From an uncultured Citromicrobium sp. (GTDB lineage Bacteria > Pseudomonadota > Alphaproteobacteria > Sphingomonadales > Sphingomonadaceae): 64,000 nt of DNA. The notes below the pieces were generated by a model, which saw nothing but the letters and a program-made list of their open reading frames with translations, ran no database searches and had not been told where the DNA came from. This document shows, piece after piece, positions 1 through 64,000 of this stretch; position 1 is the stretch's first letter, and the number at the start of each line of letters is the position of its first letter. The stretch lies in NCBI GenBank assembly GCA_964574905.1, contig CAZNOY010000013.1, positions 1,936 through 65,935 of the forward strand. The letters are read 5' to 3'. The translations under genes were made by a program, and so were the position numbers.

Positions 1-141
1 TTCCCGAAATTCGTCCGCAATCTCAACACCGGGGGCGACAACGAGAGCGAGACCCGGATGGTCGTTGCGAAAAATCGGATCCATCACGCGGAGGGCGAGG
101 CGTCGTACATCGAGTTGCCGGTGGTACCGCGGAAGAAGTAG
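1..141 (+). CDS. 3' end of an unidentified CDS entering from upstream of the window
   Basis: Frame 1 is open from base 1 to TAG at 139-141 (...HAEGEASYIELPVVPRKK*). Third codon positions are G/C-rich. No family recognised. Confidence 0.3.
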   Translation, partial: FPKFVRNLNTGGDNESETRMVVAKNRIHHAEGEASYIELPVVPRKK

Positions 142-210
142 GACGCGCGGGCAAATACACGGGTCAGCGCGGGGTCACGCTGCCGCGACTGTAGGCCAAG
201 CTCACTCAGG

Positions 211-1437
211 TCAGCGCGGGCGCACGGACAATTCCACCGGCACACCATCGCGCAATACCGTGAGCACCTGTGCGCGATGGGTTGGGCGATCTTGCGCCAG
301 CCATCGCGATGCCGCGCAGGCCCCCTCCTGCATTGCAAGCGAGCGCCCGTCGATCGCGACCACCCGGTCACCCAGCCGCAGCCCTGCTTTCTTGGCAGCC
401 GAACCATCGAACAGCTGCACCACTTCCGCCGCCCCATCGCGCATCATCAGGGCGTAGCCCGGGAAATCGGTCGATGGCGCGGGGGCGTCACGCTCCTGAA
501 GCAGCATCCGCCCACCCGGATAGTCGAGCGTCACATCGTATCGATCCAGTATCCCCAGACCGATCAGCGAGGGCGGCGCATTGCGCGTGGTGCCGGGCAG
601 CCGGGGGAGCGCGTCGCCCACCGTCAGGCCATCCAGATCGAACCGCAACAGGTCGCCAATGTCGCCGAAGCCTGCGGCGGATACGCCATGCGAGCCGCGC
701 CCCTTCGACTTGCTGCCGCGCACGATCGACTGTTCGACCTGTCTGTTTCCCAGCAGCCGGTCGAACAGCACGACCGTGTCCGAACTGCCGGTGTCGAACA
801 GTGCCCGATCCTTCATCTTGCCGAGCGCGTAATCGAATACCGGCGCGTAGGGATAGGCATCGGCATACAGACGGCTGACGTGGGCACGCGCCCCTTTGCG
901 CAAGGCGGTTAGGTCGCCCGCGTCGCGCGCAATCTGCAGCAAATTTCGCGCGCCATCGAAATGCCAGACGCTTCCCGGGAATATGTTGGAGCCGATAACG
1001 CCGCCATCGAAGAAGCAGCCGTCAGGGTCGGCTACCCGGAAGTCGGCGATCAGCGCGGGGACATTGGTGAAGGCCAGACCGCCTATCGTCAGTTGGTCGA
1101 GCAAGGCGATCTTGGTGGTGAACGGTTGCCCGTTGGCGTCGCGCCCGGTGTTCGATCCGACCACGGTCACGCCCAGTTGATCGGCCAGCTCCTGCGAGAT
1201 CAGCGTAGGCGATCCTGTATCGAAGACGAAGCTGCGCTCTACGCCGTTCGCGGACGCCTGCACGGCGAACTTGCCCATGTGCGGGATCAGCGGGACGGTC
1301 TCGACATCCTGGCTGCGCGTCACCTCGACCGGGCGCTGCACGACGGGTATTGCTTCGGGCGACATCTGCGCATGGCCCGGCAGCGCGAGCGTCAACAGGG
1401 CAATGCACCCGGCGCTGATTGCGAAACGAAACTTCAC
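211..1437 (-). CDS. secreted retropepsin-like (clan AA) aspartic protease with C-terminal PDZ domain
   Basis: Two D-T-G-S motifs (FVFDTGSPTLIS, LFDTGSSDTVVLF). PDZ-like tail (GLRLGDRVVAIDGRSL). Signal peptide follows a GTG at 1437 (VKFRFAISAGCIALLTLALPGHAQ). The track ORF extends to 1488. Confidence 0.75.
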   Translation of the reverse strand: MKFRFAISAGCIALLTLALPGHAQMSPEAIPVVQRPVEVTRSQDVETVPLIPHMGKFAVQASANGVERSFVFDTGSPTLISQELADQLGVTVVGSNTGRDANGQPFTTKIALLDQLTIGGLAFTNVPALIADFRVADPDGCFFDGGVIGSNIFPGSVWHFDGARNLLQIARDAGDLTALRKGARAHVSRLYADAYPYAPVFDYALGKMKDRALFDTGSSDTVVLFDRLLGNRQVEQSIVRGSKSKGRGSHGVSAAGFGDIGDLLRFDLDGLTVGDALPRLPGTTRNAPPSLIGLGILDRYDVTLDYPGGRMLLQERDAPAPSTDFPGYALMMRDGAAEVVQLFDGSAAKKAGLRLGDRVVAIDGRSLAMQEGACAASRWLAQDRPTHRAQVLTVLRDGVPVELSVRPR

Positions 1438-1651
1438 TCGATCCCTCCCCGGACACGGCGGTCGTGGCGCTGGTTGCCGGTGGGCCAATGAACCGGGGCT
1501 GATTGAGACGGTGAGCGCCGTGCTGTGCTGGCCGAAGCCGGGAGGATTTTCCTACTTGGCCCTGTGCTGGCATGATGCCGAAATGTGGCGTCATCCTCCC
1601 TCGCTTATCGCACCGGCATGGCAATGCTCGGGTGTGCTTGGGCGTAGCGAT

Positions 1652-1693
1652 GTTTCTTACCCTTGGACTGTGTGTCAGGTGTGTCAGGCTGGC
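1652..1693 (-). repeat. 42-nt intergenic motif, copy 1 (core CCTGACACA CCTGACACA CAGTCC)
   Basis: The reverse complement matches 11772-11813 at 36 of 42 positions without gaps. It lies 215 nt upstream of the protease start on the same strand. Confidence 0.7.
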
Positions 1694-1841
1694 GGGCATC
1701 TGGCGCGGATGCGGCTTTGACACGCCCGTGCTTCCGCCGCACACATACAGGCAACACAAACACGCCATTGGCGCATGCCAGGCAGGCGACGCGGGACCCC
1801 CGCATTCGCGGGGGTGACGAAACAGAGAGGATGGTGGGACC

Positions 1842-3014
1842 ATGGCCAAGCAATTCGACATCGTGATCTACGGCGCGACCGGGTATACCGGGCGTCTGGT
1901 CGCCGAGCATTTCCTGCGCGAATATGGCGACAGCTCCGATGGGCCTAAGTGGGCGATGGCGGGCCGCAACCCGGACAAGCTTGCCGAGGTGAAGCGCGAA
2001 ATCGGTGCGTCCGATTCCACCCCCACCATCGTGGCGGACGCGGCCGATGCCACCAGTCTCGCGCAGATGTGCGAGCAGGCGAAGGTCATCATCACGACGG
2101 TCGGGCCCTACCAGCTCTATGGCGAGCCGCTGCTGGCCGCCTGCGCGAAGAGCGGCACGCATTATGCCGACCTGTGCGGCGAACCTGCGTGGATGCGGCA
2201 GATGATCGACAAGTACGACACGGACGCCAAGGCGAGCGGGGCACGGATCAGCTTCTCCTCGGGCTTCGATTCGATCCCCTTCGATCTGGGCGTGCTGATG
2301 CTCCAGAAAGAGGCGCAGGAGCGGTTTGGCGCGCCGTGCCCGCGTGTGCGTGGACGCGTGCGGGCGATGAAGGGGACCTTTTCGGGCGGCACCGCTGCCA
2401 GCCTGACCGAATCGATGAAGGCGATGGCGCGCGACCCTTCGCTCATCAAGATCATGCGCAGCCCCTTCGGCCTGACGCCCGGTTTCGAAGGGCCGGATCA
2501 GCCGGGTGGGATGATCCCCATGTACGAGAGCGATCTGGGCAAGTGGGCCGCGCCCTTCGTGATGGCGCCGATCAACACCAAGAATGTCCACCGCACCAAC
2601 TTCCTGCGCGGGCACCCCTATGGCGAGGATTTCCGCTACGACGAGATGGTGCTCACCAGCCCGGGCGAAGCGGGCAAGGCGGCGGCCAATGCTGCTGCCG
2701 AGATGATGAAGAACCCGTTCGGTGCGAAGCCGCCCAAGCCGGGCGAAGGGCCCACGCCCGAAGAGCGCGAGAACGGCTATTACGACGTGCTGCTTATCGG
2801 CGAAATGCCCGACGGGCGCACGCTACGCTACGCAGTGAAGGGCCGCTACGATCCGGGCTATGGCTCGACCAGCCGGATGATCGGCGAGACGGGTATTGCC
2901 TTGCTCGAAAGCGATGCGCCGGGCGGGATCGGCACGCCCGGCTCGATCCTCGGCGAAGCGCTGGTCGCACGTCTGCGCGAACACGCCGCGCTGACCTTCG
3001 AAGTGGAGGAATAG
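1842..3014 (+). CDS. saccharopine dehydrogenase-like NAD(P)-binding oxidoreductase
   Basis: N-terminal Rossmann motif (FDIVIYGATGYTGRLVAEH), 390 aa, AGAGAGG upstream of the ATG. Confidence 0.75.
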   Translation: MAKQFDIVIYGATGYTGRLVAEHFLREYGDSSDGPKWAMAGRNPDKLAEVKREIGASDSTPTIVADAADATSLAQMCEQAKVIITTVGPYQLYGEPLLAACAKSGTHYADLCGEPAWMRQMIDKYDTDAKASGARISFSSGFDSIPFDLGVLMLQKEAQERFGAPCPRVRGRVRAMKGTFSGGTAASLTESMKAMARDPSLIKIMRSPFGLTPGFEGPDQPGGMIPMYESDLGKWAAPFVMAPINTKNVHRTNFLRGHPYGEDFRYDEMVLTSPGEAGKAAANAAAEMMKNPFGAKPPKPGEGPTPEERENGYYDVLLIGEMPDGRTLRYAVKGRYDPGYGSTSRMIGETGIALLESDAPGGIGTPGSILGEALVARLREHAALTFEVEE

Positions 3015-3081
3015 CCTCAGGCGGGAGCCGAACGGGCTTCAGGCCATTGAATCGAGGGATCGCAAACGGAGAGGGTGGATA

Positions 3082-3534
3082 ATGGCATTTCTGGCTTCAG
3101 TCCTGGGGCGAATACTGATCGCCCTGATCTTCATCGTCTCGGGCATCAGCAAGATCATGCACCTTCCCGAAACGGCGGCGTTTATCGAACAATCGACCAG
3201 CCTGCCGACGGGTCTCGCGCTGCCGGTTGGCATCTTCGAACTTGTGTTCGGTGTGTTCCTGGCAGTCGGGTTCATGACCCGGATCAGCAGCATCCTGCTG
3301 TTCGGCTTCACGCTGGCAGCGATTGCCCTGTTTCACAGCAACATCGGCGACGGGCTGCAGTTTCAGGTCGCGCTCATGAACCTGGCAATGGCGGGCGGCC
3401 TGCTGATGGTATTCGCCTATGGTCAGGCGAGCGGATCTGTCGACGTGTGGCGCGAACGCGACCGTGCGCGCCGTGCGGAACTGCGCGCCGCAAAGGCCGA
3501 AGCGCGGGCGGCGGAAGAAGCCGCCGCCCACTGA
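3082..3534 (+). CDS. DoxX family membrane protein
   Basis: Four hydrophobic segments and a DoxX-like N-terminus (LGRILIALIFIVSGISKI). GGAGAGGG sits upstream of the ATG. Confidence 0.7.
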   Translation: MAFLASVLGRILIALIFIVSGISKIMHLPETAAFIEQSTSLPTGLALPVGIFELVFGVFLAVGFMTRISSILLFGFTLAAIALFHSNIGDGLQFQVALMNLAMAGGLLMVFAYGQASGSVDVWRERDRARRAELRAAKAEARAAEEAAAH

Positions 3535-3549
3535 TGCGTTATCGGTGCG

Positions 3550-5730
3550 CTAGAAGCTGAAGCGTGCACTGACCGAGAGGTTGCGCCCCACCATGGGGAT
3601 GAAGTCGCGCGTGAAGCTGGTCGCACGGCGGCCTTCGACGTCGAAGATGTTGTCCACCTTGGCCAGCAGCGTCACGTTGTCGTTCCCGCGCAGCGGGCGC
3701 CACGCGACGGATGCGTTGACGTAGGTGAAGGCGTCGGTGGTGCTTTCGAACGCAGGGACATCGTCCTGCTTGCCGAAGTGCTGTACCTCGCCGCGCAGTT
3801 CGATGGGGCCGGTCCTGGCGGTCAGCGCGCCGGTCAGGCCCAGCGGCGGAATGCGGGGGACGGGGCTGCCGTCGGATAGCTCGGCTTTGACATACTCGGC
3901 GCTTGCTTCACCGATGAGGGAAAAGCCGTCGCTCTCCACAAGGGGTGCGCTGATCTGGGCTTCGAGACCGTAATAGGTCGCGTCCTGCTGCTTGTAGGCG
4001 AACAGGGGCAGGCCGTCCTCGTCGCCCGCCGGCAGCACGATGCCGCCGTCGCCGACGAAGGAACCCGTGTTGTCGAGGTAGATGTAGTTGTCGAACCAGC
4101 TCTTGAACCCTGTCAGGCTGACTGTCGCGGGCCCGATATTGCCGCGGACGAAGCCTTCCAGGCCCCAGGCGCGTTCCACCGCGAGGTTCGTATCGCCCAG
4201 CTCGTACTGGCCCGTGGCGACGTGCGGCCCGTCAGCGAACAGTTCCTCGCCTGCCGGCGCGCGGCCCACACGCGATCCGTTCACGCCGATGCGCAGCCCG
4301 CCGATGTCGTACGACACGCCGAGTGCGCCCGAGAGGATGTTGAAATTGCGATCGACGTTGAGCGGCTGCGATGACACGCTCGACGTTTCGAACCGTGCCG
4401 CGCCCTCAAACTGGAGGTCGCCGAAGCTGAGTTCCTGAAGGGTGAAGAAGCCATACTGCTCCGTCTTGTTCGGCGCGACGAAGGCTTCCTCCCCAACCGC
4501 AGAGAAATCGCGAATGTAGAACTGCCCGCCGAACGAACCGCGCAGGTTGCCGACCGGGGCCTGGATGAACTCAGCCCGGCCCTCGAGCCCTTCGATGTCG
4601 AACACCGTGCCCACTTCCGAACCTTCGTATTCGGTGTGGGTGTAGTCGCTGTAGCCGACGCGGGTCTGCAGCCGGTCGAGGAAGCCCGAACCGAGATCGA
4701 GGTCGCCGCGGAAGCCCGCACGATACTGCTTGAGGCCGATGGAGACGCCCGCGTCGCCCTCCTCTTCGCCGCCATCCTCGTGCTCGTGGCCGCCGGCCGG
4801 GTTCTCGGGGACGCCGTAGCTGGTCTCATAATACCCTCCGCCAAAGCCGAAATTGCTGCCGCCTGCGAAGAAGGCGAGGCCGGCATTGACGGACTTGGTC
4901 TCGACGAAGGTGTTGGGGACGACACCGCGCTGGTTCGCAACTTCGCGCAGTTCGGCAGCCTCTTCGGGCTCGCCATCATTCTCGTGCTCGGCAGCATCCG
5001 CCAGCACGTCTGCGCGGAGCCCGTTGCTCAGGACATAGCCGGGAACGTGGATGTCGCCCGAATTGAGGTAGCTGCCATCCACGTGAGCAACGAAGCCGCC
5101 ACCCAGCGGCGCATCGACCGAAGCGCCGACGCGGTATTCGTCGTTTACGCTGTCGTAGCTAGCGAGCCCGTCGACATGGATCGGTTCGTCGGGGATGCTG
5201 CGGGGAATACGCTTGTCGATCACGTTGACCGCACCGCCGATCGCCTGGCTGCCGTACAGCAGAACAGCGGGGCCGCGCAGGACCTCGATCCGCTCGACCG
5301 TCAGCGGATCGATGCTGACCGCGTGATCGTCAGACGTATTGGACGCGTCGAGCGATCCAATACCGTCATCCATCACGCGCACGCGCTCGCCGCTGAAGCC
5401 GCGAACGACCGGGCGGGAGGCACCGGGCGAAAATCCGCTGCCCGATACGCCCGGCAAATCTTCAAGGATTTCGCCGACCTGACCGTTCATGTTCCGCTGG
5501 AGTTCAACACCTTCGACCACCGAAGTGCCCGCCAGCACGTCTAGCTGGCTGAGGCTCCTGCCTGCGGTGACGACGATTTCGGCTTGCTGGGCGGAACGGT
5601 TGTGAAAATCGTCTCCCACATCGTCGTCGCTCTCTGTGGATTGGTCTGCGGTCTGAGCCTGCGCAACGCATGGGACGGCCGCGAATGCGAGTGCGAGCAG
5701 CGGCAAGCCGCCGAGGGGGGAGAACTTCAT
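3550..5730 (-). CDS. TonB-dependent outer-membrane receptor with His/Glu-rich loop, possibly for metal uptake
   Basis: Signal peptide starts at the internal ATG 5730 (MKFSPLGGLPLLALAFAAVPCVAQA). Plug region (IVVTAGRS...VEVLRGP...LYGSQAIGGAVNV). Beta-barrel ends in the terminal ...ARFSF. Loop GGHEHEDGGEEEGD is encoded at 4741-4806. Confidence 0.85.
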   Translation of the reverse strand: MKFSPLGGLPLLALAFAAVPCVAQAQTADQSTESDDDVGDDFHNRSAQQAEIVVTAGRSLSQLDVLAGTSVVEGVELQRNMNGQVGEILEDLPGVSGSGFSPGASRPVVRGFSGERVRVMDDGIGSLDASNTSDDHAVSIDPLTVERIEVLRGPAVLLYGSQAIGGAVNVIDKRIPRSIPDEPIHVDGLASYDSVNDEYRVGASVDAPLGGGFVAHVDGSYLNSGDIHVPGYVLSNGLRADVLADAAEHENDGEPEEAAELREVANQRGVVPNTFVETKSVNAGLAFFAGGSNFGFGGGYYETSYGVPENPAGGHEHEDGGEEEGDAGVSIGLKQYRAGFRGDLDLGSGFLDRLQTRVGYSDYTHTEYEGSEVGTVFDIEGLEGRAEFIQAPVGNLRGSFGGQFYIRDFSAVGEEAFVAPNKTEQYGFFTLQELSFGDLQFEGAARFETSSVSSQPLNVDRNFNILSGALGVSYDIGGLRIGVNGSRVGRAPAGEELFADGPHVATGQYELGDTNLAVERAWGLEGFVRGNIGPATVSLTGFKSWFDNYIYLDNTGSFVGDGGIVLPAGDEDGLPLFAYKQQDATYYGLEAQISAPLVESDGFSLIGEASAEYVKAELSDGSPVPRIPPLGLTGALTARTGPIELRGEVQHFGKQDDVPAFESTTDAFTYVNASVAWRPLRGNDNVTLLAKVDNIFDVEGRRATSFTRDFIPMVGRNLSVSARFSF

Positions 5731-5950
5731 TGGGGGAACGATCCTGCTAGAGTGTGACTTTATATCATCTGCCGCTAGAGCGTCGATATTGGGAGCGCAA
5801 GGCCGATCTTGCGCTTCGACGGCCAGAATCGTCGGTTCGTCGGAAAGGGGAGAGAAAAGACGAATCCCGCGCCGCGATGAGAGACGCAGGGCGCAGACCG
5901 TCAGCCGCATTCCACGAATGCGACCGACATCGAATTGTCTTCAAGAAAAC

Positions 5951-6025
5951 TGGAGCGGGCGAGGCGATTCGAACGCCCGACCCCAACCTTGGCAAGGTTG
6001 TGCTCTACCCCTGAGCTACGCCCGC
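5951..6025 (-). tRNA. tRNA-Gly (anticodon GCC)
   Basis: The reverse complement folds as a cloverleaf: acceptor GCGGGCG/CGCCCGC, D arm GCTC..GAGC, anticodon stem CAACC/GGTTG with loop TTGCCAA, T loop TTCGAAT, discriminator T and encoded CCA. Confidence 0.93.
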
Positions 6026-6217
6026 TCACATGGCGTTTCCGGCAAGCAACCAATGGGCCTGTCCGGAACGGGAAGCGGGCAAGTAGCAATGCGCGCACCC
6101 TATCGCAAGCGCAAAATCACGTGCACCGATCGGCCCTTCACATCGCCCGCCAAAGGCCCACATTGGGGCCAACTGAAACCGCATCAATTCGCACGAAGGG
6201 GACCGCACTTGGCCAGC

Positions 6218-7117
6218 ATGGGGCTCAATCTAGACGAACAGAAAGCCGTCGACAGGTTTCGGGACGACGTAGTCGAACCCTCGATGTCCAAACTGGTGGT
6301 GCTCGATTTCTGGGCCGAGTGGTGCGGGCCGTGCAAGGCGCTGACGCCAGTGCTGGAAAAAGTCACCGCGGAATACGCCGACAAGGGCGTCGTTCTGAAA
6401 AAGCTCAACGTCGATGAAGAGCAGTTCATCGCTAGCCAGTTTCAGGTCCAGTCGATCCCCACGGTTTACGCGATGTTCCAAGGCCGCCCGGTGGCGGACC
6501 TCACCAGTGCACGCAGCGAAAGCCAGCTGCGCGATGCGCTCGACCAGATCCTCGCACAGTTGCCGATCGGCGAAGGCGGCGGCGAACAGCCGCAGCAAGA
6601 CGTCACCCAGTTCATCGAGATGGGCGAGAATGTGCTTGCCGAGGGCGAGAACGAGCGCGCGCTGGGTATATTTGCTCAGGTGATCGACATGGCGCCCGAC
6701 AATGCCGCCGCGCATGCCGGTCTGGTGCGCGCGATGGTCGCGCTGGGCGAGGCGGACAAGGCGCGCGAACACCTCGACAGCCTCGATGCCACGCTGGCCG
6801 AAGACCCCGCGATCAAGCGGGCGCGCTCCGCCATCGAACTGGCGGGCGAAAAGGTCGACGAAGGCGAACTCGCCAGCTTGCGCGACAAGGCGCAGGGCGG
6901 TGACATGGATGCACGCTATGCCTACGCCGAAGCCGCCTTCGCGGCCGGACAGCGCGATGCAGCCGCCGACGAACTGCTCGCCATGGTCGAAGCCGACCGC
7001 GAGTGGAACGAGGGCGCAGCGCGCACAAAACTGCTGCAGATCTTCGAGGCGGTCGGGCTGGAAGACCCGTGGGTGGTTGCGACGCGCCGCCGCCTCTCCA
7101 AGATCCTGTTCGGGTAA
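6218..7117 (+). CDS. thioredoxin-domain protein with TPR-like C-terminus (YbbN/CnoX-like co-chaperone)
   Basis: WAEWCGPCK active-site motif followed by a helical repeat tail. Starts at the internal ATG 6218. The upstream part of the track ORF overlaps the tRNA. Confidence 0.85.
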   Translation: MGLNLDEQKAVDRFRDDVVEPSMSKLVVLDFWAEWCGPCKALTPVLEKVTAEYADKGVVLKKLNVDEEQFIASQFQVQSIPTVYAMFQGRPVADLTSARSESQLRDALDQILAQLPIGEGGGEQPQQDVTQFIEMGENVLAEGENERALGIFAQVIDMAPDNAAAHAGLVRAMVALGEADKAREHLDSLDATLAEDPAIKRARSAIELAGEKVDEGELASLRDKAQGGDMDARYAYAEAAFAAGQRDAAADELLAMVEADREWNEGAARTKLLQIFEAVGLEDPWVVATRRRLSKILFG

Positions 7118-7122
7118 ACCTG

Positions 7123-7728
7123 GTGCGCCTATCGATATTCCCGCTGACCGGCGCGATTCTGTTTCCGGGCCTGCAATTGCCGCTCCACATGTTCGAGCCG
7201 CGGTATCGCGCGCTGGTGAGCGATGCGCTGGCGCGTGACCGGCGGATTGCGATGATCCAGCCGAAGACGGCGAGCGAGGGCGCGCCGCTCTACGACGTCG
7301 GTTGCATCGGCAAGATCGCCGATGTCGAGGCAATGGACGATGGGCGCTACAACCTCGTGCTCGACGGGGAGAGCCGCTTTCGCGTGACCCGTGAGCTCGA
7401 CGTCGCCACACCCTTCCGCCAGGTCGAAGGCGAGCTGATCGCCGAGGATGGCGATGAGGTGCTGAGCGGCATCGAACGCGCCGGGTTCGAACGCGAGGCG
7501 CGCCGCTTCGCGGATGCGCAGGGCTATTCGGTCGATTGGGATGCGGTCGCGCAGCTCGACGACCAGTCGCTGATCAACGGCGTGAGCCAGATCGCCCCGT
7601 TCGACGCGGCATCGAAGCAGGCGCTGCTCGAAGCGCCGGACCTTGCTGCGCGATGCGAGCTTCTGATCCAGCTGATGTACTTCTTCGGGCGGCAGAACGG
7701 CACCGACGACCGGGTTACCCTGCAATAA
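7123..7728 (+). CDS. LON-peptidase N-terminal (substrate-binding) domain protein
   Basis: LSIFPLTGAILFPGLQLPLHMFEPRYRALV is typical of Lon N-domains. GTG at 7123 lies just after the preceding stop. Confidence 0.75.
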   Translation: MRLSIFPLTGAILFPGLQLPLHMFEPRYRALVSDALARDRRIAMIQPKTASEGAPLYDVGCIGKIADVEAMDDGRYNLVLDGESRFRVTRELDVATPFRQVEGELIAEDGDEVLSGIERAGFEREARRFADAQGYSVDWDAVAQLDDQSLINGVSQIAPFDAASKQALLEAPDLAARCELLIQLMYFFGRQNGTDDRVTLQ

Positions 7729-7738
7729 GGCGGTTTGC

Positions 7739-8362
7739 CTAGGCCAGCAGCGTTCCGCGCAACCCGTCGATCACGAACTGCGCCGCGAAGGCTGCGAGCA
7801 ACACGCCGAGCAGGCGTGTGATGACCGCTTCGATCCGCGTGCCCACCAGCTTCATCAGCGGCCCCGCCGCAATCAGCGCGAACATGGTGAGCAGCAGCAC
7901 CAGCGCTGCGGCGGCGAACACCACGAGGCTTTCCTCGAGGCCCGTCGCCTGATTCATCAGCAGCATGATCGCCGCAATCGCCCCCGGCCCGGCCATCATC
8001 GGCATCGCCATGGGGAAGACCGAGACATCCTCTATCTCGGGATTGGCGTTGATCTTCTCAGCGCGTTCCTCGCGCCGTTCGGTGCGCTTTTCGAACACCA
8101 TTTCGATCGCGATGATGAACAGCATGATGCCGCCCGCGATGCGGAAACTGTCCAGCTCGATCCCGAGCGTCTGGAGCAGCTGTTCCCCGAACAAGCCGAA
8201 CACGAGCAGGATCAGCCCCGCGATCACCGCCGCGCGGATCGCCATGGAGATCGTTTGCCCGCGGCTCGCATCGCGAGTCAGACCGGCATATATCGGCGCG
8301 CAGCCGGGCGGGTCGACCACGACAAAGAAAGTCACGAAGGCAGAGACGAAAAGTTCGAGCAT
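7739..8362 (-). CDS. MarC family (UPF0056) inner-membrane protein
   Basis: N-terminus FVTFFVVVDPPGCAPIY and about six transmembrane segments. Confidence 0.8.
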   Translation of the reverse strand: MLELFVSAFVTFFVVVDPPGCAPIYAGLTRDASRGQTISMAIRAAVIAGLILLVFGLFGEQLLQTLGIELDSFRIAGGIMLFIIAIEMVFEKRTERREERAEKINANPEIEDVSVFPMAMPMMAGPGAIAAIMLLMNQATGLEESLVVFAAAALVLLLTMFALIAAGPLMKLVGTRIEAVITRLLGVLLAAFAAQFVIDGLRGTLLA

Positions 8363-8386
8363 CGGGTGCCTATCGGCTGAAACGGA

Positions 8387-9151
8387 TCATTGGGCGGACG
8401 GAGGGAAGGTCTCTTCGACAACCTTCTGCCACGCGCCAGATGTATAGTAATCCCCGCGAACATACTTTGTGCCGTCCTCGCGGTGCTCCCACACCCAGCG
8501 CAGCGTTCCATCGGGCGAAAGCTGTTCGCCGCGGCGCGCAGTGCCCGCGTCGGGAAGCGCAGGCGGCGGCGGAACCGGGTCCGATGCACTCGGGCAGTCG
8601 GCGACGAGCCCCTGCACCGCGTCATAGGCGGTCGCGACGATCTCGTTCGGGTCACGCTCAACCGGCTTGGGCTGGGGGTTGTCCTCCGCTCCGCTGTCGT
8701 AAACCCACTTGTAGTCGTCCTTGATGCCCTTCCGGGCCCACACCGTCACGAAGGTGCCGACGAGCCCTTCCGGATCGAGGAACCGACCGCGGCTGACCGC
8801 CAATTGGCCATCGCAGCTCATCATCACGGTGCGCGGCGACCACTGGACTGCCTTGGGCGGGTCGTCGAGTTGCGCCAGCACGGACTGCGCAGGCATTGGC
8901 CCGTTGCCCGTATGGAGCAGCGCATTGTCGGCAGCGAAGGCACGAAAGGCGGTCCACTGGCCGTCTTCGCGCGCCGCCCGCTCGAAGGCGATCTCGCGCG
9001 AGACGATCAGGCTCGGCTGCGCGGCATAGGGTGCGCTCGCCAGCACGCGGTCGATGACCTTGCTCGGCGTGCGTGGGCCTTGCCCCCCCATGCAGCCCGC
9101 CAGCGCAAGCGCGGCACAGCCAATTGCGGCGATCCGAAACATGGCGATCAC
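8387..9151 (-). CDS. hypothetical lipoprotein
   Basis: Lipobox (AALALAGC). Start is GTG 9151, which overlaps the folD stop, or ATG 9142. No family recognised. Confidence 0.6.
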
Positions 9152-10041
9152 AGTCCCTCCGGCGGTTCGAGGCCTTCGTGCGCGTGCGCGGCGACCAGCG
9201 TGTTGCGCAGCAGAACCGCGATGGTCATCGGGCCGACACCGCCGGGCACAGGTGTTATTCCACCCGCCACATCGCGCGCTCCGGCAAAGTCGACATCGCC
9301 CACCAGCCTCCCCTTGGTTTCACCCTCGGCGGGCATCAGGCGGTTGATCCCGACATCGATCACCGTCGCGCCGGGCTTCAGCCAGTCGGCCTTGACCATT
9401 TCCGCGCGGCCCACTGCGGCAACGACGATATCGGCGCGGCGCACCACATCGGGCAGGTCCTTGGTCCGGCTGTGCGCGATGGTGACCGTCGCGTTCGCGT
9501 CGAGCAGCAGCTGCGCCATCGGCTTGCCGACGATGTTGGAGCGGCCGATGACGACCGCGTTCATGCCCGACAGGTCGCCGTGCCGGTCGCGCAGCAGCAT
9601 CATGCAGCCAAGCGGGGTGCACGGCACGAAGCCGGTGCGCCCGACCATGAGCCGCCCTGCATTTTCGACATGGAAGCCGTCGACATCCTTGCCCGGATCG
9701 ATCGCCGCGATCACCGCCTGCTCGTCGAGATCGCCCGGCAGCGGCAATTGCACCAGGATACCGTCGACCGCCGGATCGGCGTTGAGCTGCTCGACCAGCG
9801 CGATCAGATCGTCCTGCGATGTGTCCGCAGGCAGGCGATGCTCGAAGCTCTCCATGTTCGCGGCGACGGTCGCCTTGCCCTTGGAGCGGACATAGACCTC
9901 GCTCGCCGGGTCTTCGCCCACCAGCACCACGGCGAGGCCCGCCTTGCGGCCTGCCTTTTCGGCAAACGCAGCGGCGTGCGCGCCAACACGTTCGCGCAGT
10001 TCGGCCGCGAAGGCCTTCCCGTCGATCAGCTCAGCGGTCAA
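9148..10041 (-). CDS. folD: bifunctional methylenetetrahydrofolate dehydrogenase/cyclohydrolase
   Basis: [12 protein letters not shown]..., [47 protein letters not shown]. No in-frame ATG or GTG lies upstream of the conserved N-terminus. TTG at 10041 overlaps the yggT stop. Confidence 0.9.
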
Positions 10042-10334
10042 TAGAGGCTCGCAATGATAGAGTTCAGGATGATGAGGAAGATCTGCAAGCCGATGATCAG
10101 TACCAGCGGCGAGAAGTCGATCGCCCCTGTCTGCGGCAGCATGTTGCGAATCGGGCGCAGGATCGGATCGAGCAGCGAATTGATCGAGCGATAGATCGCC
10201 AGCACGAAATCGTTTCCTCGACTGACGACGTTGAACGCGAGCAGCAGGCCGATCACGAATTGCACGATGATCAGCATCACGAACACGTTCACGATCAGGC
10301 CTACGATGTCTCTGATTGCGAATAGGGCTTGCAT
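10038..10334 (-). CDS. YggT family membrane protein
   Basis: 98 aa, two hydrophobic hairpins, YggT-like pattern. Confidence 0.7.
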
Positions 10335-10409
10335 GGTGGCCCGGTCTCCTGAAGTTTCGATTGGGCGTCTTAGGAGAGTAAGACGCCTCTGGGCAAAGGC
10401 AAGGTCGCC

Positions 10410-11342
10410 CTAGCCGTTTTCGCGCGCCCTGACGAGGGAACCGGCGCCGCTGGCGGTGAAGAACTCGAGCAGCATGGCGTGCGGCACCCGCCCGTCGAGG
10501 ATGACCGCCGCCTCGCACCCTTCGCGCGTCGCGGCGAGGCAGGTCTCCAGCTTGGGGATCATCCCGCCGGTAATCACCCCCTGCGCCCGCAGCGCCGCGA
10601 TCTTCGCTTCGTCCAGCTCGGTAACCAGCCGCCCCTCGCCGTCGAGCACCCCTGCCACGTCCGTCAGCAGCAGCAGCCTTGCCGCGCCCATCGCGCCGGC
10701 AATCGCGCCGGCCATGGTGTCGGCATTGATGTTGAACGTCTCGCCATTCTCGCCCGCGGCGATCGGCGCGATCACCGGGATGAGGCCGCTGGCGGTGGCC
10801 ATTTCGATCACTTCGGGATCGATCGTCTCGGGCTCGCCTACGAAGCCCAGGTCGACCAGCTGTTCGATCGCGCTGTCTTCGACGCGGGTTTCGCGGGTGA
10901 CCTTGCGCGCTTTCACCAGCCCGGCATCCTTGCCCGACAGGCCCAGCGCGCGGCCCCCGGCGGCGTGGATCGCGGCGACGATCTGCTTGTTGATCGCGCC
11001 CGAGAGCACCATCTCGGCGATCTCCACCGTCGCCTCGTCGGTCACGCGCAGGCCGTCGACGAAGCGGCTTTCGACCCCCACCCGCTCCAGCATCGCGCCG
11101 ATCTGCGGGCCGCCTCCATGGACGACGACGGGGTTGATGCCGACCGCTTTCAGCAGAACCACGTCCTGCGCGAAGCTGGCGGCGGCGGTGGTGTCGCCCA
11201 TCGCGTGTCCGCCGTATTTCACCACGAAGGTGCGCCCGGCGTAGCGGCGCAGGAAGGGCAGCGCCTCGATCAGGACGCTGGCCTTGGCACCGGCGTCGAG
11301 GCCGGCTTCGTCGGAGGTGGCGGTTTGCGGGGTCTCGCTCAT
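10410..11342 (-). CDS. argB: acetylglutamate kinase
   Basis: [33 protein letters not shown]-type motifs. Confidence 0.92.
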
Positions 11343-11411
11343 GGCCCGCGCGCTACCGCGTGCGGAGCGGTTTGGGAAGGCGCGACGCGCGCCGCGCCTT
11401 CCGGAATTGCG

Positions 11412-11678
11412 CTATTCGTCGGGCGTGGGTTCGGCGCTCGACATGGGTTCGGGCTGCGCGGTCGCCTCGCCCGCCCCTTCTGTCGGCGCGTTGGTCATCG
11501 CGGTGTCGGGCAGTTCGACCGGGACGGCATCGGGGTCCTCCTCGGTCACGATCAGATCGCCGCCACCCTGGTCGACGGCATCGGCCTCGTAGGTCTTGTC
11601 CTCGTCGGACTGGGTGCAGGCGGCAAGGCCGAGCACGGCGGCAAGCGGCAGGGCGAGTACGGCGGTTCTGGTCATCAC
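11412..11678 (-). CDS. small acidic lipoprotein
   Basis: Lipobox (LGLAAC) followed by a D/E/P/T-rich low-complexity tail. 88 aa. Confidence 0.55.
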   Translation of the reverse strand: MMTRTAVLALPLAAVLGLAACTQSDEDKTYEADAVDQGGGDLIVTEEDPDAVPVELPDTAMTNAPTEGAGEATAQPEPMSSAEPTPDE

Positions 11679-11771
11679 AGCGGTTCTCCTGATCTGAGGC
11701 TGCTACCCGAACAAGGCACGAGCACGCGCCCCGGTTCCGACAGGAGACTCGCGCAGCAGCGCACCGGGTCG

Positions 11772-11813
11772 GCTTGCCTGACACACCTGACACACAGTCC
11801 TAAGGTCAAAAAC
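11772..11813 (+). repeat. 42-nt intergenic motif, copy 2
   Basis: gcttgcctgacacacctgacacacagtcctaaggtcaaaaac. It lies 210 nt upstream of the 12023 start on the same strand. Confidence 0.7.
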
Positions 11814-12022
11814 CCTCCCCCCGGATCGCCCCCTCCGCAGGGCACGAAAGCCGTGCCATACGCAGGCGCGCGCACTCGGGGCGATGGACGGAGGCGGGAC
11901 AGGCGGCATCCCGCCAGCATAGCATTGCACGCGGCCTGTAGGACAGCGCGCGGGCGGGCAAGCCTTGCCCGTGCCGGCCCGCGGGCTATGTTTGCCCGAG
12001 GGATTTCGAGGGGAGAGACGCG

Positions 12023-12535
12023 ATGGGCGAGCGTGAGGGTGAGACTGCACCGGGCGGAGAATACCTCGCGCATCCCTCGGGCACGCATCCTTCGGGCGCG
12101 GAGGCGACCGGCGTCACGCTGTACCGCCCGATCTTCGTCTCGGTGCTCTACCTGCTCAACCTCGTCACCGGCTTTACCGTGCTGATCGGCCTGATCCTGG
12201 CCTATGTCTGGCGCAATGACGGGGCGACGACCGAGTGGGAGGAGACGCACTTCACCTACCTCATCCGCACCTTCTGGATCGGCTTCTGGGTCGCGATCGT
12301 CGCGGGCGTGCTGCTGCTTTTCGGGGGCATCGCCCTGTCGATGGAGATTCCGCTGGCGGAAAATCTCGGCCCGGACGAGCACGGCAAGGCACCGCTGCCG
12401 ATCATCGCCGCGCTGCTGGTCGCGATGCTGCTCGGCTTCCTGATGTTCCTCTGGTTCTGCGTACGCAGCATCCTCTCGCTCGCCAATGCGGCCAACCGGC
12501 GGCCGATGCCCAGCCCGAAAACATGGCTGTTTTGA
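12023..12535 (+). CDS. hypothetical integral membrane protein
   Basis: Four hydrophobic segments, G/C-rich third codon positions. No family confidently recognised. Confidence 0.6.
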   Translation: MGEREGETAPGGEYLAHPSGTHPSGAEATGVTLYRPIFVSVLYLLNLVTGFTVLIGLILAYVWRNDGATTEWEETHFTYLIRTFWIGFWVAIVAGVLLLFGGIALSMEIPLAENLGPDEHGKAPLPIIAALLVAMLLGFLMFLWFCVRSILSLANAANRRPMPSPKTWLF

Positions 12536-12603
12536 GGGGGATAGCGATGCGTTAAGGATCGCCCTTCATCGCTTCTTGAGACCTTTCCCGCGATGGCGGA
12601 GCG

Positions 12604-13203
12604 ATGGGCGCTCCTGTCCCCTTTCGCCGGCCTTCCCCCCGCGCCGCCGCGCATCGCGGCCCCGCGGCGCGCAGAGCCGCGCCTGCCCATCGGTCGGAAA
12701 CTTCCTCGTGGACGGACGCGGCGCGCAGCCTCGGGCTGGTGCTGGTGGCGGCGCCACTGGCGGTGTTCAGCGCCGTCCTGCTCGTCGATGGCGTGCCCAC
12801 GGTGCGCGCCTCCGCCGACAGCGCGCAGGCTCCCGCGCAGGGTCGGCTGGTCGAGGCGCGGTTCGGCCCTTGCATCGGCGGCGAGCGGCACACCTGCGTG
12901 GTCGATGGCGACACGATCTGGCTGCACGACCAGAAGATCCGCATCGCGGACATAAACGCGCCCGAAATCTTCGAACCGAAATGCGAGAGCGAGCGTGCAG
13001 TCGGCATGCGCGCGACCGAGCGGCTGACGCAGTGGCTCAACGCCGCTCCCTTCGAAGTCCACCCCAACCCCGACGGCCGCGACGAGGACCGCTACGGCCG
13101 CAAGCTGCGCGTCCTCTCGCGCGGCGGATCGAGCGCGGTCGAGGTGCTGGTGGCAGAGGGTCTGGCGACGCGCTGGGGCGAGCCGCGACGGGCGTGGTGT
13201 TGA
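12604..13203 (+). CDS. thermonuclease (staphylococcal nuclease-like) family protein, membrane-anchored
   Basis: VVDGDTIWL...IRIADINAPE...RYGRKLRV...LVAEGLA, preceded by a transmembrane segment. The start codon is uncertain. Confidence 0.75.
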   Translation: MGAPVPFRRPSPRAAAHRGPAARRAAPAHRSETSSWTDAARSLGLVLVAAPLAVFSAVLLVDGVPTVRASADSAQAPAQGRLVEARFGPCIGGERHTCVVDGDTIWLHDQKIRIADINAPEIFEPKCESERAVGMRATERLTQWLNAAPFEVHPNPDGRDEDRYGRKLRVLSRGGSSAVEVLVAEGLATRWGEPRRAWC

Positions 13204-13209
13204 GGGGCC

Positions 13210-13476
13210 TCAGGCAGCCGCCGCAGAATTCAGCTTTCCGGAGGAGGCCAGCTCCTCGTGCAGCGAGCCAGCCGAAAGTTCGAGCCCATTGGGCCAAGCA
13301 AGCGCTCCGAAACTGATGAAGGCGCGCGCAAAGTAACTTTTGTCGGCAAGCGGCTCGGTCAAAACCGTTTTCGCCTTCAGGAGGTCTTCGCCGAACCACT
13401 CCCCGTGACTGCCATCGGAAAAGGCGAGCGACAGGCTGTGCGGCCCGCTCGGTTCGACATGGGTTAGCTTAATCAT
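13210..13476 (-). CDS. DUF2442 domain protein
   Basis: MIKLTHVEP...LSLAFSDG...GALAWPNGLELS pattern. The ATG overlaps the upstream gene's stop by 8 nt (ATGATTAA). Confidence 0.75.
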   Translation of the reverse strand: MIKLTHVEPSGPHSLSLAFSDGSHGEWFGEDLLKAKTVLTEPLADKSYFARAFISFGALAWPNGLELSAGSLHEELASSGKLNSAAAA

Positions 13477-13738
13477 CCTGATCGGCTCCGGGTATCTGCT
13501 CCAGAGGTAGCAGCGCTTCGGCCCGTTTCCAATTCTCAACGAGTTCGGCGGAGTGGCTCGCGACCCAATCCTGCACCAGCCGGAGCGCCTTGGGTGGAAG
13601 CTTGCCTTGCAACACCCGCCCGTCGTCGAGCGCGATCAGCGCTTCGAACCCTTGGTAGATGGCATGAATATGCGGCGGCCCGTGATCGCGATGATACATC
13701 CGGATAAGGATGCCGAAGAAGGCCGAGATTGTGGGCAT
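13469..13738 (-). CDS. DUF4160 domain protein
   Basis: MPTISAFFGILIRMYHRDHGPPHIHAIYQGFEA...LPPKALRLVQDWV...ELVENW is the canonical DUF4160 pattern. Confidence 0.8.
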   Translation of the reverse strand: MPTISAFFGILIRMYHRDHGPPHIHAIYQGFEALIALDDGRVLQGKLPPKALRLVQDWVASHSAELVENWKRAEALLPLEQIPGADQDD

Positions 13739-13784
13739 GGAGCAAATCTAGAGCGCGCCGGAATAATCGGCAAGCAAAGGGCGA

Positions 13785-14096
13785 TCAGCGCCCGCGATAA
13801 GGCTCGCAAGCGACACCATCGCCATCGCGGTCGAGATGCGGACCATACCCCGGCTCGCCATACCGGATCGGCGCGGCGCCTGCCGCGCGGGCGGCAGCGC
13901 AATTCCTGTAGGATGCGATGGCGCCGACTTCCTGCCGCATCGACTGCTCGCCCCACCGCCGATCGAAAGCGGCCTGCGGATCGACCACATCTTCCTTTGC
14001 GGAAGACCACGGCAGATTGTCGGGCATCCCGAATTTCGCGACCCCAACCACACCGAGCAGGGCGACGGTGAAGAAAACTTCCAGCAGGCGTCTCAT
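13785..14096 (-). CDS. Excalibur calcium-binding domain protein, N-terminally anchored
   Basis: C-terminal DRDGDGVACE motif preceded by NCAAARAAGAAPI. N-terminal transmembrane segment. Confidence 0.75.
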   Translation of the reverse strand: MRRLLEVFFTVALLGVVGVAKFGMPDNLPWSSAKEDVVDPQAAFDRRWGEQSMRQEVGAIASYRNCAAARAAGAAPIRYGEPGYGPHLDRDGDGVACEPYRGR

Positions 14097-14143
14097 GCGC
14101 GGGAGCGTACACGCGGTTAGTGAGCGGAAAGTGCGCCGGTATA

Positions 14144-14257
14144 GTGAACGCGGCGCATCGGCAGGCGATCAAGCGAAGGGCAATCGAACTGCTCAAAAAG
14201 CTCGGGCGGAACGACCCGTGCCCGTGCGGTTCGGGATGAGATTTCAAGCGCTGCTGC
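14144..14257 (+). pseudogene. relic of a SEC-C motif protein C-terminus with an in-frame TGA
   Basis: The frame reads ...ELLKKLGRNDPCPCGSG*DFKRCC. This fits CPCGSGxK[FY]KxCC, with TGA (14237-14239) at an x position. No protein body lies upstream. Confidence 0.45.
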
Positions 14258-14396
14258 CTGCGCTTCGGGCGCCATAATGGGGCCGGGCGGCGGGACTATT
14301 GGCGGTGAATGGTGAAGCGCTCCGGGCGGAGCGAGAGGTTCGCCCGGGTGGATCAACTGGGCGTTCTTGCAGGCTATTTTGAACGGCCGATGTAAA

Positions 14397-15212
14397 TTAA
14401 AAACTGATTTCCCTGTGAATTGTGACCGGGCTCAGGCCATAAACGTCAGCGGGACGACCAAATAAGCCGACAAAGGGTATGATGATCTGGGCGATAATGG
14501 TTGTGGAGCCGGAGAGAATTTTTTTCTCGCCGAACTTATCCAACTCGCCTCCTCCCAGTGTTACATAGTCGCCGGGCAGGGCGTCGACAATTCCGCCCAC
14601 ATGCCAATGGCCACCTATTTCAACTGGGAACTTCAGAGGTATATCGAGATCCTGTATCTGAAGAAATTCCCGCTTCACGTTAAACCAAAACACATGCTCT
14701 TCAGAAAAAAGGACGAAAATCACACCCAATGGCAGCGCTTGCGTGAATTTTATTATAATATCGGCAAGGCGCTTCCGCTCTTCCTTTTGAACTTTAGCAC
14801 TCCGCTCTTTATCAGAAGCTTCGAGCCCTTCGGCGATTTGATCAATGATCGCTTCACTTTGCAGAAGATCATTGAAAAGCTTTTGATCTACCGCAACCAG
14901 CTTGCCAGTCGCCATGATAAGTTGACCGTAATCCAACTCGCGCTGCTCAGATGCGGTCGACTTTTCTTCGACTAGCCCAACGAACTTTGTTGAATTGATC
15001 CAAAGCGGGTCGTACTCCTCGCGGAGCTGTCGATTCAGATCTGTACTTCCCAACCTTTGGCCGCTGACGGGACCGAGAGACCCCTTTACAGCACCTTCAG
15101 ACGACTTGGATTTCCCCGAAATCCGTTCGTAGCCGGTCAGTGCCCCTACCCCTTCGATTTGAGAAACCAGCGCCGCGACTCTTTCATGGTCCGCATAAAG
15201 GAAGTCGATCAT
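14397..15212 (-). CDS. orphan hypothetical protein (271 aa) in an AT-rich islet
   Basis: Clean ORF, 26 nt downstream of the nrdB stop on the same strand. Sampled 60-nt lines give 37-48% GC, against about 67% in nrdB. No catalytic motif recognised. Confidence 0.7.
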   Translation of the reverse strand: MIDFLYADHERVAALVSQIEGVGALTGYERISGKSKSSEGAVKGSLGPVSGQRLGSTDLNRQLREEYDPLWINSTKFVGLVEEKSTASEQRELDYGQLIMATGKLVAVDQKLFNDLLQSEAIIDQIAEGLEASDKERSAKVQKEERKRLADIIIKFTQALPLGVIFVLFSEEHVFWFNVKREFLQIQDLDIPLKFPVEIGGHWHVGGIVDALPGDYVTLGGGELDKFGEKKILSGSTTIIAQIIIPFVGLFGRPADVYGLSPVTIHREISF

Positions 15213-15238
15213 ATGGCCCTCTACTTGGACTAAGGGTC

Positions 15239-16312
15239 CTACTCCGCCGCTTCTGGCTGGCTACTCCCCCCAGCATCATCGCCGAACAGCCCCGGGCCGT
15301 CGTCCTCGGTGCCGTCCACCTCGTTCGCGGCCTTGGCCTTGGTGCGTTTGTCGAAGGTGCTCCACACCGTGTTCCAGTCGCCCTTGGTGGCGCCCTTGGA
15401 ATATTCGGTGGCGCGCTGTTCGAAGAAGTTGGCGTGCTCCACGCCGTTGAGCAGCGGGGTCAGCCACGGCAGCGGGTGATCGTCGATCATGTAGATCGGC
15501 TGCAGGCCCAGCTGACCCAGCCGCCAGTCCGCGATGTAGCGGATGTACTTCTTGATCTCCTTCGCGGTCATCCCGGAAACCGGGCCCATTTCGAAGGCGA
15601 GGTCGATGAAGTTGTCTTCCAGCCGCACCGACTTCTGGCAGATGTCGATGATGTCTTCCTTCACCGCCTTGGTGTAGCAGTCGCGCTCGCGCACGAATTC
15701 GTGGAACAGCCGCACGATGCCTTCGCAGTGGAGGCTTTCGTCGCGGACCGACCAGCTGACGATCTGGCCCATGCCCTTCATCTTGTTGAAGCGCGGGAAG
15801 TTCATCAGCATGGCGAAGCTGGCGAACAGCTGCATGCCTTCGGTGAAGCCGCCGAACGCCGCGAGCGTACGGGCGATATCCTCGTCCGTGTCGACGCCGA
15901 ACAGCTGCAGGTAATCGTGCTTGTCCTTCATCTCCTCGTATTCGAGGAACATGCCGTATTCGCTTTCGGGCATGCCGATCGTGTCGAGCAGGTGGCTGTA
16001 GGCCGCGATGTGGATCGTCTCCATGTTGGAGAACGCGGCCAGCATCATCTTGATCTCGGTCGGCTTGAACACGCGGCCGTATTTTTCGTGGTAGCAGTCC
16101 TGCACCTCGACATCGGCCTGGGTGAAGAAGCGGAAGATCTGGGTGAGCAGGTTGCGCTCGTGATCGGAAAGCTTCTGCGCCCAGTCGCGGCAATCCTCAC
16201 CCAAGGGCACTTCCTCGGGCATCCAGTGAACCTGCTGCTGTCGCTTCCAGAAGTCGTACGCCCACGGATATTCGAAGGGCTTGTAGGTCTTGCGGGCTTC
16301 GAGCAGCGACAT
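15239..16312 (-). CDS. nrdB: ribonucleoside-diphosphate reductase beta subunit (class I)
   Basis: YKPFEYPWAYDFWKRQQQVHWMPEEV, iron-ligand-type EAVHSE-like regions, 357 aa from the internal ATG 16312. Confidence 0.9.
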   Translation of the reverse strand: MSLLEARKTYKPFEYPWAYDFWKRQQQVHWMPEEVPLGEDCRDWAQKLSDHERNLLTQIFRFFTQADVEVQDCYHEKYGRVFKPTEIKMMLAAFSNMETIHIAAYSHLLDTIGMPESEYGMFLEYEEMKDKHDYLQLFGVDTDEDIARTLAAFGGFTEGMQLFASFAMLMNFPRFNKMKGMGQIVSWSVRDESLHCEGIVRLFHEFVRERDCYTKAVKEDIIDICQKSVRLEDNFIDLAFEMGPVSGMTAKEIKKYIRYIADWRLGQLGLQPIYMIDDHPLPWLTPLLNGVEHANFFEQRATEYSKGATKGDWNTVWSTFDKRTKAKAANEVDGTEDDGPGLFGDDAGGSSQPEAAE

Positions 16313-16378
16313 TGGTGTTCTCCGGGGCGCGGGGGCCTTCTTCGGTGGTTGCGATCTTGCAGGGTCTGCCAACATAAG

Positions 16379-16396
16379 GAATCACAGCGGTGATTC
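16379..16396. promoter_or_regulatory. perfect 7-4-7 palindrome GAATCAC-AGCG-GTGATTC upstream of nrdB (candidate operator)
   Basis: Perfect inverted repeat read directly, 67 nt upstream of the nrdB ATG. Confidence 0.4.
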
Positions 16397-16467
16397 GATA
16401 GCAAGAGCTGCGAATGGGTCGGGGATAAGCGGTGCGGGCGCTACCGCCTTTGGGCCGGGGGCCGCAG

Positions 16468-16578
16468 CTAGCCGGGCAATCCGCCGATCGACAAGGCGAC
16501 GACCATCACGACAATCACGATTCCGAGACCGATCGCCGCACCGCGGCTCGCCGCAGCCTCCCTAAAGAAGGCGCGCAT
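16468..16578 (-). CDS. possible 36-aa membrane peptide
   Basis: MRAFFREAAASRGAAIGLGIVIVVMVVALSIGGLPG. GGGG lies 6 nt upstream of the ATG. Third codon positions are mostly G/C. Confidence 0.3.
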   Translation of the reverse strand: MRAFFREAAASRGAAIGLGIVIVVMVVALSIGGLPG

Positions 16579-16707
16579 ATCACCCCGCCGACATGCAGGA
16601 TCGTATCCCCTCCCATAATCAACCGGATGGCCCAGCCCCGCACGGCTCGCAAGCGCGAACAACGCCAGGATTGGCGCGCCAGCCGTGGCCGGGCAACGAC
16701 GAACCGC

Positions 16708-16733
16708 GGAACGAAAGCGACGCGCCAGCCGTT
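16708..16733 (+). promoter_or_regulatory. EcfG-type (general stress response) promoter, GGAAC-N17-CGTT
   Basis: GGAAC at 16708-16712, a 17-nt spacer, then CGTT at 16730-16733. It ends 61 nt upstream of the DUF2171 start. Confidence 0.6.
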
Positions 16734-16793
16734 GGTTTATTGAAAGGCGAGCCGACACAGGCCGCTGAAAACGCAGAAGAATTGGAGCATTTT

Positions 16794-17036
16794 ATGTTCG
16801 AGAAGATCCGCATCAAGGAACACATGGAAATCGTCGATACGACCGGCCAGCACGTCGGCACGGTGGACGAAGTCGAAGACGAGCGCATCAAGCTGACCAA
16901 GTCGGATGCGATGGACGACCAGCACCACTTCATCGCGCTCGACGCGGTGGACAAGCTGGACGACAACCGCGTCGTCCTCAAGGAAGGGACGCCGCTGCCC
17001 GTTGGCCTCGGCAACAAGGCCACCGCGCCCGCCTGA
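16794..17036 (+). CDS. DUF2171 domain protein
   Basis: MFEKIRIKEHMEIVDTTGQHVGTVDEVEDERIKL... is the typical DUF2171 N-terminus. 80 aa. Confidence 0.75.
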   Translation: MFEKIRIKEHMEIVDTTGQHVGTVDEVEDERIKLTKSDAMDDQHHFIALDAVDKLDDNRVVLKEGTPLPVGLGNKATAPA

Positions 17037-17102
17037 CCCCTTACCCGCCTGACACCGACCGGCCTGACACCGGCCGGAAGGTTCATTCACGAAGCCCTCG
17101 CT

Positions 17103-17130
17103 CCCCGCCGGAGCGGGGGCTTTGTCTTTG
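17103..17130 (+). terminator. intrinsic terminator after the DUF2171 gene
   Basis: Stem CCCCGC/GCGGGG with loop CGGA, followed by GCTTTGTCTTTG. Confidence 0.55.
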
Positions 17131-17207
17131 GGGCCGCCAGCTGGCGGGCAAGGCGCTTGCGCGCGATGCGAGATTTCGTGTAACACTGTCTCATTGGGGG
17201 ATGAGCA

Positions 17208-19820
17208 ATGAATCGAATGGTTTGCATCGCAGCGGCGGCACTGGCGGCTGCGGCAGCCGCACCCACCTCGGCTCAGGAGTGCGCGAGCGAGACAGACACT
17301 CGCACGAAAACCGGGCAGGCGGCCCAGGATCTGGCAGAGGGGGTCGCCGCCATGATGGCGGAGATCGACGCCGAGGCGGAGGGCGAAACGGCGACCGCCT
17401 ATGCGTTTCTCGATGGCGAGGAACCGGGCAACCCGCTCGAACTGACGGCCGAGGATATCGCCTTTTTCGCCTGCGAAGAAGGCGCGGTGTCGAACTATCG
17501 CGCCTACCCTCGCCGAGAGCAGATTGCCTGGCTGGTGAGGTTGCATTCTGCGCTCGCGGGCGGAGGCACGCTCGACGATGCGGCGGAGGCGATTGCGGGC
17601 GATACCCGGATTGCACCGGCAGCCGCGCGAGAGGTGTCTCGCCTGTGGCTGATCTCGTCGATCAACGGCTTCCGGATGAGGGAATCGGATGGTGAGATGG
17701 TTGCCGAGTTCCGACGGCAGGCGTTCGACGCGCTCGAAGCGGCAGGCGGGCACCCGACGGCGCTGGCGGTGCTGGCTGAAGCTCTCGATACGGTCGACGA
17801 GTGCGCACAGGCCAATTTCGACGGTCTGCTTTCGCGCGCCGCGCCCGGCACCGACGCGGCCTGGATCATCGCAGAGGCGGCCACCTGCAGCCGGAACTAC
17901 GTGCGCGCTCTGCAAGCCGATCCCGCGCACGCCGTCGCACCAGTCTACCGCCTGGCGACCTATGGCTCGCTGAGCGATGTGCGAAGCATCCCGGTGCTCG
18001 AATGGCTGGCGAGCGATGCCGCAGTCGCAGCCGTCGCGCCCGCCGATCGGGCGAGCTACCGGAGCGGCATCACCGCGCGCCTGCTCGACCAGTTGTTCGA
18101 AAGCGGCCTGACCGAACGCGCGCTGGCGCTTTACGATGGCCTGCCATCCGAGGTGCAGGAGCGGATCATCGCAAGTGGGGCGCCCGTCGCGACCGACGAG
18201 AAATCTCGACGCAGCGTCGAAACCGGCCGCACCATCACCATTTCAGGTCACTCGGTCGTGTGGAAGGAATTCGAACCCTGGAGTGCGCTGACAACTCACC
18301 TCGCCATCGCACTCTACAACGCGGGTCGTGTGCCGGAGGCAGAGGCGCTGCTCCAATCCGACATCAGACTGGCGGAGAGCCGCAAGTGGGCCGAATGCAG
18401 GACCGATTTCGAACGTAAGACTCAGTGCGGGGACGAACCGGATTCGCAAACCATCTTGCTGCTCGACAAGCAGATGCACCAACCCGAGAGCGATCCCTAC
18501 CCGTTGGCCGAGGTCATTTTCGGGAGCGGTTTTCCAGGCTCCATCTCTCAATCCGGACCGGTCGCCGATCTCGGCTGCATCGTCTTCGCCGAGCCGCAAT
18601 ATGCCGATATCTGCGATAGCCTGCGCCAGTCGGTAGCGCGCAGCGCGACGCTCGACCTGGACGATTACGAGGCCGAAGAATCGGAGCCGGCATTCGCCGC
18701 GATCCGCGATCTGGGCCTGCCCGGCTTTGCGGCAATCGCAGCGGCAACGGACCAGCGGCTGGCGCAGGCGCGCGCCGCCTATGGCCCGCTCGACGATGAC
18801 AACTGGCAGCGCGAGCGGGTCGATCCGGTCTATCCCGACTTTGCCGTCTCCCGGCAGCCCGCCGATGCCCCGCGCCTTGCGAACGAGGGCGACGATGTGG
18901 AAGGGCCCGAATGGCCAGACAATTTTGGCGATCCGCCGCCCGCGATGTGGCCGCTACGCTGGGATGTGGACGGCGACAGGGTTACCGCGATCGCGATCTC
19001 GCCGATCTTCGATCCGGCGGGCGAAGTCTCCCCCGGCGGGTACTGGGTGTTGTTGTCGGAAAACGGCGGGAAGAGCTGGGCCGACGCGCTCTACACCGGC
19101 CTCTCGGCCTATTTCCCTTTTGTCTTCGATGCCGCATCGACCATGCGGCTGCGCGATGGCGACACGATCCACCTGCCGGTGGAGCGCGCGCTGATCGACA
19201 CCTCGACGATCACCTATCCGCCGATCGGCACGCAAACGATCGATCGCGAAGGCGGGCTGGTACTCGACCTGCCGCTCGATCGGCTGCGCGCGGACAGCGA
19301 TAATGACGGGCTCACCGACCTTGCCGAAGCGCACCTGCTGCTCGACCGCCCGCGCGAAGGGCTCGATACGCCCTTCGTGGTCGGCAACTATGTGCCCGTG
19401 ACATGCGAGGGCCCGCCCGATCGGCAGATGCTCGCGCGCGCGGAGATGTTCGCGCATATTTTCCAGACTTCGGCGCGCGCCATCGTGGAACCGGTCGACC
19501 GCCCCCCTTCGCAGATCATAGGTGGATGGAAGCGCGTGCCGACAGCCGAAAACCTGCCGCTGTTCATCGCGGGCGATCCGGCGGATTTCGCCTGCCTGTC
19601 GATCGCGCAGCCGGTGATGGTCTATTCGCAGGACGACATAGCCGAGCTGCAACGCCGCACGCCCGACTTCCGCACGATCAAACTGCCGCGCATGGTCGTC
19701 AATCGGGCGGGCACGCGCGGCTACGTCCAGTGGTCGGCGGGCTGGACCGGCGGCACGCTGCTATTCCTGTGGGAAGACGGCGCGTGGCGGGTCGAAACCA
19801 TCAGCGAGTGGATCACCTAG
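17208..19820 (+). CDS. large secreted hypothetical protein (870 aa)
   Basis: Signal peptide (MNRMVCIAAAALAAAAAAPTSAQ). One DSDNDGLTD calcium-binding-like motif. No family recognised. Confidence 0.7.
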   Translation: MNRMVCIAAAALAAAAAAPTSAQECASETDTRTKTGQAAQDLAEGVAAMMAEIDAEAEGETATAYAFLDGEEPGNPLELTAEDIAFFACEEGAVSNYRAYPRREQIAWLVRLHSALAGGGTLDDAAEAIAGDTRIAPAAAREVSRLWLISSINGFRMRESDGEMVAEFRRQAFDALEAAGGHPTALAVLAEALDTVDECAQANFDGLLSRAAPGTDAAWIIAEAATCSRNYVRALQADPAHAVAPVYRLATYGSLSDVRSIPVLEWLASDAAVAAVAPADRASYRSGITARLLDQLFESGLTERALALYDGLPSEVQERIIASGAPVATDEKSRRSVETGRTITISGHSVVWKEFEPWSALTTHLAIALYNAGRVPEAEALLQSDIRLAESRKWAECRTDFERKTQCGDEPDSQTILLLDKQMHQPESDPYPLAEVIFGSGFPGSISQSGPVADLGCIVFAEPQYADICDSLRQSVARSATLDLDDYEAEESEPAFAAIRDLGLPGFAAIAAATDQRLAQARAAYGPLDDDNWQRERVDPVYPDFAVSRQPADAPRLANEGDDVEGPEWPDNFGDPPPAMWPLRWDVDGDRVTAIAISPIFDPAGEVSPGGYWVLLSENGGKSWADALYTGLSAYFPFVFDAASTMRLRDGDTIHLPVERALIDTSTITYPPIGTQTIDREGGLVLDLPLDRLRADSDNDGLTDLAEAHLLLDRPREGLDTPFVVGNYVPVTCEGPPDRQMLARAEMFAHIFQTSARAIVEPVDRPPSQIIGGWKRVPTAENLPLFIAGDPADFACLSIAQPVMVYSQDDIAELQRRTPDFRTIKLPRMVVNRAGTRGYVQWSAGWTGGTLLFLWEDGAWRVETISEWIT

Positions 19821-19893
19821 GCGCTGCGGCAGGACCCCGCGCCGTCATGCGCGGGGCCGGGGGCCTTGCGATGCGCCATTGCTGGCGGAAGAT

Positions 19894-20667
19894 TCAGAAA
19901 TCGGCGGCGGGGTTTTCGCGCACCTTGTCCTGCCGCTCACGCTCCCGCTGTTCGGCCTGCTCGCGCGCCAGCCGCCAGGTTTCCTTGTAATTCGCGTCGA
20001 GAATGCGCGTGTCGAGCAGGAAGCTGCGGGTATATTCAACCGGGCGGCCGACCACGCTGCGCTGGAACCCGACCTTGACCGCAAGGCCCCAATAGCAGCC
20101 CTCGTGCTGCTCGATATTCTGCGGGGCGCGAAAATAGCGGAAATTGTTGCGCATCGGCCCGCATTTGCGCGGCAGCTTCTTGGGGAACCAGGCGCCCATC
20201 ACCTCGCCCCTGTCCGTATCGTACACAGGTGCATCGCCATATTTTTCGAGCAGCGCGTCCATCACGGTAGTGTAGGCGGGGTAGTGACCGCGGCGGTACG
20301 AACTCTCGCGATAGACCGCGAGCGCGCGCGGATTCTCGCTGAAATCGAAGTAGACGGTGATCCGCTCGTAAGAGGGGCGGGTGCCTTCGTGGTCCCGATC
20401 GGCCTCGAGATAACGCATCGCCCCTCGGCCAAGCGCGGTCCGCCCGAGCCTGTTCCCCTTCACCTCGAAATCGTTTGCGGCAAGGGCGACCAGCACCTGG
20501 TCGACATTCATGCCAAGCTTGAGGTTGAGGATGTCTTCCTGCGGTGCGGCATCGTAATAGGGAGCGAGCACATCGGCGAACTCGTAGTCGGGCTCCTGCG
20601 CGGCTGCCGGAACGGCTCCTGCCGCCAGCAGGCCCAGTGCAAAACCCGTGGCCTGCGCGAATAGCAT
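19894..20667 (-). CDS. secreted hypothetical protein
   Basis: Signal peptide from the internal ATG 20667 (MLFAQATGFALGLLAAGAVPAAAQ). No family recognised. Confidence 0.6.
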   Translation of the reverse strand: MLFAQATGFALGLLAAGAVPAAAQEPDYEFADVLAPYYDAAPQEDILNLKLGMNVDQVLVALAANDFEVKGNRLGRTALGRGAMRYLEADRDHEGTRPSYERITVYFDFSENPRALAVYRESSYRRGHYPAYTTVMDALLEKYGDAPVYDTDRGEVMGAWFPKKLPRKCGPMRNNFRYFRAPQNIEQHEGCYWGLAVKVGFQRSVVGRPVEYTRSFLLDTRILDANYKETWRLAREQAEQRERERQDKVRENPAADF

Positions 20668-20851
20668 ACGAAAAATCTTCAAGGCGCCCCCCCCTTCCTG
20701 TGCGTCGGGGGGCACCCTACCGGCTCGATCGGGTCATGCAAGAACGCGGGCCGGATGCACGGGCCGGGTCGATGCGCGCGCTTGCGCGCTTGGCACGTGG
20801 GCACCGACCTGCGCGGGTTCCTCTATTGCGGGGCCGCCGTGGGCACGCCGC

Positions 20852-22894
20852 CTACTGGCAGGCGAGGCATTCCTCGTAGTCGGTCTGCTCTCCGCCGGCG
20901 CCTGCGGCCAGTTCGTACTTCGCCGCTTCGGAGGTGTTGTCCGCCTCCACGCCGCCGGCAAAGCCCGCGCGCTGCACGCTCTTGCTCCGCAGGTAGTAGA
21001 GCGATTTGATCTTCCGCTCCCACGCGTGGAAGTGCAGCATCATCAGATCCCACTTGTCGACGTCGGCGGGGATGAAGAGGTTGAGGCTCTGCGCCTGGTC
21101 GATCATCGGCGCGCGGTCCGCCGCAAAGTCGAGCAGCCAGCGCTGGTCGATTTCGAAGCTGGTCTTGTAGACCGCCTTTTCCTCGGGCGTCAGGAAGTCG
21201 AGGTGCTGCACCGAACCGCCGCGTTCGAGGATCGAATTCCACACATTGGTCGAATCCTTGCTCTTCTTCGCCAGCAGTTCCTTGAGGTAGGGGTTCTGGA
21301 CGACGAAGCTGCCCGACAGCGTCTTGTGCGTGTAGATGTTGGCGGGGATCGGCTCGATGCACGCCGAAGTCCCGCCGCAGATGATGCTGATCGAGGCGGT
21401 CGGTGCGATCGCCATCTTGCAGCTGAACCGCTCCATCGCGCCCATTTCCTCGGCATCGGGGCACGGCCCGCGCTCGTGCGCGAGCATCATCGATGCCTCG
21501 TTCGCCTTGGTGTTGATGTGCTGGAACATCTTGACGTTCAGCGCCTTCGCCATCGGCCCTTCGAGCGGCAGGCCCTGCGACTGGAGGTAGGAGTGGAAAC
21601 CCATCACGCCCATGCCGACCGATCGTTCGCGGCTGGCGGAATACTTCGCGCGCGCCATTTCGGGCGGGGCGCGGTCGATATAGTCCTGCAGCACGTTGTC
21701 GAGGAAGCGCATGACGTCCTCGATGAACTGCTTGTCGCTGTTCCACTCGTCCCACTTTTCGAGGTTGAGCGAGCTGAGGCAGCACACCGCCGTGCGATCG
21801 TTACCCAGGTGGTCGCGGCCCGTGGGCAGCGTGATTTCGCTGCACAGGTTGGAGGTCGAAACCTTCAGGCCCAGGTCGCGGTGATGCTTGGGCATCATCG
21901 AATTCACCGTGTCGGAGAAGACGATGTAGGGTTCGCCCGTCGCCAGCCGCGTTTCGACCAGCTTCTGGAACAGCGAGCGCGCGTCGACCGTCTTGCGGAC
22001 CGACCCGTCGCGCGGGCTAACGAGATCGAATTCCTCGCCCGCACGCACCTTTTCCATGAACTCGTCGGTGACGAGCACGCCGTGGTGCAGGTTCAGCGCC
22101 TTGCGGTTGAAATCGCCCGAGGGCTTACGGATTTCGAGGAATTCCTCGATCTCCGGGTGGTTGATGTCGATGTAGCACGCCGCCGAGCCGCGCCGCAGCG
22201 AGCCTTGCGAGATCGCCAGCGTCAGGCTGTCCATCACGCGCACGAAGGGGATGATCCCGCTGGTCTTGCCGTTGAGGCCGACCGGCTCGCCGATCCCGCG
22301 CACATTGCCCCAGTAGGTGCCGATCCCGCCGCCCTTGGAGGCGAGCCACACGTTCTCGTTCCAGGTGTCGACGATGCCGTTGAGGCTGTCTTCGACCGAG
22401 TTGAGGTAGCACGAGATCGGCAGGCCGCGATGGGTGCCGCCGTTCGAGAGCACCGGGGTCGCGGGCATGAACCACAGGTTCGAGATATAGTCGTACAGGC
22501 GCTGCGCATGCTCCTGATCGTCGGCGTAGGCATCGGCCACACGCGCGAACAGGTCCTGATATTTCTCGCCCGGCAGCAGGTAGCGATCCTTGAGCGTTTC
22601 CTTGCCGAATTCGGTCAGGTTGTCATCGCGCGCTTCGTCGGTGACGATCTCGAACCGGCGCGGGTTGACCTTCTTGCTGTCGGACGTGTCGGCGACGCTT
22701 GCTGCGACGGCCTTGGCCATGGCCTCGGCGGCGGCGCCAGCCACCAGTTCTTCCGATCCGTGATCCTGCTTGTCCATCGCGACTGCCTTCTTTGGGGTCC
22801 TGGTCTTGGCCTTCTTCGCGCCGGCCTTGCCCGTAGGCCGCACCGTCTCTTCGCCGGTAGTCGAGATATCGGTTTCGCCTGTGCTGAATTCCAT
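20852..22894 (-). CDS. nrdA: ribonucleoside-diphosphate reductase alpha subunit (class I), no recognisable ATP-cone
   Basis: WFMPATPVLSNGG, SNLCSEI, the catalytic-site region and the C-terminal CxxC tail (ECLACQ). The first 90 or so aa are K/A/T-rich low complexity, so the true start may be internal. Confidence 0.88.
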   Translation of the reverse strand: MEFSTGETDISTTGEETVRPTGKAGAKKAKTRTPKKAVAMDKQDHGSEELVAGAAAEAMAKAVAASVADTSDSKKVNPRRFEIVTDEARDDNLTEFGKETLKDRYLLPGEKYQDLFARVADAYADDQEHAQRLYDYISNLWFMPATPVLSNGGTHRGLPISCYLNSVEDSLNGIVDTWNENVWLASKGGGIGTYWGNVRGIGEPVGLNGKTSGIIPFVRVMDSLTLAISQGSLRRGSAACYIDINHPEIEEFLEIRKPSGDFNRKALNLHHGVLVTDEFMEKVRAGEEFDLVSPRDGSVRKTVDARSLFQKLVETRLATGEPYIVFSDTVNSMMPKHHRDLGLKVSTSNLCSEITLPTGRDHLGNDRTAVCCLSSLNLEKWDEWNSDKQFIEDVMRFLDNVLQDYIDRAPPEMARAKYSASRERSVGMGVMGFHSYLQSQGLPLEGPMAKALNVKMFQHINTKANEASMMLAHERGPCPDAEEMGAMERFSCKMAIAPTASISIICGGTSACIEPIPANIYTHKTLSGSFVVQNPYLKELLAKKSKDSTNVWNSILERGGSVQHLDFLTPEEKAVYKTSFEIDQRWLLDFAADRAPMIDQAQSLNLFIPADVDKWDLMMLHFHAWERKIKSLYYLRSKSVQRAGFAGGVEADNTSEAAKYELAAGAGGEQTDYEECLACQ

Positions 22895-23181
22895 AGTCTC
22901 GCCCCTAAAGTAGTGCCCGATGGAGCGGCCTTTCCCCGCCCCACGACCGTGATCGTTCGACGCGGCAGGCCGCGCCCACCAAAATCATTCGCCTTCGCGC
23001 CGGTCTAGACGGGAATCCCAATCCGCCACGCAAAGCGCGCATACGGAGCCAATCTGCTGCGAAGAGCATTGCCCCCATTGCCGCCTGCGTCTCGAATGGC
23101 CGGGTCGGTTCCGGTCCTCATCCGCATCGCGAAGGATTGCGAACATGAATCAGCAGGCCGGAAGGCGCAAGGGGTGAGATG

Positions 23182-23197
23182 ACGCAAAAATATGTGT
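23182..23197 (-). promoter_or_regulatory. possible NrdR-box-like 16-mer (ACACATATTTTTGCGT) upstream of nrdA
   Basis: Matches 13 of 16 positions of my remembered consensus ACACAATATATTGTGT. It lies 288 nt upstream of the annotated start, with no properly spaced second box. Confidence 0.25.
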
Positions 23198-23431
23198 CGC
23201 ACGCCGCAATGTGACTGGACGCGGCTACAAAACCAACGCGCGCGCCGATTCGCAGACGTGCTTCGGGCGCGATCAAACTGTGCAAAACATTTCGCGCGTC
23301 GAGTGTGCCGGGCGATTGCCCCGCGATACCGATTGGCAGCCGGAAAAACGGCCACGAAAAAGGGCCCCCGCGCCATGCGCGAGAGCCCCGGTTACCGGCA
23401 AAAGCGCCGGTGGTGGATGTGCGCGACGCGC

Positions 23432-23713
23432 TTATTCCATCTCGTCGGCGCGCTCGTTCATCGCGTCGGCCTTCACCTCGCCCGAGTCCTCGACCTGATC
23501 GGCCTTGGCATTCAGCGCATCTTCCTGCGCTTCGGTGGGCGCCTGGTCGGCCCGCTCTTCGAGCGCGTCGGCACGCTCATCGCTGGTGGCTTCGACCTGA
23601 TCGGCCTGCTGTTCGAGCATGTCGCCCTGCTCTTCGACGGCATCGTCCTGACCGCAAGCGCTCAGCGCAAGGGCGGCGGCAGGCAGGGCGGCGATAAGTG
23701 CGATCTTCTTCAT
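23432..23713 (-). CDS. small acidic lipoprotein with ADQVE/ERAD repeats
   Basis: Lipobox (LALSAC) from the internal ATG 23713. The remainder is rich in D, E, A and Q. Confidence 0.55.
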   Translation of the reverse strand: MKKIALIAALPAAALALSACGQDDAVEEQGDMLEQQADQVEATSDERADALEERADQAPTEAQEDALNAKADQVEDSGEVKADAMNERADEME

Positions 23714-23812
23714 GGGAATTGGTCCTTCAATTGCCTCCGCCCGGCACGGGCGGCACACCCCACCAATGGTCGAGCGCCGCTATTTGGCCATAATTAGCAA
23801 TTGTTATAAAAT

Positions 23813-25399
23813 TCAGCGCGGTAGCAAAACGGTATCGCGGGCGATCGGATCGGTCTGCGGGTGGTCGAGCGTGAAGTGCAACCCCCGGCTCTCCTTGCGT
23901 TCGAGCGCGCAGCGCACGATCAGCTCGGCCGCCTGAACCAGGTTGCGCAGCTCGATCAGGTCGGTCGTGACGCGGAAGCTGCCGTAGTAGTCCTCGATCT
24001 CCGACTGCAGCAGGCGAATGCGGTTCGCCGCACGTTCGAGCCGCTTGGTCGTGCGCACGATCCCGACATAGTTCCACATGAAGCGGCGGATCTCGGTCCA
24101 GTTCTGCTTGATGACCACCTCTTCGTCCGAATCGGTCACCCGGCTCGCGTCCCACGGGCGGATCTCGGGCGGAGCCTCCAGCTCGTCCCACATCGACAGG
24201 ATGTCGCGCGCCGCCGCCTCGCCGAACACGAAGCACTCGAGCAGCGAGTTCGACGCGAGACGGTTCGCCCCGTGCAGCCCGCTTTCGATGCATTCGCCCG
24301 CCGCCCACAGGCCGGGCAGGTCGGTCCGCGCATAGAGGTCCACCAGCACGCCGCCGCAGGTATAATGCTGCGCGGGCACGACCGGGATCGGCTCCTTCGT
24401 CATGTCGATCCCTAGGCCGAGCAGCTTTTCGTGGATCGTGGGGAAATGCTCGCGCACGAACTCGGGCGGCTTGTGGCTGATGTCGAGATGGACGTAATCG
24501 AGCCCGTAGCGCTTGATCTGGTCGTCGTTCGCGCGCGCCACCACGTCGCGCGGGGCCAGCTCCATCCGTTCCGGATCGTAGGCGGTCATGAACCGCTCTC
24601 CGGTGCGCGGATTGAACAGCCGCCCGCCCTCGCCGCGCACCGCCTCGGTAATCAGGAAGTTCTTGACCTCCAGATTGTAGAGGCAGGTCGGGTGGAACTG
24701 CATCATTTCCATGTTGGCCACGCGCGTGCCCGCGCGCCACGCCATCGCGATGCCATCGCCCGTCGCGCCGCGCGGCGCGGTGGAGAACAGGTAGCAGCGC
24801 CCCGCGCCGCCCGCCGCGAGCACGGTCGCACGCGCGACATGCGCCTCGACCTTGCCCGTCTCCTCGTTCAGCGCATAGGCACCCCACACCTGCCCCGCGC
24901 CCGAATAGCGCAGCTCGTGCCGCCCGGTGATCAGGTCTACGCAGGTGCGCCCCGGCAGCAGGGTGATGTTGGGGTTTTCCTCGGCGGCCTTCAGCAGCGC
25001 GGATTGCACCGCCCAGCCGGTCGCATCGTTCACATGGACGATTCGGCGGTGCGAATGGCCGCCCTCGCGCGTCAGGTGCAGCGCGCCGCTTTCCTTGTTG
25101 AAGGGCACGCCCAGCTCGATCAGCCGGTCGATCGCGTGCGGCGCGCGCTCGATCACGAATTCGACCGTGTCGCGATCGTTCAGCCCCGCGCCCGCCACCA
25201 TTGTATCGCGGATATGATCCTCGAACGTGTCGCCCGCGTCGAGGACGGCGGCGATGCCGCCCTGCGCCCACGCCGTGCTGCCTCCGGTGAGCGAGCCCTT
25301 GGCGAGGACGAGCACCTTCTTCTCTTCGGCAAGGGCCAGTGCCGCGGTCAGCCCGGCGGCACCCGACCCGATGATGAGGACGTCGTGGGTTTCGGTCAT
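23813..25399 (-). CDS. nadB: L-aspartate oxidase
   Basis: HDVLIIGSGAAGLTAAL, TAWAQGGIAAV, MQFHPT, GLWAAGE, NRLASNSLLE. Confidence 0.92.
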   Translation of the reverse strand: MTETHDVLIIGSGAAGLTAALALAEEKKVLVLAKGSLTGGSTAWAQGGIAAVLDAGDTFEDHIRDTMVAGAGLNDRDTVEFVIERAPHAIDRLIELGVPFNKESGALHLTREGGHSHRRIVHVNDATGWAVQSALLKAAEENPNITLLPGRTCVDLITGRHELRYSGAGQVWGAYALNEETGKVEAHVARATVLAAGGAGRCYLFSTAPRGATGDGIAMAWRAGTRVANMEMMQFHPTCLYNLEVKNFLITEAVRGEGGRLFNPRTGERFMTAYDPERMELAPRDVVARANDDQIKRYGLDYVHLDISHKPPEFVREHFPTIHEKLLGLGIDMTKEPIPVVPAQHYTCGGVLVDLYARTDLPGLWAAGECIESGLHGANRLASNSLLECFVFGEAAARDILSMWDELEAPPEIRPWDASRVTDSDEEVVIKQNWTEIRRFMWNYVGIVRTTKRLERAANRIRLLQSEIEDYYGSFRVTTDLIELRNLVQAAELIVRCALERKESRGLHFTLDHPQTDPIARDTVLLPR

Positions 25400-25478
25400 G
25401 TCCCGTCTCATGGCGGGCACGGTGCGGTGCTGCAAGATTTTGCTTGATCGTCAAGCATTCGCGGTGTGCAAACCCGCG

Positions 25479-26495
25479 ATGGACCCGGAACGGCGAAAGC
25501 AGCTTGAAGAACGCCGCGCAGCCTTGCGCGAGGCTCCGCCGCCCCGACGCGTCGAAGGCACGATCATCCCGCGGCTCGCGGAACGCGGCGTGCCGCACGA
25601 GCCACGCTTCGATGGAATCTGGACCCCGCCCTATATCCGCGTCGCGGGCAATGGCGTGTGGTGGCCGGATTGCCCCGAACCGGCGGACATCGACCACTGC
25701 TGGCTGAATGACGAGGTCGATCCCAAGGGCACCCTGACCGCGCAGTTGCGCGTCGATGTGATCCGCCGGATGATCGAACGCGCGACCGCTCCGGATACCG
25801 AGGTCCGCTTCGGCTACGACACCGGCTTCGAAACCGACGTGTCACTCAGGGCGAGCGATGCGATCGCCAATCTCGATGTGCTGCTCGATTTCGGCTGGAC
25901 GATCTGGATCACCGGCTATCCGGAGAACTGGCTGATCGAGATGAACCGTGACGACATCGCGCGGCTCGCCCTGCCGCCCGAACTGTCGCCCGAAGAAGAC
26001 GCCCGGCTCGACGCGCTGGCGCAGCTCTACGCGTTCCCGCTGACCCAAACGCTCGCCGGCCTTGGCATCGCGCACGAACTGATCCGCGACGACGATCCGC
26101 GACGCCCACGGAGGCCTCGGCACGTCTACAATGACCGACCGGGGATCGAGAAGGAGAGTCTGAAGACAGTCGTCGATCCGGACGATATCGACGCCTTGCA
26201 GACGCTGGTGAGCGATTTCGTGGAGGCGCGCTGCGAGGCGGATGCAACGCTGGTCGCGACGGTGGGCATGTACGGCGTGCCGCACAACCGGACCGGATCG
26301 CCCTACGTGCTGATGCCTGTCACCGCGCTCGTGCCCACGTTCCATTCGCTGGTGGCGATGGGGTACCGCGACATCGAGCAGGAGCCGCTGGCCGGCGTGT
26401 CGCTGAGCCATGTCGAGCTGTGGAGCACGGCAGGGAACTGGCTGCTGACCGTCGCTTTTGACGATCCCTTCTGGAGAATCCGCGCCTGGGGTTAA
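25479..26495 (+). CDS. hypothetical cytoplasmic protein (338 aa)
   Basis: ORF from the internal ATG 25479. High-GC codon bias. No family recognised. Confidence 0.55.
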   Translation: MDPERRKQLEERRAALREAPPPRRVEGTIIPRLAERGVPHEPRFDGIWTPPYIRVAGNGVWWPDCPEPADIDHCWLNDEVDPKGTLTAQLRVDVIRRMIERATAPDTEVRFGYDTGFETDVSLRASDAIANLDVLLDFGWTIWITGYPENWLIEMNRDDIARLALPPELSPEEDARLDALAQLYAFPLTQTLAGLGIAHELIRDDDPRRPRRPRHVYNDRPGIEKESLKTVVDPDDIDALQTLVSDFVEARCEADATLVATVGMYGVPHNRTGSPYVLMPVTALVPTFHSLVAMGYRDIEQEPLAGVSLSHVELWSTAGNWLLTVAFDDPFWRIRAWG

Positions 26496-26534
26496 GCCCG
26501 GGTCAGGTATCCTTTGCTGCGCTCAGTCCGCGGA

Positions 26535-28478
26535 TCAGGCGGCCTTGGCCGGATTAGGAGCGGCGACAGACACCGACTCCCTACTCGCCTTCGCGGCGTC
26601 GTCGATAGGCATCTCTTCCCCCTCGATACAGGTGCGGTTCCGGCCTTTGGCCTTTGCGGCGTAGAGCCGTCTGTCGGCCAGTCTGATGCATGCGTCCGTC
26701 AGGCCGCCGGTCTCGCCGGGCATGGCGATGCCCGCACTGAAACGAAGCCGGTAACCGGGCGCGAAGTCGAACACCTCGAGCGCAGCCTCGCTACGCACGC
26801 GCTCTATGATCTGCCTTGCTTCCTCTAGCCCGGTGGCAGGCAGCACGACGAGAAACTCCTCACCGCCCCAGCGGCCGACGATGTCGGTCGGGCGCACACT
26901 GCGCTCCACCACCCGTGCGAAATCATTGAGAATCCTGTCGCCCGCGTCGTGACCAAAGCTATCGTTCCACCATTTGAAGTGATCGATATCGAGCAGCGCG
27001 AACGACGCGCGCGGCTGGCTCGTGCCGATGTTACGCAGCGCGTGGTCCATTTTTTCCAGCGTGGCGCGCCGGTTGGCGAGCCCGGTCAGCGGATCGGTCA
27101 TCGCCAGACGGTGGAAACGGCGGCGGTGCCGCAGCAGGAAGAAGATCAGCGTTCCCAGCAGCAAGAGCGTGGTGACCGACCCGACGATGACCGCGATCGC
27201 CAGCCGCAGCCGGGCATCGCTCGCGCGTTCTTCGGCAGACAGACGTTTCTGCAACTCTTCGGTCTGGAACCGTGCCTGCAGCGCGGTCACTCCGCTTCGC
27301 AGCTCTTCCTCGCGCCTGTCCCTATTGGCATCGCTCGCGCGGCGCATGTCGGCATAGGCCTGCGCGTCGCGCCCGAGCATCGCCAGGGCCTTCGCACGTA
27401 TATCGAGTGCCAGGATCCAGTCGTCGTTGGAGGCTTCTCCCTTGCCCTCCGCGATCAGCGGATCGAGCAGCACGACAGCCTCGCCCGGCTTGCCCCGCTC
27501 GGTAAGCAGGGCGGCCATCAGCGCGGTGGCGGGCAAGGCCATGCGTTCGCCTTCGCGACCCAGAGACTTGTAGACGCGCTCGCACTCCTGGCCCGCATCG
27601 CCGATCCTGCCGCTCTCGTAGGCGGCCTGGCACACGCCGAGCAGCGCGTAATCGACCGCATATTCGCCGCCATAGGAGCGCGCCTGCTGGGCCGAGGCGC
27701 GGAAGTCGGCCATCGCGGCCTTGGAATCTCCATCCTCGAGTTCGGTGTAGCCGCGCATCATGAGTTCGTTGGCCGCAAGATCGCTCAGGCCCAATTTCAG
27801 GTAGGTATCGAGCGCTTCGGAGTGCAGCTGCTCCGCATAGCGGAAATCGTGCCCGACCGAGACGAGATAGGCGAGCATCGTGGCCGCCTTCGCATGCGCC
27901 AGCGACTGCCCCTTGCCCACGCTCTCGCGATAGGCCTGCGACGCGTAGGTGAAGGCCTTGCGCTCGTTTTCGAGCAGCGAATAGTGGAACGAGAGGTCCA
28001 CCGCACGGCACGCTTTCGCCGTGCTGCCGTCGGGAAGCGCACGATAATCCCGTTCGATCGAAGCAAGAGCGCGGCTCTTCTGGGCGCTGTCCTCGATCGC
28101 GTGGAGGTCGGCCAGCCGCACCATCAGGTTCGCAGCATCGCCGCGGCCGAAACCGCTCGCCGCGCGGCGCGCGTTGTCGAGGGCAGCGGAGGTGGGCCTT
28201 CCGCTCATCGTCAGCGCGGCCACCTGGGCGAGATAAAGCTCGGCCAGGCGGCGCTTGTCCGCAGGGTCGGTGGCGGCAATCCGGCGCGCGATGAGATCGA
28301 CCGCGCCGGCCGGATCGCGTCCGGTCTCCAGTTCCGCCTGCATGACCACGGGATCGAGACTGCCGACGCACCGCGCCGAAGCCGGCCCTGCGGCGAGCGC
28401 GCAAAACCCGGCGGTCAGGATGGCGGCACCCGCGCGATGCTGCGCCAACACCCTGAATACAGACAGAATTATACTCAC
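26535..28478 (-). CDS. diguanylate cyclase (GGDEF) with periplasmic TPR-like sensor region
   Basis: C-terminal DPLTGLANRR...RWGGEEFLVVLP...YAAKAKGRN. One transmembrane segment and an N-terminal signal or anchor. Confidence 0.88.
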   Translation of the reverse strand: MSIILSVFRVLAQHRAGAAILTAGFCALAAGPASARCVGSLDPVVMQAELETGRDPAGAVDLIARRIAATDPADKRRLAELYLAQVAALTMSGRPTSAALDNARRAASGFGRGDAANLMVRLADLHAIEDSAQKSRALASIERDYRALPDGSTAKACRAVDLSFHYSLLENERKAFTYASQAYRESVGKGQSLAHAKAATMLAYLVSVGHDFRYAEQLHSEALDTYLKLGLSDLAANELMMRGYTELEDGDSKAAMADFRASAQQARSYGGEYAVDYALLGVCQAAYESGRIGDAGQECERVYKSLGREGERMALPATALMAALLTERGKPGEAVVLLDPLIAEGKGEASNDDWILALDIRAKALAMLGRDAQAYADMRRASDANRDRREEELRSGVTALQARFQTEELQKRLSAEERASDARLRLAIAVIVGSVTTLLLLGTLIFFLLRHRRRFHRLAMTDPLTGLANRRATLEKMDHALRNIGTSQPRASFALLDIDHFKWWNDSFGHDAGDRILNDFARVVERSVRPTDIVGRWGGEEFLVVLPATGLEEARQIIERVRSEAALEVFDFAPGYRLRFSAGIAMPGETGGLTDACIRLADRRLYAAKAKGRNRTCIEGEEMPIDDAAKASRESVSVAAPNPAKAA

Positions 28479-28570
28479 ATAGCCGCAGTAGCGACGATGG
28501 GTTGATCAAAGGTTAGTTTTTCCGGCTGAGAAGGGTGCATTCGCCCCCGCCATCTCGCACGGCTCGCGCG

Positions 28571-29521
28571 CTAGCCCGCCCCTGTCAGCTGGACGAAAAC
28601 GTCCTCCAGATCGGGCTCGAGCGTGGAGACATCCTGGATCGCGTAGCCATGGCCCTGCACGATGGTGAGCACCTGGCCCGCAGTCATCTTGTCGCGGTCA
28701 TAGGTTACTTCGAGCGTGCGCGGCGCGGTCACTTCGGCGCGGGTGAAGGCGGGGTCCATCGGCGGCCCGGCGAGATCCTTGTCGACCTCCAGGCGGATGA
28801 TCTTCTCGCGCGCCATGCCGACCAGTTCGCGAGTCGGCTTGTCCGCGATCAGTTCGCCATGGTTGATGATCGCGATCCGGTCGCACAATTGCTCCGCCTC
28901 TTCGAGGTAGTGCGTGGTCAGCACCACGGTGACGCCCTGCTGGTTGAGCTCGGTCACCAGTTCCCACAATTGCCGCCGCAGCTCGACATCGACGCCCGCC
29001 GTCGGCTCGTCGAGCACCAGGATCGGCGGCGAGTGCACCATCGCCTTGGCGATCAGCAGGCGGCGTTTCATCCCGCCTGAAAGGGTGCGCGCGTAGGCAT
29101 CGCGCTTGTCCCACAGGTGAACCGCTTTCAGCAGCTCCTCGCTGCGGCGCTGGCTTGCCGGAATGCCGTAGAAGCCCCCCTGGTTCTCCAGCACCTCGAA
29201 CGGGGTGAAGAACGGGTCGAACACGATTTCCTGCGGCACGATGCCGATTGCGCGCTTGGCGTTGCGCGGGTTCTTCGCGATGTCGAAGCCCCAGATTTCC
29301 GCGCTGCCGCCTGTGCGCGTGACCAACCCGGCAAGGATGTTGATCAGCGTCGACTTGCCCGCGCCATTGGGGCCGAGCAGGCCGAAAATGCCGCCCTGCG
29401 GCACATCGAAGCTGACGCCCTTCAGCGCCAGCTTGCCTTCGCTCTCTCCCTTGCCGGGGGCGTAGCGCTTGGTCAGGTTCTGGATCGAAATCGCCGGACG
29501 GGTGCTCATGACAAACGCCAC
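28571..29521 (-). CDS. ABC transporter ATP-binding protein (ABC-2/NatA-like)
   Basis: Walker A (GPNGAGKST), signature (LSGGMKRR), Walker B (ILVLDEPT). The start may be ATG 29509. No adjacent permease gene. Confidence 0.85.
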   Translation of the reverse strand: MAFVMSTRPAISIQNLTKRYAPGKGESEGKLALKGVSFDVPQGGIFGLLGPNGAGKSTLINILAGLVTRTGGSAEIWGFDIAKNPRNAKRAIGIVPQEIVFDPFFTPFEVLENQGGFYGIPASQRRSEELLKAVHLWDKRDAYARTLSGGMKRRLLIAKAMVHSPPILVLDEPTAGVDVELRRQLWELVTELNQQGVTVVLTTHYLEEAEQLCDRIAIINHGELIADKPTRELVGMAREKIIRLEVDKDLAGPPMDPAFTRAEVTAPRTLEVTYDRDKMTAGQVLTIVQGHGYAIQDVSTLEPDLEDVFVQLTGAG

Positions 29522-29616
29522 TAGTGCCCGGCGAGCCGATTGGCCACTGCTTAGCGATCACCGAAGGCCAACCGCCCTCTTGCCGTTATCCGGGCACGCG
29601 GATATGCGGCAACCCC

Positions 29617-29874
29617 ATGTCCATACCTCCGCCCGAAATCGCCAAGGTCGCCACCCGCCGCGTATGGTGCGACGGCGCGACAGACATTCGCTCGGGCCAG
29701 AACTACAAGCCCGCCGCGCTCGGTCATCCGAAGATATATCTCGAAATCGACGAGCACGGCTACGTCGATTGCGGCTATTGCGACCGGCGCTTCGTGCTGA
29801 TCGGCGGGCCTGCCGACGGGATGGACCAGGGCAGCCTGCCCGATATTTCCGAAGGTGCCGATCCGGGCCACTGA
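29617..29874 (+). CDS. zinc-finger (zf-CHCC, NDUFS6-like) domain protein
   Basis: HPKIYLEIDEHGYVDCGYCDRRFVL. Confidence 0.7.
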   Translation: MSIPPPEIAKVATRRVWCDGATDIRSGQNYKPAALGHPKIYLEIDEHGYVDCGYCDRRFVLIGGPADGMDQGSLPDISEGADPGH

Positions 29875-29958
29875 CCCCGGGCCACTGACCCCCGCGCTGG
29901 GACGTTCGGGCGGGAGCATCCGACTGGATCATGCGTTGTTCAGGCAGGCCGTGCGACA

Positions 29959-30405
29959 ATGCAGGCCGAAAGGATGATGCCCATGAAAACCCCCCGAATC
30001 GCCCTTCCCGCCATGATCGCGCTCGGCGCGCTCGCCCTGACCGCACCCGTCGGCGCCTCGGCCGAGCAGGCCCAGCCGACCCGCGGCGAACAACGCCTCG
30101 CCAAGCTGATCGATGGCCGCATCGCCGGCACGCCGACCGATTGCGTTCCCTCGCGCCCCTCGGCCCGCATGTACGTGATCGACGGGACCGCGCTGGTCTA
30201 CGACACCGGCCGCACGGTTTACGTGAACTACACCAGCGATCCCGATTCGCTCGACGATGACGATCTGCTGGTGGTCCGCGACCCGACGCCGAGCCTGTGC
30301 CGCACGACGCAGATCACGACGCGCGACCGCTCCGGCGACTTCTTCACCGGCGCGATCTTCCTGACCGACTTCATTCCCTACACGCGGGTCAAGGGCACCA
30401 ACTGA
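29959..30405 (+). CDS. secreted hypothetical protein
   Basis: Signal peptide (MKTPRIALPAMIALGALALTAPVGASA). The start may be 29983. Confidence 0.55.
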   Translation: MQAERMMPMKTPRIALPAMIALGALALTAPVGASAEQAQPTRGEQRLAKLIDGRIAGTPTDCVPSRPSARMYVIDGTALVYDTGRTVYVNYTSDPDSLDDDDLLVVRDPTPSLCRTTQITTRDRSGDFFTGAIFLTDFIPYTRVKGTN

Positions 30406-30461
30406 GCGTGACCGAAGCAGGCGCGCGCCGCTCCCCCGGCCCGAGCAGTGGCCACCGCTAG

Positions 30462-31010
30462 ATGGTGGCTGCGACAAGGGCCTGGGCGCGCGACCTGCAC
30501 TATGTCTGGTTCCATCATCTCTCCCCGAGCGACTGGTATCGCGGCGGGGAGCATGTCGACGCGCTGTTGCGTCAGCGGTTCGCAGGCCATTGGCACGCGC
30601 TGCGCGGCCAACCCGCCGCTTCCTTTCTCGACAGCCCGCGCGGTGCGCTGGCCGCGGTGCTGCTGTTCGACCAGGTTCCGCGCAACATCTTCCGCGAAGA
30701 CCCGCGCGCCTTTGCCAGCGATCCACTTGCCCGCGCCATCGCCAAGGAGACTATCGCGCGCGGCTGGCATCGCCTGCTCGACCCGCAAGAGCGGCAGTTT
30801 CTCTACATGCCGCTGATGCACAGCGAATCGATCGCCGACCAGCGGACGAGCCTGCGGCTGTTCGCACAGCTCGGGCGCTCGCTTTCCTTTGCCCGCAGCC
30901 ACTACGCGATGATCGCGCGCTTCGGTCGATTTCCCCATCGCAACGCGGTGCTCGGCCGGACGAGCAGCGCGGCGGAAGCGCGCGCGATCGAGGCGGGGAA
31001 CGCGTGGTAG
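30462..31010 (+). CDS. DUF924 family protein
   Basis: VLLFDQVPRNIFR and FLYMPLMHSES motifs. Confidence 0.75.
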   Translation: MVAATRAWARDLHYVWFHHLSPSDWYRGGEHVDALLRQRFAGHWHALRGQPAASFLDSPRGALAAVLLFDQVPRNIFREDPRAFASDPLARAIAKETIARGWHRLLDPQERQFLYMPLMHSESIADQRTSLRLFAQLGRSLSFARSHYAMIARFGRFPHRNAVLGRTSSAAEARAIEAGNAW

Positions 31011-31023
31011 CGCGCGCGGTGCA

Positions 31024-31737
31024 CTAGGCGTCCTGAAGCTTGGCCCGCCCCGTGTCGCACAGCGCCTGGGCGGGACACGGCGCGCAGTCGGTGCTGCTCG
31101 GGCGGCAGTAATTGCGGCCCACTTCCTTCATCAGCAGGTGATGCTCGTCATAATCCGCCGCGCTCCATTCGGGCGGCAGCAGCGGCGTGATCGCGGCAAA
31201 GGCGCGCGCGGTATCGGCCCTGGGCGGGACCAGCCCCATGCGCTGGAGCACGCGGCGGTGATGCGAATCGAGCACCATCGCCTTGCGGTCGAGCGTCGAG
31301 GCATTGACCACCCCCGCCGCGACCTTGCGTCCGACGCCGGGCAGCGTTTCGAGCCACGCCATCGCCGCGTCCGTTTCCATCGGTTCGAGATGTGTCAGAT
31401 CGACCGCGCCGCGCCGCGCGACCAGATCGGCAAGGCAGGCTTTGAGCCGCTCGGCTGCGACATTGGGATAGGTCTGCCTCGTCAGATCGGCTTGCAGATC
31501 TTCGAGCGAAGCCCCGGCCACCGCCTCCCAGCTGCCGTGCTTCGCCAGCAGCCGGTCGGTCGCTTCGTTGGAAACCTCCGAGCGCGTCCGCGCCCCGATC
31601 ACCCCCTGCACCAGCACCCACTCGGGCGCGCGACGTTCGCGCGGGGCCCGCTCGATCCGCCCGAACCGCTGGATCAGCAACGGCTGGAGCCGCCGGAGCG
31701 TCTCGGTGCGCGGATCGGGGCCGAGGGGCAGCTGCAT
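31024..31737 (-). CDS. endonuclease III-like HhH-GPD base-excision repair protein with a 4Fe-4S cluster
   Basis: HhH (LPGVGRKVAAGV) and a C-terminal CX7CX2CX5C motif (CRPSSTDCAPCPAQALC). Confidence 0.75.
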   Translation of the reverse strand: MQLPLGPDPRTETLRRLQPLLIQRFGRIERAPRERRAPEWVLVQGVIGARTRSEVSNEATDRLLAKHGSWEAVAGASLEDLQADLTRQTYPNVAAERLKACLADLVARRGAVDLTHLEPMETDAAMAWLETLPGVGRKVAAGVVNASTLDRKAMVLDSHHRRVLQRMGLVPPRADTARAFAAITPLLPPEWSAADYDEHHLLMKEVGRNYCRPSSTDCAPCPAQALCDTGRAKLQDA

Positions 31738-31793
31738 CGCCCCGGCATAGGCTGGCTATTGCGAAGGCGGCAAGCACCCTCGCCTGCGATCTG

Positions 31794-31997
31794 TCAGCTG
31801 CCCAGGCCGGTCTTGGCGACGATCTTTCGGCCGATGAACCATGAGATCGGGATCGCGAGGACGAAGCCCGCCGCCGACGCCACAGCGATCGGCTGCCATC
31901 CGGCCTGCATGTCCATCGAAAGGACCGCAATCACCGCCATTCCCATGAGAGAGGTCGCCACGATCGGCAACAGGATGAGCGTTATTCGAAACATCAA
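31794..31997 (-). CDS. small membrane protein (67 aa)
   Basis: Two hydrophobic helices. No family recognised. Confidence 0.45.
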   Translation of the reverse strand: MMFRITLILLPIVATSLMGMAVIAVLSMDMQAGWQPIAVASAAGFVLAIPISWFIGRKIVAKTGLGS

Positions 31998-32145
31998 TCG
32001 GCTCCCGCATTGATGGCCATGATGCCTCAGTGCAGCGGTTGGGCCGCAAAATCATTGATGCCGATCAAACTCGGGCGAGCGAGTTGGTGCGCACTTGAAG
32101 GATGTGGGGAGCGTTGGGTGAGGCGGTTTCGGAAACCGCCCCAGT

Positions 32146-33720
32146 CTATTCCCACTCGATCGTGCCGGGCGGCTTGCTCGTATAGTCGTACACCACGCGG
32201 TTGATCCCGCGTACCTCGTTGACGATGCGGGTCGCCACGCGGCTGAGGAAGGCGGAATCAAACGGATAGACGTCCGCGGTCATCCCGTCGGTGCTGGTCA
32301 CGGCGCGCAGGCCGCACACGCTGTCGTAGGTGCGCCCGTCGCCCATCACGCCGACTGTCTTGACCGGCAGCAGCACCGCAAAGGCCTGCCAGATCGCGTC
32401 GTAGAGACCCGCATTGCGGATTTCTTCGAGATAGATCGCGTCAGCCTTGCGCAGGATGTCGCAGCGTTCCTTGGTGACTTCGCCCGGAATGCGGATCGCG
32501 AGGCCGGGGCCGGGGAACGGATGGCGACCGACGAACATGTCGGGCAGACCCAGTTCGCGGCCCAGATCGCGCACTTCGTCCTTGAACAGTTCGCGCAAGG
32601 GTTCGACCAGCCTCATGTTCATGCGTTCGGGCAGGCCGCCGACATTGTGGTGGCTCTTGATCGTCACCGACGGCCCGCCGGTGAAAGAAACGCTCTCGAT
32701 CACATCGGGATAGAGCGTGCCTTGCGCGAGGAAATCCGCCCCGCCGATCTTGTTCGCCTCTTCCTCGAACACGTCGATGAAGGTCTTGCCGATGAACTTG
32801 CGCTTTTTCTCGGGGTCGGTCTCGCCCGCGAGGCCCGCCATGAAGCGGTCCTCGGCGTCCACCACCACCAGCGGAATGTTGTAGTGATCGCGGAACATCG
32901 TCTCGACCTGTTCGCGCTCGTTCAGGCGAAGCAGGCCGTGGTCGACGAAGACGCAGGTCAGCTGTTCGCCGATCGCTTCGTGGATCAGGATCGCGGCGAC
33001 CGAGGAATCGACCCCGCCGCTCAGCCCGCAGATCACCTTGGCGTCGCCCACCTGCTCGCGGATCTCGGCGATCTTGGTCGCGCGGTATTCGGCCATGGTC
33101 CAGTCGCCCGAGAGGCCGCAGACATGGCGCGCGAAATTGGCGAGCAGCTTGGCACCATCGGGGGTGTGGAACACCTCGGGGTGGAACTGCGTGCCGTAAT
33201 AGCGGCGCTCGTCATCGGCGATCAGCGCAAACGGAGCGCCATCGCTGGTGGCGACGATGCGGAATCCTTCGGCGAACCTGGTCACCTTGTCGCCGTGGCT
33301 CATCCACACCTGATGCCGCTCGCCGACTTCCCACAGGCCTTCGAACAGCACGCAGGGCTCGGTCACGGTCAGGAAGGCGCGGCCGAATTCGCCGCCCTCG
33401 CCCGTCTCGTGCCCCGGCTTCACCTCGCCGCCCAGCTGCGTGGTCATCACCTGCTGGCCGTAACAGATGCCGAGGATCGGCAGGCCGCTGTCGAACAGCG
33501 CCTGCGGGGCGCGCGGGGAGCCTTCATCGCATACGCTGGCGGGCGATCCGGAGAGGATGATGCCCTTGGGCTTCATCCGCTCGAAGGTTTCCTCGGCCTG
33601 GCTGAAGGGTGCGATCTCGGAATAGACGCCCGCCTCGCGCACGCGGCGCGCGATCAGTTGGGTCACCTGGCTGCCGAAATCGACGATGAGGATGGAATCG
33701 GGAATGTGGTCTGGCTGCAT
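32146..33720 (-). CDS. guaA: glutamine-hydrolysing GMP synthase
   Basis: [31 protein letters not shown], and the ...GTIEWE C-terminus. Start is the internal ATG 33720. Confidence 0.95.
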
Positions 33721-33783
33721 GGCCGCGCGGTAAGTGCTGCCCTCCAGCCTGTCCAGCGTCCGCCGCCACGGTTGCACTGACCT

Positions 33784-34626
33784 GTGAGAAGCCTATCCCT
33801 TGCGCGACAACAGGAGGCACCGATCACCAGCCACAAATATTCCGATTTCATCCCGGCGCGCCACGCCATCCGGTTCCCCAAGGAGCCGAGCCACGACCTC
33901 GGCCAGAACGAGGCGTTTTTCTTCCTCACCGAAGACGGCGAGACGAAGCGCATCAAGTTCCACGATTACGACGCGATCTACGACCGGCCCGGTCTGTACG
34001 AACAGCTATTCTACGAGCGGCTGCGCTGCCAGTCGCCCGAGGTGGTCGTCTCCCGCCTCAGGGGAGCGGTGGAACACGCGGGCGAATCGATCCAGACGCA
34101 GCGCGTGCTCGATCTGGGAGCGGGCAACGGGATCGTGGCGCAGGAATTCGACAAGGTCGGAGTCTCCCGAGTCGTGGGGCTCGACATCATTCCCGAGGCG
34201 CGCGCGGCCGCCTTCCGCGACCGCCCTGGCGCGTATGACGACTATCTCGTCGCCGACATGACATCGTTGAGCGCGGAGCAACACACGACGCTCGCCGACT
34301 GGCAGCTGACGGCGGTGACCTGCGTCGCCGCGCTCGGCTTCGACGACATTCCCGCGCCCGCTTTCGTCGCAGCGATGGAGGCGATTGCGGAGGATGGCTG
34401 GATCGCCTTCAACATCAAAACCGATTTCCTGCGCGGCGGATCGGGCGCAGATTTCGCTGATTTCGTTAAGCTTTTGCTGGCCGAAGACCTGATCGAGCTG
34501 CACCATATCGAACGCTACCGGCACCGCCTTTCGATCGATGGCGACTGGCTCGAGTATTTCGTAATCGTCGGGCGCAAGCGCGGTCCGCTGCCCGCCTATG
34601 CACGCGAGCAGTTCGCCGCAGGCTGA
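33784..34626 (+). CDS. class I SAM-dependent methyltransferase
   Basis: Motif I ([15 protein letters not shown]). The start codon is uncertain (GTG at 33784). Confidence 0.65.
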
Positions 34627-34817
34627 GGTTTTCGACCTGTTGCATAAAACTGAACAGACCTGCGGGTTTTCTCACTTTCATAAAGGGGAGGGCAAGATTA
34701 TTTCGCCTCTCGAGCCGGCGGCGGGTCGTCCTCTCCCCCCCCCTGACCCGCCCCCGGCCTTCCACCCGATGGCAGCCACGGCGACGCAAAAGCGCACCGT
34801 TGACTGTCTGGAAAACG

Positions 34818-34852
34818 GCCCACTCGCCCCCCCTCCGGCGAGTGGGCTTTTT
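34818..34852 (+). terminator. strong intrinsic terminator, 192 nt downstream of the nearest upstream stop codon
   Basis: 11-bp perfect stem GCCCACTCGCC/GGCGAGTGGGC, 8-nt loop, then TTTTT. Confidence 0.8.
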
Positions 34853-34930
34853 CGTATCTGGCGTTCCTTCTCGACCCGCCGCCCCGCGCTTGGCATATGC
34901 TCGCGTGCAAGAGGCTGGAGAGGACCGAGG

Positions 34931-35701
34931 ATGCGCAAGAGGGTTTTGGGCGGAGTAGCCGCCACCGCGATGATGCTGGCTGCGCCGACGCAGGCACAGG
35001 ACGAAGCGCCTGTAATGCTCGCGATCTTCGCCCATCCCGATGACGAACTGGTCGTCTCCGCCGCGCTGGCCGATGCCGCGGCGGACGGCGTGCAGGTGAC
35101 GGTGATCTACGCCACCAGCGGCGATGCAGGGCCAGGCGTATCCGAATTCGAGAAGGGCCCCGCGCTGGCCGCCGCCCGCGAGGCGGAGGCGCGCTGTTCC
35201 TCACGCGCGCTCGGACTCCATGAACCACTGTTCCTCGGTTATGGCGACGGCACGCTGTGGGAACAGGCGCAGTCGAAGGAAGGCGCGGCAAGCCCGCTGG
35301 AGGCGAAGCTGAACGCGCTCATCGAATCCTATCATCCCGCCTCGATCATCACCTGGGGGCCCGATGGCGGCTATGGCCACGCCGACCATCGCATGGTCAG
35401 CGCGCTGGTGACCGAGATCGTCCAGCGGATCGATCACGATGCATCCGCGCCGCTGCTGCTGTTTCCCGCGATCGCAAACGGCACGCTTCCCCCGGTGCCC
35501 GAGCTGCAACGCTGGGCCACCACCGATCCCAAGCTCATCGATGCGCGCGCCGAGTACGACGATGCGGAGCTGGCTCGCGCCGCCGAAGCGGCGAAGTGCC
35601 ACGCGACCCAGTTCGATGAGGCGACCCGCGCAGCGATGGTGCCGCTGTTCGACCAGTCGATCTGGGGCGGCGCGGTCAAATTCCGCCGCGCATTTCCCTA
35701 G
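34931..35701 (+). CDS. PIG-L/LmbE family deacetylase with signal peptide
   Basis: MLAIFAHPDDE and HADH motifs. Signal peptide (MRKRVLGGVAATAMMLAAPTQAQ) from the internal ATG 34931. Confidence 0.8.
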   Translation: MRKRVLGGVAATAMMLAAPTQAQDEAPVMLAIFAHPDDELVVSAALADAAADGVQVTVIYATSGDAGPGVSEFEKGPALAAAREAEARCSSRALGLHEPLFLGYGDGTLWEQAQSKEGAASPLEAKLNALIESYHPASIITWGPDGGYGHADHRMVSALVTEIVQRIDHDASAPLLLFPAIANGTLPPVPELQRWATTDPKLIDARAEYDDAELARAAEAAKCHATQFDEATRAAMVPLFDQSIWGGAVKFRRAFP

Positions 35702-35722
35702 GCCCCGTTCAGCCTTCAACGA

Positions 35723-37108
35723 TCAGCATTCGACGACGTTGACCGCCAGCCCGCCTTGGCTGGTTTCCTTGTACTTGCTCGACATGTCGAGCCCGGTCTG
35801 GCGCATCGTTTCGATCACCTGATCGAGGCTGACGCGACTTTCCGCGCCGGTGCGATGGAGCGCGAGGCGCGCGGCGTTGACCGCCTTGACCGCGCCGATG
35901 GCGTTGCGTTCGATGCACGGCACCTGCACCAGCCCGCCGACCGGATCGCAGGTGAGCCCGAGATTGTGCTCCATCCCGATTTCCGCCGCGCAGGCGACCT
36001 GCACCGGGCTCGCGCCCCAAAGCGCGGCAAGACCCCCGGCAGCCATCGAACAGGCGACGCCGACCTCGCCCTGGCAACCCATTTCAGCACCCGAAATGCT
36101 TGCGCGCTGCTTGTAGAGAAGGCCGATCGCGCCCGCCGTCAGCAGGAATAGCCGCCGCCTCTCGATGCAGTCATTGTCGTCCGCGGTCTTGCAATAGAAG
36201 CGGATCACCGCCGGGATGATCCCCGCCGCGCCGTTGGTGGGCGCGGTGACCACGCGGCCGCCCGCCGCGTTCTCCTCGTTCACCGCCATCGCGTAACAAT
36301 TGAGCCAGTCGAACAGCTGTTCGCGCTCGTTCGATTGCGGATTGGCGGAGAGTTTGTCCCACAAATCCGGCGCGCGGCGCTGCACCTTGAGCCCGCCGGG
36401 CAGAACGCCGCGCTGGGTCAGGCCGCGGTCGATGCACTGGTCCATCGCGGCAGCGATCCGGTCGAGCCCGGCGATCGTCTCCTCGCGCGGGCGCATCGCG
36501 TCTTCGTTGGCGAGGATCAGGTCGGAAACGGTCAGGCCCTGCGCCGCGCACAGCGCGAGCAGTTCCTCTGCCGATCCGAACGGGTGCGGCACGCTGGGCC
36601 CCGTGTTGACGCGGTCGTCCTTCGGCTTGTCGCGCAACTGCTTTTCGGAAGCGACGAACCCGCCGCCGGTGGAGAAATAGGTCCGCTCGAGCAGCACCTC
36701 GCCGCCTTCGTCAAAAGCGCGCAGCACCATGCCGTTGGGGTGCAGATCGGGAATGACGTTCCCGGCCAGGTCGATATCGCCCTGCGGATCGAACGCGATG
36801 GCGCGCCGACCACCCAGCATCAGCCGGTGCGTTTCGCGAATGCTGGCGAGCGCTGCTGCGGCCTCGTCGGGATCTGTGCGGTCGGGGCGAAAACCGGCCA
36901 GACCCAGGATACTCGCGTCGAGCGTTCCGTGCCCCACCCCGGTCAGCGCAAGCGAGCCCTGCAACTCGATGGCCACCCGCGCAACGCGGTCGATCAAGTC
37001 AGCTTTGTCGAGCGCGCGCACGAAGCGCCTTGAAATGCGCATCGGCCCGACGGTGTGCGAGGATGACGGGCCGATCCCAATGCGGAAAATGTCGAGGATT
37101 GAAAGCAT
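35723..37108 (-). CDS. sdaA: L-serine ammonia-lyase, iron-sulfur dependent, single chain
   Basis: [23 protein letters not shown] and the full alpha and beta regions. Confidence 0.92.
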
Positions 37109-37149
37109 TGCCGCGCGCGATGGGCCATGCATTCCGCAACGTCAATCGC

Positions 37150-40497
<3,348 letters not shown>

Positions 40498-40503
40498 TCG
40501 GGG

Positions 40504-41121
40504 CTAACCCGGCGGGTCGCCGTCAGTGGCCATCGCTGCGAAGTCCGGCACGGCGATGCCCTTGCTCTCGTAGAAGCGCTGCGCCTCGATCATGTCGGCG
40601 GCGTAGTTGCCCGTGGGCATGATCGCCGGTCCGATGCCGCCGCTTTTCGTCGCGTAGTCGATCCATCCGCACAGGATCGGGACATCGGCGCGCAGGGCGA
40701 TCTGGTAGAAGCCGCTTTTCCAGCTTTCCGTGTTGGCGCGCGATCCTTCGGGCGCGATCGTCAGCAGCAGATCGTCGCGCGCGGCGAACTGCTCCGCCAT
40801 CTGTTCGACCAGATTGGCCTTGCGGCTGCGATCGACGGGAATGCCGCCCATGTCGCGCATGAAGCGCGCAATCGGCCAGCGGAACAGGCTCAGCTTGGCG
40901 ATGAAGCGGGTGCGCAGGCCGAGTTCTTGCGTGAGCCCCAGATAGTTGACCAGATCCCAGTTGGTCGCGTGCGGCACCGCGATGATCACGGCTTTGCGGG
41001 GCAGCACACGCGTTTGCGGGCCGCTGACGCTCGCGCGCCAGTTCTCGCGCCGGTAGAGCCACAGGAACACCGCCAGCGTGATCCGCGACAGGGCCGAGCG
41101 GCGGGGGTTCTCGGCGTTCAA
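40504..41121 (-). CDS. lysophospholipid acyltransferase (PlsC-like) family protein
   Basis: HX4D motif (PHATNWD) and a PEGSR-type block (APEGSR). Start is probably TTG 41121. Confidence 0.65.
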   Translation of the reverse strand: MNAENPRRSALSRITLAVFLWLYRRENWRASVSGPQTRVLPRKAVIIAVPHATNWDLVNYLGLTQELGLRTRFIAKLSLFRWPIARFMRDMGGIPVDRSRKANLVEQMAEQFAARDDLLLTIAPEGSRANTESWKSGFYQIALRADVPILCGWIDYATKSGGIGPAIMPTGNYAADMIEAQRFYESKGIAVPDFAAMATDGDPPG

Positions 41122-41251
41122 ATCATCGCACTCATCGAATGGTCCTCGATCCCCGTCTTCACGCGATAGGCCACCCTCCCCTTGCGTCAACCGCCCAGTC
41201 GATTGCCATGCCGGTTGCCAAGCGCGCGGCAAAGCGCCAGCGCAGGCGCGA

Positions 41252-42433
41252 ATGGATTATGATGCGATCATCCTGGGCGGCGGTGCCGCCGGGCTCTACT
41301 GCGCGGCGATTGCCGGGCAGCGCGGGCTGCGCGTGCTGCTGCTCGAACGGGCCGATCAGGTGGGCAAGAAGGTCCTCATCTCGGGCGGCGGGCGCTGCAA
41401 CTTCACCAATCTTGGCGCAGGCCCGCAAAACTACCTCTCCGCCAACCCGCACTTCGCCAAGTCGGCGCTCGCGCGCCATACCCCGCGCGATTTCCTCGAT
41501 CTGGTCGAGCGATACGGGATCGCGTGGCATGAAAAGACGCTTGGCCAGCTGTTCTGCGACGGCTCGGCCAAGCAGATCGTCGCGATGTTGCTCGCCGAGT
41601 GTGAAAAGGGCGCTGTCGAGGTGCTCACCGGGCAGGAGATCGGCACGGTGGCGCGCGACGATGCGGCCTTCGCGGTCGAGGCGAACGGCGTGAGCCACCG
41701 CGCGAGGTCGCTGGTAATCGCCACCGGCGGGCCATCGATTCCGAAGATGGGCGCGACCGGGTTCGCCTATGACCTCGCCCGCCAGTTCGGTCTCAAGGTG
41801 GTCGAGCCGCGGCCCGCGCTTGTCCCGCTGACGCTCGGCGGAGAGGACGTGCTGTTCCGCGAATTGTCGGGTGTGTCTGCCGAGGTCGCGGCGAGCGCGG
41901 GCCAGGGGAAGGCGGCGGCGACCTTCCGCGAGGCGGCTTTGCTCACGCACCGGGGCCTGTCGGGCCCGGCGATATTGCAGGCCAGCTCCTACTGGCGGCA
42001 CGGCGAGGCGCTGCGGATCGACTTCACGCCCGACGCACCGCGCGGCTGGCTGGTCGAGCGCAAGAACGCCGCGCCACGCGCCACGCTGACGCAGATCCTG
42101 CGCGAGCTGCTGCCCGAACGGCTGGCCGATACGCTCGCCGGGCGGATCGGGATCGACGGGCCCTTGCAGGGCGCATCGGACAAGGCACTGACGCAGGCCG
42201 AAGACCGTCTGCGCGGCTGGCAGTTCCACCCCAACGGCACCGAAGGCTTCGCCAAGGCCGAGGTTACCGCGGGCGGCATATCGACCGCCGAGCTGTCTTC
42301 GCAAACGATGGAGTCGAAGCGCGCGCCCGGCCTGTTCGCAATCGGCGAGGCGGTCGACGTGACCGGCTGGCTCGGCGGGTACAATTTCCAGTGGGCGTGG
42401 GCGAGCGCACACGCCTGCGCCAACGCGCTGTAA
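41252..42433 (+). CDS. NAD(P)/FAD-dependent oxidoreductase, HI0933/BaiN-like flavoprotein
   Basis: YDAIILGGGAAGLYCA...ISGGGRCNFTN...GGYNFQWAW. Confidence 0.85.
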   Translation: MDYDAIILGGGAAGLYCAAIAGQRGLRVLLLERADQVGKKVLISGGGRCNFTNLGAGPQNYLSANPHFAKSALARHTPRDFLDLVERYGIAWHEKTLGQLFCDGSAKQIVAMLLAECEKGAVEVLTGQEIGTVARDDAAFAVEANGVSHRARSLVIATGGPSIPKMGATGFAYDLARQFGLKVVEPRPALVPLTLGGEDVLFRELSGVSAEVAASAGQGKAAATFREAALLTHRGLSGPAILQASSYWRHGEALRIDFTPDAPRGWLVERKNAAPRATLTQILRELLPERLADTLAGRIGIDGPLQGASDKALTQAEDRLRGWQFHPNGTEGFAKAEVTAGGISTAELSSQTMESKRAPGLFAIGEAVDVTGWLGGYNFQWAWASAHACANAL

Positions 42434-42501
42434 CGCGTCCTCTGGCCAAGCGGCACGCGACGCGGCAGGATCGCCAAGGGTCGCGCCGTCAGGAGGCTGC
42501 C

Positions 42502-43167
42502 GTGGTTCGTTCGATTTTTCGCTGGCTGGTCGCAGCCGCGCTGGCCGCTGGAATACAGGCCACCGCCTTTGCGCAGGACACCACCTGCCGCAACGGGCTG
42601 TTCGCCGACGGCGAAGGATTCCGCCAGGCGCAGGTGACCGCGAAGCGCGCGTTCTTCCACGAAGACAGCGATGGCTGCCCGACTGCGGGCGCGTGCCGCA
42701 CCCGGTCCTACGTCATCCGGGGTGACGCGCTGGTGATCGACGGGCGCAAGCTGGGTGACTTCGTGTGCGCCTTCTACCCGAACGACGTCGGCGGCACGGC
42801 GGGCTGGATCAAGGCCTCGCTGCTGCGCATCGAGCTTGCCGATACCACGCCCGCAGCATCGCGCTGGGAGGGCGCATGGACCGATGGCGCCAGCGCCGAC
42901 GTGTCGATCGTCCGCGAAGGGGCACGCACCTTCATCAGCGGCAACGCATTCTGGCCCGCCCGGCCCGAGGAAAACGATTGGGTTTCGATCCATATCGGCG
43001 AGGTCGACGGGGCGCTCGATATCACCGGCCACCGCGCGACCTACGCAGACGACATGCTGTGCGAACTCAAACTGACGCTGCTCCGCGATTTCCTGCTGAT
43101 CTCCGACAACCGCCGCTGCGGCGGTGCCAACGTGACCTTCAGCGGGGTCTACACGCGGGCAGACTAG
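42502..43167 (+). CDS. secreted hypothetical protein
   Basis: GTG start with AGGAGG 6 nt upstream. Signal peptide (VVRSIFRWLVAAALAAGIQATAFA). Confidence 0.55.
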   Translation: MVRSIFRWLVAAALAAGIQATAFAQDTTCRNGLFADGEGFRQAQVTAKRAFFHEDSDGCPTAGACRTRSYVIRGDALVIDGRKLGDFVCAFYPNDVGGTAGWIKASLLRIELADTTPAASRWEGAWTDGASADVSIVREGARTFISGNAFWPARPEENDWVSIHIGEVDGALDITGHRATYADDMLCELKLTLLRDFLLISDNRRCGGANVTFSGVYTRAD

Positions 43168-43190
43168 CGGGCGTCACACGCTGAACGCGG

Positions 43191-44096
43191 TCACTCCGCA
43201 GGTGGAAACCACGTCAGCTGTTTCGCCGGGTCCATCACGAAGACCATCTGCCTGATCCACGGCCAGCCAATCAGCGGGTGGTCGATATCGGCAAAGCTGA
43301 CCACCGGGTTTTCGACCGACCATGAACCGGCGGAGAGCATGCCGTCGATTTTCGCTTCGTAGAAGGGCACGCTGGAAGCGTTCGCGGCAAAGCCCAATTC
43401 GCCGACCTTTTCGGGCGGTGTCAGGAAGGGAAACTTGTCGCGGTACGACAGCGGCAGGATGATCGGGCTGGTGCTTCCGGTGTCGACGATCGCGTCGATC
43501 TTCAATTCGCCGAACGTCAATTCGATCAGCGGCACGGTGTCGGTCTTGTCGCCAGCCCATTTCACCGGCTCTCCCCAATCGGCATCCGGGGTTTGGGACG
43601 CAAGCACCGTCAGCGTCGATGCAGGGCCGTCGAACCGGACGAGTGCACCGTCGAAACTCGATGGCGCGATGATCCCCTCGGCATCGTCGCGATCATAGGG
43701 AAACACGGTGCCCCTGCGATTGGGGATGGCCACCGTTCCGATGCGCATGTTGCGAAAGCAGCTTTCGAAGCCGGGCACCGGATCGCCTGCTCCATCGACC
43801 GAATTGGACGCGCCAAGGTTCGGCAGGTCGAGGCGATCGGACAGATCGTAGGAGACCAGGTTTCCGCCCGACCCGAAATCGAGCACGAAGGGCGTGCGCG
43901 GAAAACCGTCGAGCTCGACCATCACCAGCGGGGAAACCTCCGAAGAGAACACCGGGATGTCGACATCCGTGTCGGCGGGCGTGAGCATTTTCGGGCCGTC
44001 ATCCCCGCACGCCTGCACTTGCGCACCGGCAGGAGAAAGTCCGGCGAAGGCGATGGACGCGGCCAAGGCAATTTGAATAGGAAGAAAACGCGACAC
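43191..44096 (-). CDS. secreted retropepsin-like aspartic protease paralogue
   Basis: Signal peptide. One canonical site (AIVDTGSTSPII) and one degenerate site (FVLDFGSGGNLV). Confidence 0.65.
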   Translation of the reverse strand: MSRFLPIQIALAASIAFAGLSPAGAQVQACGDDGPKMLTPADTDVDIPVFSSEVSPLVMVELDGFPRTPFVLDFGSGGNLVSYDLSDRLDLPNLGASNSVDGAGDPVPGFESCFRNMRIGTVAIPNRRGTVFPYDRDDAEGIIAPSSFDGALVRFDGPASTLTVLASQTPDADWGEPVKWAGDKTDTVPLIELTFGELKIDAIVDTGSTSPIILPLSYRDKFPFLTPPEKVGELGFAANASSVPFYEAKIDGMLSAGSWSVENPVVSFADIDHPLIGWPWIRQMVFVMDPAKQLTWFPPAE

Positions 44097-44185
44097 GGGG
44101 CATATCTCCAGTTAGTACGATTAGTACTAAATAGAGCGGGGGCGCGATTCTGACAAGCCAGCTGACCGAAATCGAAGGTGCGATA

Positions 44186-44668
44186 ATGTCCGAGATCGCG
44201 GATCGCGGGCAGAAAACCGCGTTCCAGGTGCGCAAGGCATTCCAGCAATCGCCCTCGATCGAGTGGAGCGGCAGCGCGGGTGCGGTCTATCCGGCGGTCA
44301 GGCGGCTGATCGCGGCGGGTCTGCTCGACGCGGTGGAGCAGGACGACAAGCGCGCAACGCGGCACCTGTTCCTGACGGCGCAGGGCCGGGCGGCGTTGAA
44401 GGACTGGTCGCGCGATTGCCTGCGCTCGGTCAGCGTCGGGATCGATCCGTTCCGCCTGCGCTCGGGCATCTGGCTGCAATCGGGCGAGCTTGAGGACGAA
44501 GCCTTCGTCGCCGAATTGCGATCCGCGCTGGAGGCGCGGCTTGCGGCGGAGATCGAAGACCAGAAGCACGAAGATCCGGTCGAGGCGATCCGGATCGAAC
44601 TCAATATCCGCCTGCTGAAGATGCGGATCGCATGGCTGGAAGAGGCAGTCGCAACGGCGCGCGACTAG
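44186..44668 (+). CDS. PadR-like winged-helix transcriptional regulator
   Basis: SAGAVYPAVRRLIAAGLL resembles the PadR recognition region. Transcribed divergently from the protease gene. Confidence 0.55.
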   Translation: MSEIADRGQKTAFQVRKAFQQSPSIEWSGSAGAVYPAVRRLIAAGLLDAVEQDDKRATRHLFLTAQGRAALKDWSRDCLRSVSVGIDPFRLRSGIWLQSGELEDEAFVAELRSALEARLAAEIEDQKHEDPVEAIRIELNIRLLKMRIAWLEEAVATARD

Positions 44669-44679
44669 CCCGCCGGCAC

Positions 44680-44786
44680 TCAGCGCTTCTTCACGAACGC
44701 GGCTTCACGAACGCGGCGCGGGAGAGAAGGCCCTTGTCGGATAGATACTCGCAGTCGAGCGTCGAGGTGAGTGTGTGCGCGGTCAT
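44680..44786 (-). pseudogene. degenerate duplicate of the phnA-like gene 3' end
   Basis: The first 19 nt are identical to 45637-45655, followed by about 70% identity over about 65 nt. A 14-nt tandem duplication (cttcacgaacgcgg x2, 44689-44716) shifts ...AAFVKKR* to ...AAFVKPRS*. Confidence 0.6.
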
Positions 44787-44850
44787 GGAAACTCCTTGTG
44801 TGCGCCCAATCCCCACTGCATCCTCTCGCCTAGGTAAGAGGAGCCACGGT

Positions 44851-45600
44851 ATGCGGATCGCACCCACCATTCTTGCAGCACTGGTTTTTGCAGGTGCGGG
44901 ATCGACGCCCGCCCACGCCGACATTGCTGCACGTTTCGAGACCGTCGACGAAGATACTCCCATGAAAATGGAGATGACTCTCGAGGCGGACGAAAACGGC
45001 AACGTGCGAATACAGATACCGCGGCTGAGTTTCTACTATTTGCTCACTGACGGCGACGTGTTCCAGGTCACGGCCAGCGAAAGGGGCCCAACGGTCATTC
45101 GGATTGCAGACTTGCTTACCGTCCAGGCGGAGATTGTGGACGAGTTTTTCCCCAAAAAGGAGGAAACGCTTGAAGTGCCGAAATCGAATTTCGCACGAAT
45201 GGGGCAGGAGACCGTCGGAGGTCGCATCGGCACCGGCTACGGCATCGTCACCGAGGAGGATCAGGAACCCCAATACGCTTCGCTCGTCATCAGCGACAAC
45301 CCGCAACTTGCGCCGATTGGGGAGGCGCTAGCCGATTCCAAAGCTGCGATGGCGAAGTCGCTAGTGTCGTTGGGATCGATGGGCACTATGCTCGAAATGA
45401 TGGACGAAGAGATTATCGATATCCTTCGACAGGGCGCACCCTTGCGGATGCTATCGATCGAATTGACCGATGTATCGCTCGATCCTATCCCGCCGGAGCG
45501 ACTTGCCTTGCCCGCAGAACCGCTGACGCTCGATCAATTGCGCAACCTCGCGCGGCCAGAGCTGGAAGAGCCACCGACGCTGCCCCCGCACGAGGACTGA
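44851..45600 (+). CDS. secreted hypothetical protein (249 aa), lower-GC gene
   Basis: Signal peptide (MRIAPTILAALVFAGAGSTPAHA) from the internal ATG 44851. No family recognised. Confidence 0.6.
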   Translation: MRIAPTILAALVFAGAGSTPAHADIAARFETVDEDTPMKMEMTLEADENGNVRIQIPRLSFYYLLTDGDVFQVTASERGPTVIRIADLLTVQAEIVDEFFPKKEETLEVPKSNFARMGQETVGGRIGTGYGIVTEEDQEPQYASLVISDNPQLAPIGEALADSKAAMAKSLVSLGSMGTMLEMMDEEIIDILRQGAPLRMLSIELTDVSLDPIPPERLALPAEPLTLDQLRNLARPELEEPPTLPPHED

Positions 45601-45636
45601 GGACTCTGCCGCGCTGCCAGCTTGGTGCAGTACGGA

Positions 45637-45942
45637 TCAGCGCTTCTTCACGAACTCCGCGCGCAGGACGAGGCCCTTGATGCCGGGGTACCTGCAGTCG
45701 ATTTCCTGCGCGTCACCGGTCAGGCGGATCGACTTGAGCAGCGTGCCCTGCTTCAGCGTCTGGCCCGCGCCCTTGACCTCCAGATCCTTGATCAGCGTCA
45801 CCTGGTCGCCATCGGCCAGCAGGTTGCCCACCGCGTCGCGCACTTCGATCCGGTCGGCCGCGGCCTGCTTTGCGGCCAGTTCGGAAGCGGGCATCCACTC
45901 GCCGCTTTCCTCGTCATAGACGTAATCTTCGTCGGCGCTCAT
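45637..45942 (-). CDS. PhnA C-terminal-domain protein
   Basis: GNLLADGDQVTLIKDLEVKGAGQTLKQGT...IDCRYPGIKGLVLRAEFVKKR. No N-terminal zinc ribbon is visible. Confidence 0.7.
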   Translation of the reverse strand: MSADEDYVYDEESGEWMPASELAAKQAAADRIEVRDAVGNLLADGDQVTLIKDLEVKGAGQTLKQGTLLKSIRLTGDAQEIDCRYPGIKGLVLRAEFVKKR

Positions 45943-46147
45943 CGGGTGGCTCCAGCGGGTTCGCAGTGGTGCGGGGAGGTGGGAACGGGTGCGTTCATGC
46001 TGCATCCGCCTAGCGCGTCGTGCCCCGCTTGCAAACTTCCCCGTGGCCGTACGTCGATCCAGATAAACCGCTCGTCAGCATGGCATTGCTGCTCGCGCGC
46101 GGGGGGCCTAGGTGCGAGGTTTAACTTTGCCGCAAATGGACCTGCCC

Positions 46148-48232
46148 ATGAAGACCCCGCTTCTTGCCACCCTCCTCGTCTGCTCGACCGCGCTTGGCGC
46201 GCTGACTGCCTGCGACATGCCCGGCACGACCGAGCAGACCGAGAACGCGCCCCAGGGCACCGAGCTCGGCATCCGCACCGAGTGGATGGATACCTCCGTC
46301 GAGCCGGGCAACGACTGGTACGACTATGTCGACGGCGGCTGGATGAAGACGACCGAAATCCCCGCCGACCGATCGGGCGTGGGCGGTTTCTACATTGCCG
46401 ACCAGCAGACCGAGAAGAACCTTGCCGCACTGATCGACGAGATCCAGAAGAGCGATCCCAAGGCGGGCACCAATGCCGCGCGGGTCAAGGCGTTCTACAA
46501 TGCCTACCTCGATACCGACCAGATCAATGCCGACGGCATGAAGCCGATTCAGGCCGATCTCAAGCGGTTCGAGGCGATCAAGGACAAGAAGCAGCTGGCC
46601 ACGGTTCTGGGCCAGCAGACCCGCGCCGATGTCGATCCGCTCAACGCGACCAACTTCTGGACCGAAAACCTGTTCGGCGTGTTCGTGACGCAGGCGCTCA
46701 AGGGCGGCGAGGTCGTTCCCTACATCCTGCAGGGCGGCCTCGGCATGCCCGAGCGCGAATACTACCTTTCCGGCGATAGCGAGATGAGCGGCCTGCGCTC
46801 GCAATATCGCGATTACATCGCTTCGGTGCTCAAGGCGTCGAATATCGACGATGCGGACGCCAAGGCCCAGCGGATCTTCGACCTCGAGACGAAGATCGCC
46901 AAGGCGCATACCAGCCGCGAGGAAAGCGACGACTGGACGGTCGCCAGCCAGCTGTGGAGCCGCGACGACTTCGCCAAGAAGGCGCCGGGTCTCGACTGGA
47001 AGGCCTATTTCGACGCTGCCCAGCTGGGCAAGTTCGACACGTTCGACGCCTACCATGCCAACGCGATCCCGAAGATTGCCGCGCTGGTCGAATCCGAACC
47101 GCTCGACGCGTGGAAGGACTGGCTCGCCTTCCATCAGATCAACAGCCATGCAAGCGTGCTGCCGACCAAGCTGGATGACCTGCATTTCGCGTTCTACGGC
47201 AAGGCGCTGTCGGGGGCGGAAGAGCAGCGCCCGCGCGACAAGCGCGCGCTCTCCGCGGTCAACCTCTATATGGGCGACGCGCTGGGCCAGCTGTATGTCG
47301 ACAAGTACTTCCCCGCCTCGGCCAAGACCGAGATCAAGGGCATGGTCGACAACATCAAGACCGCCTTTTCCCAGCGGATCGACAAGGTCGACTGGATGGC
47401 GGACAAGACCAAGGCCGAAGCCAAGAAGAAGGTCGAGACGATGGAAGTGGGCGTCGGCTATCCCGACACCTGGACCAGCTATGATGGCCTCTCGGTTTCG
47501 CCCGACAACGCCTATGCCAACGTGATTGCGGCGGAGAAACTGCGCTACAAGCAGCAGCTGGCCAAGATCGGCAAGCCGCAGGACAAGGGCGAGTGGTGGA
47601 TGAACGCCCAGCTGGTCAACGCGGTCAACCTGCCGGTTCAGAACTCGCTGAACTTCCCCGCCGCGATCCTGCAGCCGCCATTCTTCGATCCCAAGGCCGA
47701 CCCTGCCTTCAATTATGGCGCGATCGGTGCCGTGATCGGTCACGAGATCAGCCACAGCTTCGACAATAACGGCGCGGCGTTCGATTCCACCGGCGCAATG
47801 CGCGACTGGTGGACAGAGGCCGACATGGCCAAGTTCGAGGAAGCGGGTCAGGCGCTGGCCAAGCAGTACGACCAGTACGAACCCTTCCCCGGCCTCAACG
47901 TGAAGGGCGAGCTGACGCTGGGCGAGAACATCGCCGACCTGGCCGGGTTGCAGGCCGCCTACGACGCCTACCACGCCTCGCTCGGGGGCAAGAAAGCGCC
48001 GGTGATCGACGGCTTCACCGGCGACCAGCGGTTCTTCATCGCCTACGGCCAGACCTGGGCGACCAAGATGCGCGAAGCCGCGCTGCGCCAGCGGATCGCG
48101 ACCGACGGCCACGCGCCGGGTAACTACCGCGCGCTGACCGTGCGCAACATCGATGCATGGTACAAGGCGTTCGACGTCAAGCCGGACGACAAGCTGTACC
48201 TGCCGCCCGAAAAGCGCGTGAAGGTCTGGTAA
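46148..48232 (+). CDS. M13 family metallopeptidase (PepO/endothelin-converting-enzyme-like) lipoprotein
   Basis: HEISHSFD zinc motif, GENIADLAG, lipobox (LTAC). Confidence 0.9.
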   Translation: MKTPLLATLLVCSTALGALTACDMPGTTEQTENAPQGTELGIRTEWMDTSVEPGNDWYDYVDGGWMKTTEIPADRSGVGGFYIADQQTEKNLAALIDEIQKSDPKAGTNAARVKAFYNAYLDTDQINADGMKPIQADLKRFEAIKDKKQLATVLGQQTRADVDPLNATNFWTENLFGVFVTQALKGGEVVPYILQGGLGMPEREYYLSGDSEMSGLRSQYRDYIASVLKASNIDDADAKAQRIFDLETKIAKAHTSREESDDWTVASQLWSRDDFAKKAPGLDWKAYFDAAQLGKFDTFDAYHANAIPKIAALVESEPLDAWKDWLAFHQINSHASVLPTKLDDLHFAFYGKALSGAEEQRPRDKRALSAVNLYMGDALGQLYVDKYFPASAKTEIKGMVDNIKTAFSQRIDKVDWMADKTKAEAKKKVETMEVGVGYPDTWTSYDGLSVSPDNAYANVIAAEKLRYKQQLAKIGKPQDKGEWWMNAQLVNAVNLPVQNSLNFPAAILQPPFFDPKADPAFNYGAIGAVIGHEISHSFDNNGAAFDSTGAMRDWWTEADMAKFEEAGQALAKQYDQYEPFPGLNVKGELTLGENIADLAGLQAAYDAYHASLGGKKAPVIDGFTGDQRFFIAYGQTWATKMREAALRQRIATDGHAPGNYRALTVRNIDAWYKAFDVKPDDKLYLPPEKRVKVW

Positions 48233-48287
48233 CGACAGGCTTCCCGAAGGGCGGCAGCAGGCACGCTGCCGCCCTTCGGGCGTGCCA

Positions 48288-48572
48288 TCACTCGGGCTGC
48301 GGCTGCCCGCCACTATCGCCCGGTTTGCCGGCGAACAGGTAGCGGTATACGCCGACCACATTGATCGCGAGCAGGCCGATATTCTGCCAGCCGATGCCCT
48401 GCCCTTCGTCGTTGAGGAAGCCCCACGCGATCAGCGCGATCGAACTGCTGACGAAGATCACGAAGGCCCAGCCGGTCGGGCGGATACCGAGGTTGAGCGA
48501 CACGATCAGCGCCGCGATCAGCCCGGCGCCCGCGCCGTACCATTGCAGGATGTTGAGCAGCGTCTCGTTCAT
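48288..48572 (-). CDS. small three-helix membrane protein
   Basis: 94 aa from the internal ATG 48572, three hydrophobic segments. Confidence 0.45.
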   Translation of the reverse strand: MNETLLNILQWYGAGAGLIAALIVSLNLGIRPTGWAFVIFVSSSIALIAWGFLNDEGQGIGWQNIGLLAINVVGVYRYLFAGKPGDSGGQPQPE

Positions 48573-48856
48573 TGGCGGGGCCTTTCGCGACTGCGCGGCG
48601 GCGATCCACCACGCACACAGCTGAACGAGCACGCCTCGCCTTGTTTCCGCCTGCGTCTGCGTGTGACGAGGTTCGTGTCGCGGTCGATGACCATGCGGTG
48701 GATTCCACTCATGCCCGCGCCGATGTCGGGCAGGCTGGCACCGCAAGTGGAGCCGGCCCGGTGCCCGCAACAATTTGCAAACACGGGAGAAATGCACGTC
48801 TCTTATGGCGTTCCCCTGCAAGACGCCTATATCGGGAAATCTATCGGAAGGGGCGG

Positions 48857-50368
48857 ATGGATTCGATTGTCACCAAGAACGGCCGGGACGACAATCGCCC
48901 CGAAGCCACGGCCGCAGCGCCCGACGCGCGGGCGCGCGAGCTTGCGCCGTTCGGCGTCGATTCGCTGGAGGACGACCCCGAGCTGCGCTCGATAGCGGAT
49001 TTCGCCGCGAGGCTGTGCAACACGCCGAGCGCCAGCGTGACCATCGTCGAACACAAACGCCAGCGGTTCCTCGCACGCCACGGGATGGAAGATCGCGAGA
49101 CGCCGCGTTCGGTCAGCTTCTGCGCGCAGGCGATGCAGGGGCGCGACCTGTTCATAGTGCCCGACGCCACGCAGGACCCGCGCTTCGTCGACAACGCGCT
49201 GGTCACCGGGCCGCCGCACCTTCGCTTTTACGCAGGCGCCCCGCTGGTGACCGAGGACGGGACCGAGCTGGGCGCGCTGTGCGTGATCGATACCGAGCCG
49301 CACCCCGAAGGGCTGAGCGATTTCCAGCAGGAGGGGCTGCGCGTGCTCGCACGCTCGGCGCTGCGGCGCTTCGTCAACGAACGCGAGGCGCGGCGATCGC
49401 GCGCGCGCGACAAGGACCGCGCGCGGATGCTCTCGCTGGTGCTCGATTCGGTGCCGGGGATCGCATGGTCGGCGAACGAGGCGCTCGAATTCGATTTCTT
49501 CAATGCCCGCTGGGCCGAAGTTACCGGAGCCGAGACCCCCACGACGCTGGACGACTGGCGCGAGCATATCCATCCCGACGAATTCGACCGGACCATCGAA
49601 AAGTTCACCTTTTGCGCCGAACGGAAGCTCGTCTTCAGCGATGAATGGCGGCTGCGCCTGCACGATGGTTCGTATCGCTGGGCGCTGAGCCGCGCGGTGC
49701 CGATCGAGCTGGGCGATGGCGGCTGGCGCTGGGTCGGCACGATCATCGACGTCGACGACGCACACCGCCTGTCGGACAGCCGCGACCTGCTGGCCCGCGA
49801 GCTATCGCACCGGATCAAGAACATCTTCGCGGTCGTCGCCAGCCTGATCACGCTGTCCGCCCGGCGCGACCCCGCCCTGCGCGCCTTCGCGCAGGAGATG
49901 ACCGACAAGATTTCCGCGCTCGGCCGCGCGCACCAGTTCGTCGCGCCGACCGGCATCGTCGAGGAAAATTCGCTGCACGGCCTGCTCGAACAGATCTTCG
50001 CCCCCTATCGCGAAGGCGACACCCCGCGTGTGATGATAGCGGGCGAAGATCTGCCGGTGCAGGCGCGCGCCGCCACGCCGCTGGCGCTGGTGTTCCATGA
50101 ACTCGCGACCAATTCGGCCAAGTATGGCGTGCTTTCGCGCGACGATGGCCGCGTGGACGTGACGATTGCGAAGGAAGAGCCGGAGCGGCTGCGGATCGTG
50201 TGGCACGAACCCGGCGTCGCCCCGCAAGGCGAAGAACCCGAGGGCTTCGGATCGCGCCTGCTGCGCATGAGCGTAGAGGGGCAGATGCAGGGCCAGATCG
50301 ATCGGCAATGGTCGGACGACGGGCTGACGGTGACGCTGGACCTTTCCCTTCGCGTCCTCGCCGGGTAG
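48857..50368 (+). CDS. GAF/PAS sensor histidine kinase of the HWE/HisKA_2 type
   Basis: ELSHRIKNIFAVVASLI (H box), HELATNSAKYG, with GAF-like and PAS-like regions upstream. Confidence 0.85.
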   Translation: MDSIVTKNGRDDNRPEATAAAPDARARELAPFGVDSLEDDPELRSIADFAARLCNTPSASVTIVEHKRQRFLARHGMEDRETPRSVSFCAQAMQGRDLFIVPDATQDPRFVDNALVTGPPHLRFYAGAPLVTEDGTELGALCVIDTEPHPEGLSDFQQEGLRVLARSALRRFVNEREARRSRARDKDRARMLSLVLDSVPGIAWSANEALEFDFFNARWAEVTGAETPTTLDDWREHIHPDEFDRTIEKFTFCAERKLVFSDEWRLRLHDGSYRWALSRAVPIELGDGGWRWVGTIIDVDDAHRLSDSRDLLARELSHRIKNIFAVVASLITLSARRDPALRAFAQEMTDKISALGRAHQFVAPTGIVEENSLHGLLEQIFAPYREGDTPRVMIAGEDLPVQARAATPLALVFHELATNSAKYGVLSRDDGRVDVTIAKEEPERLRIVWHEPGVAPQGEEPEGFGSRLLRMSVEGQMQGQIDRQWSDDGLTVTLDLSLRVLAG

Positions 50369-50379
50369 CATCCCGGCGG

Positions 50380-51131
<752 letters not shown>

Positions 51132-51135
<4 letters not shown>

Positions 51136-52682
51136 GCGCGGTGTGGAACGCGCTGCTGGGGCTGGGCGACGTGCTCGCGCAGCACGTCATCCTCGCCGCC
51201 TGCGCGATCGGCCTGGGCATCGCGGTGGCACTGCCGCTGGCGGTGTGGGCGAGCCGCAGCCAGGCGGTCAGCCGCGGCGCGCTCGGTTTCGCGAGCCTCG
51301 TCCAGACGATCCCCGCGCTCGCGCTGCTGGCGCTCTTCTTCCCGATCCTGCTGTCCTTGCGTGCGGTGTTCGGCGAGGGCCTGCCGACGCTCGGCTTCCT
51401 GCCCGCGCTGCTGGCGCTGGCCCTCTACGCGCTGCTGCCGATCCTGCGCAATGCGGTGACCGCGCAGACCAATCTCGACCCCGGTGTGCTCGAAGCCGCC
51501 GACGGTGTGGGGATGGGTTTCTGGCAGCGGTTGCGGCTGGTCGAAGCACCGCTCGCCGCGCCCTACATCATGGCGGGCATCCGTACCGCTGCGGTGTGGA
51601 CCATCGGCGCAGCGACGCTTTCGACCACCATCGGCCAGCCAAGCCTGGGCGATCCGATCTTCGCCGGGCTGCAGACGCAGAATTGGACACTGGTACTCGC
51701 CGGCTGCATTGCCAGCGCCGGGCTGGCGATCATCGCCGACGCGCTGCTCGGCCTGATCGAGGCCGGCTTCCGGCGTCGCGACCGACGGCTGTGGCTCGGC
51801 GGAGCGATTGCAGTCGCGGTGGGTGTGGCGGCGGCTTTCGTCAGCCAGATCGACTGGAGCCGCGACGACGGGCGCGACACGATCGTGATCGGCACCAAGC
51901 AGTTTTCCGAGCAGCTGATCCTAGGGCGGCTGGTGGGCGACCGGCTGCGCGATGCCGGTTACCGGGTCGAATATCGCGAAGGGCTCGGCTCCGCCGTGGT
52001 CGCGCAGGCTGTCGCCAACGGATCGATCGACATCTATTTCGACTACACCGGCACGATCTGGGCCAACCAGATGAAGCGTACCGACAACCCCGGACGCGAC
52101 GCGATGTACGACGCGATCGTCAAGTGGGAGAGCGAGGTGCAGGGCACCCGCGTGCTGGGCAAGCTGGGCTTCGAAAATGCCTATGCCTTCGCCATGCGAG
52201 AGGATCGCGCGAAGGAGCTCGGCATTACCACCATCACCGATCTGGCGCGCGCCGCCCCCCGGCTGGTGGCTGGCGGCGACCCCGAGTGGTTCGAACGGCC
52301 CGAATGGTTCGCGGTGCGCGATGCCTACGGGCTGAAATTCGCGAACGAGCGCAATTTCTCGCCCACCTTCATGTACGACGCGCTGCGATCGAACGAGGCG
52401 GACGTCATCACCGCCTACACCTCCGACGGGCGGATCGCGGCGGACAGACTGCGCGTGCTCGAAGACCCGCGCGAGGCTCTGCCGAGCTACGACACGCTGA
52501 TCATCCTTTCACCTGAGCGCGCGAACGACAAACGGTTGATAGCCGCGCTGCGCCCGCTGCTGGGAACGATCAATGTCGAGGCCATGCGCGAGGCGAACTT
52601 CTCGGTCGACCGCACCGATGGCGAGAAGAGATCTCCGCAACAGGCGGCAGAGGCGCTCGCCAAGGAAATCGGGCTGGAGTGA
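51132..52682 (+). CDS. fused ABC permease and substrate-binding (OpuAC-like) protein
   Basis: N-terminal six-transmembrane permease followed by a periplasmic binding domain (TIVIGTKQFSEQLILG...DYTGTIW). Confidence 0.85.
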
Positions 52683-52709
52683 GGCTGCGGTTCGCGGGCG
52701 CGCAGGCGT

Positions 52710-53135
52710 CTAGGGCCGCGTCCACACCTGCGTCTGGCAGAACGGGCCGATGCACCCTTTCACCTCCAGCTCGGTCGCGCTCTTGCGGCGGATGACCGAG
52801 CGGTAGGTCTTGCCCTTCTTCGGGTCGTAGATCTCACCGCGCCACAAATCGTCCTCTTCCCTGAAACCGGTCAGCACGGGCAGCCCCATCAGCTTGCGGC
52901 TGCGCAGCGACTTCTTGGGGTTGTTGATGTCGCGCTGGTCCGCACCGTCGGGGGGCGTCACGAGGAATTTGGAGATTTTGCCGCACAGGCTCGCGCCGCA
53001 CGCACCCAAGGTCACCACCGCCGTGCGATCCTGCGTGATCCACCTGCCGGTGATGGGCTCCGCTGCGAGGAGCGGAGTGGCGAGCGCGGCGAGCCCGGCA
53101 GCAGCGGCAAGCAATGTGGCGATGATCGTTCTCAT
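52710..53135 (-). CDS. DUF2147 domain protein (secreted)
   Basis: GRWITQD...LCGKI...WRGEIYDPKKGKTY. Confidence 0.75.
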   Translation of the reverse strand: MRTIIATLLAAAAGLAALATPLLAAEPITGRWITQDRTAVVTLGACGASLCGKISKFLVTPPDGADQRDINNPKKSLRSRKLMGLPVLTGFREEDDLWRGEIYDPKKGKTYRSVIRRKSATELEVKGCIGPFCQTQVWTRP

Positions 53136-53148
53136 GGGGCGCAAACGG

Positions 53149-54228
53149 TCAGCTATTGGCACCGTTCCGCAGCCCTGCCGCGTCGGGCCAATCGGGGTGA
53201 ACGAAAGCCATCACCTTGAACAGCGCGCCCATCTGATCGCGCGCGGTCAGCCTTGCGCGTGCCGTTTCGACCTCCTCCGCCCGCTCTGGCGCTGCCTTGG
53301 CGAGCGCGGCGGCGCGGGCGTCGATCCCGAGCGCGGCTAACCATTCGCCTTGCGTCGCGCTGCCGAGCACCCGCGCGCCCTCGCGCTGCGCGACCTCGGC
53401 CAGAGCGGCGAAGTCGACATGCGCGGTGAGATCCGCCGTGCCCGGATCGGCCAGCGGATCGACCTTCCGGTGCCGCGCAATCGCCTGAAGGGTAGAGCCA
53501 GCGCGCGGCGCGAGGTGTCCGTAGTCGATCGCCAGCGCCGCCCCGCCCTGCGCCGCCAGCCGCCGCGCGATCTCGCCCATCACAGCCGCTGCCGCCGGGC
53601 AGGTCTCGATAATCGTTCCGGGTGCGCTGTCCGCCCACGCATCGGGCACCGCGCCATCCATCGGTTGATCGCCTGCAACGAACACGAAGGCGCGATCCTC
53701 ACCCACCCCGACCATCCGTTCGCGCCAGCCCTTCTCCGTCCGCACCAGCTGGCGCACGGGCAGCGCGTCGAAGAACTCGTTGGCGACCAGCAGCAGCGGG
53801 CGATCCTCGGGCACGCTCGACAGGTCGTCGTGAAAATGCGCGCCGGGCACCGCCTGCGCCTGCAAGGCGCGCAGCGGAGGCGATCCCTCGATGAAATGCA
53901 CCTGCGGAGACAGGCCGAAACGCGCCATGCTGCGCAGCGCATCGCTCGCCAGAGTGCCGCGCCCCGGCCCCAGCTCGCAATAGATCGCATCCTTAGGTGC
54001 GCCCGCGCGGGTCCAGATATCGGCCAGCCACAGGCCGACAAGCTCGCCGAACATCTGGCTGATTTCGGGCGCGGTCGTGAAGTCGCCTGCACTGCCCAGC
54101 GGATCGCGCGCGGCATAGTAGTGCGCGTTGCTCTCGCCCATAAAGCGCGCGACCGGCAGCGGCCCGTGCACGGCGATCAGCCGCGCGAAGCGCTGGGCGA
54201 GACTCTTGCGGTCGGTCGCTTCGTTCAG
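53149..54228 (-). CDS. MidA/NDUFAF7-like SAM-dependent methyltransferase (DUF185)
   Basis: GDFTTAPEISQMFGELVGLW and downstream blocks. The start is uncertain: no in-frame ATG, GTG or TTG lies upstream of the conserved N-terminus. Confidence 0.8.
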   Translation of the reverse strand: MNEATDRKSLAQRFARLIAVHGPLPVARFMGESNAHYYAARDPLGSAGDFTTAPEISQMFGELVGLWLADIWTRAGAPKDAIYCELGPGRGTLASDALRSMARFGLSPQVHFIEGSPPLRALQAQAVPGAHFHDDLSSVPEDRPLLLVANEFFDALPVRQLVRTEKGWRERMVGVGEDRAFVFVAGDQPMDGAVPDAWADSAPGTIIETCPAAAAVMGEIARRLAAQGGAALAIDYGHLAPRAGSTLQAIARHRKVDPLADPGTADLTAHVDFAALAEVAQREGARVLGSATQGEWLAALGIDARAAALAKAAPERAEEVETARARLTARDQMGALFKVMAFVHPDWPDAAGLRNGANS

Positions 54229-55121
54229 GATGCGCTCTCGGGTTCTTCCTGCGGCACCGGTTTCGCCGTGCCCGTCTTTCCCCTGAGGGCGTAGAAGGCG
54301 ACGCCCAGCCCGATCAGGATCATCGGAATGCTCAGCCACTGGCCCATCGAAAGCCCGGTCGAATGGGCGAACTCGGTCAGCTGGGCATCGGGCTGGCGGA
54401 AGAATTCGTTGATGAAGCGCGCGATCGCGATGCCGGCGGTGAACACGCCGACCAGCAGGCCCGGCTTCCACCGCGCCCGGGTCAGCCAGAACAGCGAGAG
54501 CATGATGATCGCCATCGCCAGCCCTTCGAGCCCGGCCTGGTAGAGCTGGCTGGGGTGGCGCGCGAGATGATCGGGGTCGGTCGGAAAGACCATCGCCCAC
54601 GGCACATCGGTGGGGCGGCCCCACAGCTCGCCGTTCACGAAGTTGGCCAGCCGTCCGAAGAACATGCCGAAGGGCACGTTGACCGCGATATAGTCGGCGA
54701 CGCGCAGCCAGTTGAGGTTGTTGCGAAAACTGACCCACAGCAGCGCCAGCACCACGCCGATCACCCCGCCGTGGAAGCTCATCCCGCCATCCCACAGGCG
54801 CGGGAGTGCCCAGGGCATCCAGCCTTCGTGGCTGAAATCGACGAACAGCTCAGGCTTGTAGAAGATCGCGTAGCCCAGCCGCCCGCCGAAGATCACACCG
54901 AGCGTGCAATAAAAAAGCAGATCCTCGACATGCTTCTGGGCCATCGGCGCGCCGGGCGCCTTGATCATCCGCGAGAGATGAAAATACGCTACGACAATGC
55001 CGAAAATGTAAGCCAGCGAGTACCAGCGCAGGGTGAAAAAGCCGAGGTCGATCCCCGGCGTAAGCCCCAGATCAGACCAGTTAATCGGCTGATTTGCGGC
55101 TTCGGCGACTAGTGACAGCAT
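54225..55121 (-). CDS. lgt: prolipoprotein diacylglyceryl transferase
   Basis: FTLRWYSLAYIFG, SFHGGVIG, GRLANFVNGELWGR. Confidence 0.92.
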   Translation of the reverse strand: MLSLVAEAANQPINWSDLGLTPGIDLGFFTLRWYSLAYIFGIVVAYFHLSRMIKAPGAPMAQKHVEDLLFYCTLGVIFGGRLGYAIFYKPELFVDFSHEGWMPWALPRLWDGGMSFHGGVIGVVLALLWVSFRNNLNWLRVADYIAVNVPFGMFFGRLANFVNGELWGRPTDVPWAMVFPTDPDHLARHPSQLYQAGLEGLAMAIIMLSLFWLTRARWKPGLLVGVFTAGIAIARFINEFFRQPDAQLTEFAHSTGLSMGQWLSIPMILIGLGVAFYALRGKTGTAKPVPQEEPESAS

Positions 55122-55259
55122 CCCATCGACCCCTTAGAGATACGCCCGAACGGCCTCGCACTCGTGGCAATGCGGCGTGCATTGGCACAGCGACGCGCCA
55201 GACAAAAGGGACAATGCGACCCGCGCGAGCACGTGCGGGCGCACAACGAGAGGATACGC

Positions 55260-56947
<1,688 letters not shown>

Positions 56948-56951
<4 letters not shown>

Positions 56952-59704
56952 GCGCCCCGCCCCTCTCCAACCAGCGCGCCATCATCGACCGGCGCAAGCT
57001 CGCGGCCCTGATCGCCGCGACGCAGGAGCAGGACGGCACCGCGCGCGACGCGGTGCTGGCGATGCTGCGCGAGGCGCTCGATGCGGGGCGCGCAGAACTG
57101 TCGCGCAGGCTGGCCGAGCATCCTTCGGCGGGCCACGCGCATTGCGGGGGCAACAGCTTCCTGATCGATCAGCTGATGCGGCTGATTCATGATTACGCTG
57201 CCACCCGGCTTGCCCCCGTGCTGGAGGGCGAACGGGCGCGCGCGCTCACGCTGGTGGCTGCGGGCGGATACGGGCGCGAGGAACTGGCCCCGCATTCGGA
57301 CATCGACATCGCGTTCTTCGTCGAACGCGCTGACGACCCGCGCACGGTCAAGCTGATCGAGGCGATCCTCTACCTGATGTGGGATCTGGGGCTGACGGTC
57401 GGCCATTCGGTGCGCACGGTCGACGATATCGTTGCCATGTCGAAAGCCGACGGCACGATCCTGACCTCGCTGCTCGAATGCCGTTACCTGTGGGGGGACG
57501 AGGCGCTCTACGAAGAGGCGCGGCGACGCTTCTACGCCGAGGTGGTCGCCGGACACGAGCGGCAGTTCGTCGCCGAAAAGCTGCGCGAACGCGATGCCCG
57601 GCACAAGCGGATGGGCGACACGCGCTACGTGGTCGAACCCAATGTGAAGGAAGGCAAGGGCGGCCTGCGCGATCTGCATGCGCTGTACTGGATCGGCAAA
57701 TGCATCCACCGCGTGCGCAACGCGGCGGAACTGGTCGATGCGGGGCTGTTCACCAAGGCGGAGTATCGCAGCTTCCGCCGCGCGGAAGGCTTCCTGCTCG
57801 CCGTGCGCTGCCACCTGCACGAGATCACCGGCCGGGCAGAGGATCGCCTGACCTTCGACCTGCAAAAGGAAATCGCGCGGCGGATGCACTTCGCCGACCG
57901 GCAGGGCAAGAGCGCGGTCGAGCGGTTCATGCAGTACTATTTCCTCCAGGCGAAACGGGTCGGATCGCTCACCGGCGTGTTCCTCAGCCAGCTGGAGGAT
58001 CAGTTCGCCAAAAAGCGCGTGCGGCGCGGGCTGCTGGCGGGGTTCACTGCAAAGCCGCGCACGCTGCGCGGCTACACCGTGTTCGCGGGCAAGCTCGCCG
58101 CGCCGGGCGACGAGTGGTTCCGCAAGGACCCTGTGCGCCTGATCGAGATCTTCCAGATCGCCGAGAGCGAACAGCTGGAGATCGACCCGCGCACGATGCG
58201 GCAGGCGGACCGCGACAGCGGATCGATCAACGATGCGGTGCGCGACGATCCGCGCGCCAACGCGCTGTTCCTCGATCTGCTGGCCGGGCGCAACGACCCG
58301 GAAACCGTGCTGCGCTGGATGAACGAGGCGGGCGTGTTCGGCCGCTTCGTGCCCGATTTCGGGCGGGTCAACGCGCAGATGCAGTTCAACATGTATCACC
58401 ACTACACGGTCGACGAGCACACGATCCGCGCGATCGGTTTTCTCCACGCGATCGAGCAGGGCGAGCTGGCGGAGGAACACCCGCGCGCGACCCGCGAAAT
58501 CCATAGCCTGAAGAGCCGCCGCGTGGCCTTCGTCGCCACGCTGCTGCACGACATCGCCAAGGGGCGCGGCGGCGACCATTCGATCCTCGGTGCCGAGGTT
58601 GCGGAACGGCTGTGCCCGCGTTTCGGGCTGACCGAAGAGGAAACCGAACTGGTCGCGTGGCTCGTGCGCCAGCACCTGTTGATGAGCCACACCGCGTTCA
58701 AGCGCGACCTCGCCGACCCCAAGACGGTCGAGGATTTCGTCGCCGAGGTGCAAACGCTCGAGCGCTTGCGCCAGCTCGCGATCCTGACTGCGGTCGATAT
58801 CCGCGCGGTGGGCCCGGGCACCTGGAACAGCTGGAAGGGCCAGCTGCTCGGCGAACTCTACGACCTGACGCACGAACGCCTGCGGCTGGGCCATGCCACC
58901 AGCGGGCGCGAGGGGCGCGTGGCCGCGAAGAAGGATGCGGTGCGCGAGGCGCTGGGTGACAAGGCGGGGCTGATGGACAAGCTGGGCAACCTGCTCACCG
59001 CGCCATACTGGATCGCCGAACCGCCCGACATCGCGGCGCGCAACATCGTGCAGTACTCGGTCGCGCGCGAGCGGGGCGAGGCGCTGTCGGTCCATTGCGA
59101 GGCGGACGAGGAACGGGGCGCGACGCTGGTCACGGTGATCGCCGCCGACCATCCGGGCATTTTCATGCGCATCGCGGGCGCGATCCATCTCGTCGGCGGC
59201 AACATCATCGACGCGCGCGTCCACACCACGCGCACCGGCTTCGCGATCGACAACTTCCTCGTGCAGGATCCGCACGGGCGCCCGTTCGGCGAAGACACCC
59301 AGCTCGAGAGGATCGAGCGCAGCATTGCCGAGACGCTGACCAGCGGGAAGCAGCTGGTGCCCAAGCTCGCCCAGCGCCCCTTGCCCATTCGCGGCGCGGG
59401 CGCGTTCGACGTGCGGCCCTTCGTCGCGTTCGACAACGACGCTTCGCACCGGTTCACCGTGATCGAAGTCGGCGCGCGCGACCGGCCTGCGCTGCTCAAC
59501 CGGCTGGCGCGGGTGCTGTTCGAACATCACGCGATGCTCCGCTCGGCCCATATCACCCACTATGGCGAGCGCGCGGCGGACACCTTTTACGTGACCGACC
59601 TGACCGGCGACAAGATCACCGACGAAGCACGGCTCGCAGGGCTGCGCACCGCGCTGATCGACGCGGCGAGCGACGAGATGCAGGCCGAGCTGGAGCCTGC
59701 CTGA
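56948..59704 (+). CDS. glnD: [protein-PII] uridylyltransferase/uridylyl-removing enzyme
   Basis: Nucleotidyltransferase (GGYGREELAPHSDIDI), HD domain (LLHDIAKG) and two C-terminal ACT-like regions. The in-frame TTG at 56948 overlaps the upstream TGA. Confidence 0.92.
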
Positions 59705-59995
59705 GCGCCCGTGCGACGCTCGGTTGCGCAAAGCGCAAGTTGACGAAGCACATGCAGCGCAGTGTGTTTGAAGAAGCGCGCCCGGAGGCGTCGCGGATCA
59801 CGATGTGAAAGAGCGGGCCAGCGACGCTAGCATCGGGCGCGCAAGTAGGAAAACGCGTGGCGGGTAGGCGGTGCAGAGAAGAATGACGACTTTGCGCCCT
59901 AATTTCGGTCGTTTGCATCCTCGTTCTAGCCACCCGCAAGCGGACTATGAGATTGCGGACCTATGTTAACGTTGAAAGATGGTTTTCTAGAGCAT

Positions 59996-60016
59996 GATTG
60001 GAGTCGCGCTCCAATC
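59996..60016 (+). other. perfect 8-bp hairpin (gattggag-tcgcg-ctccaatc) in the AT-rich islet leader
   Basis: Read directly. Confidence 0.5.
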
Positions 60017-60168
60017 TTAGCCCGCTCCCACCTAGGAGGGCGTGCGGCCATCTAGTATCACAAGACAAATGGGGATCGGTCACATGAGCGTCTATCGCCA
60101 CTTAAATATCTGATTAAAATGCTACCTCGGCTTTCTGAGGTAGACTGTGGTGCTTAGCGACGAAGTCC

Positions 60169-60191
60169 ACAGGACTGTCGGTCAGTCCTGT
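60169..60191 (+). other. perfect 9-bp hairpin (acaggactg-tcggt-cagtcctgt), 35 nt upstream of the SIR2 gene ATG
   Basis: Read directly. No T-run follows, so it is not a canonical terminator. Confidence 0.5.
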
Positions 60192-60225
60192 AGCGAACGC
60201 AGCCACGATCAAATGGTGAGGCGCG

Positions 60226-62007
60226 ATGAGTATACTGGCTGACGATCCCCTCACACAGCTTTCCTTCTCCGTTCACCAGAATAAGGGCGTATTCGCCTTG
60301 TTGCTCGGCTCGGGCCTGTCCCGCGCTGCAGGCATCCCGACAGGTTGGGAAATCACTCTGGACCTGATCCGCCGCGTTGCCCTTGCCCAAGGTGTGGAGA
60401 AACAGACAGATTGGGCTGATTGGTATCGCAAGAAGACAGGCCAGGAACCCGACTATTCTGCTCTGCTTGAAGAGCTCGGCGCATCGCCTGACGAGCGCCG
60501 TTCGATTTTGCACGGTTACATCGAACCGACCGATGAAGACCGTGAAGAAGGGCGAAAGGTTCCGACGGCTGCACATCAAGCTATCGCCGATCTCATTCAA
60601 AGCGGCCACATTCGCGTTGTCATTACGACCAACTTTGACCGCCTCTTGGAAAATGCCTTGCGGGAGCGTGGCGTCGAACCCACCGTCGTGGCGTCCGCCG
60701 ATGCGCTGGAAGGTGCGGAGCCGCTAACCCACACTTCTTGCTACATTTTGAAACTTCACGGGGACTATAAGGATGCGCGCATCCTGAACACGGATGCGGA
60801 ATTAAGCGCATACCCCGAGCAGTATGAAGTTGCCCTCGACCGCATTCTTGACGAGCATGGTTTGATCGTATGTGGCTGGTCAGGCGAGTGGGACCACGCC
60901 TTGCGCGCCGCATTTCTACGCGCACCAAACAGGCGATACACTGTCTATTGGGCTTCGCGAGGTGCACCGAAGGAGGGCGCGGACGAATTAATCAAGCATC
61001 GTGCGGCACGCTTGATTCCGATATCTGACGCCGACAGTTTTTTCGGGGGGCTTCGCCAGCGCGTGGAAACGCTTGAGGAAAGCCAACGGCAAGATCCTGT
61101 CAGTATTGATCTTCAGGTCGGTAGCGCTAAGCGCTTCCTCGCAAGGCCTGAATACCGCATCCAGCTCGACCAACTTTTTGCCGACGAGACAGAGCGGCTT
61201 CTTGCGCAACTCGATAACCCCGAATTCTCCGCGCAAGGGTCATGGGACCAAGAGCAATTCAGAAACCGCGTCGCAAGGTACAACGCCGCCAGCGAGACGC
61301 TTGCCTCCATGGTCGGTGTGCTTGGGCGTTGGGGTGATGGAACCGAATTCCGACTCGTTCTCGATGTCATTCGCACTCTGTCTGCTCATGCCGACAAAGA
61401 AGGTAGTGGCCTGACAGTCTATCTTGGTCTTCGCTCCTATCCTGCTGTTTTGATCTTCACAGCGTACGGCTTGGGGCTGGTCAGGGCCGAGCGCTGGGAC
61501 GTTCTCCACCAACTTTACTCCGCGACGATCGACAAAAAATACGGCGACCCAGTTCGCATTGTGGACTCGCTTTTTCTGTGGGCTTGGAGTGGTGACGAGA
61601 AAAGCGTCTGGCAGCAGATGGAAGGCATGGAGCGGCATAAGACGCCGCTCAGTGATTACCTGTTGTCGCTATTTTCCGATTGGGGAAAACGGTTCATCGG
61701 CCTGACTCCCGACTTCGAGCTCATGTTCGAGCGCTTCGAATTTCTCGGATCACTGGTGCATCTGGAACAGAACGAAAAGGCCGATATCGATAAGCAACTC
61801 GCAGAAGGACAAAGCCGAAATTTCGCCTGGATGCCCGTTGGTAGGTCGGGCTGGAATGGAAAGAACGCCCAGAAGCTGGTCGCGGAGATTCAGGTCGATG
61901 TCAGGAAGGTCACCCTTGCAAACGCAGGGTTCGGAAAGGGCGATCCGGCGTTCATCGACGTGTTTGTAGAAAATTTCAGGCGTATCGCAGGCCAGATGCG
62001 TTGGTAA
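60226..62007 (+). CDS. SIR2_2-like (defence-type sirtuin/NADase) domain protein with an unassigned C-terminal domain
   Basis: Ordered motifs LLLGSGLSRAAGIPTGWEITLDL, VVITTNFDRLLENAL, ILKLHGD, LIVCGWSGEWD. GGTGAGG lies 5 nt upstream of the ATG. Sampled lines give 40-50% GC. Confidence 0.8.
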   Translation: MSILADDPLTQLSFSVHQNKGVFALLLGSGLSRAAGIPTGWEITLDLIRRVALAQGVEKQTDWADWYRKKTGQEPDYSALLEELGASPDERRSILHGYIEPTDEDREEGRKVPTAAHQAIADLIQSGHIRVVITTNFDRLLENALRERGVEPTVVASADALEGAEPLTHTSCYILKLHGDYKDARILNTDAELSAYPEQYEVALDRILDEHGLIVCGWSGEWDHALRAAFLRAPNRRYTVYWASRGAPKEGADELIKHRAARLIPISDADSFFGGLRQRVETLEESQRQDPVSIDLQVGSAKRFLARPEYRIQLDQLFADETERLLAQLDNPEFSAQGSWDQEQFRNRVARYNAASETLASMVGVLGRWGDGTEFRLVLDVIRTLSAHADKEGSGLTVYLGLRSYPAVLIFTAYGLGLVRAERWDVLHQLYSATIDKKYGDPVRIVDSLFLWAWSGDEKSVWQQMEGMERHKTPLSDYLLSLFSDWGKRFIGLTPDFELMFERFEFLGSLVHLEQNEKADIDKQLAEGQSRNFAWMPVGRSGWNGKNAQKLVAEIQVDVRKVTLANAGFGKGDPAFIDVFVENFRRIAGQMRW

Positions 62008-62111
62008 GGCCGTTGGCCGTTTTGCCGACCCCAGGCCGAAGCGTCCGCTATTGAGCGGATAAAGCCCAGAACCGGACAAGCACCCCACGCCCACAAGCCG
62101 CCCCTAGCCCG

Positions 62112-62783
62112 TCACCCCCGCGCGCCAAATAGCGCGGAGCCAACGCGCACCTGCGTCGCGCCGAGCATGATCGCGGTCTCGAAGTCGGCGCTCATGCCCA
62201 TGCTCAGGCCCCACGCGCCGGGTTCGGGCTCGTGCCGCCGCGCCAGTTCGCCGAGCAGCGCGAAGAACGGTGCGGGTTCCTTGTCGGCAGGCGGGATGCA
62301 CATCAGGCCGAGCAGGGGGATCTCCCCTTCGTTCGCCTGCGCGATCAGATCGGGCAGGTCGGCAATCGCGCAGCCGCCCTTCTGCTCCTCCTCGCCGACA
62401 TCGACCTGGATGAAGCACGGCACGCGCCTGCCCAGCTTGTCGTAGGCCTTGGCCAGCGCCTTGAGCAGGCTCGGCCGGTCGAGCGAGTGGATGACGTCGA
62501 ACAGCGCGGCCGCGTCCTCCGCCTTGTTCGATTGCAGCTGACCGATCAGGTGCAGTTCCACATCGGGGTAACGTTCGCGCAGCGCGGGCCACTTGTCCTG
62601 CGCCTCCTGCACGCGGTTCTCGCCGAACTGCCGCTGGCCCGCCGCGAGCACCGGCTCGATCGCTTCGGCAGGGTGCGTCTTGCTGACCGCGATCAGGTTC
62701 ACATCACCGGCATCGCGCTTGGCGATCTTGCACGCACGGGCGATCCGCTCTTCGATTTGGCTCAGGGCTGCTGCGCTATCCAT
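62112..62783 (-). CDS. yggS: YggS family pyridoxal-phosphate homeostasis protein
   Basis: LIAVSKTHPAEAI...FGENRVQE...LHLIGQLQSNK...LSMGMSADFE. Confidence 0.9.
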   Translation of the reverse strand: MDSAAALSQIEERIARACKIAKRDAGDVNLIAVSKTHPAEAIEPVLAAGQRQFGENRVQEAQDKWPALRERYPDVELHLIGQLQSNKAEDAAALFDVIHSLDRPSLLKALAKAYDKLGRRVPCFIQVDVGEEEQKGGCAIADLPDLIAQANEGEIPLLGLMCIPPADKEPAPFFALLGELARRHEPEPGAWGLSMGMSADFETAIMLGATQVRVGSALFGARG

Positions 62784-62808
62784 CGCGCGCCGCTATAGCG
62801 TCTGGGCG

Positions 62809-63351
62809 ATGCCGATCCAGCCCCGACCCAAAGAACTGCCATGTCTCTGGCTGCTCTCCGATGCCCGCAACGACGCCGTGCTGGAGGAAGCGCTCGCCAC
62901 GTTGCCCGAAGGCTCGGGGTTCGTCTTTCGCCACTATCACCTGGAGCCGGGCGAACGGCGAGAGAGGTGGGAAATGCTGCGCAGCATTGTGCGCAGCAAA
63001 AATCACCTCATGGTCCTGTCGGGCGATGCAGACACGGGGTTCGAATGGGGTGCCGACGGGATCTATGGTTCGCCGGGGAAGCTCGGCAAAAGACCCGGCC
63101 TGGTGCGACTCGCCACGGCGCATGACGCGCGCGAGATTGACCTCGCCAATCGCAACGGAGCTGACGCGCTGTTCCTCTCCCCGGTCTTTCCCACCCGGTC
63201 GCATCCCGATGGCACAGCGCTGGGTGCAGCGCTGTTTCACGATCTGGCCGCGCGCAGCACCATCCCGGTGATCGCGCTCGGCGGGATGACGGCAGAGCGT
63301 GCGCGCGGCCTCGGCGTACGCAGATGGGCTGCAATCGACGGGCTTTCCTGA
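62809..63351 (+). CDS. thiamine-phosphate synthase family protein
   Basis: LFLSPVFPTRSHPDG...IPVIALGGM. Start is the internal ATG 62809. Confidence 0.7.
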   Translation: MPIQPRPKELPCLWLLSDARNDAVLEEALATLPEGSGFVFRHYHLEPGERRERWEMLRSIVRSKNHLMVLSGDADTGFEWGADGIYGSPGKLGKRPGLVRLATAHDAREIDLANRNGADALFLSPVFPTRSHPDGTALGAALFHDLAARSTIPVIALGGMTAERARGLGVRRWAAIDGLS

Positions 63352-63457
63352 CTTTTCCGATGGCTCGGGCAGGTCCCCGCGCGGCCAAAACCCTTGACGG
63401 GGGAGTCCCTGCGGATTCATGGTGCGTTCCGCACCCCACCCCCCAGGGAGAACGACC

Positions 63458-64000
63458 GTGGCGAGCAAGGCCCTTGTAACGACCGAACAGGTCGACTGGC
63501 GCGAAGCGTTCCAGCACTCGCTCAAGCGGGCGCTGCAGATGGCGGGTGCGCTGATCCTGTTCGCGGCGCTCGTCTTCCTCGCGCTCGCGCTGGTGAGCTA
63601 CACCCACACCGATCCCAGCCCGTCGACCGCCGCGGCGCCCGATGGGCCGATCGCCAACTGGATGGGCCGCGCGGGCGCATGGGCTGCCGAGCGGGCGCTG
63701 TTCCTGTTCGGGTGGACCTCCATCCTCGTCCTGCCGCTGCTCTACATCGGCGCGCGCAGCCTGTGGCGCATGGCGAACGAGGAGGAACGGGGCGAGGCGC
63801 GCACGCGCTGGTGGCGTCCGGCGGCGATGCTGGCGCTGGCGATGGTGCTGCTGGCAAGCGTGGTGACGCTGGCCCTGCCCGAGGCGCCGATGATGCTGCC
63901 CGCAGGCGGCGGCGGGCTGTTCGGCCTGCTCGGCGCGGGCGTGATCGAGGCGATCGCGACGCGGCTGTTCGGCGCGGCGGCAGGGTGGCTGATCCTCGTC
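63458..64000 (+). CDS. ftsK: DNA translocase FtsK, N-terminal membrane domain (partial, runs off the window)
   Basis: GTG start with GGGAG 7 nt upstream. Transmembrane helices and the GGGGLFGLLGAGVIEAI pattern. Open to the window end. Confidence 0.8.
   Translation, partial: MASKALVTTEQVDWREAFQHSLKRALQMAGALILFAALVFLALALVSYTHTDPSPSTAAAPDGPIANWMGRAGAWAAERALFLFGWTSILVLPLLYIGARSLWRMANEEERGEARTRWWRPAAMLALAMVLLASVVTLALPEAPMMLPAGGGGLFGLLGAGVIEAIATRLFGAAAGWLILV

Follow-up and report, generated by a model that had tools for sequence, protein, structure and literature searches.

The 3' end of nrdB in the 64,000-nt stretch of DNA analysed here (the window) is followed by an AT-rich gene, called gene X below. 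We read this gene, with a probability of roughly 0.55, as an accessory cassette that stands alone and can be exchanged, within a hypervariable hotspot starting at the nrdB stop codon in Sphingomonadales, and its product as a single-protein defence factor. Gene X lies at 14397..15212 on the minus strand and encodes 271 aa from an ATG start (pI 5.1, no cysteine); the product is a member of phrog_9699 and resembles DUF6414 proteins distantly. The interval had been described as one ORF on the nrdB strand, 26 nt past the nrdB stop, and both the ORF and its translation were confirmed, together with the G+C contents of the 60-nt lines starting at 14701 (36.7%), 14881 (48.3%) and 15301 (66.7%). It had also been called the most AT-rich stretch of the window, and no 800-nt windows anywhere in the 64 kb have a lower GC content than those on gene X, which has a GC content of 49.5% versus 65.1% for the whole window and 61.1% for nrdB. 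All protein features listed in the earlier note were found again, namely the N-terminus MIDFLYADHERVAALVSQIEGVG, a G/S/K-rich stretch, a charged helix (aa 139-159) and the hydrophobic runs LPLGVIFVLFS and TTIIAQIIIPFVGLFG.

Gene X is a real, conserved protein-coding gene under purifying selection. Its pN/pS against orthologues is about 0.15-0.35, the alignment of close homologues has 53 invariant columns, and 35 homologue clusters share its length. The most conserved segment comprises codons 1-23 (15144..15212, minus strand), where D3, Y6, D8, R11, Q18 and G23 are invariant even in relatives of 21-25% identity (alignments A1, A2 and A3). Codons 24-66 (15015..15143, minus strand) are G/S/K-rich, fall in variable columns of A1 and come out of the modelling either disordered or as a long hairpin of low confidence (pLDDT 27-41 for model 1, 45-61 for model 2).

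The protein had been taken for an orphan, a claim that fails. Profile searches retrieved 805 cluster representatives at E ≤ 1e-3, of which 495 reached E ≤ 1e-10, nearly all of them matched over their full length, and the family consists of proteins of about 270-330 aa. X belongs to phrog_9699 from end to end (aa 2-270 onto profile positions 12-269 of 270, E = 2.3e-30). A remembered "DUF-type" pattern at the N-terminus proved real and corresponds to a weak match with Pfam DUF6414 (PF19952), at 16.2 bits (E = 0.009) against a gathering threshold of 25 bits. This match covers aa 1-67 only (model positions 1-68), the sole stretch of X that fits the model, and opens with codons 1-23. DolA, which carries the DUF6414 domain, belongs to the Dodola defence system; this system is reported to combine a DUF6414 protein with a ClpB-like protein and to be active against phage SPP1 by an unknown mechanism (bioRxiv 10.1101/2024.10.26.620412; PMC11514479). 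The model was matched by 27 of 32 close relatives of X at E ≤ 0.1 (best 1e-6) and by 45 of 66 wider relatives at E ≤ 1e-3 (best 3e-14). Since X stays below threshold over aa 1-67 while its relatives score better, its sequence is best read as that of a distant DUF6414 relative rather than a scored member of the family.

Other searches returned little. No PADLOC model was matched by X in a search to E 10 or by the 66 wider relatives in a search to E 0.01, and the 32 close relatives (to E 1) gave nothing but one chance-level JetA match (E = 0.04); PADLOC-DB 2.0.0 (PADLOC v2) contains the Dodola/DolA models. NCBIfam had no match to X, tblastn with X matched nothing in the plasmid collection, and PDB sequence searches with profiles A1 and A3 gave chance matches only. 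Across Pfam, NCBIfam, PADLOC and PHROG, the kind of HMM search that the earlier note had proposed, X thus received no characterised activity, only phrog_9699 and the weak DUF6414 match.

Structure prediction, also proposed there, gave a good AlphaFold model (pLDDT 81) without a match among solved folds; Foldseek searches against the PDB (both models) and BFVD (first model) returned best E-values of 0.2-0.45 and TM-scores ≤0.2. We propose that X would be a soluble alpha/beta protein in which the invariant residues D3, D8, R11, Q18, D68, R253 and R267 form a putative functional site. It had been suggested instead that X is possibly membrane-acting, in which case both of its hydrophobic runs would enter the membrane, and depolarisation or lysis of the infected cell would follow. 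Run 1 (LPLGVIFVLFS, codons 160-170, 14703..14735, minus strand) and run 2 (TTIIAQIIIPFVGLFG, codons 237-252, 14457..14504, minus strand) reach 19-residue hydropathy maxima of 1.95 and 1.82, much as in the rest of the family. These values are borderline, and the same window at run 1 contains charged residues in most homologues. Run 1 has just 11 hydrophobic residues, too short for a membrane helix, and is modelled as a confident beta strand (aa 164-170, pLDDT above 90, 93-96 over the block); it probably sits in the core of the modelled protein rather than forming a membrane helix. Run 2, which may or may not have a membrane role, is modelled as a moderately confident helix (aa 235-251; block pLDDT 70-78) beside low-confidence loops. 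Cholesterol-dependent cytolysins do appear among the top-ranked, non-significant fold matches, but at E-values of 0.8-3 and TM-scores ≤0.15 they are noise. Neither a signal peptide nor a clear transmembrane helix is evident in this protein, which is acidic overall with a GRAVY of -0.04, and we regard a membrane effector as improbable.

Upstream of gene X, nrdB (15239..16375, minus strand; PF00268, E = 4e-77) encodes the small subunit of ribonucleotide reductase and forms the conserved left anchor of a variable slot. The 26-nt spacer between the two genes, GACCCTTAGTCCAAGTAGAGGGCCAT (15213..15238, minus strand), carries a Shine-Dalgarno-like GAGGG motif 4 nt before the ATG. Consensus scans found no terminator-like or promoter-like site at the nrdB-X junction, and on this basis X is probably transcribed by read-through from nrdB. 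The reading of X as an accessory, compositionally foreign single-gene module stood. A NrdR-box consensus with up to three mismatches was not found within the window, so NrdR control is not claimed.

Close relatives of X share 36-59% identity with it and all belong to Sphingomonadales where named. Among 16 distinct loci, 15 (the window, L003, L004, L006, L007, L010, L013, L016-L021, L112 and L113) have X as the next gene after nrdB, in the same orientation; one relative follows nadA, not nrdB. The gaps between nrdB and X, as called or extended, are mostly 3-78 nt, with larger ones in L007 (562 nt) and L019 (293 nt). The L017-L021 DNA alignment continues without a break from nrdB into X and ends at the end of X. 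Loci that differ more in X also differ more in nrdB (Mantel r = 0.70, p = 4e-4), a correlation that fits long vertical residence equally well as exchange among relatives. With related genes at the same junction in nearly all of these loci and their divergence following nrdB, a one-off insertion is not supported. The use of dS to tell vertical descent from allele exchange was given up, because X has reached saturation at its synonymous sites (pS 0.78-0.92) and nrdB codon bias is extreme, so that the two genes are not cleanly comparable by this measure. In 11 of 11 loci measured, X has a GC content of 35-52% and a GC3 of 25-55%, set beside a GC3 of 60-91% for nrdB. Conserved small partner genes were sought as well: 88-aa ORFs upstream of three relatives turned out to be mutually unrelated. 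One of the three looks by eye like a transposase fragment.

Strict adjacency on one strand across mostly short gaps, correlated divergence and purifying selection would also suit a lineage-specific partner of ribonucleotide reductase, involved in NrdB maintenance, assembly or regulation and inherited vertically with nrdB on the same mRNA. In E. coli, yfaE, a 2Fe-2S ferredoxin gene, lies directly downstream of nrdB, and like X it is a small gene immediately 3' of nrdB on the same strand. Unlike yfaE, gene X encodes 271 aa with no ferredoxin domain, is rare among nrdB loci and is compositionally foreign, and without cysteine its product cannot be a YfaE-type ferredoxin. Flavodoxin and glutaredoxin domains, which would point to accessory proteins of the NrdI or NrdH type, are likewise absent. 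We sampled 80 metagenomic loci through nrdB (77-96% identical) to follow the presence or absence of X downstream of nrdB, as the earlier note had recommended. An X-like gene was found in 0 of 66 of these related loci, and unrelated genes were found there instead. The GC3 of X lies far under that of nrdB in every host measured, one relative sits after nadA, and the distant relatives described below are located in defence or phage accessory contexts, unlinked to nrd genes. A role as a ribonucleotide reductase partner is therefore very improbable.

The position after nrdB is occupied by a changing set of genes. Of 68 loci, 33 have an ORF of 120 aa or more on the nrdB strand that begins within 150 nt past the nrdB stop, and in 26 of those 33 ORFs the GC content is at least 5 points below that of nrdB, so that at least 26 of 68 loci have a different AT-rich gene. 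When the first downstream ORFs were clustered, 53 of 68 were singletons. Similarity between loci across the junction ends at the nrdB stop codon. In most cases the first occupant is oriented like nrdB, with its start 0-90 nt past the stop and sometimes overlapping it, and some occupants begin at an overlapping GTGA or TAATG; this arrangement implies dependence on the nrdB transcript. Pfam domains among 42 occupants, given as raw counts for mechanically called longest ORFs and not as per-gene assignments, include SIR2_2, Fic, HipA_2, PemK, DUF3800, DUF4145, UvrD, AAA_15/AAA_21, HATPase_c_3, methylases of three kinds (MT-A70 in 4, C5, and N6/N4) and DUF5343 (4). Some occupants are not defence-like, and DUF5343 and many others have no known role. 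Endonuclease-type genes with DUF559 and HNH_2 domains recur in the region. The locus thus combines a fixed position with variable content, and other occupants are of defence, toxin or restriction-modification types. Judged from these sequences, the variable, AT-rich, same-strand occupants with defence-type domains mark the nrdB 3' end as a predicted hypervariable hotspot of defence type, of which X is one cassette.

The nearest relative, L032, illustrates this variation. With L032, the blastn match breaks off within nrdB (15267) and is picked up again at 14127-13792, which leaves a differing segment at 14128..15238 (minus strand), and L032 has a different 267-aa AT-rich ORF in the place of X. 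To the right of the slot, the genes shared with L032 begin with an Excalibur-domain gene (13785..14096, minus strand; PF05901, E = 7e-17). The differing segment also contains a convergent small SEC-C-motif ORF (14120..14299, plus strand) with an in-frame TGA (...GRNDPCPCGSG*DFKRCCL..., asterisk at the TGA), to which L037, L072 and L088 have short DNA matches. A conserved right-boundary element or terminator after X was considered and dropped, as the shared 60-70-nt match is this small SEC-C-motif gene on the opposite strand. Rfam found nothing over 12000-26000, and no tRNA gene was found over 9000-24000.

A selfish or addictive element, toxin-like or of homing type and of no benefit to the host, which persists through its tight attachment to the 3' end of a gene that is essential, would leave a partly similar picture. 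Its distribution would be sporadic, its insertion point precise beside a highly conserved essential gene, and its foreign composition would persist across hosts, all of which is seen for X; the recurring DUF559 and HNH_2 genes agree with it, and the conserved Asp and Arg residues of X could form a catalytic site. In T4-like phages, moreover, free-standing homing endonucleases classically target nrd genes, as with mobE between nrdA and nrdB, and such endonuclease genes resemble X in being sporadic, fast-evolving and precisely inserted beside a conserved nrd gene. They differ in that many unrelated genes share the site of X, which argues for a passive hotspot over X-driven homing. No HNH, GIY-YIG, LAGLIDADG, His-Cys or PD-(D/E)xK domain was found in X with Pfam and no nuclease fold with Foldseek; nor did Pfam, PADLOC, NCBIfam or the fold comparison detect a toxin or antitoxin domain. 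Searches for direct or inverted repeats flanking X returned only short, chance-looking matches. A conserved partner gene is absent as well: besides the unrelated 88-aa ORFs, HNH_2 was rejected for this role because the same HNH_2 gene is present in slots both with and without X. A purely selfish element is thus unlikely.

Distant relatives of X, which are not linked to nrd genes, provide a second line of evidence. Whereas the close relatives occupy the slot after nrdB, the neighbourhood comparison that had been advised placed distant ones in a defence island and in phage or prophage accessory regions. The defence island is an Agrobacterium locus in which VapBC, AbiTii and SIR2-STAND genes lie alongside the relative. 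In Bordetella phages, distant relatives adjoin the integrase, and in an Acinetobacter phage one lies within an accessory block. Homologues on IMG/VR contigs are located beside phage regulatory and replication genes and match phrog_9699 at E = 1e-50. Gene X might on these grounds be a phage-derived moron, left or delivered by a prophage and serving superinfection exclusion or counter-defence rather than host immunity. Its full-length membership in a phage family, the accessory positions of homologues in temperate Bordetella and Acinetobacter phages and on IMG/VR contigs, and its AT-richness relative to the host are in keeping with such an origin. The phage homologues are, however, very distant (22-26% identity), the relatives linked to nrdB form a chromosomal clade whose divergence parallels that of nrdB, and the surroundings of X in the window and in the related loci contain neither an integrase nor a tRNA gene nor any phage structural gene. 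We consider a moron improbable too.

These observations favour an exchangeable cassette with a defence role, and the corresponding model has several parts. X would have no promoter of its own and would be expressed by read-through, perhaps with translational coupling, from nrdB. It would spread and be replaced through recombination with nrdB as the left homology arm, which would explain why the gene is locus-bound yet rare. The product may act as a single-protein phage-defence or abortive-infection factor, as a candidate only, and would do so with no counterpart of the ClpB-like protein that accompanies DUF6414 proteins in Dodola. The idea of a defence candidate put forward in the earlier note is upheld in that both the slot and the relatives are defence-like; the function itself is inferred from position and relatives.

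A bolder view can be held tentatively, in which the nrdB stop would be a docking point for promoter-less immune or toxin cassettes wired to the ribonucleotide reductase transcript, and X would be a solo effector of unseen fold that fills a Dodola-like role alone. At least 30 unrelated AT-rich genes, X included, would then be attached a few nucleotides from the nrdB stop, some with overlapping stop and start codons, and cassette expression would be tied to replication or dNTP stress as provoked by phage infection.

If the cassette reading is true, X is one concrete gene that may encode a new activity of the anti-phage or abortive-infection kind, taken from a large uncharacterised family (805 representatives) with a confident model that known folds do not match. 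Related to the DUF6414 component of Dodola but encoded on its own, it could help to learn the role of this domain without the ATPase partner. The slot would be a minable hotspot in a poorly studied, environmentally abundant order, where genes directly after nrdB are candidate defence genes, and the coupling to an essential, stress-responsive gene would suggest a testable mode of immune gene regulation. If the reading is wrong, X is one more hypothetical gene of a variable region.

Several known systems can be set beside gene X and its slot. Dodola and DUF6414 proteins share with X the size class of about 270-330 aa, and the N-terminal D-F-L-Y-x-D-x-x-R-V of X fits the start of the DUF6414 model (positions 1-68 of 283). 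They differ in that no ClpB-like or AAA+ gene adjoins the X family in any of the loci examined, and in that X is a solo gene tied to nrdB that the PADLOC model for the DUF6414 component does not match. The phage members of phrog_9699, a family of unknown function, are located in phage accessory regions and not after nrdB. We found no paper in the literature that mentions nrdB along with a hotspot of this kind for defence genes or integration. Defence hotspots flanked by core genes have been described in Pseudomonas aeruginosa (PMC10250203) and E. coli (PMC10121019). Like the nrdB slot, they are fixed positions bounded by conserved genes in which defence, toxin-antitoxin and methylase genes vary by genome, and a further likeness is that the nrdB loci examined showed no recombinase gene; unlike them, the nrdB slot has as its left boundary the stop codon of an essential gene.

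Gene X, the 271-aa AT-rich gene 3' of nrdB, is a clean open reading frame with an ATG start and 271 codons on the minus strand (14397..15212), and its start lies 26 nt past the stop codon of nrdB, as the earlier note had read it. The nrdB gene (15239..16375, minus strand) is a 378-codon ORF encoding the ribonucleotide reductase (RNR) small subunit (PF00268, E 4e-77). The spacer between the two genes, GACCCTTAGTCCAAGTAGAGGGCCAT, carries GAGGG four bases 5' of the X start codon, and a search of it for terminator-like or promoter-like sites found none. Judged from this sequence, X is likely to be expressed by read-through from nrdB. The GC content of X is 49.5% versus 65.1% for the window, and across all 64 kb the 800-nt stretches of lowest GC fall on X, confirming the earlier description of this stretch as the most AT-rich; the G+C counts reported for the lines at 14701 (36.7%), 14881 (48.3%) and 15301 (66.7%) were exact. 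The second-lowest GC region lies at 59800-62100, with about 55% in 800-nt windows. The X protein is acidic (pI 5.1), contains no cysteine and has the features described before: an N-terminal motif, a G/S/K-rich stretch, a charged helix and two hydrophobic runs.

The view of X as an orphan did not survive database searches. Among 5.8 billion proteins, a word-indexed search retrieved 35 matching clusters, one identical, one at 85% identity, the rest mostly at 50-59% and one at 40%. Nearly all of these proteins are 257-290 aa long, and 53 columns of the alignment of homologue clusters are invariant. Searching 1.84 billion cluster representatives with a profile yielded 805 proteins at E<=1e-3, including 495 at E<=1e-10, of about 270-330 aa and almost all matching over their full length; since the searches retrieving relatives depend on conserved peptides, figures for the prevalence of X are lower bounds. 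Among profile libraries, PHROGs returned a full-length match to the phage family phrog_9699 (E 2.3e-30, aa 2-270), the sole Pfam match was to DUF6414 below threshold (aa 1-67, 16.2 bits for a cutoff of 25 bits), and the PADLOC and NCBIfam libraries gave no match to X. By sequence, X is a member of phrog_9699 and a sub-threshold relative of DUF6414. Because DUF6414 is matched by 27 of 32 close and 45 of 66 wider relatives (best E 3e-14), X can be placed as a distant branch of that family. Dodola is a two-gene anti-phage system composed of a DUF6414-domain component and a ClpB-like component (bioRxiv 10.1101/2024.10.26.620412; PMC11514479). X was considered as a Dodola component and rejected by both tests: PADLOC gave no meaningful match to the 32 close and 66 wider relatives, and no ClpB-like gene is adjacent in any of the loci inspected. 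X thus differs from the Dodola protein in having no such partner.

A structural model built from the 32 close sequences was mediocre (pLDDT 66), and one built from 61 sequences, including relatives at 21-25% identity, reached pLDDT 81.3 and pTM 0.75. X is modelled as an alpha/beta protein, with strands at aa 2-7, 98-109, 164-170, 174-179, 198-211 and 258-268, helices at aa 9-20, 69-87, 110-129, 139-159 and 235-251, and the G/S/K-rich region as a low-confidence hairpin. Structure prediction gave a model and no fold match: Foldseek searches of the PDB with both models and of BFVD with the first gave a best E of 0.2 and TM-scores <=0.2, and searching the PDB with X sequence profiles found nothing. 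The earlier note had proposed that X, with its two hydrophobic runs, might act at the membrane. In the model, the first run (aa 160-170) is a beta strand with pLDDT >90 and the second (aa 237-252) a helix of moderate confidence, and hydropathy is borderline. A membrane role is for these reasons not supported, and a membrane effector is among the less likely explanations of X. Residues D3, Y6, D8, R11, Q18, G23, D68, P69, W71, G103, W176, G201, W203, G207, R253 and R267 are invariant across the wide family, the polar ones being obvious candidates for a putative functional site.

In 15 of 16 distinct loci that carry a member of the X clade, it is the next recognisable gene 3' of nrdB on the same strand, which contradicts a single insertion. 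Hosts are mostly Sphingomonadales by record title, the few others carrying broader labels or none, and include Erythrobacter, Parerythrobacter, Pontixanthobacter, other Erythrobacteraceae, Novosphingobium, two Sphingobium species and UBA2369. The nrdB-X gaps, called or extended, are mostly 3-78 nt; exceptions are a gap of 293 nt in L019, an 88-aa ORF in L010 and a 183-aa ORF in two Erythrobacteraceae genomes (L007, 5446-5997; L020, 5583-6131). The copies of this 183-aa ORF are 48% identical, end in a hydrophobic C-terminus, match no Pfam family and could represent a second cassette gene or a subclade-specific partner. In L018, a MAG contig, the coding sequences of nrdB, X and argB are all broken up among two or three frames (6832-8770 and 13830-14703), a pattern indicating indel errors in the assembly and not a genuine X pseudogene. 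The only X-clade locus unlinked to nrdB (L022, Erythrobacter sp. ECS31B5) has an X-like N-terminal fragment (MSEATSSPLLDFLYADHERVASF..., 7977-8093) that starts 5 nt past the nadA stop and is ended by a premature stop directly ahead of the gene for an IS transposase (DDE_Tnp_1_4, 8247-9596). This fragment shows that members of the X family can also dock behind a different housekeeping gene, and that they can be inactivated. A selfish or homing element is a less likely reading of X.

Among the X-carrying loci compared, nrdB is 77-95% identical and X only 35-80%, and the identity matrices of the two genes are correlated (Mantel r 0.70, p 4e-4). In every host measured, X has a GC of 35-52% and a GC3 of 25-55%, versus 60-91% GC3 for nrdB. 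A pN/pS of about 0.15-0.35 indicates purifying selection on the X protein. Synonymous sites in X have reached saturation, also in cases where nrdB has not, which may reflect either older alleles or simply no codon-bias constraint. The position of X could also suit an RNR accessory factor; more distant relatives (21-29% identity) show no linkage to nrd genes, and we consider this role less likely. Of these relatives, one lies in an Agrobacterium island alongside VapBC, AbiTii and a SIR2-STAND gene, another adjoins an ABC-type ATPase and an RNA ligase, and a third is solitary between metabolic operons. Phage relatives adjoin an integrase or occur in a tail-region accessory block or among phage regulatory/replication genes. 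Such settings, like the phrog_9699 match, would suit a phage moron, again a less likely explanation for a gene whose close relatives sit at nrdB.

The nearest relative of the window, the metagenomic locus L032, has an nrdB 94% identical in DNA. The blastn alignment stops inside nrdB at 15267 and restarts at 14127 in the Excalibur gene, and L032 carries a different 267-aa AT-rich ORF in the unaligned interval, which marks 14128-15238 as the exchangeable unit in this lineage. This segment contains X and a small convergent SEC-C-motif ORF (14120-14299, plus strand) with an in-frame TGA (...GRNDPCPCGSG*DFKRCCLRFG...), which marks either a pseudogene or an error in sequencing. L037, L072 and L088 contain short DNA matches to 14120-14299, whose distance from nrdB differs.

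To sample nrdB loci independently of X, JGI metagenomes were searched with the C-terminal half of NrdB, giving 80 loci (NrdB 77-96% identical) that are best NrdB matches and not taxonomically balanced. X is not conserved there: none of the 66 loci with at least 900 nt downstream has an X-like gene, whether sought by tblastn with 66 members of the family or with an unfiltered profile HMM. The first 0.9-1.5 kb 3' of nrdB are AT-rich in most of these loci as well. In 33 of 68 loci, the longest ORF of this stretch shares the strand of nrdB, encodes at least 120 aa and begins no more than 150 nt past the nrdB stop, with GC at least 5 points under nrdB in 26 of these 33. Few of the first downstream ORFs are related: 53 of 68 are singletons. 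Among the junction sequences listed, similarity ends exactly at the nrdB stop (...GCGGCGGAG-stop), and the starts of several occupants overlap this stop as GTGA or TAATG. Occupants were called as the longest ORF, and their Pfam matches are counts over a set of 42, not per-gene assignments. They comprise defence or toxin-like domains (SIR2_2, Fic, HipA_2, PemK, DUF3800, DUF4145), helicases or ATPases (UvrD helicase, AAA_15/AAA_21/SMC-type, HATPase_c_3, AAA_16), DNA methylases (four MT-A70, C5 methylase, N6/N4 methylase) and domains of unknown function (four DUF5343, DUF7946/DUF7947). An HNH_2-domain gene of roughly 350 aa (L006, 6841-7914; L009, 1299-2345; L085, 1664-2734; L091, 5057-5905; 50-66% identical) recurs 3' of nrdB with and without X, which makes it a second gene found repeatedly in the hotspot. 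Genes of the DUF559 endonuclease-like type are likewise seen more than once in this region (L003, L006, L007 and L113).

On the other side, nrdA (20852-22894, minus strand) lies about 4.5 kb from nrdB. The interval holds genes for a DUF2171 protein (16593-17036, plus strand) and an 870-aa protein without a Pfam match (17208-19820, plus strand), and a 273-aa ORF with no match (19894-20715). It is variable in related genomes too (PilZ, GGDEF, radical SAM, DUF559), so both nrdB flanks are plastic. A perfect 7-bp palindrome, GAATCAC-CGCT-GTGATTC (16379-16396), lies three bases 5' of the nrdB start codon as annotated and might serve as an operator or form a hairpin in the mRNA; the NrdR-box consensus was found nowhere in the window. 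Within the variable region 3' of nrdB, a DUF4160 ORF (13469-13738, minus strand) adjoins and overlaps a DUF2442-like ORF (13210-13539, minus strand), a pairing that is common as a module and whose function is unknown or toxin-antitoxin-like, followed by an SNase-like gene (12604-13203, plus strand).

We propose that X is probably one among many alternative cassettes that occupy a hypervariable hotspot of defence type, bounded on the left by the nrdB stop codon. This would account for the foreign composition of X and its rarity (0/66), would explain its fidelity to position if exchange proceeds via nrdB homology, and would fit the correlated divergence of X and nrdB if exchange occurs mostly among relatives or residence is long. 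Its position, the link of the family to Dodola and the contexts of distant relatives make a putative phage-defence or abortive-infection function our best guess. From the earlier interpretation, an accessory, likely defence-type gene with plausible read-through from nrdB is retained; the orphan, the single insertion and the membrane action are not. Of most interest are the coupling of the hotspot to the stop codon of nrdB and a DUF6414-like protein that occurs solo and has no known fold. Our literature search found no paper that links nrdB to a hotspot of this kind, whether for defence or for integration. The nrdB hotspot resembles the core-gene-flanked defence hotspots of Pseudomonas and E. 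coli (PMC10250203, PMC10121019), but differs from them in having its first cargo gene joined to an essential gene at the stop codon of the latter.

Follow-up and report, generated by a model that had tools for sequence, protein, structure and literature searches.

Bacterial immune systems repeatedly use SIR2 NADases as their executioner, but the switch that activates these enzymes is known for just a few architectures, namely the SLOG domain with gcADPR, the DSR2 solenoid with the phage tail tube protein, pAgo with its guide and target, and STAND sensors. Among candidate systems, the one closest to the gene analyzed here is PDC-S65, one of 145 single- or multi-gene phage defence candidates (PDCs) obtained by guilt-by-embedding, an approach that collects genes lying within BREX, DISARM or type I R-M loci (Payne et al., 10.1101/2024.01.29.577857). 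Our literature search found no paper on the activity, mechanism or C-terminal domain of PDC-S65. In the accessible text of the supplements to that study the label 'S65' does not occur, and the properties of the C-terminal domain that we describe below are absent from the accessible text of the paper and its supplements.

Here we analyze a SIR2 gene in a 64-kb window (the whole stretch of DNA that was examined, 64,000 nucleotides) and show that its sequence places it in this already flagged candidate single-gene defence system. What is new is the lack of any Pfam, PDB or BFVD match for its C-terminal domain, the reuse of that domain with TIR, caspase-like and ParA-like partners or by itself next to a ThsB-type TIR gene, its faster divergence, the variable neighbourhoods of the family, the cassette on which the gene is carried, and the cargo of the slot in which it lies.

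A predicted SIR2 NADase of the PDC-S65 family

The gene starts with an ATG at 60226 and stops with a TAA at 62005-62007 on the + strand, and a Shine-Dalgarno-like GGTGAGG lies 5 nt 5' of the start codon. The open reading frame and the features of its N-terminal half are as follows.

60226..62007, + strand: SIR2 ORF, 593 aa, a member of the PADLOC family PDC-S65, with a SIR2 domain and a novel C-terminal domain
60226..61077, + strand: predicted SIR2_2 Rossmann-type NADase domain, aa 1-284 (Pfam PF13289, Foldseek, phmmer)
60631..60633, + strand: codon of the predicted catalytic Asn136 (TTNFD), from alignment with SPARSA Sir2 and KomC; codon verified
60757..60759, + strand: codon of the predicted catalytic His178 (KLHGD), from alignment with SPARSA Sir2 and KomC; codon verified

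A first-pass annotation had proposed this gene as an undescribed SIR2 variant, a description that has to be given up in light of the PADLOC-DB v2 models: the PDC-S65 model PDLC05061 matches the protein end to end (E = 4.9e-227, aa 5-590 on model positions 15-588 of 592), and a second PDC-S65 HMM likewise gives a full-length match (E = 2.9e-213). The motif set of defence sirtuins that the same annotation had read from the protein is all there and in the stated order, with LLLGSGLSRAAGIPTGWEI at aa 25, VVITTNFDRLLE at aa 131, ILKLHGD at aa 174 and CGWSGEWD at aa 216. Pfam assigns the domain to SIR2_2 (PF13289; 45.9 bits, E = 7.9e-12, cut-off 24.5), and phmmer matches aa 10-244 to the PDB entries 8jkz and 8in8 (E = 3e-10). 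When the N-terminal half of the AF2 model is searched with Foldseek, the best match is the SPARSA Sir2 chain 8y80_E (E = 6e-11), and DSR2, KomC and ThsA are also retrieved, with E values for the whole set running from 6e-11 to 2e-7. The AF2 model of the whole protein has a pLDDT of 84 and a pTM of only 0.64, too low to define how the two domains are placed relative to each other.

The predicted catalytic pair aligns with that of solved defence sirtuins. The columns that hold Asn136 and His178 read TTNFD and KIHGD in SPARSA Sir2, and TTNYD and KFHGD in KomC, for which an H146N mutant is present as a PDB entry; of 46 homologues, all have Asn136 and 45 have His178. The housekeeping sirtuins are far more distant. 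The profile PF02146 reaches 12.9 bits where 24 are required, the NCBIfam CobB models reach 13-22 bits where 221-395 are required, and the zinc-binding Cys4 module of these enzymes is missing, the protein having two cysteines in all, no CxxC and no zinc-binding Cys pair. Neither a Walker A motif nor an NTPase Pfam match was found in the 593 residues. The N-terminal half is, on this evidence, a defence-type SIR2 domain with an intact catalytic Asn/His pair, and it is predicted to act as an NADase.

A single-gene cassette in a variable core-genome slot

The gene lies between two core genes that do not belong to the system, and the interval around it is divided as follows.

56948..59704, + strand: glnD, core flank (Pfam GlnD_UR_UTase, HD and ACT; conserved in relatives)
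62112..62783, - strand: yggS, core flank (Pfam Ala_racemase_N; named YggS family PLP enzyme by the sources)
59858..62095, no strand: variable slot between glnD and yggS, holding the low-GC islet (homology breaks, GC drop)
59889..62011, + strand: transferred cassette of ~2.1 kb, made up of the leader (337 nt), the ORF and 4 nt past the stop codon (identity to loci L086 and L087)
59889..60225, + strand: non-coding leader conserved with L086, presumed to hold the promoter and 5' UTR

The gene had been described as standing alone in an AT-richer islet between glnD and yggS, and base composition bears this out: GC content is 0.54-0.57 in the slot and 0.553 in the cassette (59889-62011) vs 0.68 in both glnD and yggS, and GC3 is 0.61 in the islet vs 0.88 and 0.87 in the flanks. 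Homology to Alteriqipengyuania relatives stops at 59857 in one locus (L090) and at 59913 in another (L091), and restarts at 62089-62096. Comparison of the glnD-yggS junction in related genomes reveals other cargo at the same place, and one relative carries the candidate PDC-S39 there.

The extent of the transferred unit is given by L086 and L087, which share 89.3% DNA identity with the cassette over 2135 columns and in which the shared segment begins ~20 nt past a tyrosine-integrase gene; they are the only loci whose DNA similarity extends beyond the ORF. The leader contains a perfect 7-bp hairpin (60122-60143) that is identical in L086. Further searches of the leader returned nothing meaningful in Rfam (E of 0.3 or worse, eukaryotic families), an insignificant RNA fold z-score of -1.23, no convincing or conserved small ORF, and no match in a sigma-70 scan that is uninformative for this host. 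Around the islet, target-site duplications and inverted repeats are represented by short matches at chance level only. Neither a tRNA nor an integrase is found at the islet, the sole tRNA of the 64-kb window being at 5951-6025, and no tRNA is present in L086-L089. The composition, the homology breaks and the shared segment indicate that the gene is a horizontally acquired, single-gene cassette in a variable slot of the core genome, and with PDC-S39 at the same junction in a relative, the slot behaves as a cargo hotspot.

A helical C-terminal domain shared by several effectors

The second half of the protein constitutes a separate domain.

61093..62004, + strand: all-helical C-terminal domain (aa 290-593), a putative switch or sensor (AF2 model)

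Residues 290-593 had been read as helical and devoid of any known motif, and both points hold up. AF2 models the domain confidently as 17 helices (pLDDT 88.2, pTM 0.91); Pfam returns nothing for it even at E <= 10, and Foldseek finds no match at E <= 1e-3 either in the PDB (top E = 0.19, TM <= 0.27) or in BFVD (top E = 0.54).

The domain is nevertheless widespread, being present in 1349 representative clusters, and SIR2 and caspase-like proteases are its two commonest partners. It is fused to TIR_2 in P0151, to the caspase-like Peptidase_C14 in P0263, P0397, P0403 and P0409, and to a ParA-like P-loop domain in P0141, and true stand-alone proteins of ~295 aa also occur. Several further cases were set aside. 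P0125, which resembled a stand-alone protein in an isolate genome, is a truncated SIR2 fusion whose upstream frame is the end of a SIR2 domain with a stop codon; P0157 and P0181, which might have been extra fusion types, have N-termini that resemble fragments of unrelated genes and are probable gene-call chimeras. The DUF4062 gene beside the stand-alone P0394 is convergent with it and was judged independent rather than a partner, Swarozyc being described as acting with the phage portal.

The two halves of the protein evolve at different rates. Mean pairwise identity is 58.5% for the C-terminal domain vs 77.2% for the SIR2 half, and the SIR2 half is the more similar in 99.9% of pairs. Such a difference is expected of a module under counter-evolution by phages, although it could simply reflect weaker constraint. 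The earlier proposal that the C-terminal half is the sensor gains from module reuse and from this faster divergence, to the extent that the domain behaves like a modular sensor or regulatory unit; sensing as such is still the putative part of the proposal.

Defence and mobile contexts of the family

Close homologues number more than 4700 and are found in alpha-, beta- and gamma-proteobacteria, actinobacteria, firmicutes and archaea, including haloarchaeal plasmids. In public annotation they are called 'SIR2 family protein' only. Next to the window gene there is no TIR, HerA, pAgo or STAND gene, its immediate neighbours being glnD and yggS, in agreement with the first-pass annotation, and a TIR profile has no match over the 64-kb window. 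A partner is equally hard to find in the family at large: across 75 loci, no neighbour cluster is shared beyond clades that share an island (two clades, the largest of 12 loci), and no Pfam family recurs more than five times among the 111 immediate neighbours from 57 non-redundant loci. The lack of a conserved partner and the one-gene cassette agree with the single-gene definition of PDC-S65.

The settings themselves are variable and of a defence-island or mobile kind, an enrichment that was judged qualitatively. Homologues occur in the context of Lamassu, CBASS, R-M, integrases and plasmids; their neighbours include R-M systems of types I-IV, LmuB, mad3, PDC-S06, HEC-01B and TniQ, and, among mobile elements, integrases, one transposase and T4SS genes. 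There are 63 plasmid records with homologues, 21 of them conjugative. For instance, a 93%-identical copy is flanked by an integrase and a Upx gene, a 73% homologue (P0002, locus L088) by type III CBASS with NucC and by a TIR gene, and a 71% homologue adjoins HigBA, a resolvase and Abi_alpha. PD-T7-1, DUF4238 and T5orf172 occur in one shared island.

Proposed mode of action and its alternatives

On balance, we think that the gene is probably a horizontally acquired, self-contained, single-gene anti-phage candidate of the abortive-infection type within the PDC-S65 family, an anti-phage role that we infer from genomic context only. The SIR2_2 domain would be an NAD+ hydrolase effector that is inactive in uninfected cells, and the helical C-terminal domain of ~300 aa would be a control module that recognizes a sign of infection, in all likelihood a protein of the phage or some other macromolecule specific to infection. 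On detection, the C-terminal domain would switch on SIR2, probably by a change of oligomeric state, as in other defence sirtuins, and the resulting depletion of NAD+ would stop phage replication. This explanation is supported by the catalytic pair, the predicted SIR2 fold, the lack of a conserved partner, the defence contexts and the reuse of the C-terminal domain.

The nature of the cue is where the main alternatives part from this explanation. Certain polar and aromatic positions of the C-terminal domain, K302 and Y405 together with the consensus R348, Y352, W369 and E505, are kept across all architectures, a set that suits a conserved site for a ligand or an interface no less well than a sensor of variable phage proteins. 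P537 and G539 are likewise conserved across architectures. The single-gene NADase might be a guard, its C-terminal domain monitoring a host factor or process or serving mainly as an oligomerisation scaffold that is freed when its host partner is perturbed. Strong conservation of core residues across SIR2, TIR, caspase-like and ParA-like fusions, in bacteria and on haloarchaeal plasmids alike, is easier to understand under a conserved cellular ligand than under diverse phage proteins, and the compact helical fold does not match a repeat solenoid. However, the breadth of the family, from proteobacteria of three classes to actinobacteria, firmicutes and archaea, means that the guarded factor must be universal, and the C-terminal domain still diverges far faster than SIR2. 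We regard a guard as unlikely.

The same conserved positions would also be compatible with a nucleotide-derived signal. TIR genes recur near members of the family, so some members may work with a partner. P0002 is followed on the same strand, 55 nt downstream, by a TIR gene that matches PDC-S66 over its full length (E = 1e-100) and ThsB1 (E = 9e-42); in the 12-locus island a PDC-S66-like TIR ORF lies ~5.8 kb from the family member; and the stand-alone C-terminal-domain protein P0398 has a full-length ThsB1 match (E = 8e-120) 60 nt downstream. Moreover, the two commonest partners of the domain, SIR2 and caspase-like proteases, are the effectors of Thoeris types I and IV (10.64898/2025.12.03.692087). 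In a Thoeris-like arrangement the C-terminal domain would take the place of SLOG and bind a signal made by a TIR protein of the ThsB or PDC-S66 type, upon which SIR2 would fire. Yet a TIR gene within 10 kb is found in only two independent contexts among ~59 non-redundant SIR2-fusion loci (adjacent in one) and nowhere in the window, the neighbour families that recur do not include TIR, and the unit that moved into the host genome is a single gene. The TIR fusion P0151 fits an alternative effector better than a signal generator, and a receptor domain that occurs by itself, lacking an effector, is hard to explain in this scheme. We consider this arrangement, under which the window gene would rely on a TIR gene located at another place in its genome or else be an orphan, distinctly unlikely.

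A role outside immunity, either as a regulatory sirtuin (deacylase or ADP-ribosyltransferase) or as a selfish addiction or toxin module of mobile elements that happens to travel with defence islands, is very unlikely: it can point to a weak local match to NCBIfam CobB-type deacylases near the NAD-binding motif (E = 8.6e-5, far under the cut-off) and to the uninformative public names of the homologues, but NCBIfam scores of 11-22 bits against cut-offs of 221-395, the lack of zinc-binding cysteines, nearest structural and sequence relatives that are all defence NADases, contexts and effector swapping with TIR and caspase that are typical of immune modules, and the absence of any conserved antitoxin-like small gene alongside all argue against it.

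Knowledge of what triggers the C-terminal domain would account for several candidate systems in one go, because TIR and caspase-like effectors carry it too, and could reveal a mode of sensing beyond those already described for SIR2 NADases. A bolder proposal, which we offer as a long shot, is that the domain is an unrecognized and widespread immune switch that controls at least three classes of effector (SIR2, TIR and caspase-like) in cis and ThsB-type TIR proteins in trans, and, at its boldest, a receptor for a nucleotide signal made by TIR. If so, the SIR2 fusions together with PDC-S66 would be a new Thoeris-like type, and lone copies would receive signals made elsewhere. The glnD-yggS slot of Erythrobacteraceae, which appears to swap candidate defence cargo, offers a handle for finding systems in a poorly sampled marine lineage.

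Comparison with known SIR2 systems

The window protein does not have the architecture of ThsA, DSR1/2, SIR2-APAZ, SIR2-HerA or Avs5. With ThsA of type I Thoeris it shares the SIR2 NADase effector, and ThsB-like TIR genes occasionally neighbour family members, but a ThsB TIR gene is adjacent neither to the window gene nor in most family loci. ThsA carries SLOG, whereas the C-terminal domain here is all-alpha and has no PDB match even though ThsA structures are in the library, and the PADLOC ThsA1 models align to aa 112-184 only; the absence of a SLOG-like C-terminus noted in the first-pass annotation is thus upheld. In SIR2-HerA (Nezha) a HerA gene is adjacent, unlike at this locus. KomC and Avs5 have the SIR2 fold and catalytic motif in common with the window protein, and the titles of their PDB entries, together with abstracts, describe activation through filament or oligomer formation. 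KomC, however, is a SIR2-only subunit of 264-278 aa in the multi-gene Kongming system, whereas the window protein has 593 aa and a C-terminal domain, and Avs5 includes a STAND NTPase, while no Walker A motif is present in the window protein.

DSR2 and DSR1 are the closest analogues in logic, being single-gene systems in which an N-terminal SIR2 domain is joined to a helical C-terminal region that senses phage. At ~1000-1260 aa they are much longer than the 593-aa window protein, as the first reading had it, and the NCBIfam Dsr1 model gives it 11.1 bits against a cut-off of 1400. Sequence likeness to the DSR proteins is confined to aa 122-184, and their MID and solenoid domains are not retrieved when the C-terminal domain is searched with Foldseek.

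The nearest solved relative of the SIR2 domain, by sequence and by fold, is SIR2-APAZ of SPARSA (8jkz, 8in8, 8y80). The two share the TTNFD and K[LI]HGD motifs, and SPARSA Sir2 is an NAD+-depleting effector, as the window SIR2 is predicted to be. The likeness ends with that domain: SPARSA has APAZ, which the window protein lacks (the PADLOC Aga_SIR2-PNTD models align to aa 18-257 only), a short pAgo is adjacent in SPARSA and not here, and the C-terminal domain does not match the chains of 8y80 or 8jl0. No ThsA or DSR subtype matches the whole protein; PDC-S65 does so, and the window protein is a member of that family, with no sequence difference from it and with the same single-gene architecture.

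The gene and its SIR2 domain

The gene and its two neighbours are as follows:

56948-59704, + strand: glnD
60226-62007, + strand: ATG-to-TAA ORF of 593 aa (six-frame listing), closely preceded by a ribosome-binding-like GGTGAGG
62112-62783, - strand: yggS

The four sirtuin motif strings read in the first-pass annotation are present at aa 25, 131, 174, and 216, and the SIR2_2 domain (PF13289) proposed there scores 45.9 bits in Pfam against a cut-off of 24.5 bits. The Sir2 subunit of the SPARSA short Argonaute (8jkz, 8in8) is matched over aa 10-244 when PDB sequences are searched with phmmer (E = 3e-10). The residues taken to be the catalytic Asn and His do align with it (TTNFD with TTNFD, KLHGD with KIHGD), and the KomC counterparts are TTNYD and KFHGD. 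Asn136 is kept in 46/46 family members and His178 in 45/46. A whole-protein AlphaFold2 model (46-sequence alignment; pLDDT 84.4, pTM 0.64) predicts a Rossmann-type N-terminal half and an all-helical C-terminal half; Foldseek matches it to SPARSA Sir2 (E = 6e-11), DSR2, KomC, and ThsA, each via the SIR2 half.

A compact C-terminal domain predicted to be helical

The C-terminal half had been described as helical and without a recognised motif, and both descriptions stand. Modelled alone (aa 285-593), this C-terminal domain (CTD) is predicted with confidence to be a compact domain of 17 helices (pLDDT 88.2, pTM 0.91), with no Pfam hit even when the cut-off is relaxed to E <= 10. With Foldseek, neither the PDB nor BFVD yields a match at E <= 1e-3: the top PDB hit, designed armadillo repeats, has E = 0.19 and TM <= 0.27, and the top BFVD hit E = 0.54. 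Over 20 sequences that cover all the architectures, K302, L314, Y405, and L479 (window numbering) are invariant, and conservation reaches 90% or more at positions 312, 348, 352, 353, 369, 395, 406, 409, 427, 467, 474, 505, 537, and 539; at 353 the consensus is Glu and the window protein has Asn. In SIR2 fusions the CTD averages 58.5% pairwise identity and SIR2 77.2%, with SIR2 the higher in 99.9% of pairs; the effector half is thus the slower of the two to evolve.

A family already listed as a candidate

The claim that this is an undescribed variant fell: the protein is a full-length match to the PADLOC phage defence candidate (PDC) PDC-S65, whose two models both match it end to end (E = 4.9e-227, positions 15-588/592, and E = 2.9e-213). 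Payne et al. drew 145 PDCs, single- and multi-gene, from genes lying inside BREX, DISARM, and type I restriction-modification (R-M) loci, and put them into PADLOC, calling them untested (10.1101/2024.01.29.577857). The DefensePredictor authors left PDCs out 'because they are unvalidated'. PDC-S65 is named in no paper found by our literature search, nor in the supplement text searched; the family has therefore been flagged already, solely as a database name.

The remaining PADLOC matches are confined to the SIR2 domain:

aa 18-257: Aga_SIR2-PNTD (SIR2-APAZ)
aa 25-151: SIR2 of SIR2-HerA
aa 112-184: ThsA1

The sequence contains no Walker A motif, CxxC pair, or hydrophobic segment, and has 2 Cys in all; together with a CTD that lacks matches, this sets it apart from several known proteins. 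ThsA is rejected on the absence of SLOG, which the first reading had also failed to see: the CTD has no PDB fold or Pfam match, and the ThsA1 models reach aa 112-184 only. SIR2-APAZ is rejected because the Aga_SIR2-PNTD models stop at aa 257, DSR1/2 on an NCBIfam Dsr1 score of 11 bits vs a cut-off of 1400 (no NCBIfam model comes near threshold), Avs5 on the missing Walker A, and a CobB-type deacylase on the missing CxxC pair and the Cys count.

The C-terminal domain as a reusable module

A CTD-only query against 1.84 billion representative proteins (exhaustive HMMER) returned 1349 clusters at E <= 1e-3. Full-length matches of 570-610 aa carry the CTD at about residues 285-595, after the SIR2 domain; others have a different N-terminus or none:

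TIR_2 + CTD: P0151, 460 aa
Peptidase_C14 (caspase-like) + CTD: P0263, P0397 (35 member sequences), P0403, P0409; P0253 is a truncated copy
ParA-like P-loop + CTD: P0141, N-terminus matching PADLOC PDC-M28B
Stand-alone CTD, about 295 aa: P0398, P0394, upstream DNA stop-rich and unrelated

All of these architectures are hit in PADLOC solely by the CTD portion of the PDC-S65 models. P0125 was rejected as a stand-alone CTD protein: its upstream frame keeps the end of SIR2 and then a stop codon, so it is a truncated SIR2 fusion. The remnant lies at the contig start in Halopseudomonas laoshanensis (L094, 1-2144), and after it comes a full-length homologue of PD-Lambda-4_B (E = 6.5e-74).

In two independent assemblies (L097, 3589-6131; L098, 2186-4728) a DUF5677 gene (273 aa) comes after the P0403 caspase fusion and may be its partner or regulator. 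Stand-alone P0398 (295 aa) precedes a ThsB1-type TIR gene at two loci (L095, 7001-8901; L096, 210-2110), within a type I R-M/Fic/LmuB-like island and with no ThsA present at the pair.

A single-gene cassette in the glnD-yggS slot

As first described, the gene sits alone in an AT-richer islet between glnD and yggS, foreign in composition: GC is 0.553 over 59889-62011 vs 0.68 in both neighbours, and GC3 0.61 vs 0.88 and 0.87. The accompanying remark that no usual partner is adjacent also holds, and TIR genes are absent from the whole 64-kb window. An integrase-linked copy (L086) is 89.3% identical at DNA level over 59889-62011, a span made up of a 337-nt leader, the ORF, and 4 nt past the stop codon; nothing further is shared. 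Homology to Alteriqipengyuania genomes is lost at 59857 or 59913 and picked up again at 62089-62096, so the cassette fills a variable slot almost exactly. The window comes from a metagenome scaffold of Erythrobacteraceae, and its YggS is 89-90% identical to that of Alteriqipengyuania and 87% to that of Citromicrobium. In Erythrobacteraceae this junction serves as a cargo slot, and its contents differ among relatives, a comparison that the first-pass annotation had proposed:

Slot coordinates: window 59858-62095; relatives L090 6673-9059, L091 6673-8993, L092 6673-7229
Alteriqipengyuania sp. NZ-12B: 637-aa DUF7380/DUF4209 protein, PADLOC PDC-S39 (E = 1e-92)
A. lutimaris: pentapeptide protein, nucleotidyltransferase (NTP_transf_2), 110-aa protein
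Citromicrobium: NTP_transf_6 gene

No flanking repeats, tRNA, or integrase were found at the window slot; a plausible means of entry is exchange by homologous recombination in the flanks, which are conserved.

The leader contains a hairpin at 60122-60143 with a perfect 7-bp stem (CTACCTC-GGCTTTCT-GAGGTAG), 100% identical in L086; a T-rich tract follows on the minus strand, and the hairpin scores terminator-like there. A second hairpin (about 60170-60192) is not conserved. Elsewhere in the window, a second low-GC islet (14000-15250, GC 0.53) holds a 271-aa ORF (14397-15212, - strand) with no match in Pfam or PADLOC, as is also true of an 870-aa ORF (17208-19820, + strand); the ORF adjoining the islet's own (15239-16375, - strand) looks by eye like a ribonucleotide reductase small subunit.

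Distribution and defence contexts

By word-index search the homologues number at least 4700; the top 120 are all 587-673 aa long and 62-93% identical. Scanning GTDB species representatives gave 230 loci (best 80 of 230 at 51-71% identity), in alpha-, beta-, and gamma-proteobacteria and in MAGs labelled Synechococcus, Bifidobacterium, Poribacteria, and Thermodesulfobacteriota. Homologues occur on 63 plasmid records, 26 near full length, with 21 conjugative plasmids and Halobacterium plasmids among them; phage genomes show partial SIR2-domain similarity only. The haloarchaeal plasmid homologues (H11-H18, Halobacterium salinarum and relatives; 88% coverage, 34.5% identity) show that the SIR2 + CTD architecture crosses the bacteria-archaea boundary on plasmids.

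Neighbourhoods are variable, as anticipated: clustering every ORF within 6 kb of the gene at 75 loci yielded no universal neighbour. ResIII, the Pfam family met most often among 111 immediate neighbours at 57 non-redundant loci, accounts for 5; these neighbours include type I-IV R-M, LmuB, mad3, PDC-S06, HEC-01B, DUF4276/AAA_21, TniQ, integrases, an ISL3 transposase, and T4SS. The 93%-identical copy has a tyrosine integrase on one side and a Upx gene on the other, a 73% homologue is placed between a type III CBASS operon (Trip13-like AAA, Cap8, HORMA, SMODS, NucC) and a TIR gene, and a 71% homologue adjoins HigB/HigA, a resolvase, and Abi_alpha.

In each of two locus groups a whole island is shared among the members: one group of about 8 loci (Stenotrophomonas, Pseudomonas, Zoogloea, and relatives) and one of 12 (Afipia, Bradyrhizobium, Rhizorhabdus, and relatives). 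The latter encodes PD-T7-1 (E = 1.5e-83), a T5orf172/MUG113 protein, the SIR2 fusion, DUF4238, and a weak DUF2971 match, with a 621-aa CoiA_N-like protein 40 nt downstream of the fusion and a TIR ORF resembling candidate PDC-S66 about 5.8 kb upstream. Its spacing is identical across loci (L047-L056, L063, L073; SIR2 gene at 10001 in most), which also include Sphingorhabdus and Hyphomicrobiaceae genomes.

Mechanism and alternatives

Effector swapping on a constant, faster-evolving domain marks the sensor or switch module of immune proteins, and we infer this role for the CTD. The evidence best fits a self-contained, DSR-type sensor-effector, with NADase activity and sensing both predicted: the CTD would detect an infection cue and then release or assemble the SIR2 NADase, and the ensuing NAD+ depletion would abort infection.

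PADLOC carries PDC-S65 and PDC-S66 as separate single-gene candidates. At the locus of the 73% homologue (L088, 6060-8742) they are adjacent on the same strand, 55 nt apart, right after the CBASS operon with NucC, and in some lineages SIR2 and TIR may form a two-gene unit. A Thoeris-like arrangement with a TIR partner, the chief alternative, would draw on this adjacency and on the 12-locus island, two independent SIR2-fusion contexts with a PDC-S66/ThsB-like TIR nearby, as well as on the stand-alone CTD gene with a full-length ThsB1 match 60 nt downstream (E = 8e-120); SIR2 and caspase-like proteases are, moreover, effectors of Thoeris types I and IV (10.64898/2025.12.03.692087). However, TIR is missing from most loci and from the window, the mobile unit is one gene, and taking TIR as one more NADase effector controlled by the CTD gives a simpler account of the TIR-CTD fusion and of the stand-alone CTD beside a TIR gene. 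We therefore regard this arrangement as improbable. Two other readings are kept beside the sensor-effector: one of guard type, with the CTD responding to a host factor, and one that takes the protein for a sirtuin outside immunity or an addiction module.

Relation to known systems

The family is catalogued already, as a candidate. Absent from the searched literature are the unassigned CTD fold, the reuse of the CTD with TIR, caspase-like, and ParA-like domains and stand-alone beside ThsB, the single-gene cassette structure, and the glnD-yggS cargo slot. As a lead the gene family is well defined, widespread, and amenable to experiment; its trigger, if solved, would inform several candidate systems together. 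The existence of such a system is no surprise for a specialist: a SIR2 NADase with a fused sensor in one gene is well known in kind. The closest relative named among PDB sequences is the SPARSA Sir2 subunit, KomC aligns too, and the likeness lies in the SIR2 half.
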